Origin: Candidatus Limnocylindrales bacterium
GTDB taxonomy: Bacteria > Chloroflexota > Limnocylindria > Limnocylindrales > CSP1-4
Length of the DNA stretch: 37,449 nucleotides
NCBI GenBank assembly: GCA_036257225.1
Contig: DATAFZ010000042.1
Location: 1 to 37,449, forward strand
Reading direction: 5' to 3'
Shown here: positions 1-37,449 of the stretch, piece after piece
Numbering within the stretch: the stretch's first letter is position 1
How the letters are laid out: the number at the start of each line of letters is the position of its first letter
Program-made: the position numbers and the translations under genes
Notes under the pieces: generated by a model
What the model saw: only the letters and a program-made list of their open reading frames with translations
What the model was told of the DNA's origin: nothing
The model's database searches: none

Positions 1-1191
1 GAGCGCCCGGAGCGCCCGGACGGTCGAGGCTCGCTCCTCGCCGAACCGAGCAGCGACACCCTCGATGTCGAGGTCGGGTTCGCCCGGCCATGGTCCGGGC
101 TCGGCCCACGTCCAGTGCGGTTCGGCGGCGGTCTCGAGGTCCCGGAGTCGACCCTGATGGACATCGATCTCGACGGCGACGAGGTGGCGGACGATCTGCT
201 CCGGCGTCCATTCGCCCGGTGGGACAGCGCCGGCCGTCTCCGCCCTGGCGGCGGCCGCAAGCCGATCCGGAAAGCCCGCGAGTGCGTCGAGCAGTGATGC
301 CCGCGACGTGGCGTCGCTCGTCGAGCCGCGGGCCAGCGTCTCGAGCTTGGCGACTCGCCAGCGCTCGGTCACTTCCACGGCGTTGAACAGATAGAGGTGG
401 AAGCCGCTGACCTTCGCATCGGCGTCGGCGATGGTCGGGGCGATCCCCTCCAGCAGCGCGTCAGGCCGGTAGAACCCGCCGGAGCGGACAAGCCGTGCCA
501 CGAACCGGACGTTCTTGGCCAGGAATCGATGCGTGTCGGCCACCCCGATCCGTGCCGCCAGCGCGAGCAGCTTCTGCGGCTCGGCGACACCCGGCACCCC
601 GACGTGGACCGGCAGCGTCAGCCCTTCCGCCCGGCGCGCGGCGATCCACGTGGCGATCGCCCCCGGGTCGAAGCACAGCTGGGTCGTCATGTACTGCGCG
701 AACTCGGCCTTCGCTCGGAGTGCATCGAGGAGGGGGCCGTCCGCGATGAACGCGTGACCCTGCGGGTAGGCGGGAATGCCGACATGGTTGAATGGATGAC
801 CGATCTCGGCCAACTCGCGCAATAGCGCGAGCCCATCGACATAGGCGCCCGGCTCCTTCTCGTCGCCGCCGACCACGAATGCCCGATCGATGCCGGCGTC
901 ATCGAGGGCCGCCACCAACGTTGTCAGGTGCGCACGATCGCGGACCATCCGCGCCGAGATGTGGGGGACGACCGTGAACCCGGCAAGGCGCAACCGGGCG
1001 GCGAGCTCCACGGTCGCTTCGAGCCCCTTGGTCGGCGACGCGGTCACGGACACGGTGGACCCGGCAGGGAGATACGCAGCCTGGTCCATCGCGTTCTTGA
1101 GTGGGATCAGTTCGAACGTCGGCGACCGCAGCAGGTCCCCCAGGGCCGTGCGGGCGTTCGGCGTCAGCCGGGCGTGACGGCGGAACAGCAC
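1..1191 (-). CDS. metF: 5,10-methylenetetrahydrofolate reductase (MetF-like) fused to a C-terminal DinB_2-like domain; 3' end runs off the window, and the ORF is absent from the supplied track
   Basis: Manual minus-strand translation from GTG at 1191..1189 gives VLFRRHARLTPNARTALGDLLRSPTFELIPLKNAMDQAAYLPAGSTVSVTASPTKG...FVVGGDEKEPGAY...GIPAYPQGH...TQLCFDPG...LPVHVGVPG, which reads as MetF-type. The frame stays open for all 397 codons down to position 1. The last ~100 aa (GEWTPEQIVRHLVAVEIDVHQGRLRDL...) look DinB/mycothiol-type. GAGG lies 8 nt upstream of the GTG. Confidence 0.7.
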   Translation of the reverse strand, partial: MLFRRHARLTPNARTALGDLLRSPTFELIPLKNAMDQAAYLPAGSTVSVTASPTKGLEATVELAARLRLAGFTVVPHISARMVRDRAHLTTLVAALDDAGIDRAFVVGGDEKEPGAYVDGLALLRELAEIGHPFNHVGIPAYPQGHAFIADGPLLDALRAKAEFAQYMTTQLCFDPGAIATWIAARRAEGLTLPVHVGVPGVAEPQKLLALAARIGVADTHRFLAKNVRFVARLVRSGGFYRPDALLEGIAPTIADADAKVSGFHLYLFNAVEVTERWRVAKLETLARGSTSDATSRASLLDALAGFPDRLAAAARAETAGAVPPGEWTPEQIVRHLVAVEIDVHQGRLRDLETAAEPHWTWAEPGPWPGEPDLDIEGVAARFGEERASTVRALRAL

Positions 1192-1194
1192 CGC

Positions 1195-2736
1195 TCAGAC
1201 CTCGGAGTCGGGCATCGACGCCTTACGGCGGATCATGAACTCCAGCAGGGCCTCATCGGTCGCCTGGTCCAGCGGCGGCGCCTCGTATTCGGCGAGCATC
1301 CGCTTCCAGATGGCGTTCGCGCGCTGGGCGGCATCCAGTCCGCCGTCCTCGCTCCACTGCTCGAAGGAATTGTTGTCGGCCACCTCGGAGCGATAGAACG
1401 CGGTCTCGAAGTTGGCCAGCGTGTGCGCCGTGCCGAGGAAGTGCTGGCCGGGACCGTTGGCCCGGATGGCATCGAGCGCCTGGCCGTTCTCGGACAGGTC
1501 GACGCCCTTCACGAACACCGCCATCATCCCGCACTGGTCGGCGTCGAGGATGAACTTCTCATAGCCGACCGACAGGCCGCCCTCCAGCCAGCCCGCGGCG
1601 TGCAACACGAAGTTGACGCCGCCGAGGACGGTCGGTTGGAGGGTGGCGGCGCTCTCGTAGGCAGCCTGCGCGTCGGGGATCTTGGACGCGCATAGCGAGC
1701 CGCCCGATCGGAACGGGACGCCCAGTCGCCGGGCGAGCGCCGCCATGATGTACAGGACGAGCGCCGGCTCCGGGGTACCGAACGTCGGCGCCCCCGACTG
1801 CATCGACATCGAGCTCGCGAAGCTGCCGAGCACGACCGGGGCGCCCGGCCGGACCAGCTGCACGAACGTCATGCCGGCGAGCGCCTCGGCGAGCGTCTGC
1901 GCGGCAACCCCCGCGGCGGTCACTGGGGCCATCGCCCCGGCCAGGATGAACGGTGTCAGCAGCGTGGCCTGGTTCGCCTCGGCGTACGCCCTTGCCGATC
2001 CGAGCATCGTCGCGTCCCAGACCAGCGGCGAGTTCGCGTTGATGAGCGACAGGATGACCGCGTGGTCGTCGAGGTAGTCGGCCCCGAACAGGATCCGCGC
2101 CATCTCCACGGTATCGCGCGCCCGCTCCGGCGCCGTCACCGAGCCCATGAACGGCTTGTCCGAGTAGCGCATGTGCGCGTAGACCATGTCGAGGTGGCGC
2201 TTGTTGACCGGGATGTCGACCGGCTCGCACACCGTCCCGCCGCTGTGATGGAGGTGCGGCGACAGGTAGGTGAGCTTCACGAGGTTCTGGAAGTCCTCGA
2301 TCGTGCCGTAGCGCCGGCCGCGGTCGAGGTCCCGTACGAACGGCGAGCCGTAGTTCGGCGCGAACACCGTGTGCATCCCGCCGATCTCGACGTTGTTCGC
2401 CTCGTTGCGTGCGTACTGCGTGAACTGGCGAGGCGCTGTCGCCTGGACGATCCGCCGACACATCCCACGCGGGAACCGGACGCGCTCGCCGTCGACGTCG
2501 GCACCTGCGTCGCGCAGCAGCCGGAGCGCGTCGGGATCACCGCGGAACTCGACGCCGACCTCCTCGAGGATGGTGTCAGCGTTGCGCTCGATGAGTGAGA
2601 GCCCCTCCTCGTCGAGCACTTCGAACGGCGCGAGGGTCCGGGTCAGGAACGGAGTGCGTTCCACGTGTGCGTGCAGCCTGGCGGCGCGACGACCCTCGCG
2701 GCCGCCGCTGCGACGCGTGGGGACGTTGTCGGTCAT
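1195..2736 (-). CDS. MttB-superfamily (non-pyrrolysine) quaternary-amine:corrinoid methyltransferase, probably glycine-betaine specific (MtgB-like)
   Basis: 513-aa ORF with no in-frame stop. Arg-rich N-terminus (RRSGGREGRRAARL) and body motifs (GGMHTVFAPNYGSPFVRDLD, LINANSPLVWD, FILAGAMAPVT, GAPTFGTPEPAL) are typical of the MttB family. ATGA stop/start overlap with the upstream activator gene. Confidence 0.88.
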   Translation of the reverse strand: MTDNVPTRRSGGREGRRAARLHAHVERTPFLTRTLAPFEVLDEEGLSLIERNADTILEEVGVEFRGDPDALRLLRDAGADVDGERVRFPRGMCRRIVQATAPRQFTQYARNEANNVEIGGMHTVFAPNYGSPFVRDLDRGRRYGTIEDFQNLVKLTYLSPHLHHSGGTVCEPVDIPVNKRHLDMVYAHMRYSDKPFMGSVTAPERARDTVEMARILFGADYLDDHAVILSLINANSPLVWDATMLGSARAYAEANQATLLTPFILAGAMAPVTAAGVAAQTLAEALAGMTFVQLVRPGAPVVLGSFASSMSMQSGAPTFGTPEPALVLYIMAALARRLGVPFRSGGSLCASKIPDAQAAYESAATLQPTVLGGVNFVLHAAGWLEGGLSVGYEKFILDADQCGMMAVFVKGVDLSENGQALDAIRANGPGQHFLGTAHTLANFETAFYRSEVADNNSFEQWSEDGGLDAAQRANAIWKRMLAEYEAPPLDQATDEALLEFMIRRKASMPDSEV

Positions 2737-4799
2737 CGCTCCCCTCCCGGAGCGCTCCGCACCACCGCCCGACGACGACGACGGTCACGCCCGTTCGTGG
2801 GGCGATCGGCCGTGAGCGGGCGAGGCGGCAGGTCAACGACCCGCTCGAGGTTCGGGCTCGGGGCGGTCCGGTGCGGGATCGCCATCGCTTCCACGAAGTG
2901 CTCCTGGAAGCGGGGCTCGACTGCCGTCTCGATCTTCTCGACCCGGCGGACGACGCCTTCGATCTCACGTCGGGCGGCGCTGGACAGCAGCGCGATCAGC
3001 GCCCCGGTGCCGGCGGCGTTGCCCGCCGCCCGGACCCGATCGAGGTCGCAGTCGGGCACGAGACCGAGGACCATCGCGTGGAGCGGGTCGATCTGGCTGC
3101 CGAACGCGCCGGCCAGCCGAACCTCGTCGACCGTGTCGATCCCAAGCTGATCCATCAGTAGCCGCGCACCGGCGTACAGCGCCGCCTTCGCGAGCTGGAT
3201 GGCACGCACGTCGTTCTGGGTGATGACGATCCGCGGCCCAGCCTCGATGGGATCGTGCAGCACGTAACTGAACGTCCGCCCGTCCTCAACGACACGCGGT
3301 GTTCGGTCGGCCACCGCGCCGTCGATCACACCGTCGGCTGTGACCACGCCGGCCAGGTAGAGCTCGGCGATCACCTCGATGATCCCCGAGCCACAGATGC
3401 CTGTGACGCCGGTGCCCTCGTTGGCCAGCGCGTCTGCGAAGTCCGGCGCATCGGACCAGGCATCGACCCCGATCACCCGGAACCGCGGTTCGAGCGTGGC
3501 GCGATCGATCCGCACCCGCTCGATCGCGCCGGGCGCAGCTCGCTGCCCGGAGCTGATCTGGGCGCCTTCGAACGCCGGGCCGGTCGGGCTGCTCGCGGCC
3601 AGCAGTCGATCGCGGTTGCCGAGCACGATCTCGGCGTTGGTGCCGACGTCGACGACCAGCGTCATCGCCTCGGCCTCGTGCGGCTCCTCGGCCAGGATCA
3701 CCCCGGCCGTGTCGGCGCCGACGTGGCCGGCGATGCACGGCAGCACGTAGACGCGAGCGCCCGGATGGGCGTAGACGCCGAGCTCGGCCGCCGTCGTCGA
3801 CACCGCCGTATCCGTCGCCAGGGCGAACGGCGCCGACCCGAGCGGGGTCGGGTCGATGCCCAGCAGCAGGTGATGCATGATCGGGTTCCCCACGATCGCG
3901 AGCTCGAGGATCTCGAGCCGCTTGACATCGGTCTTGTTGGCGAGCGCGGCGAGCAACCCGTCGAGCGCCTTGCGGACCGCCGTCGTGAGCTCGACGTCGC
4001 CGCCCTCGTGGAGCATCACGTACGAGACCCGGCTCATGAGGTCCTCGCCGAAGCGGATCTGCGGGTTCATCACCCCGGCGCTGGCGAGGATGTCGCCGGT
4101 GACCAGGTTCACCAGGTGACCGGCGATCGTGGTGGACCCGACGTCGATGGCGACCCCGAACGCCCGGTCGTGGAAGCCCGGCCAGACCGCGATCACGTCG
4201 CGACCGCCATGGACCGCCACCGTGACGCGATAGCCACCGTCGGTCAGGGCCGTCTGCAGCGAGCGGATGACCGAGAGGTCGGCGCGCAGGTCAACCAGGT
4301 CCCATTCGCGGCGAAGCGCATCGAACAGCCGGCCGAGGTCGCCGGTCGGCGTTGCGAGATCCGGCGGAACGACATCGACCGTATGGAGGCGCACGACGGG
4401 GTCCATCTCGAACGCCCGAGCCGCGAGGTCCTTGCGCACCACCTGGCGGTGGACCTGGCTTTCAGGCGGAACATCGATGACGGCGTCACCGAGCAGGACG
4501 GCCGTGCAGGACAGCCGCCGGTCGGCCGCCAGCCCCTGCTCCTCGCGATAGGCCATCTCGAGCTGGCCTGGCTCCGCGATGTGCCCCGGCGACGAGGTGA
4601 TCCCGTGTTTCGCGAACATCCCGAACGCCGGCGTGACGGTGCATCGACCGCAGATCCCTCGGCTGCCGCACACGGCATCGATGTCGACGCCGAGGGAGCG
4701 TGCTGCATCGAGCACGGTCGTGCCCGCCGCCACACGACCGCGTCGACCGGAGGGCGTGAAGATGACCTGCGGGTCGGTGGGAGCGGTCGACGGGGCCAT
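2733..4799 (-). CDS. Reductive activator of corrinoid enzymes (RACE): N-terminal plant-type [2Fe-2S] ferredoxin plus ASKHA/DUF4445 ATPase
   Basis: The N-terminus has CGSRGICGRC plus a later RLSCTAV cysteine, the 2Fe-2S pattern. The rest is a long ASKHA-like body (IDVGSTTIAGHL, VVDVGTNAEIVLG, GICGSGIIE). 688 aa. Confidence 0.85.
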   Translation of the reverse strand: MAPSTAPTDPQVIFTPSGRRGRVAAGTTVLDAARSLGVDIDAVCGSRGICGRCTVTPAFGMFAKHGITSSPGHIAEPGQLEMAYREEQGLAADRRLSCTAVLLGDAVIDVPPESQVHRQVVRKDLAARAFEMDPVVRLHTVDVVPPDLATPTGDLGRLFDALRREWDLVDLRADLSVIRSLQTALTDGGYRVTVAVHGGRDVIAVWPGFHDRAFGVAIDVGSTTIAGHLVNLVTGDILASAGVMNPQIRFGEDLMSRVSYVMLHEGGDVELTTAVRKALDGLLAALANKTDVKRLEILELAIVGNPIMHHLLLGIDPTPLGSAPFALATDTAVSTTAAELGVYAHPGARVYVLPCIAGHVGADTAGVILAEEPHEAEAMTLVVDVGTNAEIVLGNRDRLLAASSPTGPAFEGAQISSGQRAAPGAIERVRIDRATLEPRFRVIGVDAWSDAPDFADALANEGTGVTGICGSGIIEVIAELYLAGVVTADGVIDGAVADRTPRVVEDGRTFSYVLHDPIEAGPRIVITQNDVRAIQLAKAALYAGARLLMDQLGIDTVDEVRLAGAFGSQIDPLHAMVLGLVPDCDLDRVRAAGNAAGTGALIALLSSAARREIEGVVRRVEKIETAVEPRFQEHFVEAMAIPHRTAPSPNLERVVDLPPRPLTADRPTNGRDRRRRRAVVRSAPGGER

Positions 4800-4811
4800 C
4801 GGGGCCCGCCG

Positions 4812-5789
4812 TCAGCGGGAGGCCGGGACGTCGAGCCCCGGAACGTCGACGCCGGGGACGTCGGCCGAGAGCGCCGGGCCGGCGCCGTTCGAGGCGCCGC
4901 CTCGACGGCGGTTGACCCGCCGGCCACCGGCCTCGCCGGCTGGCGGCGCCACCCGGAACTGCCTGATCCATCGCGCGGCGTCCTGGTCGTTGCCCATCAA
5001 CACGTCGCTTGCCATGACTGCGTGGCGCACGCCTTCGGCGACCGGGTTGGTGATGGCCGACGTGAGCCCCGACGCGATCGCCATGCTGAGGTACGCGCCG
5101 TTGATGCCCTCCCGGTTCGGCAGGCCGAAGCTGACGTTAGACGCCCCGCAGGTCGAGTTGACCTTGAGCTCATCCCGCAGCCGTCCGAGGATGTGGAACA
5201 CCTGGCGGCCGGCGCCGGCCAGAGCCCCTATCGGCATCAACAGCGGGTCGACCACGATGTCTTCGCGCGGGATGCCGTGATCGGCGGCCCGCTCGACGAT
5301 CCGCTTGGCCACCTCGAATCGCACATCCGGATCCATCGAGATGCCGGTCTCGTCGTTGCTGATCGCGACGACCGCGCAGCCGTATTTCTTGACCAGCGGC
5401 AATACCCGCTCGAGACGCTCCTCCTCACCGGTCACGCTGTTGAGCAGCGGTTTGCCCTGGTAGACGGCGAGACCGGCCTCAAGCGCTTCCACGATCGACG
5501 AGTCGATCGACAGGGGCAGGTCGGTCAGCGACTGGACGAGTCTGATCGTCTGGGCAAGGATCGCGGGCTCGTCGGCCAGCGGGATGCCGGCGTTCACGTC
5601 GAGCATGTGGGCGCCGGCCTCGACCTGGGCGATCGTGTCCCGCTCGACGCGCGAGAAGTCGCCGGCCTTCATCTCCTCCATGAGGACCTTGCGGCCGGTC
5701 GGGTTGATCCGCTCACCGATGATCACGAACGGCTGGTCGTCGCCGATGACGACCTCGCGCGTTGCGGAGCTGACGACCGTGCGCGTCAT
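4812..5789 (-). CDS. Methyltetrahydrofolate:corrinoid methyltransferase (pterin-binding MeTr/MtgA-like)
   Basis: The track ORF 4812..5969 was trimmed to the ATG at 5789, which forms an ATGA overlap with the upstream gene. MTRTVVSSATREVVIGDDQPFVIIGERINPTGRK...MLDVNAG...NSVTGEEERL...CGASNVSFGLPNR is a pterin-binding barrel signature. Low-complexity C-terminal tail. Confidence 0.85.
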   Translation of the reverse strand: MTRTVVSSATREVVIGDDQPFVIIGERINPTGRKVLMEEMKAGDFSRVERDTIAQVEAGAHMLDVNAGIPLADEPAILAQTIRLVQSLTDLPLSIDSSIVEALEAGLAVYQGKPLLNSVTGEEERLERVLPLVKKYGCAVVAISNDETGISMDPDVRFEVAKRIVERAADHGIPREDIVVDPLLMPIGALAGAGRQVFHILGRLRDELKVNSTCGASNVSFGLPNREGINGAYLSMAIASGLTSAITNPVAEGVRHAVMASDVLMGNDQDAARWIRQFRVAPPAGEAGGRRVNRRRGGASNGAGPALSADVPGVDVPGLDVPASR

Positions 5790-6133
5790 GCGTCGGGCTT
5801 CCCCTGGGTCTCGTCGTGCGCCGGCGGGAGCGGCGGACCGCCATCCACGCCACCGGACTGGATCAGCATCGCCAGGCGGTGCTTGTCGTAATCGGCTTCG
5901 AGCCGCTCGGCCTCGGCGGCGACCTCCTGGTCGATGTCGTCGCCGCATCGCGTCTGCGTCCGGCGCCACTCCTCGATATAGGCGTTGTACGCGCGTTTCC
6001 CGGCACGGCTCGCGGCCTTGTCGATGGCGACCTGGAAGCGCGGGTGCAGGACGATCTTGCTCTGGCGGCGACCCTCACGGCCCGTCACCTGCGCCGGGAT
6101 GTCGCGCCACCAGATCACGGTCATCGTCCCCAC
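5786..6133 (-). CDS. Small conserved protein of unknown function (I recall this family as 'Virulence_fact'-like, found in MttB clusters)
   Basis: ORF beginning GTG 6133 or ATG 6124 (MTVIWWRDIPAQVTGREGRR...). GGGAGG lies upstream. Its stop overlaps the next start (ATGA). GC3-rich, with a non-Arg/Pro-biased composition. Confidence 0.6.
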   Translation of the reverse strand: MGTMTVIWWRDIPAQVTGREGRRQSKIVLHPRFQVAIDKAASRAGKRAYNAYIEEWRRTQTRCGDDIDQEVAAEAERLEADYDKHRLAMLIQSGGVDGGPPLPPAHDETQGKPDA

Positions 6134-6136
6134 CGG

Positions 6137-6799
6137 TTAGTGGCCTCCCACATCGATGACGGACGTGACGGTCGGAGCCGGGCGACCAGCGGCCACCGCG
6201 GCCATCGTTGTCGCGAGCTGGCCGTAGCCAGTCTTCCGCTGCTCGAACCGCAGCCCGAGGCGACGCGCGGCGCGCCGCGCCGCCGTGGCGAGAGCAGGAT
6301 CGTCGGTCTGAGCGAGGTAGACGAGTCGGCGGTAGTTGCCGAAGAACTGGTCTCGCAGCTCGGGATGACGGTCGAGGCCCAGTCCCTTGATGACGAGCCG
6401 GTCGAAGTTGCGCGCCAGGAAATCGGTCAGGAAGAAGGTCGCGGGCTCGTCGTCGACCATCCGGGCGAACTCCGGGCTCGTCGCATAGAACTCGTAGCAG
6501 TGGGCCCCGGCCAGGCGCTCGACGCCCTCGTCAGCGATGACCGGATCGAGCAGACCGCCGGTCCCGCAGTCGGCATACGCGACGAAGACGCGGTCGTAGC
6601 CGGCCCGTCGCCTACGGATGCGGTCGCGGACCGCGGCGGGGATACCGCCCGGCCGGTTGTGTAGCGTCGCCGGCAGGCAGCTGATGTCGACGTTCGGCAG
6701 GTCTTTGGTCAGGGCGACCAGCTCCCTCGCCAGCGCACCGCAGCCGACGACGAGAACGCGCGGAGCCTCGGCCCGAGGTCTACGCCGGGACGCTGGCAC
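6137..6799 (-). CDS. DUF1638 domain protein
   Basis: 220 aa, GTG start. RVLVVGCGALAREL...LPATLHNRP...VFVAYADCGTGG...CYEFY...FFLTDFLARNFD resembles the DUF1638 family that accompanies corrinoid methyltransferase genes. Confidence 0.7.
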   Translation of the reverse strand: MPASRRRPRAEAPRVLVVGCGALARELVALTKDLPNVDISCLPATLHNRPGGIPAAVRDRIRRRRAGYDRVFVAYADCGTGGLLDPVIADEGVERLAGAHCYEFYATSPEFARMVDDEPATFFLTDFLARNFDRLVIKGLGLDRHPELRDQFFGNYRRLVYLAQTDDPALATAARRAARRLGLRFEQRKTGYGQLATTMAAVAAGRPAPTVTSVIDVGGH

Positions 6800-7493
6800 G
6801 GGTCCTGGCGCGTCGCTCGTCGATCAATCGACGCGCCGTCTCAGCCGCCACACCGGCGTCCCGGCAGTAGGCATCTGCGCCGACCGCCATCCCGAATTCC
6901 TCGTTCAACGGCGCACCGCCCACCAGGACGATGTAGTCGTCCCGCATCTCGCGATCCTTGAGGGTCTGGATGACGACCTTCATGTACGGCATGGTGGTCG
7001 TGAGCAACGCCGACATGCCGAGGATGTCCGGCTTGTGCTCGGTGAGGGCATTGATGAACTTGTCGGCGTCGGTGTTGATCCCGAGGTCGACGACCTCGAA
7101 CCCGGCGCCCTCGAGCATCATCCCGACCAGGTTCTTGCCGATGTCGTGGATGTCGCCCTTGACGGTGCCGATGACGACCTTGCCGACCGGCTCCGCCCCG
7201 GTCTCCGCGAGCAGCGGGCGAAGGATCTCCATGCCGGCTTTCATCGCGTTCGCTGCCAGCAGCACCTCGGGCACGAACAGGATGCCGTCGCGGAAGTCGA
7301 TCCCGACGATCTTCATGCCGGCGACCAACGCGTCGTCGAGCACCTTGGTCGCCGAGAAGCCGCGATCGAGCAGGATCTTCGTCCCCTCGACGATCTCGTT
7401 CTTCATCCCGTCGTAGAGGTCGTTGTGCATCTGCTCGACCAGCTCGTCGTCCGACAGGCTGTTGAGGTCGATGTCCTGGTAGTCGTCGGTCAT
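6780..7493 (-). CDS. Corrinoid (cobalamin-binding) methyl-carrier protein
   Basis: B12-binding DxHxxG motif (GDIHDIGKN), MSALLTTT and LVGGAPL motifs, and an N-terminal helical cap. The ATG at 7493 (MTDDYQ...) has GGAG 9 nt upstream, so I prefer it. The track start 7538 and the ATG at 7520 are alternatives. Confidence 0.88.
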   Translation of the reverse strand: MTDDYQDIDLNSLSDDELVEQMHNDLYDGMKNEIVEGTKILLDRGFSATKVLDDALVAGMKIVGIDFRDGILFVPEVLLAANAMKAGMEILRPLLAETGAEPVGKVVIGTVKGDIHDIGKNLVGMMLEGAGFEVVDLGINTDADKFINALTEHKPDILGMSALLTTTMPYMKVVIQTLKDREMRDDYIVLVGGAPLNEEFGMAVGADAYCRDAGVAAETARRLIDERRARTRASVPA

Positions 7494-7528
7494 CGGGTTC
7501 GGCTCCGGAGGAAAGGCCATCGCTTGGG

Positions 7529-7547
7529 GGTTCCACATCGTGGAACC
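7529..7547. promoter_or_regulatory. Perfect 8-3-8 inverted repeat GGTTCCAC-atc-GTGGAACC, candidate IclR operator
   Basis: Read directly from the sequence. It lies between the divergent corrinoid operon and the IclR gene. A third half-site, TGGAACC, sits at 7559..7565. Confidence 0.4.
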
Positions 7548-7599
7548 GTGCCGTATGATGGAACCTGCAGGACTCCGAATCTAGAACACGAAGGTACCG

Positions 7600-8352
7600 A
7601 TGTCCAGCGTCCAGTCCATCAGACGAGCCTTTGCCGTGCTCGGCGCCCTCGACGAGGGGCCGCTCGGCGTGACCGAGGTGGCGGAACGCGCGGCGCTGCC
7701 GAAGTCGACAGCGGCGAGGCTCCTGGCCACGCTGGTCGGCGAGGGCGCGGTCGAGCAGGTTCCGGGGGAGACCGCGTACCGGCTCGGACCGCGGCTGATC
7801 ACCCTGGCGGGTGGCTTCTCGCTCGTTCGCTCGATGGCTGCGGTAGGTCGGCCGGTCCTCGCCGACCTGGCGGCCGCCTCCGGCGAGTCCGCCGGGATCG
7901 GCGTGCCGGATGGGGACCTCATCCACTACATCGATCAGGTCGACACGCCCAATCCGGTCGTCGTTCGCGACTGGACCGGCGCGCGGGCGCCGCTCCACGC
8001 CGTTTCGTCCGGTCAGGTGTTGCTGGCGTTCCGTACGCCCGCGGCGATCGAGCGGTACCTGGCCCAGCCATCACTCGAACGGTTCACGCCCCGTACCCTG
8101 ACCGACCGCGACGCGGTCCGTACGCGACTACGGGATGTGCGCCGGCGCGGCTACGCGTGGGCGATCGAGGAGTTCGACGCTGGGATCGCGTCAGTCGCGG
8201 CGCCGATCGCCGATGCCTCGGGCGAGGTCATCGCCGCGGTCCATATCCACGGACCGTCGTACCGCTTCCCACCCAAAGGCCGCGAGACGGAGCTGGCGCA
8301 GATGGTCGTGACGGCCGCCGCGCGGATCGCGGCGGGCCTCCGGGAGGGATAG
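7600..8352 (+). CDS. IclR-family transcriptional regulator
   Basis: N-terminal wHTH (SIRRAFAVLGALDEGPLGVTEVAERAALPKSTAARLL) and a C-terminal IclR effector domain (GYAWAIEEFDAGIASVAAPI). 250 aa. Confidence 0.9.
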   Translation: MSSVQSIRRAFAVLGALDEGPLGVTEVAERAALPKSTAARLLATLVGEGAVEQVPGETAYRLGPRLITLAGGFSLVRSMAAVGRPVLADLAAASGESAGIGVPDGDLIHYIDQVDTPNPVVVRDWTGARAPLHAVSSGQVLLAFRTPAAIERYLAQPSLERFTPRTLTDRDAVRTRLRDVRRRGYAWAIEEFDAGIASVAAPIADASGEVIAAVHIHGPSYRFPPKGRETELAQMVVTAAARIAAGLREG

Positions 8353-8409
8353 ATCCCGTGGGCTGAGAGTCCACACGGAGGTGTCAATCCTCACACCGGG
8401 CGCGCTGCC

Positions 8410-8733
8410 CTACTCCCCCTTGGTCGCCGGGCCGACCGGCTCCAGGTCGATGGTCCGGACCTGGCGGGTCTTGCCGGCCTCGGTCCGCACGACGGCCGAC
8501 GGGATCACCCCATTCGCGAGTCGCTCGATGACGGCGGTCTCACCGGCGTACAAGCCGGTGCCTGTGATTCGGACTCGTCCCCCGACGGTCAGTCCGGCGC
8601 GGCCCTTACCCGCCGTGATGTCGATGTTGGCCACGGTCGGCCGAACATATGGCGCGTCGTCCGGCAGCCCCGTTGGCGGGGCGGGTCGATTGGCGGTCTT
8701 CGGCGGCGGGTACGTGACTTTCCGTCTTGCCAC
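8410..8733 (-). CDS. Hypothetical small protein, possible KOW/SH3-like fold
   Basis: 107 aa, GTG start with AGGAG 5 nt upstream. GGRVRITGTGLYAGETAVIERL...RTEAGKTRQVRTIDLEPV. No family recognised. Confidence 0.5.
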   Translation of the reverse strand: MARRKVTYPPPKTANRPAPPTGLPDDAPYVRPTVANIDITAGKGRAGLTVGGRVRITGTGLYAGETAVIERLANGVIPSAVVRTEAGKTRQVRTIDLEPVGPATKGE

Positions 8734-8744
8734 AGCTTCTCCTG

Positions 8745-9089
8745 CTACTCGGATGCGGCCGACTTCGCGGCCCGTTTCACCTTGGCGGCCTTCGCTTCGA
8801 CGTCCGCGGCGAGCTCGGCCGCCTCCTCGGCGGCAGCGGCCCGGGCTTCGTCCAGGACCTCGTCCCCCTCGGCGGTCGCGCCGGTCGCCGAGGATCGGGC
8901 CTCGTTGACCTGTGCGGTCACCTTGGAACGGACGTCGCGCGTCCGCTCCTCGATCTCGTCGCCGAGCTGGCCGAGCTTGCGGTCGACGCGGTAGCGGTCC
9001 CTGAAACGCGACCCCGCCCGCGACATGTACCAGGCCGCCGCCCCGGCGGCGACGGCGACTCCGGTGATGACGCCACGGATGAAGCCCAT
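8745..9089 (-). CDS. YtxH-like membrane-anchored stress protein
   Basis: N-terminal TM segment (GFIRGVITGVAVAAGAAAWYM) followed by a charged Ala/Glu-rich helical region, the typical YtxH layout. Confidence 0.55.
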   Translation of the reverse strand: MGFIRGVITGVAVAAGAAAWYMSRAGSRFRDRYRVDRKLGQLGDEIEERTRDVRSKVTAQVNEARSSATGATAEGDEVLDEARAAAAEEAAELAADVEAKAAKVKRAAKSAASE

Positions 9090-9154
9090 CAGGTCACCTT
9101 CCTCTCAGCGCGGGTCGTTCCGCGTTGGAGGGGAGTGTAGCGCCGACCGGTCGC

Positions 9155-10156
9155 TCAACCGCCACCACGCGCCCGGCGGATCTCGTCGCTGATCGCCGGC
9201 ACCACGGCATGGACATCGCCGACGACCGCGTAGCTCGCCCGCTTGAAGATCGGGGCGTCCTGATCGGTGTTGATGACCAGGATCCGCTTCGCCGCCTTGG
9301 CGCCGACGATGTGCTGGATCGCGCCGCTGATCCCGCACGCGATGTACAGATCGGGCGCGATACGCGTGCCCGTCTGGCCGATCTGCTGGGCATGGGGCCG
9401 CCACCCGAGGCTCGTTGCCACGCGCGACACCCCGACGGCCGCGCCCAGGAGCTCGGCCAGCTCGTCGAGCATCGCGAAGGCCTCGGCGCTGCCGAGGCCG
9501 CGCCCACCGCCGACCACGACCTTCGCGTCCGACAGCGAGACGCCAGCCTCGCCCGCGACCTCGTGGCCGACGATCCGGGCCCGGCGGTCCCCGTCCGTGA
9601 TCGTCGGCGCCACGCTGACAACGGTCGCCGCCGTCGACGACGAGGCCGGCTCCATCGCCGGCACGGCATGTGGGGCCACGGTGAACATGCGTGGCGCCCC
9701 ATCAAGCCACGCCTCCTCGATCAGGCTGCCGGCCCAGCGCTGACGATCGAGCTTCCATCGATCGCCTGGCTCGATGGTGATGACGTTCGCCGCCATCGGC
9801 AGATCCATGCGAGCGGCGACGTGCGCGAGCACCTCGGTGGCGCGCTCGCTACCGGACGCGACGATCGCGTCGTAGTTGCCGCCCTCCGCGACCCCCTCCA
9901 CCGCCGCGGCCCAGGCCGCCGGGGCGTACGCGTCCAGGCGGTCGCCCGACACGAGGTGGACGGTCGCGACACCATATGCGCCGAGGCCGGGCGCAGCAGA
10001 GGCGGCCGAGTCGGCATCGCCCGATCCGGCGCCGACCACCGCGTGGACCTCGACACTGAGCGCCCGCGCCAGGCCGCCGGCGAGACCGAGCGCCTCGGCG
10101 CTCAGCCGGTCGGGCCCGCCGCCGGCCAGCTCGACAAGGACGAGGACGTCGCTCAC
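9155..10156 (-). CDS. etfA: Electron transfer flavoprotein alpha subunit
   Basis: C-terminal FAD-binding signature (VGVSRVATSLGWRPHAQQIGQTGTRIAPDLYIACGISGAIQH). GTGA overlap with etfB. Confidence 0.9.
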   Translation of the reverse strand: MSDVLVLVELAGGGPDRLSAEALGLAGGLARALSVEVHAVVGAGSGDADSAASAAPGLGAYGVATVHLVSGDRLDAYAPAAWAAAVEGVAEGGNYDAIVASGSERATEVLAHVAARMDLPMAANVITIEPGDRWKLDRQRWAGSLIEEAWLDGAPRMFTVAPHAVPAMEPASSSTAATVVSVAPTITDGDRRARIVGHEVAGEAGVSLSDAKVVVGGGRGLGSAEAFAMLDELAELLGAAVGVSRVATSLGWRPHAQQIGQTGTRIAPDLYIACGISGAIQHIVGAKAAKRILVINTDQDAPIFKRASYAVVGDVHAVVPAISDEIRRARGGG

Positions 10157-10917
10157 AGGACGCCCAACTCGCGGAGCAAGGCCACTACCCGGGGGGCTGC
10201 CTCGGGACCGGTGCCCAGGATCTCGACGTGTTGCTCCTTCTCGACCGGCAGCTGGAGGCGCTCGAGTGTCGGGCCACCCGGCCGCCGCTCCGGCACGATC
10301 CGCTCGACCTCCTTCTTTTTCGCCCGCAGCCGGCCCGGCACGGATGGATAGCGCGGGAGGTTGATCCCCTCGCGGACGGTGACGATCGCCGGCAATGGCA
10401 GCTCGAACACATCCGCGCCATCCGGCACCTGGCGCCGTGCCGTCGCGACGCCGTCGCCGACCTCGAGCGCCTTGATGCCGGTGACGATGGGCCGGTCCAG
10501 GGCGACCGCGAGACGGACACCCACCTGGTAGCCGCCCGAGTCGGCCGACTCGTTCCCGCCCAGGATCACGTCGAACGACCCGCCGGCGGCCTCGAGATCA
10601 CGGACGGCGTCGGCGATGGCGGCGGACGTGGCGTACGGATCCCAGTCCGACCCGTCCGTCTCGAGCAGGACCGCACGGTCGACGCCGATCGCCATGGCGT
10701 CGCGCAGCTGGTCGGCCGCCTCGGGCGGGCCGAGCGTCAGCACCACCGATTCGCCGCCGTTCGCCTCGATCAGGCGGACGGCCTCCTCCACGGCGCATTC
10801 CTCGTGCGGGCTGACGACGAATCCGAGGAAGCGCGTGTCGATCGATCGGGCGTCCTCGGTCAGGACGATGCGCCCACCGGTGGCGGGGATGCGCTTGACG
10901 AGGACGAGGATCCGCAT
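10153..10917 (-). CDS. etfB: Electron transfer flavoprotein beta subunit
   Basis: MRILVLVKRIP...SPHEECAVEEAVRL...VILGGNESADSGGYQVG is typical EtfB. Sits 10 nt downstream of the dehydrogenase gene. Confidence 0.9.
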   Translation of the reverse strand: MRILVLVKRIPATGGRIVLTEDARSIDTRFLGFVVSPHEECAVEEAVRLIEANGGESVVLTLGPPEAADQLRDAMAIGVDRAVLLETDGSDWDPYATSAAIADAVRDLEAAGGSFDVILGGNESADSGGYQVGVRLAVALDRPIVTGIKALEVGDGVATARRQVPDGADVFELPLPAIVTVREGINLPRYPSVPGRLRAKKKEVERIVPERRPGGPTLERLQLPVEKEQHVEILGTGPEAAPRVVALLRELGVL

Positions 10918-10927
10918 CGGTGCTCGG

Positions 10928-13453
10928 TCAGCTCCTGATCCGCGCGTTGTCCGGGTCGAACAGCGGCGTGCTGCCGGCGACCGCGACCGTCACCGGGTAG
11001 CGCTCGCCGAAGTACTCGACGAGGAGCTTGGTACCCTCGACCGCCTGCGCCGGGGGCAGGTACGACATCAGCAGGTGCTTGCCCACGGACGGCCCGGATC
11101 CGGCGCTCGTCACATACGAGCGACGTCCCTTCGCGTCGACCAGCGGGCTGCCGTCCTCGGCGAGGATCGGCTCGCGGCCAAGCATGTAGCGCTTGACGCC
11201 GCTCGTCGACGTGTTGTCGTCGACGGTCAACGTGCACAGGAGCGCGGCCGGCGACGAATCGCGCTTTCGCAGGTACGCCTCGCGACCGACGAAGTCGTCG
11301 TCCTTGACGGTGAGCCGTGCCATCCCGGCCTCGACGAGGTCGAAGTCGAGCTCGAGCTCCGCACCGTGCGCCCGGTAGCCCTTCTCGAGCCGGGACGTCA
11401 CCGCGTACGTGCCGATGCCGACCGGGACGAGCCCGTGCGGCTGGCCGGCTCGCCACAGGGCATCCCAGACGCGGAGGCCCTGCTCGATCGGGACGTAGAT
11501 CTCCCACCCGAGCTCGCCGACGTAGCTGATGCGCGACGAGAGCGTCCGCACGCCGTCGATGTCGACGGTCTTGGACGTCAGGAATGGGAAACCCTTGTGG
11601 CTGATGTCCGCGCGGCCGTCCGCCGCCGCGCCGAGGATGTCGCGCGCACGCGGGCCCCACAGCCCGAACGTGGTGAACGCGTTGGTCACGTCGTGCAGTT
11701 GCGCGGACCCGTCGGCCGGCATCGCGTCCTGGAAGATCTTCCGATCGCGCATCCCCATGCCGCCGCCGGTCACGACCCGGAAGCGGTCGTGGGCCAGCCG
11801 CATCACGGTCAGATCCGCCAGGATCCCGCCGGCGGCGTTCAGCAGCGGCGTATAGACGGTCCGGCCGGGGGCAACGTCGACGCGATTGACGCAAAGGCGC
11901 TCGAGTGCGGCCAAGGCGCCGGGTCCGGTGATGTCGAAGATCGCGAACGCGGACAGGTCGACAAGCCCGGCACGGTCACGCATCGCGAGGTGCTCGGCGT
12001 TGATGATCGGCGACCACCAGCGCGAGTCCCACTCGGCCTCGCGCGGCATCACCCGGTCGCCGTACTCGCCGAGGAGGCCCTCGTTCGTGCCGTACCAGTA
12101 CGGCCGCTCCCAGCCCGCCGCCTCGAAGAACTCGGCGCCGAGCTCGACGTGGCGCTCGTAGGCCGGCGACAGCCTGATCTTGCGGTTGGAGGCCCACTGC
12201 TCCATCGGATGGACGATGCCGTAGGTCTTGTTGAACCCCTCGGTCGTGCGCGCCGCGATGTGCTGCGCGGTCTTGTGATGGTCGTAGAACCGGGCGACAT
12301 CCGACCCGTGCGGGTCGATCTCCGGCTCGCCGGTGGTCATCCACTCGGCTAACGCCTTGGCGATGCCCGGCGCCTCCTTGATCCAGATCGCCGCGGCCGA
12401 CCAGAGCCCCTTGACCTCCGGTGTCTCGCCGATGATCGGGTTGCCGTCCGGCGTGAGCGACAGTAGGCCGTTGATCGCCAGCTTCACGCCGACCGATTCG
12501 TCGCCGACGATCTCGGGAAAGAGCTCGAGCGCATCCTCGAGCTGCGGATCGAAGTCCTCCTGGGTGAACGGCAGCATGGTCGGCGACAGGGCCGACGCCT
12601 CGATCGACGGGATGTCATCGGCTTCCATCAGGATGGCCCGGTGGGCGTACGAACCGACCTCGAAGCCGGTGCCGTGCTGGCGCTCGTACATGTTGGTGTC
12701 CATGTCGCGGACGATCGGGAAGCCGACCTCCTTGGTCGTGTGCTCGAACTGCGGAACCGGACCGATGTCGATCATCTGGTGGACCGCCGGCGTCAACGGG
12801 ATCGACGCCCCGGCCATACGCGCGATCCGCGGGCTCCACACGCCGCACGCGATGACGACGGTATCGGCGGCGATGTGACCCTGATCCGTGCGAACCCCGC
12901 GCACATGGCCGTCGACGACGTCGACGCCGGTGACCTCGACGCCCGCCGCGACCGTCAGGGCCCCCTTCTGCTGGGCCTTCTCGCGCATGAGCGTCCCGGC
13001 CTGCAGCGAGTCGACGATGCCGACGCCCGGCGTGTAGAAGCCACCGAGGATCACCGACTCGTCGATGAACGGGACCATCTCCTTGACCTCGTCGGGGGTC
13101 AGCAACCGGGACCCCTCGATGCCCCACGAAGTCGACGACGCCATGCGCCGCTTGAGCTCCTCCATCCGCTCGGGGGTGCGGGCGACCTCGATGCCGCCGG
13201 TCTCGTCGTACACGCCCATCTCGCGGTACTGGTTGGCGCTATCGACCGTGAATGCGGTCATCTCCTTCGAGTGGTCGGTCAGGAAGATGAAGTTCGAGGC
13301 ATGGCCGGTGGACCCGCCCGGACTCGGCAGGGGGCCCTTGTCGAGCAGCACGATGTCCTTCCAGCCTTGCTCGGCAAGCTGGTAGGCCATGCTGTTGCCG
13401 ACGATGCCGGCGCCGATGACGACGACGTCCGCTCGCGCCGGGAGCGCGCCCAT
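10928..13453 (-). CDS. Dimethylglycine/sarcosine dehydrogenase-family FAD oxidoreductase with C-terminal GcvT-type folate-binding domain (paralogue 1)
   Basis: The track ORF was trimmed to the ATG at 13453 (MGALPARADVVVIGAGIVGNS, GxGxxG). Conserved His in GGSTGHASNF, the covalent-FAD position in this family. C-terminal aminomethyltransferase fold (SRLEKGYRAHG ... PLFDPDNARIRS). 841 aa. Confidence 0.85.
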   Translation of the reverse strand: MGALPARADVVVIGAGIVGNSMAYQLAEQGWKDIVLLDKGPLPSPGGSTGHASNFIFLTDHSKEMTAFTVDSANQYREMGVYDETGGIEVARTPERMEELKRRMASSTSWGIEGSRLLTPDEVKEMVPFIDESVILGGFYTPGVGIVDSLQAGTLMREKAQQKGALTVAAGVEVTGVDVVDGHVRGVRTDQGHIAADTVVIACGVWSPRIARMAGASIPLTPAVHQMIDIGPVPQFEHTTKEVGFPIVRDMDTNMYERQHGTGFEVGSYAHRAILMEADDIPSIEASALSPTMLPFTQEDFDPQLEDALELFPEIVGDESVGVKLAINGLLSLTPDGNPIIGETPEVKGLWSAAAIWIKEAPGIAKALAEWMTTGEPEIDPHGSDVARFYDHHKTAQHIAARTTEGFNKTYGIVHPMEQWASNRKIRLSPAYERHVELGAEFFEAAGWERPYWYGTNEGLLGEYGDRVMPREAEWDSRWWSPIINAEHLAMRDRAGLVDLSAFAIFDITGPGALAALERLCVNRVDVAPGRTVYTPLLNAAGGILADLTVMRLAHDRFRVVTGGGMGMRDRKIFQDAMPADGSAQLHDVTNAFTTFGLWGPRARDILGAAADGRADISHKGFPFLTSKTVDIDGVRTLSSRISYVGELGWEIYVPIEQGLRVWDALWRAGQPHGLVPVGIGTYAVTSRLEKGYRAHGAELELDFDLVEAGMARLTVKDDDFVGREAYLRKRDSSPAALLCTLTVDDNTSTSGVKRYMLGREPILAEDGSPLVDAKGRRSYVTSAGSGPSVGKHLLMSYLPPAQAVEGTKLLVEYFGERYPVTVAVAGSTPLFDPDNARIRS

Positions 13454-13461
13454 GCAGACCC

Positions 13462-13502
13462 TCCTCCTCCGCCGCATCCAGGGGCGGCGTGCCCGAGGAG
13501 GA
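13462..13502 (-). promoter_or_regulatory. GC-rich stem-loop that sequesters the Shine-Dalgarno of the dehydrogenase gene, or a DNA palindrome operator
   Basis: The mRNA reads UCCUCCUC-GGGCA-CGCCGC-CCCUGGAU-GCGGCG-GAGGAGGA-GGGUCUGC-AUG. That gives 8 + 6 perfect base pairs with a 5-nt bulge, and the 3' arm is the GGAGGAGGA ribosome-binding site. Confidence 0.4.
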
Positions 13503-13601
13503 TACCCGTCCGCCGACCCGGCCTGCGGCCCCCACCCTTGACCCGCCCCGATGCCGGTCGCATCCTCGCGCTCGCTGGGTCCGAGCAGCACGAGGGCATC
13601 C

Positions 13602-15071
13602 GTGGCGAGCCTGTTCATCGACGGCGAGTGGGTCGCGTCCGGCGACGGCACCTGCAGCCCGGTCATCAACCCGAGTGACGCGACACGCGTCACCGAGGTC
13701 GACGTTGCGACCGACGCGCAGGTCCAGGCGGCGATCGCCGCCGCGCGCCGGGCGTTCGACGCGACCGACTGGCCCCGGTCCCCGGCCTCTGAGCGGGCTG
13801 CGCTGCTCGACCGCGTCGCCGATCTGCTCGATCGCGACCTTGAGGATCTCGCTCGTGCCGAGACGCTGAACACCGGCAAGGCCATGCGCGAGAGCCGTGC
13901 CGACATCGCCGACGTGATCCGCGTCTTCCGCTACTACGCCGACTTGGCTGGCGATAAGGCTGAGCGCCCCGTCGACAGCGGTGAACCAAATGCCCTGAGT
14001 CGGATCGTCTATGAGCCGGTCGGCGTCTGCGGGCTGATCGGGCCGTGGAACTACCCGCTCCTGCAGCTGTCCTGGAAGATCGCGCCCGCACTGGCAGCCG
14101 GCTGCACGGCTGTGATGAAGCCCGCGCATCTCACGCCGCTCACGGCGATCCACTTGACCCGGCTCCTGGAGGAGGCCGGCGTGCCGCGCGGCGTCGTCAA
14201 TCTCGTGTTGGGCACCGGCGAGCGAGTCGGTCAGGCGCTGGCCGATTCGCCCGATGTGGACCTGATCTCGCTGACCGGCGGCATCGACGCCGCGCGGTCG
14301 CTGTTGCGCGGGGCCGCCGTCAACGTCAAGCGGGTCGCCCTCGAGCTCGGCGGCAAGAGCCCCAACATCGTCTTCGCCGACGCGGACTTCGAGACGGCCG
14401 TCGACAACGCCCTGACCGCGGCGTTCATCCACTCCGGCCAGGTGTGCTCCGCTGGCTGCCGGGTGATCGTGGAAGCGAGCGTCCACGACGACTTCGTCGC
14501 GGCGGTCGCCGAGCGCGCCGAGCGAATCCGCCTGGGTCACGGCATGGACGACCGCACCCAGACCGGCGCGCTCATCTCGGCCGAGCACCGCGCCAAGGTC
14601 GAGGCGCACGTCGCCGATGCTCTCGCCGCTGGCGCCCGGCTCGTGGCCGGCGGTCGCAGGCCGGACGATCCCGAGCTGCAGGACGGCTTCTTCTACCGAC
14701 CGACCGTGTTCACCGACGTCCGGGCTGACATGCGGGTCGTGCGCGAGGAGGTGTTCGGCCCGGTCATGACCATCGAGCGGTTCACCACGGAGGACGAGGC
14801 CATCGAGCTGGCCAACGCCACCGACTACGGGCTCGCCGGCGCGGTCTGGACCGTCGACGCATCTCGAGCGCAGCGCGTCGCCGGCCGGCTCCGGGCCGGC
14901 ACGGTCTGGATCAACGACTACAACCGCTACGTGCCGCAGGCGGAATGGGGCGGCTTCAAACGCTCTGGGATCGGCCGAGAGCTCGGCCCCAGCGGTCTCG
15001 ACGAGTACCGCGAGGCGAAGCACATCTGGCAGAACACGGCGCCCGGTCCGACCGGCTGGTTCTCCGGCTGA
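13602..15071 (+). CDS. gbsA: Glycine betaine aldehyde dehydrogenase (GbsA/BetB type, ALDH superfamily)
   Basis: Close end-to-end resemblance to my recollection of B. subtilis GbsA (LFIDGEWV, NTGK, GPWNYPLLQLSWKIAPALAAG, ELGGKSPNIVF, QVCSAG, PELQDGFFY.PTVF, EEVFGPV, WINDY). GTG at 13602 with GAGGG 5 nt upstream matches the GbsA N-terminus. The track start 13551 is the alternative. Confidence 0.88.
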   Translation: MASLFIDGEWVASGDGTCSPVINPSDATRVTEVDVATDAQVQAAIAAARRAFDATDWPRSPASERAALLDRVADLLDRDLEDLARAETLNTGKAMRESRADIADVIRVFRYYADLAGDKAERPVDSGEPNALSRIVYEPVGVCGLIGPWNYPLLQLSWKIAPALAAGCTAVMKPAHLTPLTAIHLTRLLEEAGVPRGVVNLVLGTGERVGQALADSPDVDLISLTGGIDAARSLLRGAAVNVKRVALELGGKSPNIVFADADFETAVDNALTAAFIHSGQVCSAGCRVIVEASVHDDFVAAVAERAERIRLGHGMDDRTQTGALISAEHRAKVEAHVADALAAGARLVAGGRRPDDPELQDGFFYRPTVFTDVRADMRVVREEVFGPVMTIERFTTEDEAIELANATDYGLAGAVWTVDASRAQRVAGRLRAGTVWINDYNRYVPQAEWGGFKRSGIGRELGPSGLDEYREAKHIWQNTAPGPTGWFSG

Positions 15072-15075
15072 ACTC

Positions 15076-15104
15076 GAAGCGCCCGGGCGGTGCCCGGGCG
15101 CTTC
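15076..15104. terminator. Bidirectional intrinsic-terminator-like hairpin between convergent genes
   Basis: Perfect 13-bp stem GAAGCGCCCGGGC / GCCCGGGCGCTTC with a 3-nt loop, 5 nt after the gbsA stop, followed by GTTGGT. The T-tract is weak. Confidence 0.55.
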
Positions 15105-15127
15105 GTTGGTCGCGAACAGAGCCGCGG

Positions 15128-16921
15128 CTATTCCGCCGGGATCTCCGCGTGGATCGCGTCGAGGTCGACGCCCTGTGAGCGGCGGTACACCCGGGCGGCG
15201 ATGTAGACGATCGCGGCGAGCCCGTAGAGCACGCCGAGGAAGATGATCGAGTTGGTGTTGCCGACGCCGATGCCGTACAGCGGGTCGGTCAGCCACAGGT
15301 AGATCACGTAGGCCAGGATCACCGTGATGATCAGGCTGGCGATCGTGATCGGGACCTTGAGCCGTGCGATCGGCGAGTTGTCGAAGAGCTGCGGCTTCCA
15401 CCACGGCAGGATGGTGGCCGCGACTGTGCTCCCAAGGAATGTCACGGCGATCACGAGCGTGGCGTCAAGCGTCAGGGCCCGGAAGTCGGCCGAGAACGAA
15501 TAGATCACGCTCACGATGATCGCCGGGATCATGATGAACAGCAGCGCCGTGACCGGGACGCCCCGAGCCTCGGACACCTGGGCCGCCCGCTCCGGCAGGA
15601 TCCTGTCGAACGCAGCCGCGAAGATCATCCGTGTCGACGACAGGAACAGGGTTCCGGACCAGCCCAGGAACCACGCCGCGAACAGCACGACCATCGCGAT
15701 CTGGAAGATCGGTGCGTCGATCAGGTACGACGCGAGGAGCGGCGGGTAGCTCCAGATCGGGACGGTCGGATCGGTCGTCGTGTAGCCATAGAACCAGTTG
15801 ATGAAATTCGCGTTCGTGGCGTTGAAGAACAGCCAGCCGAAGGTCTTGGCCGCTAGCAACACGAACACGATCGCCAGGATCGCGGTCACCCAGATCCCGC
15901 CCAGCATCCCGTTGAGGACCTTGCGGAAGTCGCCCGAGCCACGGACCTCGCCGTAGAGGGTCGAGCCCCAGTTCGGGTACAGGATCCAGAACAGCATGAA
16001 GGGCAGCATCACGACGGCCGCACCCAGCGTGGCGGTCAGGTCCGCGCCCATCGCAAGGGGTTCGAGCGAGCCCGTGAAGGCGTCGTTCACGGCTGCGTCG
16101 GCGATGGTCTTGTCGTACGCGCCGGCGACGCCGAACATCCGCATGTTGGCGGTGTCGAACGCGGCCCGGAACTGGTCCTGCGACGAGACCAGCATCAGCA
16201 CCGCCATGATTCCGAAGCCGATCAGCCCCAGGTACAGGCAGACCCGCTGGATCCGCGCGTAGCCGGCCATGCCGAGGGCGACAAGCCAGGACGTGAGCGC
16301 GATCACGATGAGCGATACGACGAGCGTGCCGGTATCGGAGCCGAAGAAGTCGACCCCTGCCGTGGAGCCCACGAGCGCGGCGAGCGGCTGGAAGAACTCC
16401 AGTTTCAGGATGGCGCCGTAGATCGGCGCCCACAACGCGAGGATGAACCACCAGCCGGTGGCCGCGAGCACGAACCCGATGCCGCCGCGCATGCTGCCGA
16501 TGAACCCGCCGGCGACCAGGCCCACGACCCCCGCGACGAGCGCGAGCGTGCCGTCCAGCGCCAGCGCGTTGGCAACCAGATAGAACGCGACGCCGCCGGT
16601 GATCGCGCCGGTGGCGATGCCGGGCAGCCCGTCGAGGACGCGCGTCTGCCAGACATAGTCGCCCCCGGCACGCGGCATCACCGCGATCAGCGCCGCGTAT
16701 GCCACGGCCAGGAACGTGACCGCGATCGCGGCGATGAGGATCGATAGCACCGGCGACGCCGTCGGAACGTAGGCGAATACCGCGAGGCTGTAGAACATGC
16801 CCAGCGTGACGAGGTTGACCGACATGAACGAGTAGGTGAACGCGTCGAACGCGGACCAGCCCTTGACGAGTCCCGTCGCATTCCTGAGGAAGAGCGACGG
16901 GGACGCAGTGCCAGTTGCCAT
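15128..16921 (-). CDS. APC-superfamily permease (amino acid/organocation; candidate choline or betaine-related importer)
   Basis: The track ORF 15128..18064 was trimmed to the ATG at 16921 (MATGTASPSLFLRNATGLVKGWSAFDAFTYSFMSV...). About 12-14 hydrophobic segments over 597 aa. GGAGG lies 5 nt upstream. Confidence 0.8.
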   Translation of the reverse strand: MATGTASPSLFLRNATGLVKGWSAFDAFTYSFMSVNLVTLGMFYSLAVFAYVPTASPVLSILIAAIAVTFLAVAYAALIAVMPRAGGDYVWQTRVLDGLPGIATGAITGGVAFYLVANALALDGTLALVAGVVGLVAGGFIGSMRGGIGFVLAATGWWFILALWAPIYGAILKLEFFQPLAALVGSTAGVDFFGSDTGTLVVSLIVIALTSWLVALGMAGYARIQRVCLYLGLIGFGIMAVLMLVSSQDQFRAAFDTANMRMFGVAGAYDKTIADAAVNDAFTGSLEPLAMGADLTATLGAAVVMLPFMLFWILYPNWGSTLYGEVRGSGDFRKVLNGMLGGIWVTAILAIVFVLLAAKTFGWLFFNATNANFINWFYGYTTTDPTVPIWSYPPLLASYLIDAPIFQIAMVVLFAAWFLGWSGTLFLSSTRMIFAAAFDRILPERAAQVSEARGVPVTALLFIMIPAIIVSVIYSFSADFRALTLDATLVIAVTFLGSTVAATILPWWKPQLFDNSPIARLKVPITIASLIITVILAYVIYLWLTDPLYGIGVGNTNSIIFLGVLYGLAAIVYIAARVYRRSQGVDLDAIHAEIPAE

Positions 16922-16925
16922 GTGT

Positions 16926-16953
16926 CCCTCCTGATCCCTCCTGATCCCCCTCC
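16926..16953 (-). repeat. Tandem 10-nt repeat creating three in-phase Shine-Dalgarno cores in front of the permease gene
   Basis: Plus strand reads CCCTCCTGAT CCCTCCTGAT CCCCCTCC. The mRNA reads GGAGGGGG-AUCAGGAGGG-AUCAGGAGGG-ACAC-AUG. Confidence 0.6.
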
Positions 16954-16971
16954 GAACCTGGATCGGTCGTG

Positions 16972-17910
16972 TCAGCCGTTGATCAGCAGATAGCGCTTCA
17001 CCTCGCCTTTCTTCACGTCGAGGTCGACGATCGCCGCCTGGAGCACGCCATCCTCGTAGGTGCTTCCCGGGTTGACGGCGAGGGTGCGGCCGATCTTCAC
17101 GGCTCCTCGCCCTTCGTGGATGTGACCGTGGAGCGACAGCATCGGCCCGTATGCGCTGATCGCATCGCGCACGGCGTGCGATCCGACCGGCACCAGCGCC
17201 TGACCGCCCGCTACGTATTTGAGATCGGCATCGAGCTGCGGCGCCGAATCGAGGTTCGATCCATACGGCGGAGCGTGGAAGTTGAAGATCGACCGCCGTG
17301 GATCGGGGACTTCGGCGACCAGACCGTCGATCCGTGCACGCAGCTCGTCTTCGGGTAGCTCGCGGAACGTCTTCCACGGCGTCGGATTCGCCCAGCCCGT
17401 CGATACGAGCGAGATGCCATCGAGGGCGATGGTGTTCGCCTCGCCGAGCTCGACGAGGCGAGCCGCCGCGATGATCGGGTCGATCTCGAACATGTCGTCG
17501 TTGGCCGGCGACACGATGCAGCGGATGCCCTTGCCTTCCAGCCGCTCGTCGGCGAGGGCCATCCAGCGCTCGACGTTGCGCAGCATCTCGTTCTTGAACC
17601 GCGCGTCGACCAATGACTCGTCGGCGCTCCACGCGTCCAGCTCGTCGGGCTCGAGGCGGACCGGGTAATAGCCGCGGTCCGAGATGCGCTTCTCCATCGC
17701 CTGGAGCTCGTCCTCGGTCGCCAGCAGGTGGCGCTGTTCCTGGAGCGTCACCTCCCAGCCACCGTCGCGGTGGACGATCGGGACCATCGCCTTCCCCGTC
17801 ATGTCGCCGCCCATGATCAGGACGTCCGCCTTGTGGAATGCGCCGGCGTTGAGGAACTTGCGCCAGCAGACCTCGGAGCCGTGGACGTCGGTGGCGAAGA
17901 AGATCCTCAT
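16972..17910 (-). CDS. Calcineurin-like metallophosphoesterase (COG2129-like)
   Basis: Trimmed to the ATG at 17910 (MRIFFATDVHGS). All metallophosphoesterase motifs are readable: DVHG, GGDMTGK, SPANDD, NFHAPPYG, LHGHIHEG. ATGA overlap with the upstream nucleotidyltransferase gene. Confidence 0.8.
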   Translation of the reverse strand: MRIFFATDVHGSEVCWRKFLNAGAFHKADVLIMGGDMTGKAMVPIVHRDGGWEVTLQEQRHLLATEDELQAMEKRISDRGYYPVRLEPDELDAWSADESLVDARFKNEMLRNVERWMALADERLEGKGIRCIVSPANDDMFEIDPIIAAARLVELGEANTIALDGISLVSTGWANPTPWKTFRELPEDELRARIDGLVAEVPDPRRSIFNFHAPPYGSNLDSAPQLDADLKYVAGGQALVPVGSHAVRDAISAYGPMLSLHGHIHEGRGAVKIGRTLAVNPGSTYEDGVLQAAIVDLDVKKGEVKRYLLING

Positions 17911-18734
17911 AGCGCCCGGTGCTCCATCTCCTCGGGCTCCGCATACCACGTGACGCGTTCGCCGACGCGGGCCCGGAGCTTCCAACGCGTCGACTTGGGT
18001 GCCGCCTCGATCGCGTTGCGCAACCCGGCCACCTGCGCGGACGGGTCGAATTTGATCGCCTCACCCGTGCCCAGGTCGAGGTCGTCGGGTTGGAGGTCCG
18101 TGGTCAGGAACTGGTCGAGCTTGTCGAGGTTGCCCGAGACGGTCCGCCACCATCCCCAGTCGTTTGACGTGACGTCGATGATGCGCGGCACGTTGATCGC
18201 GCCCGGACCGTGCAGCGCGTCGACCCCGTCGTCCTGGGCGAGCGGGTGCTCCGCCAGCAGGATCAGCGCATCGAGGACGTCCTTGCGGTTGATCTTCACG
18301 ACCTGGAGCTTCGACAGCAGGAGCTCAGCGAGAGGCAGCGTCGGCTTCGACTTGGCCAGCCGTGCCCCGAATTCGACGCGGTGGCACATCTCGAGCGCAT
18401 CGACCAGCACGTCGACCGGCCGCTTGCGCGGCACATCCACGAAATACGCCTGCTTCTGGCCGAACAGCGCGTTCTGCTGTCGATCGGGCGTGTAGCCCTC
18501 CGCCTCGAGCAGCTTGTAGACCGCCGAGCGATCCCGCGACGTGGTCGCGAAGTCGAGGTCGACTTCCGTGCGTCGGGTCCGTGCCGGCCAGCGTGGCGCG
18601 TGGGCGCGGATGGCCATCCCGCCCATCAATCGGAGGATCAGGCCGCGCGAATCGGCGACCTCGACGAGCCGGAGCGATTCCTCCAGCGGATCCGCGAGGG
18701 TCGTGGTTGCACCGGTGACGGGCTCGCTGGCCAT
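17907..18734 (-). CDS. Nucleotidyltransferase-fold protein, AbiEii/MenT (DUF1814)-like or NTP_transf_5-like
   Basis: Trimmed to the ATG at 18734 (MASEPVTG...). Pol-beta NTase pattern LRLMGGMAIRAH...RRTEVDLDFAT, plus a third motif SKLQVVKINRKDVLDALILL that resembles KxxAxxxRxxxRDxxD of AbiEii toxins. 275 aa. Confidence 0.5.
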   Translation of the reverse strand: MASEPVTGATTTLADPLEESLRLVEVADSRGLILRLMGGMAIRAHAPRWPARTRRTEVDLDFATTSRDRSAVYKLLEAEGYTPDRQQNALFGQKQAYFVDVPRKRPVDVLVDALEMCHRVEFGARLAKSKPTLPLAELLLSKLQVVKINRKDVLDALILLAEHPLAQDDGVDALHGPGAINVPRIIDVTSNDWGWWRTVSGNLDKLDQFLTTDLQPDDLDLGTGEAIKFDPSAQVAGLRNAIEAAPKSTRWKLRARVGERVTWYAEPEEMEHRAL

Positions 18735-18864
18735 CACCCTCCTCTTGGCCGCGCTGGCTCCCTCGGGAGCGGCGTGCGACGGAGTATAGGTGGTCGAATC
18801 CACCATCTCGGCACGGATCGCGGAGCGCGACGCGCGATCGAACGCCCGTATCCTGACCGGCACC

Positions 18865-21327
18865 ATGCGGACACCGCGCGTCGCGATCATCGGAGCGGGC
18901 ATCGTCGGCTGCTCGCTGGCCGACGAGCTGGCGCTGCGCGGCTGGTCGGACGTCACGGTCGTCGAGCAGGGCGGCCTCTTCAAGACCGGCGGCTCGACCT
19001 CGCATGCACCAGGGATCATCTTCCAGACCAACGCCTCGAAGACGATGACCGGCTTCGCCCGCTACTCCGTCGAAAAGGCGGCATCACTCAAGCTGGATGG
19101 CCGCTGGTGCTGGAACCCCGTCGGCAGCCTGGAGCTGGCACTCACGCCGGAACGCCTCGCCGAGCTGCATCGTCGCCGCGACTTTGCCGAGTCGTGGGGA
19201 CTGGACGGCCGCGTCATCGATCCCGACGAGACGGCGAAGTTGTGGCCCCTCGTCGATCGCGACAGGATCCTCGGCGCCTACCACCTGCCCTCGGACGGGC
19301 TGACCGACGCCGTCCGGGTGTCGGAGGCGCAGGCGCGACGTGCGACGGAGGGCGGCGCTCGGTTCCTCGCCGAGCACACGGTGACCGCCATCGAGACGGA
19401 CGACGGCCGTGTCCGTGGCGTCATCACCGATCGCGGCGATATCCCGGCTGACATCGTCGTCTGCGCCGCCGGCATCTGGGGACCGCGCATCGGGGCGATG
19501 GTCGGCATGACCGTCGCACTCCAGCCGCTGGCCCACCAGCTGAGCTGGACCACGGTCCTCCCCGAGGTCCTCGCCTTCCGGATCCCGCCGGAGCGCGAGG
19601 CCATCCACCCGAATATCCGTGTCCAGGACCGCGACATGTACTTCCGCGAATACCCGGATCGGCTGGCGGTCGGTGGGTACGGACACGTGCCGCTGCCGGT
19701 CGACGCGGCCGATCTTCTTCACCCACGGGATGCCCCGGTCATGCCGTCGGTGCTCGAGTTCACCCCGGACACGTTCGCCGAGACCTGGTCGTGGGCTGAG
19801 GACCTGGTCCCGGCCCTTCGTGCACCAGAGGCCCGCATCGACCGCGCGATCAACGGCATCTTCTCCTTCACACCTGATGGCTTCCCCTTGCTGGGCGAGT
19901 CGCGCGACGTCGCGGGCTTCTGGCTCGCGGAGGCGGTGTGGGTCACCCACGCGCTCGGTGTCGGCCGGGCGATGGCGGAGTGGCTTGTCGACGGTGGCTC
20001 CACCACCGACCTCCACGAATGCGACCTCAACCGGTTCGAGGCGCATCAGGTCTCTCCCTCGTACATCCACGACCGGGGCATCCAGAACTACGTCGAGGTC
20101 TACGACATCGTCCATCCGCTCCAGCCGATGGAGGACCCCCGACCGATCCGGACCTCGCCCTTCTACGAGCGGGAGCAGGAGCTCGGCGCGTACTTCCTGG
20201 AGGGCGGCGGATGGGAGCGCCCGCACTGGTTCGGTGTCAATGAGCGACTCCTGGGCCGCTACGGCGGCGAGATCCCCGGTCGGAATGCGTGGGCGGCCCG
20301 GTACTGGCATCCGATCGCCGGCGCCGAGGCCAAGGCGACGCGCGACGGCGTCGCGATGTTCGACGTGACCCCGCTCAAGCGGATCGCCGTGGAGGGGCCC
20401 GGTGCCGCGGCGTTCCTGGACAAGGTGACGACGAACCGGATCGATCGTCCGGTCGGGACCGTCGTGTACAGCCTCATGCTCGACAAGCGCGGCGGGGTCC
20501 GCAGCGACCTGACCGTAGCGCGCCTGGCGCCCGACCGCTTCCAGGTCGGCGCCAACGGTCCGCTCGATCTCGATGAGCTGACCCGTCGCGCACCGCGGGA
20601 CGGCTCTGTGGTCGTCCGCGACATCACGAGCGGCACATGCTGCATCGGGCTGTGGGGTCCGCGAGCCCGCGACGTCCTCGCCTCGGTCACGGACGAGGAC
20701 GTATCGAACGAGGCATTCGGCTACTTCCGCGCGCGCGAGCTATGGGTCGGGACCGTGCCGGTGACGGCGCTCCGGGTGTCGTACGTCGGGGAGCTCGGTT
20801 GGGAGCTGTATACGACTGCCGACATGGGGCAGAAGCTGTGGGACACGCTCTGGCGGGCCGGCCAGGAGCATGGCGTCATCGCCGCCGGACGGAGCGCATT
20901 CGGATCGCTGCGGCTGGAGAAGGGCTACCGGCTGTCCGGGGTCGATATGACGACCGAGCACGATCCGTTCGAGGCGGGCCTCGGGTTCGCCGTGCGCATG
21001 GACAAGGGCGATTTCGTCGGGCGTGATTGGCTCGTCGGCCGGAACGAGGCCACAGTAGTGCGACGCCTCGTGCCGCTGATCATCAGCGACCGGCAAGCCG
21101 TCGTGATGGGCAAGGAGCCCGTGCACGTCGACGGCCGCCCGGCGGGCTACGTCACGAGTGCCGGATATGGCTACTCCGTGGACGCGCCGATCGCGTTGGC
21201 GTGGCTCCCGTCGGACGCTGCCCGCGTCGGCCAGCAGGTTTCGATCCGCTACTTCGGTGAGGCCGTCCCGGCGACCGTCGCAGCCGATCCACTGTTCGAC
21301 CCGGAGATGCGCCGGGTACGCGGTTGA
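18865..21327 (+). CDS. Dimethylglycine/sarcosine dehydrogenase-family FAD oxidoreductase with GcvT-type folate-binding domain (paralogue 2)
   Basis: MRTPRVAIIGAGIVGCS (GxGxxG), GGSTSHAPGI His motif, C-terminal LRLEKGYRLSG ... PLFDPEMRRVRG. The alternative start, GTG 18790, has GGAG 5 nt upstream and would add 25 aa. Confidence 0.85.
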   Translation: MRTPRVAIIGAGIVGCSLADELALRGWSDVTVVEQGGLFKTGGSTSHAPGIIFQTNASKTMTGFARYSVEKAASLKLDGRWCWNPVGSLELALTPERLAELHRRRDFAESWGLDGRVIDPDETAKLWPLVDRDRILGAYHLPSDGLTDAVRVSEAQARRATEGGARFLAEHTVTAIETDDGRVRGVITDRGDIPADIVVCAAGIWGPRIGAMVGMTVALQPLAHQLSWTTVLPEVLAFRIPPEREAIHPNIRVQDRDMYFREYPDRLAVGGYGHVPLPVDAADLLHPRDAPVMPSVLEFTPDTFAETWSWAEDLVPALRAPEARIDRAINGIFSFTPDGFPLLGESRDVAGFWLAEAVWVTHALGVGRAMAEWLVDGGSTTDLHECDLNRFEAHQVSPSYIHDRGIQNYVEVYDIVHPLQPMEDPRPIRTSPFYEREQELGAYFLEGGGWERPHWFGVNERLLGRYGGEIPGRNAWAARYWHPIAGAEAKATRDGVAMFDVTPLKRIAVEGPGAAAFLDKVTTNRIDRPVGTVVYSLMLDKRGGVRSDLTVARLAPDRFQVGANGPLDLDELTRRAPRDGSVVVRDITSGTCCIGLWGPRARDVLASVTDEDVSNEAFGYFRARELWVGTVPVTALRVSYVGELGWELYTTADMGQKLWDTLWRAGQEHGVIAAGRSAFGSLRLEKGYRLSGVDMTTEHDPFEAGLGFAVRMDKGDFVGRDWLVGRNEATVVRRLVPLIISDRQAVVMGKEPVHVDGRPAGYVTSAGYGYSVDAPIALAWLPSDAARVGQQVSIRYFGEAVPATVAADPLFDPEMRRVRG

Positions 21328-21542
21328 CCCCGCAAATACCCGCCGAGCCGCTATCGCGCTGGATACGCGGCGTTAACAAAGTCATCACATGGTCTTGACG
21401 CCCCGCGATGCGAGAGGTGGAATGCAGCGACACCGGAGGGCGGCCCAGAGATCGACCCGCATCCGGGCGTGATCCGAGCATGAGGAGGGCTCGGGTCGGG
21501 GTCCACCGCGAACCGTTACCGCATGGATCTGGAGGAGGCACG

Positions 21543-22745
21543 TTGACCACGAAACGAAACCTGACCCGCTGGGCGGGTCTCTCAGCCGCATCGGCCGTCC
21601 TGATCGCAGCTTGTTCGACACCGGCCGCGACGACCGCTCCGTCGGTCGCGCCGCCAGCAAGCGTCGCGCCGTCCGAAAGCGCGGCCGCATCGGAGTCGGC
21701 GGCCGCCGGCGGCTTCGAACAGTTCGTACCCGACCAGGCGATGCTCGACGCCGCCAAGGCCGAGGGCACCGTCACGACCATCGCTCTGCCGCACGACTGG
21801 TGCAACTACGGCGAGACCATCAGCACGTTCAAGGAGCGGACCGGCCTCGAGGTCAACGAGCTCGACCCGAATGCCGGCTCGGGCGACGAGATCGAGGCCA
21901 TCAAGGCCAACAAGGACAACCCCGGCCCGTCCGCGCCGGACGTGATCGACGTCGGCCTGTCGTTCGGTCCGTCGGCCAAGGAGGAGGGTCTCCTGCAGGC
22001 GCACAAGGTCGCGACGTGGGACACGATCCCCGAATCGGCCAAGGATGCCGAGGGCTTCTGGTGGGGCGACTACTACGGCGTCCTTGCCTTCGAGGTCAAC
22101 ACCGCGGTCGTCCCGAACGTGCCCCAGGACTGGGCTGACCTGCTCAAGCCCGAGTACAACGGGCAGGTCGCCCTGGCAGGTGACCCGCGAACCTCGAACC
22201 AGGCCATCCAGGCCGTCTACGCGGCCGCCCTCGCCAACGGCGGGTCGCTCGACAATGCGCAGCCGGGCCTCGACTTCTTCAAGCAGCTCAACGACTCGGG
22301 CAACCTGCGCCCGATCATCGCCACCGCGGCGACGGTCGCCGCCGGCGAGACCCCGATCACCATCCGCTGGACCTACAACGCGCTGTCGAATCGTGACACC
22401 ACGGCCGCCAGCGGCGGCCCCGAGATCGCGGTCGTCGTGCCGGCGTCAGGCCGGTTTGCGGGCGTCTATGTCCAGGGCATCAGCGCCTTCGCGCCGCATC
22501 CCAACGCGGCGAAGCTGTGGCAGGAGTTCCTCTACAGCGACGAGGGCCAGAACGTCTGGCTGAAGGGCTACTGCCACCCGATCCGCTACGAGAATCTCGT
22601 GTCGGAGAACAAGGTGCCGCAGGAGCAGCTCGACAAGCTGCCGGACGTCGAGGGTGCGGTCTTCCCCACCCTCGACCAGCTCAACAAGGCGACCGAGCTC
22701 ATCACCACGGGCTGGGATAGCACGGTCGGAGCCAACATCCAGTAG
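21543..22745 (+). CDS. ABC transporter substrate-binding lipoprotein (family-1, PotD/AfuA-like)
   Basis: TTG at 21543 lies 4 nt after GGAGGAGG. Lipoprotein signal TTKRNLTRWAGLSAASAVLIAAC. The body ends with FAPHPNAAKLWQEFLYSDEGQ, typical of the polyamine/iron/thiamine-type binding-protein cluster. Confidence 0.85.
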   Translation: MTTKRNLTRWAGLSAASAVLIAACSTPAATTAPSVAPPASVAPSESAAASESAAAGGFEQFVPDQAMLDAAKAEGTVTTIALPHDWCNYGETISTFKERTGLEVNELDPNAGSGDEIEAIKANKDNPGPSAPDVIDVGLSFGPSAKEEGLLQAHKVATWDTIPESAKDAEGFWWGDYYGVLAFEVNTAVVPNVPQDWADLLKPEYNGQVALAGDPRTSNQAIQAVYAAALANGGSLDNAQPGLDFFKQLNDSGNLRPIIATAATVAAGETPITIRWTYNALSNRDTTAASGGPEIAVVVPASGRFAGVYVQGISAFAPHPNAAKLWQEFLYSDEGQNVWLKGYCHPIRYENLVSENKVPQEQLDKLPDVEGAVFPTLDQLNKATELITTGWDSTVGANIQ

Positions 22746-22769
22746 CGCCCGTCCATCGACGAGGTCACC

Positions 22770-23669
22770 GTGGCGGACGTCGCTGCGGTCCGGGAGCAGG
22801 AGGCGCGGATCGCGCCTCCTGCTCCGTCACGCCTGAGCTGGTCCTGGCTAGGCCTCGTTCCCTTCTTCCTGTTCTGTACCGCGTTCCTGTTCCTGCCGGT
22901 GGCGTTCCTCGTCATCGGCAGCTTCAACGATCGCGCGGGCAACCTGACCCTGCAGAACTACGCGGACCTCTCCACTGGGATCATCCCCGGCGCGTTCGCC
23001 AACAGCATCGAGGTCAGTCTCGTCACGGCGGTCGCCGGTGGGGTCTTCGGGTTCCTGCTCGCGGCGTCAGTCGTCCTGGGTGGGCTACCGCGAGTACTGC
23101 GAAGCGGGCTGATGACCTTCTCGGGCGTGGCATCGAACTTCGCCGGCATCCCGCTCGCGCTGGCGTTCATCTTTACGCTCGGCACGCTCGGGTTCCTGAC
23201 CACGCTGCTGCAGAGCCTCGGCTTGACAGGCTTCCGAGGGGTCAATCTCACGTCCAAGCTGGGCGTCGAAGTGGTGTACATGTACTTCCAGTTCCCGCTG
23301 ATGGTGCTGATCATCGCGCCGGCCCTGGAGGGACTGCGCCGCGAGTGGCGGGAGGCAGCCGAGAACATGGGCGCGTCGGCGTTCCAGTACTGGCGCCATG
23401 TCGCACTACCGATCCTGACGCCGTCGATCCTCGGGGCCATGATCCTGCTGTTCGGGAACTCGTTCGGGGCGCAGGCAACGGCCTTCCAGCTGACCGGCGG
23501 GACGCTACCGCTCGTCACGCTCGTGATCAGCTCACAGATCCGCGGTGACGTGCTGCACAACCCTGGACTCGGCTACGCGATGTCGATGGGGATGGTCGTG
23601 ATCATGGGCATGTCGATCCTGCTGTACACGCTGTTACAGCGGCGGGCTGAACGGTGGCTCCGGTCATGA
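22770..23669 (+). CDS. ABC transporter permease
   Basis: GTG start. Six predicted TM segments, PotB/MalF-type inner-membrane component. Confidence 0.85.
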   Translation: MADVAAVREQEARIAPPAPSRLSWSWLGLVPFFLFCTAFLFLPVAFLVIGSFNDRAGNLTLQNYADLSTGIIPGAFANSIEVSLVTAVAGGVFGFLLAASVVLGGLPRVLRSGLMTFSGVASNFAGIPLALAFIFTLGTLGFLTTLLQSLGLTGFRGVNLTSKLGVEVVYMYFQFPLMVLIIAPALEGLRREWREAAENMGASAFQYWRHVALPILTPSILGAMILLFGNSFGAQATAFQLTGGTLPLVTLVISSQIRGDVLHNPGLGYAMSMGMVVIMGMSILLYTLLQRRAERWLRS

Positions 23670-24505
23670 CGACCGCGACGGCGACAGCCGCGCAAGGCGC
23701 TCGCCGCCGACGCCGCGGCTTCGGCGCGTGGTGGGCGTGGGTCGTCTTCATCCTCGGTGCGCTGTACTTCATCCTGCCGCTGATCGGCGTCTTCGCCCAC
23801 TCGATCAGGACGCGGCCCGACATCTTCCTGGCGTATCGCCAGGTCTTCGCTGACCCCGCGTTCTTCCGCGGGCTCGGCTACTCGTTCCTCGCCGGGCTGC
23901 TGACCGTCGTCATCAGCCTGCTGATCATCGTGCCGACCGCGTACTGGGTCCGGCTTCGCGTCCCGCAGCTGCGGCCGGTCGTCGAGTTCGTGACGCTGAT
24001 GCCGTTCGTGATCCCGCCGGTCGTGCTCGCGTTCGGCCTGATCCGCATCTACAGCCAGGGGCCCGTCCGCCTGGCAAGCACGGACACGGGACTCAACGTG
24101 ATGCTCGTCGGGGCCTACGTCGTGCTGTCGTTCCCGTACATGTATCGCGCGGTCGATACCGGCCTCGCCGCCATCGACGTCCGCACGCTCACCGAGGCCG
24201 CGCAGAGCCTCGGTTCAGGCTGGGCGCGCATCCTCTCCCGCGTCATCTTCCCGAACCTGCGGACGTCGCTGTTGTCGGGGGCCTTCCTCACGCTCGCCAT
24301 CGTGATCGGCGAGTACACGATCGCCCAGGTGCTCGCCCGGACCACCGCGTTCGCGCCGTACCTGTCGCTGCTCGGGCGAAACCAGCCATACCAGCCTGCC
24401 GCCGTCTCGCTCATCAGCTTCGGGCTGACCTGGCTGGCGATGATCTTGATCGCGTTCCTCGGCCGTGGCTCGCGCACGCGGGTCCAGGTCGCGGGCGCCC
24501 GTTAG
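23666..24505 (+). CDS. ABC transporter permease
   Basis: ATG at 23666 in an ATGA overlap with the preceding permease (the track start is GTG 23654). Six TM segments, PotC/MalG-type. Confidence 0.85.
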   Translation: MTTATATAAQGARRRRRGFGAWWAWVVFILGALYFILPLIGVFAHSIRTRPDIFLAYRQVFADPAFFRGLGYSFLAGLLTVVISLLIIVPTAYWVRLRVPQLRPVVEFVTLMPFVIPPVVLAFGLIRIYSQGPVRLASTDTGLNVMLVGAYVVLSFPYMYRAVDTGLAAIDVRTLTEAAQSLGSGWARILSRVIFPNLRTSLLSGAFLTLAIVIGEYTIAQVLARTTAFAPYLSLLGRNQPYQPAAVSLISFGLTWLAMILIAFLGRGSRTRVQVAGAR

Positions 24506-24516
24506 GAGGGGATCGG

Positions 24517-25638
24517 ATGGCGTTCCTCGAGCTCGAAGGGGTCCGCAAGGAATTCGCCGACACGGTCGCGGTCGAGGGCTTCGACCTGGTGGCCGATAAG
24601 GGCGAATTCGTGTCCTTCCTCGGGCCGTCCGGCTGCGGCAAGACGACCACGCTGCGGATGATCGCCGGGTTCGAGCTGCCCACCGCCGGGTCGATCCGGA
24701 TCGATGGGACGGACGTGACGAACCGCCCGCCCAACCGCCGCAACGTCGGCATGGTGTTCCAGTCATATGCGCTGTTCCCGAACATGACCGTGGCCGACAA
24801 CATCGGGTTCGGGTTGAAGGTCCGGGGCCGACCGAGGGACCAGATCAAGCAGCGCGTCGGGGAGCTCCTCGACCTCATCCATCTCGGCGGACGCGGTGAG
24901 CGCTTCCCGTGGCAGCTGTCCGGTGGACAGCAGCAGCGCGTGGCGCTCGCCCGCGCGCTCGCGATCGAACCGCAGGTGCTGCTGCTCGACGAGCCGCTCT
25001 CGGCGCTCGACGCCAAGATCCGCATCGCCCTGCGCCACCAGATTCGGTCGATCCAGCGCCAGCTCGGCATCACGACGGTGTACGTGACCCATGACCAGGA
25101 GGAGGCCCTTTCGCTGTCCGACCGGGTCGTCGTGATGAGCGATGGCCGCATCGAGCAGATCGGCGCCCCCGCCGACATCTACAACTTCCCGGCCACCCGT
25201 TTCGTGGCGTCGTTCGTGGGCACCCTGAACCTGCTCGACGCCCGGGTCGTCGAGGCATCGACGGGTCGGGTGTCCGTGGCCGGCCAGGAGATCCGCACCG
25301 GTGTGGCGGTCGACACTGGCCACGATGGATCGGAGGCGACCGTCGCGATCCGGCCCGAGGGAATCGAGCTCGGCACCGATGGCGGCACGAACCGGCTGAC
25401 CGGCACGGTCGAGGACGTGAGCTTCCTGGGCTCGATCGTCCGGACTCGCCTTCGGCTTCACGAAGACGGGACGACGCTCTCGCTCGACACATTCAATGAC
25501 CCCAACCTCATGCCGCCCTCGATCGACACCGCGGTGACCGTGTCGTTCCCGCCCGAGGCATGCCTCGTGCTCGCCCGACCGACCGCGGTGGCGGCGGAGC
25601 AACGCGACGCGGTCGCCGCCGCGGAGGCGTTGCTGTAG
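24517..25638 (+). CDS. ABC transporter ATP-binding protein (PotA/UgpC-like with C-terminal TOBE-type domain)
   Basis: Walker A GPSGCGKTT, signature LSGGQQQRVALARAL, Walker B LLLDEPLSALD, H-loop YVTHDQ. Confidence 0.9.
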   Translation: MAFLELEGVRKEFADTVAVEGFDLVADKGEFVSFLGPSGCGKTTTLRMIAGFELPTAGSIRIDGTDVTNRPPNRRNVGMVFQSYALFPNMTVADNIGFGLKVRGRPRDQIKQRVGELLDLIHLGGRGERFPWQLSGGQQQRVALARALAIEPQVLLLDEPLSALDAKIRIALRHQIRSIQRQLGITTVYVTHDQEEALSLSDRVVVMSDGRIEQIGAPADIYNFPATRFVASFVGTLNLLDARVVEASTGRVSVAGQEIRTGVAVDTGHDGSEATVAIRPEGIELGTDGGTNRLTGTVEDVSFLGSIVRTRLRLHEDGTTLSLDTFNDPNLMPPSIDTAVTVSFPPEACLVLARPTAVAAEQRDAVAAAEALL

Positions 25639-26366
25639 CCGCGACCGGCGGACCGGTCGACCTGACCGGCATCGACGCCGTCATCTTCGACAAGGACGGC
25701 ACGCTTATCGACTTCCACGCGATGTGGGGCGGCTGGGCGCGCCAGCTCGGCGAGCGGCTGGACGCGACGATCCGCCGACCGGTCTCGCTCGACGTGTTCG
25801 CGACGATCGGCTTCGATCCCACGACCGGGCGGGTGGCGCCCGGCGGCCCGCTGGCGACCTCGACGATGGCCGGGATCGAGGAGACCGTCGCGCGCGTTCT
25901 GCGGCGCTGGTGCCCGAGCATCGCCGCCGCCCGTCGCGCGACCGAGGCAGCGTGGTTCGTACCCGATCCGGCGACATCGGCGGTGCCGCTCGCGGACCTC
26001 CGAACGATCTTCGATCGACTCAGGACGAGCGGCCGGCGGATCGCGATCGTCACGACCGATGATCGCGCGCCGACGGACGCCGCGCTCCGCGCACTGGGCA
26101 TCCGCGAGCGGGTCGAGGCGATCGTCTGTGGTGACGACGGGTTCGACGTCAAGCCCGCGCCTGATGCGGTGTTCGCGGTGTGTCATGCCTTCCGGATAGA
26201 GCCCGCTCGGGTCGCCGTCGTCGGCGATACCCCGACCGACCTGGCGATGGCGCGGACCGCCGGTGCCGGACGGGTCGTCGGGGTGCGCAGCGGCCTCGGT
26301 AGCGATGCCGACCTCGCGTCGGCCGACGCGATCATCGATTCGATCGGGGACCTGCTGACGAGCTAG
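25560..26366 (+). CDS. HAD-superfamily hydrolase (phosphatase-like); start codon uncertain
   Basis: Motif I VIFDKDGTL, motif II IAIVTTDD, motif IV VVGDTPTDLAMA. The only ATG/GTG/TTG upstream of motif I is the ATG at 25560, 79 nt inside the ATPase gene. Confidence 0.75.
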   Translation: MPRARPTDRGGGGATRRGRRRGGVAVAATGGPVDLTGIDAVIFDKDGTLIDFHAMWGGWARQLGERLDATIRRPVSLDVFATIGFDPTTGRVAPGGPLATSTMAGIEETVARVLRRWCPSIAAARRATEAAWFVPDPATSAVPLADLRTIFDRLRTSGRRIAIVTTDDRAPTDAALRALGIRERVEAIVCGDDGFDVKPAPDAVFAVCHAFRIEPARVAVVGDTPTDLAMARTAGAGRVVGVRSGLGSDADLASADAIIDSIGDLLTS

Positions 26367-26683
26367 GAACGCCGCAGCACTACCTCGTCTAACGCTCGCC
26401 CCAGGGAGCTTCTGCGGCCCATCGTGGCTGGATAGGCCGATCGGGATGAGCGGCCGACCCACTCCCTGCACGACGGTAGCCCGTCATTGCGCCCCGGGGA
26501 CGCGGCTCAACCAGTCGACGCTGCCTAACGCTCTCAGGGCGGGGGTCAGACGAGCACCCGAATGCGGCGGCATCCGGGCGGTGCAGGGCAAGGCGCCGGG
26601 GAGCACGCGAGCGAGCGCAGCCGGCAACGCCGCCATGCGCAGCCAGGTGCCGCTGCCCCCGTACCGATGGGCTATCGCCCCGA

Positions 26684-29600
26684 ATGCCACCAGACCGTAC
26701 CGTCCCAGTGCGGTCCGACGTGCGGACGGCCGGGCCATGCCGCCTTGACGGAGGTCGCACCTCACACCCGATGTCCAGCGCCGAGCACCACGCCGCCCCT
26801 GAGCGGCCGCGAGCGGCGTCGCGGCGTTCGGCTGCTGGCGCCCCACGCGCGGAGACCACGGACCCGACCCGGGCCGATGCGCTCGGCCGGATCGCGGCGA
26901 AGGTCAGCGGCCGGCGTGACCTGACCGGGCTGTTCGACGACATCATCGACGAGGCGTTCGCGCTCTTCGGGGTGGACCGTGCCGCCCTCTGGACGTACGA
27001 CCCGACGGCCGAGCGGCCGCTCGAGCTGGCCGCCCAGCGCGGCCTGCCGCCGGTGATCATCGAGGCTGTCAGCGCCTTGCCCAGGGATGCCCGGACCGCG
27101 GGGATGGACGCCCTGCGCACCCGCCGGGTGCGCGTCCTCGATCGCCAGATGCGCTCGACGACGCCGGCACTCCGCGAGGTCTACAGGGCGATCGGCGTCG
27201 GGTCGGTGTGTTTCGTGCCACTCGTCTACGGCGGGGACGTGCTCGGGTTGCTCGTTCTCTATCACCGCGAGGCCTATGCGTGGACCCGTACCGAGCGCGG
27301 TCTTGCCCGCGCGTTCGGTGACCACATGGCGACCGCGGTCGGCACGGCCAAGCTGGCCGACTCGCGGCGTGGCCTTGCCGACCGCCTGTCGTCGATCGCA
27401 GAGCTCGCCGGCAGGCTCAGCGGCCTGCACGATCGGGCATCGATCGCGGCGGCCATCGTCGAGGAGGCGAAGCGCCTCATCGAGCACGACACCATCCGCG
27501 TCTACCACGTCGACCACGCGACCGGGATGTGCGAGCCCATCGCCTTCGAAGGTACGTTCCTGGGCACGACCGAGCCCGACATGGAAACGCTCCGCATGCC
27601 GATCGGCCAGGGACTGACCGGCTGGGTCGCCGCCAACGGGCGACCACTCCGGCTTCGGGATGCCACACAGGATCCGCGAGGCGTCGTCCTCGGTGACCGC
27701 GATCGGCCGGAATCGATGCTCGTCGTCCCGATGGTCCAGGACGAGCTCGTGCGCGGCGTGATCGTGGTCTCGGCGGTGGGCACCGACCGGTTCGACGCCG
27801 AGGACGAGGTGACCTTGGCGATCTTCGCTGCGGCCGCAGTCCAGGCCGTGATCAACGCCGAGAACCTGGACCGGCTGCGTCGCCAGCAGGCGGAGATGGA
27901 GCTCCAGCTCGAGGGGCAACGCCGGCTCCTCGACGTCAATGAGCGACTGCTGTCCACGCTCGACCCGGCCGGCGTGCTCGAGCTCATCGCCGATTCGCTG
28001 AAAGCCATCGTGCCGTACGACTCCCTGACCATCTACCAGGTCGATCGGGAGGCGGGCGTGCGCCGTGCCGTCATCGCTCGCGACCGATTCGCGGACGAGA
28101 TCCTGGCGCACGAAAGTGCGCTCGGGCCGGGCATCACCGGTTGGGTCATCGATCGTGGGGAGGCGGTGCTGGCGAACCAGGCACACCTCGATCCGCGGTC
28201 GGTCCAGGTGCCGAACACCCCGTTCGAGCCCGAGTCGATCATGGTCGTCCCGCTGCTGGTGAACGGCGCGACGATCGGCACCTTGAACATCGGCCGCCTC
28301 GGTGAGGTGGAGGCGCATTTCTCCGCCAACGAGTTCGAGCTCACGAAGCTCTTCGCCGGCCAGGCGTCGATCGCCATGCAGAACGCCCAGACCCACCGCG
28401 ACGTCCGTGTCCGCGCCGACCAGGACGCGCTGACAGGGCTGCGGAACCACGGTGCCTTCCAGCGTGAGATCGGGGCTGCCGTCGAGGCAGGCCGGCCGTT
28501 CGCCGTGCTCATGCTCGACCTCGACGCGTTCAAGCGGTTCAACGACACGCTCGGCCACCCGGCCGGCGATGGGCTGCTGGTCGAGATCGCCGCTGCGATG
28601 ACGCGAGCGACGCGCGACACGGACCGGATCTACCGTTACGGCGGGGACGAGTTCGCCGCGATCCTGCCCGGTGCGGATCGACTCGTCGCCCACGAGGTGG
28701 CCGAGCGGATCCGGCGAGCGGTCCGCGACCGCACCGCCGCCGCGAGCCCGGGTGGTGCAGATGCCAGCCCGAGCGTGACGATCAGTGCAGGTGTGGCGTG
28801 CTACCCGGAGGATGGCCGGACCAAGGACGAGCTGGTCGCCGTCGCCGACCGGGCGCTGTACCTCGTCAAGCCGGAGCGCAGCGTCGACGCCCGGCTGACC
28901 GACCCGTACCTGCGCGCCCTCGATGAGACCGCGCTCGCCCTCCTCGACCGTGACGAGCCCAACGGCGTGCTCGCCACGATCCTTGGCCGAGCCTCGGCGG
29001 TCCTCGGGACGCCGCACGGCTGGGTCGATCTCGTCGATCCGGACGCCCACCGGCTCGTGCTGCGGGTCGGGACCGGGATGTTCGCTGACATCCAGGATGA
29101 GTCCATCGCCCTCGATGAGGGCGTCGGCGGCGAGGTCGTCCGGACCGGCCAGCCGTTCGCGGTGGCCGACTACGGCGCCTGGGCCGGGCGGTCGGCGACC
29201 ATCGCAGCGGGTTGGCAGCTGGGAGCGACCATCGCCGCGCCCCTCAAGTCGGCCGGCCGTGTCATCGGCGTGCTGGGCCTCGCCGCAGGTGCCACGGCAC
29301 GGGCATGGTCGGCGCGCGACCTGGAAACGGTCTCGAGCTTCGCCCGGCTGGCGGCGATCGGACTCGAGAACGCGCGGCTCGTCGACGTCGCCCAGCGCGG
29401 TGCGCTGTACGACCCGACCACCGGCCTGCCCAACCGGGAACTGCTATCCGACCGCATCGCCCACGCCCTGGCTGGTCATCGACCGGACGACGAGGCGTGC
29501 ATCGGCGTGATCCTGCTCGACCTCGATCGCTTCAAGGTCGTCAATGAGACGCTCGGGCACATCGCCGGCGATCGATTGCTGATGGCCGTCGGCCAGCGGC

Positions 29601-30757
29601 TGATCAACAGCCTCCGCCCTGGCGACACCGTGGCGCGGTTCGGTGGCGACGAGTTCGCGCTCGTGCTCGACCCGGTCGCCGATACGGCCGAGGCACATCG
29701 CATCGCGGAGCGCATCGAGCGCGAGCTCGGCGAGCCGTTCCCGCTCAACGACCGTGACTGGTTCATCACCGCCTCGATCGGGATCGCACTGGCGACGCCC
29801 GGCCGAAGCACGCCCGATGAGCTCCTGCGCGAAGCCGAGATCGCGATGGTCCGTGCCAAGAGCAACGCCGGACAGCGGCATTTCCTGTTCGAGCCGTCGA
29901 TGAGCGACCAGACGCTGGAGCGGCTGGACCTCGAGAATGACCTTCGCCGGGCGATCGACCGCGAGGAGCTGCGCGTCCATTACCAGCCGATCGTCTCGCT
30001 CGTGAACGGCGCGGTCGTCGGGTTCGAGGCGCTCGTCCGCTGGCAGCACCCGTCGCGCGGGCTGGTGCCACCGCTGGCATTCATCCCGATGGCGGAGGAG
30101 ACCGGGCTGATCGTGCCGCTAGGTCGATGGGTGCTCGAGGCTGCCTGCCGCCAGGCCGCGATCTGGAACGCGACGCATACCGGCAAGGGGACGCCACCGC
30201 TGTTCGTCTCGGTCAACCTGTCTGCTCGCCAATTCACCCAGACCGACCTCGTCGAGGATGTGCGACAGACGCTCGCACGGACCGGCCTGGGGGCCGATGC
30301 GCTCGAGCTCGAGATCACCGAGAGTGTGCTGATGGACCAGTCCGAGGCTGGCATCCGCGCACTGCGCGACCTGCGCGGACTCGGCGTGCGCCTCGTGCTC
30401 GACGACTTCGGCACGGGCTACTCGTCGCTGTCATATCTCAAGCACCTCCCGCTCGACACGATCAAGATCGATCGCACCTTCGTGGCCGGCATCGAGGAGA
30501 CCGCCGACCGGTCGATCGTCGACGCCGTCATCGCGCTGGCCCACGGTCTCGGCATCGGGGTCGTGGCCGAAGGCATCGAGACCGACGAGCAGGCAGACCG
30601 CCTGCGGGAGCTCGGCTGCGACCTCGGCCAGGGCTACCTGTTCAGCCGTCCGGTCCCGGCGGAGCAGACGGCCGCCCTGCTCGTGTCATCGCCCACGACC
30701 GGGCCGGCCGCCTCGGCCCCGCGCGCCCGGACGAGGACCCTGCGCCGCGTCGTCTGA
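26684..30757 (+). CDS. Multidomain c-di-GMP signalling protein: GAF-GAF-GAF-GGDEF-GAF-GGDEF-EAL
   Basis: Two complete GGDEF domains (RDTDRIYRYGGDEF and RPGDTVARFGGDEF, each with an RxxD I-site at canonical spacing). EAL domain with EALVRW, NLSARQ, ELEITE, DDFGTGYSSLSYL, KIDRTF, EGIET and QGYLFSRP. Four GAF-like modules. Alternative start at ATG 26771. Confidence 0.9.
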   Translation: MPPDRTVPVRSDVRTAGPCRLDGGRTSHPMSSAEHHAAPERPRAASRRSAAGAPRAETTDPTRADALGRIAAKVSGRRDLTGLFDDIIDEAFALFGVDRAALWTYDPTAERPLELAAQRGLPPVIIEAVSALPRDARTAGMDALRTRRVRVLDRQMRSTTPALREVYRAIGVGSVCFVPLVYGGDVLGLLVLYHREAYAWTRTERGLARAFGDHMATAVGTAKLADSRRGLADRLSSIAELAGRLSGLHDRASIAAAIVEEAKRLIEHDTIRVYHVDHATGMCEPIAFEGTFLGTTEPDMETLRMPIGQGLTGWVAANGRPLRLRDATQDPRGVVLGDRDRPESMLVVPMVQDELVRGVIVVSAVGTDRFDAEDEVTLAIFAAAAVQAVINAENLDRLRRQQAEMELQLEGQRRLLDVNERLLSTLDPAGVLELIADSLKAIVPYDSLTIYQVDREAGVRRAVIARDRFADEILAHESALGPGITGWVIDRGEAVLANQAHLDPRSVQVPNTPFEPESIMVVPLLVNGATIGTLNIGRLGEVEAHFSANEFELTKLFAGQASIAMQNAQTHRDVRVRADQDALTGLRNHGAFQREIGAAVEAGRPFAVLMLDLDAFKRFNDTLGHPAGDGLLVEIAAAMTRATRDTDRIYRYGGDEFAAILPGADRLVAHEVAERIRRAVRDRTAAASPGGADASPSVTISAGVACYPEDGRTKDELVAVADRALYLVKPERSVDARLTDPYLRALDETALALLDRDEPNGVLATILGRASAVLGTPHGWVDLVDPDAHRLVLRVGTGMFADIQDESIALDEGVGGEVVRTGQPFAVADYGAWAGRSATIAAGWQLGATIAAPLKSAGRVIGVLGLAAGATARAWSARDLETVSSFARLAAIGLENARLVDVAQRGALYDPTTGLPNRELLSDRIAHALAGHRPDDEACIGVILLDLDRFKVVNETLGHIAGDRLLMAVGQRLINSLRPGDTVARFGGDEFALVLDPVADTAEAHRIAERIERELGEPFPLNDRDWFITASIGIALATPGRSTPDELLREAEIAMVRAKSNAGQRHFLFEPSMSDQTLERLDLENDLRRAIDREELRVHYQPIVSLVNGAVVGFEALVRWQHPSRGLVPPLAFIPMAEETGLIVPLGRWVLEAACRQAAIWNATHTGKGTPPLFVSVNLSARQFTQTDLVEDVRQTLARTGLGADALELEITESVLMDQSEAGIRALRDLRGLGVRLVLDDFGTGYSSLSYLKHLPLDTIKIDRTFVAGIEETADRSIVDAVIALAHGLGIGVVAEGIETDEQADRLRELGCDLGQGYLFSRPVPAEQTAALLVSSPTTGPAASAPRARTRTLRRVV

Positions 30758-30784
30758 GCCAGCTTCATCGTCCGGACATGGAAC

Positions 30785-30813
30785 GACCCCCGGGGACGAC
30801 TCCTCCGGGGGTC
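30785..30813. terminator. Hairpin between convergent genes (possible bidirectional terminator)
   Basis: 9-bp stem GACCCCCGG / CCGGGGGTC with an 11-nt loop, between the EAL-protein stop (30757) and the BI-1 stop (30836). No clear U-tract. Confidence 0.4.
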
Positions 30814-30835
30814 GGCTGCCGTCAGTGCAGTTGTG

Positions 30836-31585
30836 CTATTCGCGGTTGCCGAAGAGCCGCAGGAGGAACAGGAACAGATTGACGAAGTCCAGATAGAGAT
30901 GCAGGGCGCCGAGGACGGCCGCTTTCTCCGCCGAACCGGTGTAGATAGCGAGATCGCCGTTCTGGATGCGCTGGACGTCGTACGCCGTGAGCGCGGTGAA
31001 GATCACGACGCCGATGATCGAGATGATCCACGACACCGTGTCGTTCAACAGGAAGATGTTGATCACGCTCGCGACCACCAGGCCGATGACGCCCATGAAC
31101 AGCAGGCCGCCAAGACCGGCCAGCGAGCGCTTCGTCACGTGGCCGTAGATCGCGGCCGCCCCGAACATCGCCGACGCCGACAGGAACGCGGTCGCCACCG
31201 ACCCCGCGGTGTAGAACGACACGATCAAGCCGATCGTCAGACCGAGCGACGCCGCATACACGAAGAAGAGGCCGAGGGCAGCCGTCGCACTGATGCGCCG
31301 GATGCCGAACCCGATGCCGAGCGCCAGTGCCAGCTGGCCGACGACGAGGATCAGCCAGTTGTTGCCGGCGAACTCGAGCAGACGCGTGTTGCTCTGGACG
31401 ACGTACGACACGCCGGCGGTGACGGCCAGCCCGACGAACATCCACAGGAACGCCTGGGTCAAGAGCGCCTGCTGGGTGCGGGCGTCGGGGATCGTGCGGG
31501 TCGCGGCGTCAGCCGGTGTGGCCAGCGGCCCGCCAGCGGGTGACGGTGAAGGGACGTAGGGGTTGGTGTACCGCGGATCACTCAT
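30836..31585 (-). CDS. Bax inhibitor-1/YccA-family membrane protein
   Basis: 249 aa, seven hydrophobic segments, a Pro-rich N-terminus then QAFLWMFVGLAVTAG..., and a charged C-terminal tail. Typical BI-1 layout. Confidence 0.85.
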   Translation of the reverse strand: MSDPRYTNPYVPSPSPAGGPLATPADAATRTIPDARTQQALLTQAFLWMFVGLAVTAGVSYVVQSNTRLLEFAGNNWLILVVGQLALALGIGFGIRRISATAALGLFFVYAASLGLTIGLIVSFYTAGSVATAFLSASAMFGAAAIYGHVTKRSLAGLGGLLFMGVIGLVVASVINIFLLNDTVSWIISIIGVVIFTALTAYDVQRIQNGDLAIYTGSAEKAAVLGALHLYLDFVNLFLFLLRLFGNRE

Positions 31586-31656
31586 GCGGCTCGATGCTCC
31601 TCATGCAGGAACGGTGGGTGGAACGTAGCAGATGGCGATGTCAGGAGGAAGGCCGC

Positions 31657-32004
31657 TCACCACATGAGGCCGGCGTCGCGCGGATCCCAGCGCTCGGCCA
31701 GCAGGGTGACTTTGACCTCGTGCTCGACGACGGACTCGACCTGCTCCTTGACCTGGGCGATCATCGACCCGGCATAGGGGCAGAACGGCGTCGTCAGGAT
31801 CATCTTGATCTCGGTCGAGTCTGGCCCGAGCAGGATCTGCTTGATCAACGCCAGCTCGACCACGTTCATGCCGATCTCCGGATCGACGACGGCGCGCAGC
31901 GCATCGAGGATCGCGAGCTCGGTCGCGCGCCGCTCCGGATCGAAGGCGGGTGTTTCCGCATTGGTCGCGGTGGCGGTGTCCTGGGAGGTCGTGGTGTCGG
32001 TCAT
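31657..32004 (-). CDS. DUF59 (MIP18/SufT-like) metal-sulfur cluster assembly factor
   Basis: ILDALRAVVDPEIGMNVVELALI and LTTPFCPYAG motifs. 115 aa. Confidence 0.8.
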   Translation of the reverse strand: MTDTTTSQDTATATNAETPAFDPERRATELAILDALRAVVDPEIGMNVVELALIKQILLGPDSTEIKMILTTPFCPYAGSMIAQVKEQVESVVEHEVKVTLLAERWDPRDAGLMW

Positions 32005-32041
32005 GCTGCGAACAGCGTAGCACCGACTCGGAACGGGACCC

Positions 32042-32359
32042 TCAGCCCCCCTTGACGACGATCCCCGGTACGCGGTACTGCGAGGGCAGGATGGCCGCCT
32101 CGTCGTCGCTGTAGCCCGGCCCCGTGAGCGAGCCGTCCGGCTCGAAGAAGTCGGCGTAGCGCTCGCGGTGCGTGCTGGCGTAGGTGAACGCGGCCGCGAC
32201 GCCGACGGTCCGCAGCTCCGGATGGTCGGTCAGGATGCGGCCGAGGTCGTAGCCGTTGGCGCGCAACTCGAGCAGCTGGCGCACGGTCAGCCTTGACCCG
32301 TAGCAGAACGGCTCCCCGTTCATGACGAGGGGGTCCTGCTGGACCCACTTGATGGTCAT
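32042..32359 (-). CDS. DUF433 domain protein with ~35-aa C-terminal extension
   Basis: DPLVMNGEPFCYGSRLTVRQLLELRANGYDLGRILTDHPELRTVGVAAAFTYA fits the DUF433 pattern (xGxPxIxGTRIxVxxL...yPxLt...aAl.Ya). Confidence 0.7.
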   Translation of the reverse strand: MTIKWVQQDPLVMNGEPFCYGSRLTVRQLLELRANGYDLGRILTDHPELRTVGVAAAFTYASTHRERYADFFEPDGSLTGPGYSDDEAAILPSQYRVPGIVVKGG

Positions 32360-32364
32360 CGAGG

Positions 32365-32847
32365 TCAGCCGCCCTTGTAGATGAACTGCAGGAACGCGTT
32401 GCGCTTGCGCGCGTCGCCGGCGAGGCGACGGTGCCAGCGGTACTGCGCGATCGCCTCGTCGATCGCCCCCTCGGCCAGCGGCAGCTCATCGGGGAGGACC
32501 ACGGCGGGCAGCGCCGCCCGCAGGCCTTCGCACAGGTTGATCAGGTCGTCGAGTGGGACGCGCTTGCGGCGATAGACGGGCGCTGTCCAATCGGCGTACT
32601 CGCGTGCCGGCGCGGGATCGCCTGCACCGACCGCCAGCGCGACGCGCTCGGCGAGCAGTTGCACGTCCCACAGGCGCTGGCGAAGGCCGGCCTCGTCGTT
32701 CCGATCGCGCAGCGTCGGGTCGCGGTCGAGGGCCGTCGCCAGCGACCGAGCGGCCAGGGTCGCAGCCGCGTCCTGGATCCGGCGCGCCGCGGTGGGTGAC
32801 CCGGCGCTGCGGTCGGTCGGCGGACGTCCAAGGCTGGGGTGGCTCAC
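32365..32847 (-). CDS. Hypothetical all-helical protein (faint resemblance to globin/phycobilisome-like helical sensor domains)
   Basis: 160 aa, GTG start, no internal Met. GC3 is about 85% over the codons I checked. Sits 5 nt upstream of the DUF433 gene. No family recognised with confidence. Confidence 0.5.
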   Translation of the reverse strand: MSHPSLGRPPTDRSAGSPTAARRIQDAAATLAARSLATALDRDPTLRDRNDEAGLRQRLWDVQLLAERVALAVGAGDPAPAREYADWTAPVYRRKRVPLDDLINLCEGLRAALPAVVLPDELPLAEGAIDEAIAQYRWHRRLAGDARKRNAFLQFIYKGG

Positions 32848-32908
32848 GGTCCGGAGTCTAGCGTCCGCCCGAGCACGTCGCCATCCGCGTCGCCGCTACG
32901 ATGGCCGC

Positions 32909-33367
32909 GTGGACGAGCAGCGGCCGCGCGAGGTACCGGGCGAGCGACGCCTGACTCGGCCACCGTCGGAGCGGTACGCCACGGCGCCGATCGACGAATC
33001 GGCGGGGGACGCCGGCCCCGGACGTGCGTTCGCGCTCGCCGGCCTCCTCGCGGTCGTCGGAGCCATCGCCATCACGGTCGCCGGCGGCATCTTCGCGATG
33101 ACGGCCGGGCTGGTGGTGATCGCCGTCGCGGTGGGCTGGGCGATCGGCGCGGTCCTGGCGCAGGGCGTCGAGCGCTCGCGGCGGCGTTGGATCGCCCCGC
33201 TCCTCGCCATCCTCGGCGTCGGCATCGGACAGCTCGGCCTGTGGCTGGTCGCTCGGCAGGAGGGCGGGACGCTGGGCCTGGTCGAGTACCTGAGCCAGGT
33301 CTTCGGCTTCCTGGTCCCGCTCGAGCTTGCCGCCGCCGGCGTCGTGGCGTGGTGGCAGGCGCGATGA
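32909..33367 (+). CDS. Small integral membrane protein (3-4 TM), unknown function
   Basis: GTG at 32909 is my guess; the track start is 32792. Hydrophobic stretches LAGLLAVVGAIAITVAGGIFAMTAGLVVIAVAVGWAIGAVL, IAPLLAILGVGIGQLGLWLV and FGFLVPLELAAAGVVAWW. Its stop overlaps the GNAT start (ATGA). Confidence 0.5.
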   Translation: MDEQRPREVPGERRLTRPPSERYATAPIDESAGDAGPGRAFALAGLLAVVGAIAITVAGGIFAMTAGLVVIAVAVGWAIGAVLAQGVERSRRRWIAPLLAILGVGIGQLGLWLVARQEGGTLGLVEYLSQVFGFLVPLELAAAGVVAWWQAR

Positions 33368-33861
33368 CCGCCCGGCCGGAGCTGCAGTTCCGGCATCCCA
33401 CCGAGGACGACCATCGCCGGATCGTCGGGCTCGTCGACGAATGGTGGGGCGGCAGAAGGATGCGTGCGCTCCTGCCGCGGCTCTGGTTCCAGCATTTCGC
33501 TGGCACCTCGTGGATCGCCGAGACACTGGACGGCCGGCTGGCGGGGTTCGTGGTCGCCTTCATCAGTCAGGACGATCCGGCCACCGGGTACGTCCACATG
33601 ATCGCCGCGGACCCCAACCTGCGGCGTGCCGGCATCGGGCGCGCACTGTACGAGCGGGTCATACAGGACCTCGCCCGGCGGGACGTCCGGCGGGTCACCG
33701 CGATCACCTGGCCCGGCAATCGCCAGAGCGTGGCGTTCCACCAGGCGATCGGCTTCCGGGTCGACGACGGTCCGGGCACGCAGAACCTGTACGGGACACC
33801 GGCCTACGCCGACTACGACGGCGAGGGCGAGGACCGCGTGGTGTTCGTACGCGATCTCTGA
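33364..33861 (+). CDS. GNAT-family N-acetyltransferase
   Basis: Part of track ORF 32839..33861, trimmed to the ATG at 33364 (MTARPELQFRH...). Acetyl-CoA motif RRAGIGRALYERV followed by NRQSVAFHQAIGF. Confidence 0.8.
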   Translation: MTARPELQFRHPTEDDHRRIVGLVDEWWGGRRMRALLPRLWFQHFAGTSWIAETLDGRLAGFVVAFISQDDPATGYVHMIAADPNLRRAGIGRALYERVIQDLARRDVRRVTAITWPGNRQSVAFHQAIGFRVDDGPGTQNLYGTPAYADYDGEGEDRVVFVRDL

Positions 33862-33956
33862 GAGCAGTGCCCGCGGGGCGGGAACCGATGCACGCCGGCC
33901 GGTGTACAGGTCGACAAGGGGTCCCCTGCCGACCTGTCGTACGTAGGAGTCGACCG

Positions 33957-34712
33957 ATGATCCGCCGGACCGCCGCCGTGCTAGCCGCGACCGCCATGCT
34001 TCTCGTGCTCGCCGCCCCCGTCTTCGCCGGCGGCTGGGCGGAGATCGTGGCCGATGGCCAGACCAGGACGCCGAGCGAGGGTACGCCGATCGAGGTCGGC
34101 TTCAAGGTCCTCCAGCACGGCGAGACGCCAGCGCCGTGGGAAACGGCCACCGTCCACTTCACGAATTCGAGCAATGGCGAGATGTTCGACGTTGTCGCCA
34201 AGAACGACCGGCCGGACGGTCATTTCGTGGCGACGACCACGCTTTCGGATGCCGGCTACTGGAGCTGGCATGTCACGCTCAAGGACCTCGAGAGCCAGCA
34301 CGTCCCGGTCCGCATGACCGTCCTGAGCGCGAGCGGCGCGACGCCGCCATTCGACCCGTCCACCGTGCTGAGCGCGATCGACCACGCGAAGGTCGACGTC
34401 ACGAACAGCGTGAACGAGCGATTCGCGGCGGACATCGAGCGGCTCGACCGCCAGGCTGACGGATACCGGGCCCGGCTGGACTACCTCGGCGGGGAGCTCG
34501 AGGACGTGACCGCCGATCGTGACGCGCTGGCCGCCCGCATGGACGCCATCGAGGGGGCAGGCGGCCTGCCGATCCTGGCCGTGATCAGCCTGTCGGTGCT
34601 GGCAGGCTCAGCCGCCGGCTTCGCGATGGCCTGGCTGGCCGGCCGCCAGCCGAAGCGAGCCGCTCCGGCGACGGTGCTCAGCCCGTCGCAGCGAGGAGTC
34701 GACGCGGTGTGA
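33957..34712 (+). CDS. Secreted, C-terminally membrane-anchored protein of unknown function
   Basis: Trimmed to the ATG at 33957, with AGGAG 7 nt upstream. Signal peptide MIRRTAAVLAATAMLLVLAAPVFAGG, a beta-rich ~110-aa domain, a coiled-coil-like segment, then TM segment LPILAVISLSVLAGSAAGFAMAWL. Confidence 0.6.
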   Translation: MIRRTAAVLAATAMLLVLAAPVFAGGWAEIVADGQTRTPSEGTPIEVGFKVLQHGETPAPWETATVHFTNSSNGEMFDVVAKNDRPDGHFVATTTLSDAGYWSWHVTLKDLESQHVPVRMTVLSASGATPPFDPSTVLSAIDHAKVDVTNSVNERFAADIERLDRQADGYRARLDYLGGELEDVTADRDALAARMDAIEGAGGLPILAVISLSVLAGSAAGFAMAWLAGRQPKRAAPATVLSPSQRGVDAV

Positions 34713-35964
34713 CTTGCTCGCGGAGGAGGATCCCGAAGCGCCCGACCTGGTCGGGCGCTTCGGCTGTCTCGACCCAGCGTGCCACGAGGGACTCGCCCTG
34801 GTCGTACGCGAACCCATAGGTCTTCCAGAGCGGGTGTTCGATGAATTCGAGTCGCTTCGCCGCGACCTCCGCAGGGAAACGGCCGACGTCCACCAGGTAC
34901 GCCAGCACGTCCTCCGACGACCGACCGTCGGCGTGGCGGCGCAATGCCGCGTTGCCGGCGATCGCCCGCAGCACGCGCCTCGGTTCGCTGAGTGCGACGG
35001 CTCGCTCGGCCGTCTCCTGGGCGGCAGTCCTATCCGCAGCCTGCGGGAGCCCGGCCCGTCCCAACAGCTCCACGAGGAGGTCGGCACGCTCGTCGATCGG
35101 CGAGGCAAACCGCGCACCGTAGTCGGCCAGACCCTCGCTGACGGGGCACTCGGGCGCATTGATGAGCAGCAATGACGCCTCCAGGCGGCCGAGCCTGTCG
35201 ACGAGCTCTGCCTCCTTCGTGGCGTGTTCGAGGTGGTGGCCCGGATAGGCTTCGTGGGCGACCGTGAGGATCAGGGTCGGTGCGTGCACCGGCAGGTCGG
35301 TGTTGATATCGATCCGCGAGCGGCGGCCACCGTCGTACCAGTTGTATGCCCCCCACGGCTGGTCCTTGACGAGCGTGATCGTGAGCGCTTCCCCGTCCGG
35401 CGCGCCAAAGGCGGCCACGGCGCGCGCGCGGAACCTGTCGACCAGCCAGGCCGCGACCGCTGCCAGGCGCTCGGTCGGGACCTCCAGCGAGTTGTCCCAC
35501 GCGGCGAGTCGTTCGTGGAGCGGACCGGCTCCCGGCAGCAGGCCATCCAGCTCCTCGGCGGCGGCATGGAAGCGCTCGTCGTCGTGACGGATGGGCGCGA
35601 AGCCCATGCACCGTTCCACGTGCTCGACGTACGGCAAGGGCTCCCCGGCGAGGATCCGGGCATGGGCCTCCAGCGCCACGAGCTGCCCACCGAGCCAGTC
35701 TCGCCGGTCGGCGTCCTCGACCTCACGCTGGACCCGATCGGCCAGCGACACCGCATCGGCGCGAAGCCGGCCCGCCGACGGTCGCTGCTCCATGTCGACC
35801 CGCGCTTTCAGGTCGGCCGGCCCGAAGTAGCCGTCGACGAGCCCGGGCAGGTGCTGGTCCAAGCGGAGGCCCAGCAGGATGTAGTCGATCGCGATCCGGT
35901 CGGGGGCAGGGACCTGGCGCGTGCCGCCGACGGCGGGCACCATGGGCCGCTGCGTCGCCGTCAT
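34678..35964 (-). CDS. DUF885-like putative metallopeptidase
   Basis: 428 aa with HEAYPGHHLEH (an HExxPGHH-type motif as I recall for DUF885). ATGA overlap with the upstream gene. Confidence 0.55.
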   Translation of the reverse strand: MTATQRPMVPAVGGTRQVPAPDRIAIDYILLGLRLDQHLPGLVDGYFGPADLKARVDMEQRPSAGRLRADAVSLADRVQREVEDADRRDWLGGQLVALEAHARILAGEPLPYVEHVERCMGFAPIRHDDERFHAAAEELDGLLPGAGPLHERLAAWDNSLEVPTERLAAVAAWLVDRFRARAVAAFGAPDGEALTITLVKDQPWGAYNWYDGGRRSRIDINTDLPVHAPTLILTVAHEAYPGHHLEHATKEAELVDRLGRLEASLLLINAPECPVSEGLADYGARFASPIDERADLLVELLGRAGLPQAADRTAAQETAERAVALSEPRRVLRAIAGNAALRRHADGRSSEDVLAYLVDVGRFPAEVAAKRLEFIEHPLWKTYGFAYDQGESLVARWVETAEAPDQVGRFGILLREQVTPRRLLAATG

Positions 35965-36461
35965 CGCTGCATCCGGTCGGGGCGTGGTGCGCGCCGCTCC
36001 CCGTGGTCCCGATGCGTATCGGCCCGCCGACGCGCCTCGGCGAGCCGCTCCGCGAGCGTCGGGTCGGGCGGGAGCCCGGCCCGATCCGGCGGGCGATCCA
36101 TGACGGGTGCATCGGCCGGCGACCCGTGCCCCAGGCCGCCGGTCTCGCCGACGAACGGCATCCCCTGCCGCTCAACGGCGTCCAGGCTCATCCGCAACGC
36201 TGCCGTCTTCTGTGTCGCCACCTCCCTGACGTAGTCCGCCTCCTCGGTCGCGGTCATCGCCCGGCCCCGGACGATGGCTTTGGGCTTGCCGACCATCAGC
36301 CAGGCCAGGTGATACCGATCCATGCTCCCCCACGCCGCGGAAAGGAGGTCGTCGGATAGTTGCAGCCAGACCTGCATCGCACCGAGCGATGGCTGTGCGA
36401 CGAGCCGGTCGCCCTCATCGATCAGCTGCCGCGTCCGGGCGATCAACTCGTCGCGGGTCAC
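35961..36461 (-). CDS. Hypothetical protein
   Basis: The track ORF was trimmed to GTG 36461, which overlaps the upstream stop (GTGA). VTRDELIARTRQLIDEGDRLV... with a Pro/Arg-rich tail. No family recognised. Confidence 0.45.
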   Translation of the reverse strand: MTRDELIARTRQLIDEGDRLVAQPSLGAMQVWLQLSDDLLSAAWGSMDRYHLAWLMVGKPKAIVRGRAMTATEEADYVREVATQKTAALRMSLDAVERQGMPFVGETGGLGHGSPADAPVMDRPPDRAGLPPDPTLAERLAEARRRADTHRDHGERRAPRPDRMQR

Positions 36462-37387
36462 GCCGGCGTTTCCTCCCCCTCGCGGATCATGGCCTCGCGG
36501 TCGGCCCGGGCCCGCTGCGTCCATGGACCCGGGCGCCCATCGCCGATCGGCGCCCCGTCGAACCCGGTGACCGGCAGGATGCCCGCCACGCTCGATGACA
36601 GGAACGCCTCGTCCGCGGCGGCGAGGTCGCCGCGCCGTAGGCGAGCCTCGACCGGTCGGAGGCCCACCCTGGCCGCCCATTCGAGCAGCCAGGAGCGAGT
36701 CGTCCCAGGCAGGATCGCGCAGTCGAGCGACGGGGTCGCCAGCTCCTGCGTCCCGGCGGTCGAGGAGCGGACCAGGAAGATGTTTGCGGACGTCCCCTCC
36801 GACAGGTGGTCGTCGATGGTGAGGAACAGGGCGTCATCGGCGCCCGCGCGGCGCGCCTCGAGCCGGGCGTAGACGTATTCGGCACGAGACGTGGTCTTGA
36901 GGGTGGCCAGCGGGTTGCGTGGGTCGCGCCGGACCGACGATGCCACGAGGTGCAGGCCGCGCTCGAGGTGGTCCCGCGGAGCGGCCACGACCGGCCACGC
37001 CTGGATGGCGATGGTCGCGGTGGCACCGTCGCTGGGCGGGAGCACCCCGCGTGCCCGGAACGCGCCGCGCGAGACCGTGATCCGGATCGAGGCATCGCCG
37101 CTCGGGCCATCGAGGCCCTCCGCGGCGAGCAACGCCGAAATGCCGCCGGCCAGCAGCCCATCGACGTCGGGGGGCAGCGCGATGTCCAGCCCATCGGCGG
37201 ACCGATGGAGCCGGGCCAGGTGGGCATCGAGCTCGGTCGGATGACCCCCGCGCGCCCGGAGGGTCTCGAAGACCCCGTCGCCCAGCTGGAAGCCTCGATC
37301 GAAGACCGACAGGTGTCGAGCGTCTGCCGGCAGGATCTCACCGTCGAGCCAGACGTGGCCCGGTCGTCCTTCGGGGGACGGGGTCAC
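36458..37387 (-). CDS. Class IV (fold-type IV) PLP aminotransferase; aminodeoxychorismate lyase (PabC)-like or branched-chain aminotransferase
   Basis: DRGFQLGDGVFETLRA, LKTTSR, EGTSANIFLV and ILPGTTR motifs. GTG start overlapping the stop of a PabB-like upstream gene. Confidence 0.85.
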   Translation of the reverse strand: MTPSPEGRPGHVWLDGEILPADARHLSVFDRGFQLGDGVFETLRARGGHPTELDAHLARLHRSADGLDIALPPDVDGLLAGGISALLAAEGLDGPSGDASIRITVSRGAFRARGVLPPSDGATATIAIQAWPVVAAPRDHLERGLHLVASSVRRDPRNPLATLKTTSRAEYVYARLEARRAGADDALFLTIDDHLSEGTSANIFLVRSSTAGTQELATPSLDCAILPGTTRSWLLEWAARVGLRPVEARLRRGDLAAADEAFLSSSVAGILPVTGFDGAPIGDGRPGPWTQRARADREAMIREGEETPA

Positions 37388-37449
37388 GCCACCTCCTCGC
37401 CGCCGATCGCCCCGAGCGGGCCGCGTGCCTTGGCGACGGTCTCATCCCA
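37384..37449 (-). CDS. 3' end of an upstream gene, possibly a chorismate-binding enzyme (PabB/TrpE-like); 5' part lies outside the window
   Basis: Manual translation gives ...WDETVAKARGPLGAIGGEEVA*. The W-x-E-T-x-x-K-A tail resembles the C-termini of aminodeoxychorismate/anthranilate synthase component I. Only 21 codons are visible. Confidence 0.3.
   Translation of the reverse strand, partial: WDETVAKARGPLGAIGGEEVA

Follow-up and report, generated by a model that had tools for sequence, protein, structure and literature searches.

Gene content and organization of the locus

The window analysed here (37,449 nucleotides of contig DATAFZ010000042.1, from a soil Chloroflexota bacterium) begins with a compact operon of seven tightly packed minus-strand genes (Table 1). 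All seven components named in an earlier note, from the corrinoid protein to the MTHFR-like protein, are on this strand and have the Pfam domains given for them, confirming that reading of the genes. Read directly from the sequence, the junctions between the Virulence_fact and pterin-binding genes and between the activator and MttB-family genes are ATGA overlaps. The gaps are 12 nt between the pterin-binding and activator genes, 3 nt between the MttB-family and MTHFR-like genes, and 3-12 nt between the DUF1638 and Virulence_fact genes. The note had described only 4-nt overlaps and gaps of 12 nt or less; this holds for these junctions but not for the first, where the corrinoid gene (stop at 6780) overlaps the DUF1638 gene by 20 nt, GTG 6799 being the sole usable start of the latter. 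For the pterin-binding gene the start is ATG 5789 rather than GTG 5969. Of the 80 species-representative loci that were kept, 27 (Chloroflexota and Actinomycetota) have all seven genes in collinear order and 16 more have a collinear four-gene core; the arrangement is beyond chance.

A 106-nt intergenic region separates the operon from a divergent IclR-family gene. The only two promoter-like matches in positions 1-9200 are both inside this region, one upstream of the corrinoid protein gene and the other (7532-7559, plus strand) facing iclR, and each is a consensus match only. The same scan found no minus-strand terminator-like site inside the operon. The region also contains a perfect palindrome, present as one exact match, where 0.06 matches with up to two mismatches are expected by chance in the window. 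It recurs unchanged in 7 related Limnocylindria/Chloroflexia loci, every time just 5' of the mtgC homologue, and in most Chloroflexota loci an IclR homologue (59-76% identical) is divergent and just upstream of mtgC. The IclR protein is probably the regulator of the operon and the conserved palindrome probably its operator, through which control would be exerted.

Table 1. Features at the operon and among its neighbours in the window
Feature	Position	Strand	Details
MTHFR-like TIM barrel (residues ~14-280) with C-terminal DinB_2	1..1191	-	397 of 436 aa present; window edge cuts the rest
Non-pyrrolysine MttB-superfamily substrate:corrinoid methyltransferase, 513 aa	1195..2736	-	Pfam MTTB, 771 bits, full length
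RACo/RamA-type ATP-dependent corrinoid reductive activator, 688 aa	2733..4799	-	Pfam Fer2, RACo_linker, Raco_middle, RACo_C_ter
Methyl-corrinoid:tetrahydrofolate methyltransferase, MtgD/MtgA/MeTr-like TIM barrel, 325 aa	4812..5789	-	Pfam Pterin_bind, 89.9 bits
Small Virulence_fact (PF13769) protein, 112-115 aa	5786..6133	-	Pfam, 70.5 bits; ATGA-coupled to pterin-binding gene
DUF1638 protein, 220 aa	6137..6799	-	Pfam DUF1638, 97.4 bits; GTG start
Corrinoid (cobalamin-binding) carrier, MtgC-like, 237 aa	6780..7493	-	Pfam B12-binding, 96.8 bits; B12-binding_2, 59.9 bits
Perfect palindrome GTTCCAC-N3-GTGGAAC	7530..7546	.	iclR/mtgC intergenic region
Sigma-70-like promoter match TGGACA-17-TAGATT	7578..7606	-	Upstream of corrinoid protein gene; consensus match only
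IclR-family regulator	7600..8352	+	Pfam HTH_IclR, IclR_C; divergently transcribed
Second operon	9155..13453	-	Pfam DAO, FAO_M, GCV_T and ETF domains
etfA	9155-10156	-	Second operon
etfB	10153-10917	-	Second operon
Dimethylglycine/sarcosine dehydrogenase-like flavoenzyme	10928-13453	-	Start revised to ATG 13453 behind GGAGGAGG
Betaine aldehyde dehydrogenase	13551..15071	+	Top NCBIfam model TIGR01804 BADH, 610 bits, below cut-off 668.6
N,N-dimethylglycine oxidase close relative, FAD and folate-binding GCV_T	18790..21327	+	Pfam DAO, FAO_M, GCV_T, GCV_T_C

Beyond iclR, the second operon is joined by a 10-nt gap and a GTGA overlap. Its flavoenzyme matches Arthrobacter dimethylglycine oxidase (DMGO, 1PJ5) with 578 bits, and the flavoenzyme/etfB/etfA trio also flanks the operon in Actinomycetota loci. 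The second flavoenzyme, the DMGO relative, matches the same Arthrobacter globiformis structure over its full length (958 bits). Among solved structures, the aldehyde dehydrogenase scores highest against entries that carry the name betaine aldehyde dehydrogenase (4MPB, S. aureus BetB, and others; 552 bits versus 414 for the next class). Pfam thus bears out the neighbours that had been proposed, namely etfA, etfB, two DAO and GCV_T flavoenzymes and an aldehyde dehydrogenase, and, as the note had also stated, the searches of the window gave neither a Rieske nor a BHMT-type gene. They likewise identified no transporter of the betaine type (BCCT or ProX/OpuAC), and the neighbouring ABC system resembles PhnS/PotD.

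Corrinoid and folate enzymes and the fate of the methyl group

The corrinoid protein has a DxHxxG motif (DIHDIG) at residue 114, and its best solved match is 1Y80. Among NCBIfam models it scores best with two named "glycine betaine-specific corrinoid protein MtgC", but neither score (205 and 174 bits) reaches the cut-off of its model. [quoted passage not shown] In the activator, an N-terminal 2Fe-2S ferredoxin domain with a CX5CX2C...C pattern precedes an ASKHA domain, and the match to RACo 3ZYY is full length (302 bits). DUF1638 is an accessory protein with a genetic link to B12 reactivation in Phaeobacter (PMC5764234), and it probably has that role here; its AF2 model is poor and gave no fold matches. 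The Virulence_fact ORF occurs in most related operons.

The last gene had been called metF. An MTHFR-like gene is indeed present, but it is divergent, S6MTHFR-like, fused to DinB_2 and cut by the window edge; the full length of its protein was taken from an independent contig (99.7% identical). In relatives, DinB is a separate overlapping gene. Pfam MTHFR scores 23.5 bits, under its gathering score of 24, and DinB_2 scores 23.6 bits. By far the best solved match of the MTHFR-like domain is S6MTHFR (7XG9, 113 bits), an enzyme that is coupled to THF-dependent demethylases and that alone among solved MTHFRs has been shown to oxidise CH3-THF (PMC11868366). The catalytic Glu/Asp/Gln are retained, and the protein is probably a CH3-THF oxidising enzyme. 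Five residues in or beside the type-4 regions that the S6MTHFR paper singles out (L48, R78, F215, C219 and P268) are absent; because of this and the sub-threshold Pfam score, flavin content and reaction direction are uncertain, oxidation being the direction that we infer.

A full-length MetH gene is located 1.3 kb past the window edge. A methionine synthase gene so close by would fit a mainly anabolic module, in which MtgC, MtgD, RamA and DUF1638 form a split cobalamin-dependent methionine synthase core like that of Phaeobacter inhibens and the MttB gene is only carried along. We consider this very improbable. The neighbouring MetH already contains folate, B12 and reactivation domains (PF02574, PF00809, PF02607, PF02310, PF02965) and so needs none of these proteins, and neither the operon nor the window yielded a homocysteine-binding subunit of the stand-alone kind (MtgE/BHMT-like). 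The MttB and MTHFR-like genes are moreover translationally coupled within the operon and conserved together with it.

The MttB-family protein and its substrate

JGI names near-identical proteins "trimethylamine--corrinoid protein Co-methyltransferase", and membership in Pfam MTTB agrees with that name; the operon would then be a mark of methylotrophic trimethylamine (TMA) use. This is hardly credible. The gene contains no in-frame stop; lacking an amber codon, it encodes no pyrrolysine, the residue at the heart of TMA activation (PMC13080624). The Pyl-MttB equivalog model TIGR02369 gives 254.7 bits, far under its cut-off of 525, and the solved Pyl-MttB (7XCL) aligns only to residues 263-491, with 106 bits versus 412 for MtgB. 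The enzyme accepting the methyl group is of the THF type, and the genomic context is one of betaine and dimethylglycine (DMG).

A role as an MtgB-like glycine betaine methyltransferase is probable instead. In the PDB the protein matches 4YYC with 727 bits and the MtgB of D. hafniense (2QNE/9YCE) with ~410 bits, but its identity to this assayed enzyme is only 43%. The 4YYC sequence is the same as that of the MttB protein of the S. meliloti cluster. In a neighbour-joining tree the window protein falls into one clade with the S. meliloti cluster, Paracoccus and Azoarcus proteins, with four other MttB-family copies outside it. Of the four residues with which D. hafniense MtgB binds betaine, three (Y97, R312 and H348; here Y129, R343 and H379) are invariant across the clade, and the fourth, F356, is replaced by G387. 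The GWLEGG motif that replaces the F356 region is no marker of a betaine-specific group, because MttB-family copies in unrelated contexts carry it.

The same machinery could act on another methylated amine (proline betaine, carnitine, gamma-butyrobetaine, choline/phosphocholine or another quaternary amine), with betaine and DMG genes alongside as the pathways converge. Even above 50% identity, members of the MttB superfamily can act on different substrates, as do MtcB and MtyB (53%), and several MttB-family copies per genome are frequent. The loss of F356 is in keeping with this reading, as is the retention of R312, and less so of H348, in enzymes for other acidic quaternary amines; Y97, in contrast, kept here, is not conserved in MtpB, MtcB, MtyB or MthB according to the MtgB study. 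The ABC transporter in the window is not of the betaine type, and the Paracoccus cluster is flanked by carnitine 3-dehydrogenase and a GlxA-family regulator, yet aerobic carnitine catabolism leads to betaine too (PMC12478193). The S. meliloti cluster is flanked by bmt and a glycine betaine/proline ABC transporter ATPase. The closest plasmid-borne homologue, that of Azoarcus pAZKH, belongs to the same clade and is located between folD/ETF-QO and betA/betB, whose product is glycine betaine; a choline-binding protein is also encoded in its flanks. In the flanks of 16 related loci, GCV_T and DAO lead with 8 ORFs each, followed by IclR and ETF (5 each), with MetH-type and GMC oxidoreductase genes at 3 each, level with several other families. 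Dimethylglycine would not arise by demethylation of any other quaternary amine, yet across two phyla no neighbours are more frequent than DMG/sarcosine oxidoreductases and ETF. Another amine is therefore unlikely to be the substrate. Glycine betaine is the likely one, because the window neighbours include betaine aldehyde dehydrogenase, a dimethylglycine oxidase relative and its paralogue coupled to etfBA.

Relation to aerobic MtgBCD systems and a proposed pathway

An aerobic MtgBCD system has been published from marine bacteria (Mausz et al., PNAS 2025; PMC12478193). In aerobic Ruegeria pomeroyi, MtgC and MtgD are needed for betaine catabolism; the knockouts there are of mtgC and mtgD only, and MtgB was assigned from proteomics. 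That study further reported clusters in which DMG/sarcosine genes, RamA, DUF1638 and MetF2 are co-located, and it assigned the proteobacterial clusters compared below to betaine demethylation. It is thus outdated to regard strict anaerobes as the sole source of characterised examples, and the implied novelty of a B12/THF-dependent step in an oxidative pathway is not supported, this kind of pathway having been described in 2025.

Six proteins of the window are 41-71% identical to orthologues in the S. meliloti and Paracoccus clusters: in S. meliloti, MtgC (71%), MtgD (62%), DUF1638 (53%) and the "virulence factor" ORF (41%); RamA/RACo is 57% identical to the proteins of both, and MttB 66-68% to the proteobacterial cluster proteins. 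This orthology and the conserved context support the earlier proposal that the first betaine demethylation is corrinoid/THF-dependent within an oxidative pathway. Unlike the known aerobic systems, the one described here belongs to another phylum, has a non-orthologous probable CH3-THF oxidase, and has no MtgE in the operon or the window, with a full MetH adjoining.

Judging from the genes, the operon is likely to be a self-contained, IclR-controlled module of the aerobic MtgBCD type that converts glycine betaine to dimethylglycine. The MttB-family enzyme would bind glycine betaine and move one of its N-methyl groups onto the Co(I) of the corrinoid protein, and the pterin-binding enzyme would pass it from methyl-Co(III) to tetrahydrofolate. 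The RACo/RamA-type protein, probably helped by DUF1638, would use ATP to re-reduce corrinoid oxidised to Co(II), as would often be needed in an oxic cell. CH3-THF could be converted to CH2-THF by the S6MTHFR-like enzyme, for C1 oxidation or assimilation, or be used directly by MetH, whose gene follows just downstream. Choline-derived betaine aldehyde would enter the pathway through the neighbouring betaine aldehyde dehydrogenase, and dimethylglycine could proceed via sarcosine to glycine through the neighbouring DMGO-like oxidase and the DMGDH-like/ETF pair.

Gene content and predicted control of the operon

The earlier note had read seven packed minus-strand genes from 7493 down to 1, and this arrangement is borne out, with small corrections, by Pfam domains and by junctions taken directly from the nucleotide sequence (see the table below). 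The GC content is about 70% across the whole window, so spurious long ORFs are frequent; the real frames were chosen by third-position GC. Long plus-strand ORFs over the operon region (e.g. 3255-5891) fail the filter on third- and second-position GC that the real genes pass, and they are treated as artefacts of the 70% GC. The earlier note's description of the junctions as 4-bp overlaps or gaps of at most 12 nt holds for five of them and fails at mtgC/DUF1638, where the overlap is longer. The MTHFR-like gene is interrupted by the window edge; the full protein, of 436 aa, is encoded in L001, an independent metagenome contig that is 99.7% identical to the window over 7.4 kb.

Features of the operon and its surroundings in the window
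Feature	Coordinates	Strand	Evidence or description	Junction with next operon gene	Identity to S. meliloti cluster protein (L082)
Corrinoid protein (MtgC)	6780-7493	-	Pfam B12-binding 96.8 bits, B12-binding_2 59.9 bits; DIHDIG at residue 114	20-nt overlap with DUF1638 (GTG 6799)	71%
DUF1638 protein	6137-6799	-	Pfam 97.4 bits	3-12 nt gap	53%
Small Virulence_fact protein	5786-6133	-	Pfam 70.5 bits	ATGA overlap	41%
Pterin-binding methyltransferase (MtgD)	4812-5789	-	Pfam Pterin_bind 89.9 bits	12-nt gap	62%
RACo/RamA activase	2733-4799	-	Pfam Fer2, RACo_linker, Raco_middle, RACo_C_ter	ATGA overlap	57%
MttB-family methyltransferase	1195-2736	-	Pfam MTTB 771 bits, full length, without in-frame stop	3-nt gap	66%
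MTHFR-like protein	1-1191	-	Pfam MTHFR 23.5 bits, DinB_2 23.6 bits		
DinB_2 domain of the MTHFR-like protein	1-330	-			
Palindrome GTTCCAC-N3-GTGGAAC	7530-7546				
IclR gene	7600-8352		divergent from corrinoid gene		
114-aa ORF	8745-9089	-	between etfA and iclR		
Flavoenzyme of the etfBA unit	start ATG 13453		DAO and GCV_T domains		
ABC transporter and HAD-family hydrolase	21408-26366	+	PhnS/PotD-like		
Signalling protein	26684-30757	+	1357 aa		

Among the operon's products are a stand-alone MtgC that binds cobalamin and is of the proteobacterial type, a pterin-binding MtgD, a RamA-like activase and a DUF1638 protein. With the S. meliloti cluster proteins (L082) as reference, identities of six window proteins range from 41 to 71%. 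The corrinoid protein carries the DxHxxG motif and scores below both NCBIfam MtgC cut-offs; the pterin-binding protein passes NCBIfam PRK07535 (346 bits, cut-off 259). The activase matches RACo 3ZYY across residues 11-644 and has the N-terminal 2Fe-2S ferredoxin, linker, middle and ASKHA ATPase domains (4/4 in Pfam) together with the Cys pattern. A homologue search with DUF1638 returned only matches at least 84% identical, and PDB sequence searches with this protein and with the Virulence_fact protein gave chance-level matches only. The AF2 model of DUF1638, built from a shallow alignment, has a pLDDT of 64 and a pTM of 0.53; a Foldseek search of the PDB with it found nothing at E <= 0.001, with TM-scores of at most 0.31. 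In five Actinomycetes MAGs (L024, L034, L039, L041 and L053), mtgC, the Virulence_fact gene, mtgD, ramA and mttB are kept and a DUF1638 homologue was not detected between mtgC and the Virulence_fact gene. DUF1638 may be dispensable or encoded elsewhere in this lineage.

An iclR gene is divergent from the corrinoid gene. Across 9.2 kb there are only two sigma-70-like matches, both inside the 106-nt intergenic region between these two genes. The same region contains a perfect palindrome, GTTCCAC-N3-GTGGAAC, which is exactly kept upstream of mtgC in seven related loci (L005, L009, L013, L015, L017, L019 and L070) and is likely, as a prediction, to be the IclR operator. An extra GGTTCCA half-site lies 11 nt from the palindrome in the window. 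The RNA searches found no Rfam family and no tRNA gene in the window, and because no Rfam family matched, there is no cobalamin riboswitch there. Between etfA and iclR lies a 114-aa ORF that is GC-rich at third positions and has a counterpart in L070 (64% identical), and for which no family matched except a weak YtxH-like one.

Placement and active site of the MttB-family methyltransferase

The organism is known from metagenomes only. By MttB, the nearest genomes (81-92% identical) are MAGs that carry the label Ca. Limnocylindrales or Chloroflexia, followed by Actinomycetota (Gaiellales, Acidimicrobiia and Thermoleophilia; 74-78%) and then Proteobacteria (about 70-73%). Among 80 related loci, one kept per species, the seven genes are collinear in 27, and at least mtgC, mtgD, ramA and mttB stand in order in 16 more.

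The window MttB is an uninterrupted frame of 513 codons. It is rejected as a pyrrolysine-containing trimethylamine methyltransferase on the absence of an in-frame UAG (pyrrolysine) codon and on its score against the Pyl-MttB equivalog TIGR02369 (254.7 bits, below the cut-off of 525). Its identity to proteins of S. meliloti, Paracoccus and Azoarcus is 66-72% (68% to Paracoccus), and in a neighbour-joining tree it falls in one clade with the S. meliloti cluster protein, whose sequence is identical to PDB 4YYC, the Paracoccus protein and the Azoarcus plasmid protein. Four further MttB-family copies (54-61% identical) fall outside this clade. The tree is a partial placement, against Desulfitobacterium hafniense MtgB, 4YYC and other MttB-family copies. 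A PDB sequence search with the window MttB found no entry for MtpB, MtcB, MtyB, MthB or R. pomeroyi MtgB1/2 (Q5LRL7, Q5LRJ3). Judged by sequence, the window protein is a PF06253 non-pyrrolysine methyltransferase related to the MtgB encoded in proteobacterial clusters.

The betaine-binding residues of D. hafniense MtgB are Y97, R312, H348 and F356 according to Picking et al. (JBC 2026, PMC13080624), who see in this tetrad a likely minimum for homologues of MtgB. We mapped them via a HMMER alignment and an 85-sequence alignment. Y129, R343 and H379 of the window protein, which correspond to Y97, R312 and H348, are invariant in the 85-sequence alignment, and F356 is replaced by G387. Strict membership among the D. 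hafniense-type MtgB proteins is therefore not shown, since three of the four residues are kept and F356 is absent. W383, four residues upstream of G387, is invariant in the window clade; as a betaine-specific marker standing in for F356 it was rejected, since the GWLEGG motif that contains it also turns up in MttB-family copies whose contexts are unrelated. MtpB, MtcB, MtyB and MthB reportedly lack a conserved Y97 (PMC13080624), so its retention as Y129 mildly favours betaine as the substrate. Second MttB-family copies, 57-61% identical, occur less than 10 kb from the main copy in a Steroidobacteraceae MAG (L043:1117-2565, minus strand) and an Acidimicrobiaceae MAG (L078:13961-15397, plus strand); in the former, the equivalent of Y129 is Gly.

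The main rival explanation leaves the machinery unchanged and has the MttB-family enzyme act on a different substrate. The incomplete tetrad speaks for this reading and the retained Y129 against it. Glycine betaine as the substrate finds its strongest support in the genomic context of the Azoarcus and S. meliloti homologues. The Azoarcus gene has folD, an ETF-ubiquinone oxidoreductase, a choline-binding protein, betA and betB in its flanks, and close to the S. meliloti cluster are bmt and the ATPase of a glycine betaine/proline ABC transporter. In the flanks of the 80 loci, a DMGDH-family (dimethylglycine dehydrogenase) gene occurs in 30 and ETF in 18. A Pfam scan of 136 flanking ORFs from 16 loci found GCV_T and DAO to be the commonest families (8 ORFs each), with IclR and ETF at 5 each; MetH-type S-methyl_trans and GMC oxidoreductase, with 3 each, are level with several others. 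We consider a different substrate unlikely.

The homologues in sequence databases are numerous, and all 8,000 of the 8,000 scored candidates matched the window MttB at E <= 1e-20. The best 120 of these are 85-94% identical, near-identical soil sequences that come mostly from JGI and ENA metagenomes. Where names are given among these 120, they are the generic 'trimethylamine--corrinoid protein Co-methyltransferase' or 'trimethylamine methyltransferase family protein', so they are functionally uninformative, and pyrrolysine is absent. Two of the homologues read through from RACo_C_ter into MttB, P0006 with 746 aa and P0031 with 691 aa. In MAG surveys, the presence of such mttB genes in Limnocylindria has been counted as a sign of anaerobic methylotrophy (PMC11264602); the genomic context argues that this reading is wrong for the window clade.

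Predicted fate of the methyl group and of dimethylglycine

The last operon gene, called MetF in the earlier note, is instead a divergent MTHFR-like gene. Canonical MetF identity was rejected on a Pfam match below threshold, a TIGR00676 score of 35.5 bits (cut-off 293.7) and a lack of likeness to the MTHFR genes of the proteobacterial clusters. The only strong solved match of its MTHFR-like domain is S6MTHFR (7XG9, 113 bits), and canonical bacterial MetF structures gave no match at E <= 1. S6MTHFR oxidises CH3-THF and is the defining member of a family of MTHFRs, 'type 4', whose coupling is to THF-dependent demethylases, with LigM/DesA as partners in Sphingobium SYK-6 and CmuAB in Methylorubrum CM4 (Yu et al. 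2025, PMC11868366). Like the type 4 enzymes, the window gene is genomically coupled to a predicted CH3-THF-producing demethylase: it begins 3 nt after the MttB stop and stands behind MttB in nearly all Chloroflexota and Actinomycetota loci. In the alignment to S6MTHFR, the equivalents of the catalytic Glu21, Asp107 and Gln175 are kept (E27, D110 and the Q of 'TTQLCFD'). The text of the paper names L48-P49, F215/C219 and Y267-P268-F269 in the type 4 motif regions, which are the loop beta2-alpha3, helix alpha8 and the loop beta8-alpha11 (PMC11868366). Of the residues so named, P49, Y267 and F269 are kept, and the window protein differs from S6MTHFR at L48 (Ser), F215 (Leu), C219 (Ile) and P268 (Leu); R78 of S6MTHFR is not conserved either. 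Based on this comparison, it is plausible, as the earlier note had proposed, that the MTHFR-like enzyme would oxidise the CH3-THF product.

The proteobacterial clusters carry a two-gene MTHFR ('methylenetetrahydrofolate reductase' and 'MTHFR C-terminal domain-containing protein') in S. meliloti (L082:7440-9115) and on the Paracoccus methylovorus plasmid (L083:8298-10051), with no detectable similarity to window 1-1191. The predicted S6MTHFR-like enzyme is a non-orthologous replacement of this two-gene MTHFR at the same pathway step. A further difference from type 4 is the DinB_2 domain, joined in frame to the C-terminus in both the window and L001. In relatives, DinB has a gene of its own, and the start of this gene overlaps the stop of the MTHFR gene as GTGA or ATGA (L070:12340-12800; L004:12411-12890); the fusion arose by a small indel together with loss of the stop codon. 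Other Limnocylindria loci have a DinB homologue 2-8 kb away.

A second coupled unit adjoins iclR and consists of a DAO and GCV_T flavoenzyme, etfB and etfA, with a 10-nt gap and a GTGA overlap at its junctions. The start of the flavoenzyme was revised to an ATG preceded by GGAGGAGG, and the protein scores 578 bits against Arthrobacter dimethylglycine oxidase (DMGO). Divergent from this unit is an aldehyde dehydrogenase whose best solved relatives are named betaine aldehyde dehydrogenase (4MPB and others; 552 bits, as against 414 bits for the next class of solved relatives). Beyond it lie an APC-family permease and an 845-aa protein, which very closely resembles Arthrobacter N,N-dimethylglycine oxidase along its full length (958 bits). 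The Arthrobacter enzyme uses O2, and its close relative in the window suggests an aerobic lifestyle. The DMGO-like gene is followed directly by genes for a PhnS/PotD-like ABC transporter (binding protein, two permeases and a TOBE_2 ATPase), which is not of the ProX/OpuAC betaine type, and then a HAD-family hydrolase. The signalling protein that follows has four GAF domains, GGDEF matches in two stretches and an EAL domain.

The earlier note had seen no BHMT-type or Rieske GbcAB-type demethylase, and our searches likewise found neither in the window. A stand-alone S-methyl_trans gene, encoding a homocysteine-binding MtgE as needed for dual use of MtgC and MtgD in methionine synthesis, was not found in the window either. 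In L001, a full-length cobalamin-dependent MetH with its own B12 and reactivation domains begins 1.3 kb past the window's left edge (L001:8863-12639). Its place immediately after the operon suggests that the demethylase can supply CH3-THF to methionine synthesis without a further step; given this complete adjacent MetH and the lack of MtgE in the window, a dual role of the operon in methionine synthesis is probably absent. Large ORFs stand at the relative position of MetH in three other loci (L070:14071-17568, L005:14624-18475 and L032:14354-17509) and probably account for the three S-methyl_trans matches among the flanking ORFs.

Taken as a whole, the operon is probably a module under IclR control that turns betaine into dimethylglycine. 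The methyl group of betaine would pass to Co(I)-MtgC and then to THF, with ATP-dependent reductive reactivation by RamA, possibly together with DUF1638. CH3-THF would be oxidised by the S6MTHFR-like enzyme or used by the adjacent MetH, and dimethylglycine would be oxidised by the adjoining DMGO-like and DMGDH-like/ETF enzymes.

Known systems and significance

In aerobic Ruegeria pomeroyi, growth on glycine betaine depends on two proteins, the corrinoid protein MtgC and MtgD, which binds pterin; betaine induces the MttB-family MtgB1/2, RamA, DUF1638 and a MetF paralogue (Mausz et al., PNAS 2025, PMC12478193). This MtgBCD(E) system acts as a glycine betaine demethylase and a split methionine synthase, and in S. 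meliloti and marine Alpha-, Gamma- and Deltaproteobacteria the mtg genes are clustered, often with dimethylglycine/sarcosine genes (PMC12478193). The window has the same parts (PF06253 MtgB, MtgC, MtgD, RamA, DUF1638, an MTHFR paralogue and adjoining dimethylglycine/sarcosine genes), and its MttB belongs to the clade of the S. meliloti cluster protein. Unlike the aerobic system of Proteobacteria, its host is a soil Chloroflexota lineage (probably Ca. Limnocylindria), and all parts are in one translationally coupled operon. The predicted CH3-THF enzyme is a single S6MTHFR-like protein with DinB_2 as opposed to a two-gene MTHFR, and MtgE is absent from the window with a complete MetH adjacent.

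The system of D. hafniense, with MtgB, MtgC and MtgA and a RamA homologue, is reportedly that of Ticak and colleagues from 2014. It shares with the predicted window pathway the order from betaine to a Co(I)-corrinoid protein and then THF, with reductive activation (PMC13080624), and its MtgB shares the MttB fold and Y97, R312 and H348 with the window enzyme. The two proteins are only 43% identical and differ at F356, and the window corrinoid protein falls below the NCBIfam MtgC cut-offs. D. hafniense is an anaerobic respirer, whereas the window operon adjoins an oxidase-type DMGO relative and ETF.

Two other systems share part of this design. The split methionine synthase of Phaeobacter inhibens also has separate B12-binding, pterin-binding, RamA-like and DUF1638 proteins, which work there in an aerobe (Price et al. 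2018, PMC5764234); it requires a homocysteine-binding subunit and yields methionine, whereas the window is without that subunit and has MttB and MTHFR-like genes. In Eubacterium limosum, compared here by description only, MttB-superfamily methyltransferases (MtpB, MtcB, MtyB and MthB) likewise deliver to a corrinoid protein, MtqC, and a THF methyltransferase, MtqA (PMC8604678, PMC12155760). It differs from the window host in being strictly anaerobic; some 42 MttB-family copies share one corrinoid protein there, and the substrates are other quaternary amines.

This kind of system is already published (Mausz et al. 2025). The present one departs from it in phylum and habitat, in having a single coupled operon, in a CH3-THF enzyme that is non-orthologous and has a DinB partner, and in lacking MtgE beside a complete MetH. 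A broader proposal seems to us slightly better founded than its negation: soil Chloroflexota (Ca. Limnocylindria) and Actinomycetota would turn over glycine betaine via a dedicated, purely catabolic B12-dependent MtgBCD operon, uncoupled from methionine synthesis (MtgE absent, MetH alongside), with its own non-orthologous S6MTHFR-like CH3-THF oxidase, a coupled or fused DinB_2 and a betaine pocket that lacks F356. The S6MTHFR-like protein with its DinB_2 partner and the active site without F356 are candidates for enzymology, and DUF1638 and the small Virulence_fact protein are components of a system that is widely distributed.

It is for annotation that the result has practical value, as very many soil-metagenome homologues bear trimethylamine methyltransferase names. 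If the broader proposal is true, the 'trimethylamine methyltransferase' genes that oxic soil metagenomes contain in their thousands would stand for cobalamin-dependent betaine catabolism, and not for trimethylamine use or anaerobic methylotrophy. If the assignment holds, cobalamin-dependent betaine demethylation, recently shown in marine Proteobacteria, would reach abundant soil Chloroflexota and Actinomycetota, and the turnover of betaine and choline in oxic soil would depend in part on the supply of vitamin B12.

Follow-up and report, generated by a model that had tools for sequence, protein, structure and literature searches.

A 275-residue protein of the pol-beta nucleotidyltransferase (NTase) type, encoded in a 37,449-nucleotide stretch of DNA from a Candidatus Limnocylindrales bacterium (the window), raises the question of what such an enzyme does when its gene runs directly into that of a calcineurin-like metallophosphoesterase (MPE). 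The original prediction offered two answers: an AbiEii/MenT-like toxin with the MPE as its enzymatic antitoxin, or a metabolic module linked to choline. The evidence reviewed here makes it very probable that the two genes, together with that of an adjoining APC-superfamily permease, form a metabolic or transport module and not a toxin-antitoxin system. The literature searched holds no description of this arrangement of three genes, of the function of PF14907, the Pfam family to which the NTase is related and which is named there a single time, as uncharacterised, or of the biochemistry of any member.

The features of the locus are listed in Table 1. On the minus strand, the TGA stop codon of the NTase occupies 17909-17907 and the ATG of the MPE 17910-17908, and direct reading therefore upholds the predicted ATGA overlap, as it does the placement of the pair directly upstream of the permease on the same strand. 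The 4-nt overlap is restricted to close relatives; elsewhere the junction varies from a 1-nt overlap to a spacer of ~190 nt, and the order of the genes is variable. The NTase ATG lies at 18734, with AGGAGG 4 nt 5' of it, and the divergent dimethylglycine dehydrogenase (DMGDH)-like gene begins either 55 nt (GTG at 18790) or ~130 nt (ATG at 18865) away. The prediction had stated that an AbiEi/MenA-type antitoxin gene is missing, and indeed no ORF for such a partner was found upstream of the NTase, where the gap of 55-130 nt before the divergent gene is too small to hold one; in relatives, too, the genes beside the NTase are those of the MPE, the permease or catabolic enzymes. Both the NTase and the MPE are true genes, as judged by a GC3 of 0.83-0.88 that matches their neighbours and by their many homologues (2,015 for the NTase and >7,700 for the MPE); the NTase family is a large one, comprising 1,983 clusters at 50% identity. 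Rfam searches at gathering thresholds detected no family, riboswitch or RNA element anywhere in the window. Metatranscriptome contigs gave fragmentary matches only, at 88-97% similarity, including a weak match to a soil contig covering 16928-17122; such matches are compatible with transcription and with co-transcription of MPE and permease, and are not proof of either.

Table 1. Position and nature of the three module genes, their junctions and their flanking genes in the window.
Feature	Position	Strand	Description or basis
NTase	17907-18734	minus	275-aa minimal pol-beta-fold nucleotidyltransferase with C-terminal helical domain; ORF, translation
MPE	16972-17910	minus	312-aa calcineurin-like metallophosphoesterase, cytoplasmic; PF00149
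ATGA overlap, NTase stop/MPE start	17907-17910	minus	direct sequence reading
APC-superfamily permease, divergent, 597 aa, third gene of the module	15128-16921	minus	PF13520
MPE-permease spacer, 50 nt	16922-16971	minus	tandem GGGATCAGGAG x2 with Shine-Dalgarno-like GGAGG
Short divergent control region between NTase and DMGDH-like gene	18735-18864	.	AGGAGG before NTase ATG
Aldehyde dehydrogenase, betaine-aldehyde-dehydrogenase-like, convergent with permease	13551-15071	+	PF00171
DAO+GCV_T dimethylglycine/sarcosine-dehydrogenase-like enzyme, divergent from NTase	18790-21327	+	
PhnS/PhnT2-like ABC importer, then HAD phosphohydrolase	21408-26366	+	

The predicted pol-beta signature of the NTase is kept in its relatives. 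Motifs I and II (hG[GS]x9-13Dh[DE]h plus an extra acidic residue) are present as G38-G39, D59-x-D61 and D108, and among 85 diverse relatives G38, D59 and D61 are invariant while D108 is conserved in ≥90%, together making up the pol-beta triad. As far as an alignment can tell, this strict conservation of the catalytic triad shows that the NTase is an enzyme. In the same relatives, K142, Q144 and D155 are invariant in a helix of the form K142-x-Q144...K151-D152-x-x-D155; the invariant residues are G38, D59, D61, H118, K142, Q144, D155, W193, G194, W251, R254, G258 and W263. The original prediction had named three profiles, and these fared differently: AbiEii (PF08843) gave no match to the NTase at E<=1 and matched 1 of the 85 relatives (E 0.004), PF14907 (NTP_transf_5) stayed below its cut-off (17.5 against 31.2 bits; E 0.0033; residues 22-150 only), and Metallophos (PF00149) was matched by the MPE above its cut-off (26.2 against 21.5 bits). 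PF14907 is the sole Pfam family matched by the NTase; 64 of the 85 relatives match it at E<0.01 (best E 2e-8), and several close homologues carry a precomputed PF14907 label. On these profile scores, the placement that suits the NTase best is in a subfamily peripheral or sister to PF14907. NCBIfam yielded no match for the NTase or the permease, and comparison of the NTase and MPE profiles by hhalign indicated that the two are unrelated. In relatives, the NTase occurs fused to winged-helix DNA-binding, Roadblock/LC7-like and PRTase domains, and these fusions suggest that its role is regulatory or linked to nucleotides.

The top Foldseek match of the AF2 model of the NTase (pLDDT 92.4) was MenT1 (8an4), a marginal one (E 6e-4, TM 0.37/0.52) with which ANT(2'')-Ia (AadB) and LnuA were level, and the matches to these three proteins and to 5uvd span only about the first 170 residues. 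When the family profile was compared with PDB sequences, ANT(2'')-Ia (E 0.006) and LnuA (E 0.065) came first, over the N-terminal 60-70 residues, and no MenT or AbiEii chain was found.

The MPE looks catalytically intact from its residues. All five metal-binding motifs that the prediction had called intact (D8-x-H10, G35-D36, N137-D138-D139, H212 and G262-H263-x-H265) stay unchanged throughout 13 relatives that share 42-81% identity, with motif III in the form (A/G)NDD, not GNHD/E. A second profile, PF14582 (Metallophos_3), scored 19.7 bits in the C-terminal third only and did not reach its threshold of 28.2. The model of the MPE (pLDDT 80.8) derives from a shallow alignment, for which the profile search supplied relatives at 79-100% identity only. 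Its nearest structures, aq_1956 (2yvt) and TT1561 (1uf3) (TMq 0.50-0.53), which are also its closest sequences, have the dinuclear metal site in common with the MPE, which differs from them by an extra insert of ~90 residues between motifs II and III; both are uncharacterised structural-genomics proteins without an assigned function, and therefore no function can be transferred from them. The permease matched PF13520 at residues 27-541 (33.7 bits; cut-off 27) and no PDB sequence, and its homologues in Halobellus and Thermomicrobium bear the RefSeq name 'APC family permease'.

Conservation of the pair as neighbours in other genomes, the lack of which would have counted against the prediction, was observed and extends to the permease. 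The three genes occur together in 65 of 80 genome loci, as counted by tblastn from a genome scan with a 13-sequence alignment, and in at least five orders (N, NTase; M, MPE; A, permease): N>M>A in 40 loci, M<A<N in 15, A>M>N in 7, M>A>N in 2 and A<M<N in 1. The carriers are soil Chloroflexota, Actinomycetota and one haloarchaeon. The NTase stands alone in ~6 of the loci with adequate flanks; it is found without the MPE beside Amidohydro_3 genes, and MPE genes that lack the NTase also occur. In Thermomicrobium roseum the arrangement is APC>MPE>CN-hydrolase, and the NTase is absent at that locus. Two candidate fusions were rejected: the 602-residue protein that follows the MPE in T. roseum is a double CN-hydrolase and not an NTase fusion, and a 621-residue NTase-MPE protein from a nanopore MAG is a single case in which the C-terminus of the NTase is missing, so that it is probably the product of a frameshift.

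The genes surrounding the trio are catabolic. In the window they include the betaine-aldehyde-dehydrogenase (BADH)-like Aldedh, two DMGDH-like genes, ETF and an MttB/corrinoid set, and the module belongs to an island for the conversion of choline through betaine aldehyde, glycine betaine, dimethylglycine and sarcosine to glycine. The BADH-like Aldedh scored 610 bits against TIGR01804, under the cut-off of 668.6, and is syntenic in relatives. The PhnS/T-like ABC importer and the HAD protein constitute a second pairing of transporter and cytoplasmic phosphohydrolase in the window, and the PhnS/PhnT2-like importer divergently adjoins the NTase in many Limnocylindrales loci. In Actinomycetota, a GMC oxidoreductase is divergent from NT>MPE>APC>Aldedh, and both in this phylum and in the cultured archaeon Halobellus limi the trio has an aldehyde dehydrogenase and either a GMC oxidoreductase or an Fe-alcohol dehydrogenase as neighbours; in H. 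limi it is the Fe-alcohol dehydrogenase, and an IclR regulator adjoins the trio as well. In strain CGMCC 1.10331 of this archaeon, the MPE is WP_103992469, the NTase WP_160113950 and the permease WP_103992470. These settings recall the choline-to-betaine operons betTIBA of E. coli and gbsAB of B. subtilis and the phosphocholine route through PlcH and PchP of P. aeruginosa. As in choline operons, a transporter gene adjoins a choline dehydrogenase or oxidase (GMC or Fe-ADH) and a betaine aldehyde dehydrogenase; the transporter here is, however, a divergent APC permease and not a BCCT or ABC system. In the Pseudomonas route a phosphohydrolase supplies choline from phosphocholine, but PchP is a periplasmic HAD enzyme whereas the hydrolase here is a cytoplasmic MPE, and the NTase has no known counterpart in the choline pathways described.

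A census of the 113 nearest neighbours counted Amidohydro_3 (9), Aldedh (8), SBP (8) and DAO (7) most often, followed by Amidase, HDAC-like, GMC and M24/creatinase (4 each). A second subtype of the module has amidase, hydantoinase, creatinase-like and arginase-family enzymes as neighbours, and the module is therefore not choline-specific. The suggestion of a choline-linked metabolic module is upheld for its context only, in the oxidoreductase and Aldedh neighbours.

The three genes have not evolved as one. Identities to the closest genomes are 91-93% for the NTase, 95-96% for the MPE and 94% for the permease, next to 87-91% for Aldedh and 86% for DMGDH; within the order, the NTase and MPE are conserved as strongly as the surrounding core metabolic genes, and synteny with metabolic genes holds in two phyla of bacteria and in one archaeon. 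Over longer distances, the identities between Chloroflexota-A and Actinomycetota-A are 55% for the MPE, 51% for the permease and 43% for the NTase, while those between Chloroflexota-A and Chloroflexota-B are 43, 22 and 57%, respectively. The evolution of the NTase is decoupled from that of the MPE and permease: judging by these values, the latter two appear to co-vary with module type and the NTase to follow the host lineage, which would make MPE plus permease the core unit and the NTase a substrate-independent accessory.

The best explanation, in which moderate confidence is placed, is a chromosomal three-gene uptake module consisting of an APC-type permease, a cytoplasmic MPE and a PF14907-like NTase. 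The permease would import a compound of the choline type, for which a zwitterionic phosphoester, e.g., phosphocholine, is the most plausible candidate, and the MPE would hydrolyse the imported phosphoester in the cytoplasm to yield choline and phosphate for the neighbouring dehydrogenases. The NTase would be a substrate-independent accessory that controls the module, most likely by regulatory nucleotidylylation or nucleotide sensing. Action of the MPE on the imported substrate falls somewhat short of an even prospect, and a regulatory NTase is proposed more tentatively still. APC permeases are not known to import phosphoesters. Uptake of plain choline would leave the MPE without an obvious job, and a phosphoester substrate is not obvious in the amidase/hydantoinase-type module. 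Moreover, a shared substrate is no better an account of the co-variation of MPE and permease than physical interaction or regulation, with the MPE as, for example, a protein phosphatase.

Among the alternatives, the one that survives best, although it is unlikely, is a switch in which the NTase would attach AMP or UMP to the permease, the MPE or a small signalling protein, and the MPE would remove the mark as a phosphodiesterase. By analogy with the action of GlnD/GlnE on PII and glutamine synthetase, such a switch would gate the uptake of nitrogen-rich compounds. The parallel lies in a pol-beta-fold NTase paired with phosphohydrolase activity in a context of nitrogen-compound acquisition; GlnD has its eraser, an HD domain, in one polypeptide with the NTase, and the present case differs in that no PII-like target is seen and a sequence relationship was not detected. 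Linkage of the trio whatever the catabolic context, the regulator-like position of an NTase that is often divergent from the permease operon (15 M<A<N plus 4 A<N loci), its fusions to winged-helix and Roadblock/LC7-like domains, a C-terminal Trp/Arg surface invariant across module types, and an MPE-permease co-variation that suits physical partnership are all consistent with this scheme. However, an NTase that modified the permease or MPE should co-vary with them and does not, the permease-MPE locus of T. roseum lacks an NTase, and neither a modification site nor a PII-like partner was identified.

A less probable proposal is two-step processing of the substrate, in which the NTase would O-nucleotidylylate an imported amino-alcohol (e.g., choline to NMP-choline) and the MPE would cleave the phosphodiester, thereby trapping or converting the substrate, or the pair would act on CDP-choline-type esters. 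ANT(2'')-Ia and LnuA are O-nucleotidyltransferases that modify cationic small molecules, among them antibiotics, and they share with the NTase the same minimal architecture. They were also its best profile matches in the PDB and stood level with MenT1 in Foldseek, with similar TM-scores; PF10706 is matched by 3 of the 85 relatives, the NTase adjoins the MPE in most loci, and the invariant aromatics of the NTase could make a cation-binding box. Nevertheless, these matches are weak and confined to the N-terminal part, the NTase is ~90 residues longer, and its context is catabolism and transport, not resistance. The NTase follows lineage and not module type, and the residues that putatively face its ligand stay the same whether the module is of the choline or the amide type. 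The cycle would also be energetically futile, and the substrates of the B-type context need no hydroxyl.

The toxin-antitoxin reading, with a tRNA-nucleotidylating NTase of the MenT/AbiEii kind whose modification the MPE would reverse in a DarTG-like defence pair, is highly improbable. The NTase does share with MenT/AbiEii (DUF1814) a minimal pol-beta core (hG[GS]...DxD plus a third acidic residue) and has MenT1 as its top structural match, and the Lys/Asp-rich helix conserved after that core may be a further likeness; the ATGA junction couples it to a hydrolase potentially able to cleave phosphodiesters, and an NTase that tracks lineage would suit a host-wide target such as tRNA. Motifs I and II do not discriminate, because they are common to all pol-beta NTases. 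The K142-L-Q...K151-D152-x-x-D155 helix resembles motif III in the C-terminal part of DUF1814 proteins in a by-eye comparison; four motifs define DUF1814, motif IV being specific to the family (PMC7450476). On the other side stand the lack of a PF08843 match, of an antitoxin-type partner gene and of any MenT or AbiEii chain among the PDB matches to the family profile, and a C-terminal domain of ~100 residues with invariant Trp and Arg that no structure covers. PADLOC returned nothing for the NTase and, for the MPE, a partial PDC-S10 match on generic MPE motifs only, and among the 113 neighbours at 62 loci it found a single WYL match and no other defence gene. Of the two contexts that the pair had been suggested to track, defence islands thus drop out, and choline genes hold together with the amidase, hydantoinase and arginase-type genes. 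The NTase is not mobile: no phage homologue was found, and among 72,556 plasmids a single one has the gene. Instead, it is vertically conserved with the permease, at a level equal to that of housekeeping neighbours and in synteny that is stable across phyla. The histories of NTase and MPE differ, with no sign of co-evolution, and a toxin-antitoxin system in which NTase or MPE occurs without the other would be either lethal or pointless. The part of the MenT idea that stands is the classification of the protein as a minimal pol-beta NTase.

Equally improbable is a private second-messenger loop in which the NTase would make a cyclic or linear nucleotide that gates the permease and an Icc/CpdA-like MPE would degrade it: some sources do label the MPE 'Icc-related phosphoesterase', the CD-NTase CdnE is among the weak Foldseek matches (rank 4, TM 0.27) and the PRTase-domain fusions suggest nucleotide handling, but structural similarity to CD-NTases is poor, the permease has no cyclic-nucleotide-binding domain and the MPE is nearest TT1561/aq_1956, not Rv0805/CpdA.

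If the uptake module is as proposed, it would open a so far unrecognised path into the catabolism of choline and glycine betaine, by way of a divergent APC importer and a cytoplasmic phosphoesterase dedicated to it, in Limnocylindrales and Acidimicrobiia, which are abundant soil organisms with metagenomic homologues in the thousands, and it would provide the first functional handle on the large uncharacterised family of PF14907-related NTases. The contrast between the evolution of MPE and permease and that of the NTase is a testable clue to the division of labour in the module. For automated annotation of defence and toxin-antitoxin systems, the locus counsels caution: a MenT-looking minimal NTase beside a hydrolase need not be a toxin-antitoxin system. 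It is rather unlikely that NTase and MPE write and erase a nucleotidyl mark, or make and break an NMP-substrate intermediate, and thereby control a widespread, unrecognised family of APC importers that take up choline-type and other nitrogen-rich compounds; were this true, it would add a new post-translational or covalent-intermediate layer to the control of solute uptake, with a reach that includes abundant soil Chloroflexota and Actinomycetota and also haloarchaea.

The original prediction described a pol-beta-type nucleotidyltransferase (NTase) gene coupled to a metallophosphoesterase (MPE) gene, and this arrangement is confirmed: both reading frames are present, the NTase TGA and MPE ATG share an ATGA overlap, and the motifs of both proteins are conserved. 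An AGGAGG stands 4 nt ahead of the NTase ATG. The GC3 of the NTase, MPE and downstream APC permease genes (0.83–0.88) is like that of their neighbours, in a window of 69.5% G+C. Upstream of the NTase lies a gap of 55–130 nt, followed by a divergent DMGDH-like gene; the gap has no room for an antitoxin-sized ORF, in keeping with the predicted lack of an antitoxin gene. Partial coverage of the MPE and permease genes, junction included, by soil metatranscriptome contigs of 88–97% similarity is weak evidence for expression of the two in situ.

Coordinates of the features discussed, in the window and at related loci
Feature	Locus	Coordinates	Strand	Size	Remarks
NTase-like ORF	window	18734->17907	minus	275 aa	
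MPE	window	17910->16972	minus	312 aa	
APC-type permease	window	16921->15128		597 aa	
MPE-permease spacer	window	16922-16971		50 nt	GGGATCAGGAG stands twice in tandem, so that two Shine-Dalgarno-like GGAGG boxes precede the permease ATG
Corrinoid-dependent methyl-transfer set	window	1-8352			complete
ETF genes	window	9155-10917			
DAO+FAO_M+GCV_T dehydrogenase	window	10928-13906	minus		dimethylglycine/sarcosine-dehydrogenase-like
DAO+FAO_M+GCV_T dehydrogenase, paralogue	window	18790-21327	plus		dimethylglycine/sarcosine-dehydrogenase-like
PhnS/PhnT2-like ABC importer + HAD phosphohydrolase	window	21408-26366			
GAF-GGDEF-EAL protein	window	26480-30757		1,425 aa	cytoplasmic; four GAF, one GGDEF, one EAL domain
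Long ORFs overlapping on both strands	window	31657-36234			best candidates 32896-34101 and 34678-36171
Split MPE	L001	10866-11805		220 + 83 aa	nanopore-derived MAG
Apparent MPE-NTase fusion	L052	7881-9746		621 aa	nanopore-derived MAG
Divergent MPE-like paralogue	L071	10092-11060			Actinomycetota
Divergent MPE-like paralogue	L079	10348-11328			Actinomycetota
Divergent MPE-like paralogue	L084	11681-12661			Actinomycetota
Divergent MPE-like paralogue	L067	14551-15654			Actinomycetota
Tandem NTase paralogues	L087	3548-5547			adjoin radical-SAM gene
Tandem CN-hydrolase protein	L089	12969-14777		602 aa	Thermomicrobium roseum, NC_011961

The window sequence occurs in soil metagenome runs, and source records name its homologues as soil Chloroflexota/Limnocylindrales. 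The corrinoid-dependent set comprises an MTHFR-like protein with a DinB_2 C-terminus, cut by the window end, a non-pyrrolysine MttB-family methyltransferase, a RACo reductive activase, a methyl-THF:corrinoid methyltransferase, DUF1638 and a B12-binding corrinoid protein, followed by a divergent IclR regulator; such a set suggests that this soil Limnocylindrales genome encodes demethylation of quaternary amines of the betaine type. With the ETF genes, the paired dehydrogenases and a BADH-like aldehyde dehydrogenase (610 bits on TIGR01804), these surroundings make up a predicted choline/betaine/methylamine catabolic island, as had been proposed. The ABC importer may belong to a phospho-amine or phosphonate uptake unit: the closest matches to its binding protein and ATPase come from the 2-aminoethylphosphonate system (PhnS weak; PhnT2 420 bits, cut-off 457.7), and the HAD hydrolase that follows has weak PhnX-like/phosphatase matches. 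This cluster is directly divergent from the NTase in many relatives, the plus-strand dehydrogenase being inserted between them in the window, and the GAF-GGDEF-EAL gene adjoins it in relatives too. Neither best candidate among the overlapping ORFs at the far end has a Pfam match.

Scanning a single genome for each species yielded 594 relatives, and tblastn with the window proteins found NTase, MPE and permease together in 65 of the best 80 loci (NTase identity 93–40%). The window order, NTase>MPE>permease, prevails (40 loci); MPE<permease<NTase follows (15 loci), with the NTase divergent from the permease and 0–5 kb of catabolic genes between permease and MPE, and then permease>MPE>NTase (seven), MPE>permease>NTase (two) and permease<MPE<NTase (one). 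Loci without the full trio are mostly contig ends; the NTase stands alone in about six loci whose flanks are adequate, in five of them divergent from an Amidohydro_3 gene. The association extends to the cultured archaeon Halobellus limi (IclR, Fe-alcohol dehydrogenase, aldehyde dehydrogenase > MPE > NTase > < APC permease), and in two remoter metagenomic relatives (L085, L086) an MPE or permease gene adjoins the NTase gene. Thermomicrobium roseum has permease > MPE > a protein of two tandem CN-hydrolase domains, the NTase being absent at that locus; 0.5 kb beyond lies an unrelated MNT-HEPN-type pair (nucleotidyltransferase-domain protein and HEPN protein).

Two module types can be told apart by their catabolic neighbours. 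Type A, found in the window, other Limnocylindrales, Acidimicrobiia and other Actinomycetota, is flanked by predicted choline-oxidation genes (aldehyde dehydrogenase, DMGDH-like genes, MttB), among them in Actinomycetota also a GMC oxidoreductase gene transcribed divergently from the NTase. Type B neighbours are hydantoinase A/B, Amidohydro_3, amidase, CN-hydrolase, creatinase-like M24, HDAC-like amidohydrolase, arginase-family and M20 enzymes. Mean pairwise identities between Chloroflexota-A and Actinomycetota-A, vs those between Chloroflexota-A and Chloroflexota-B, were 55% vs 43% for the MPE, 51% vs 22% for the permease and 43% vs 57% for the NTase. By these identities, MPE and permease co-diversify by module type while the NTase tracks host lineage, and the predicted functional core is MPE plus permease, with the NTase a frequent, substrate-independent third component. 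Inside the order, NTase (91–93%) and MPE (95–96%) are no less conserved than the neighbouring aldehyde dehydrogenase (87–91%) and DMGDH (86%); neither a mobile defence gene nor a toxin-antitoxin pair that co-evolves would be expected to show such conservation and such decoupled histories.

All five metal-site motifs of the MPE, correctly described as intact, are invariant in 13 relatives (42–81% identity), and the Metallophos profile PF00149 matched at 26.2 bits, above its 21.5 cut-off. The closest sequences and structures, aq_1956 (2yvt) and TT1561 (1uf3), are both uncharacterised. The MPE is thus a genuine member of the calcineurin-like phosphoesterases, closest to a subgroup that is uncharacterised, and presumably cytoplasmic because no signal peptide was seen by inspection. 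The split MPE and the apparent MPE-NTase fusion in nanopore-derived MAGs are most likely frameshift errors rather than biology. In the type-A loci from Actinomycetota, the aldehyde dehydrogenase is followed by another, divergent MPE-like paralogue of ~326 aa; L084, the only copy scanned, had no Pfam match at 1e-4. The permease passed PF13520 weakly (33.7 bits, cut-off 27) and had no relative among PDB sequences.

The NTase motifs first noticed are real: G38, D59, D61, H118, K142, Q144, D155, W193, G194, W251, R254, G258 and W263 are invariant in 85 relatives (33–78% identity), with D108 nearly so. The proposed AbiEii/MenT placement was not supported. The only Pfam match was PF14907 (NTP_transf_5), below its cut-off (17.5 vs 31.2 bits), with none to AbiEii, and NCBIfam and PADLOC gave no match; among the 85 relatives, PF14907 matched 64, PF10706 (ANT(2'')) three and AbiEii one (E 0.004). 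The family holds 1,983 clusters at 50% identity, 319 with E ≤ 1e-30. A confident AF2 model (pLDDT 92.4) searched against PDB structures matched MenT1 best, weakly (E 6e-4, TM 0.37/0.52), on a par with a fungal NTase-like protein, ANT(2'')-Ia and LnuA, the matches taking in no more than roughly the first 170 residues; a search of PDB sequences with the family profile retrieved ANT(2'')-Ia (E 0.006) and LnuA (E 0.065), with MenT and AbiEii chains absent among the matches. DUF1814 has four defining motifs, the fourth exclusive to it (PMC7450476). The Pfam and PDB results therefore indicate that the NTase is a minimal pol-beta NTase, like MenT1, ANT(2'') and LnuA, with its own C-terminal helical domain, peripheral to PF14907; DUF1814 membership is not demonstrable. 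Fusions to a MarR/IclR-type winged helix (P0293), a Roadblock/LC7-like domain (P0322, weak) and PRTase domains (P0342, preceded by an MPE) point to a possible regulatory or nucleotide-linked role. At L087, the first of two tandem paralogues carries a fused winged-helix domain of MarR/IclR type; neither MPE nor permease was found within the 5.5-kb contig.

The permease would import a choline-type compound. The most economical idea is a zwitterionic phosphoester, e.g., phosphocholine, because the cytoplasmic MPE tracks permease type and a second transporter is likewise paired with a phosphohydrolase (PhnS/T-like ABC and HAD). The MPE would hydrolyse it, a step advanced tentatively, feeding a GMC or Fe-ADH enzyme and the BADH-like dehydrogenase. 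The NTase may control the module, either through nucleotidylylation or by sensing nucleotides, a role given a low likelihood. The main weaknesses are that APC permeases are not known to transport phosphoesters, that the neighbours of type-B modules give no hint of such a substrate, and that physical interaction could instead cause the MPE-permease co-variation. Alternatively, NTase and MPE may form a writer-eraser switch, nucleotidylylate a small molecule and then hydrolyse it, or run a private second-messenger loop. A toxin-antitoxin or defence pair, the first reading offered in the original prediction, is very unlikely: besides the decoupled histories, a census of the nearest neighbours outside the trio (113 in 62 loci) gave a single PADLOC match (a WYL domain), their leading Pfam families were without exception catabolic or transport, no NTase homologue occurred among 50,697 phage records, and one was found among 72,556 plasmids.

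The trio is thus very probably a transport/catabolic module rather than a toxin-antitoxin system. In the literature searched, neither a function for PF14907 nor this gene arrangement is described. The neighbourhood resembles bet/gbs choline operons, from which it differs in its APC importer and two extra enzymes without counterpart in described choline pathways. It is rated as an uptake operon of catabolic type whose accessory enzymes are uncharacterised.
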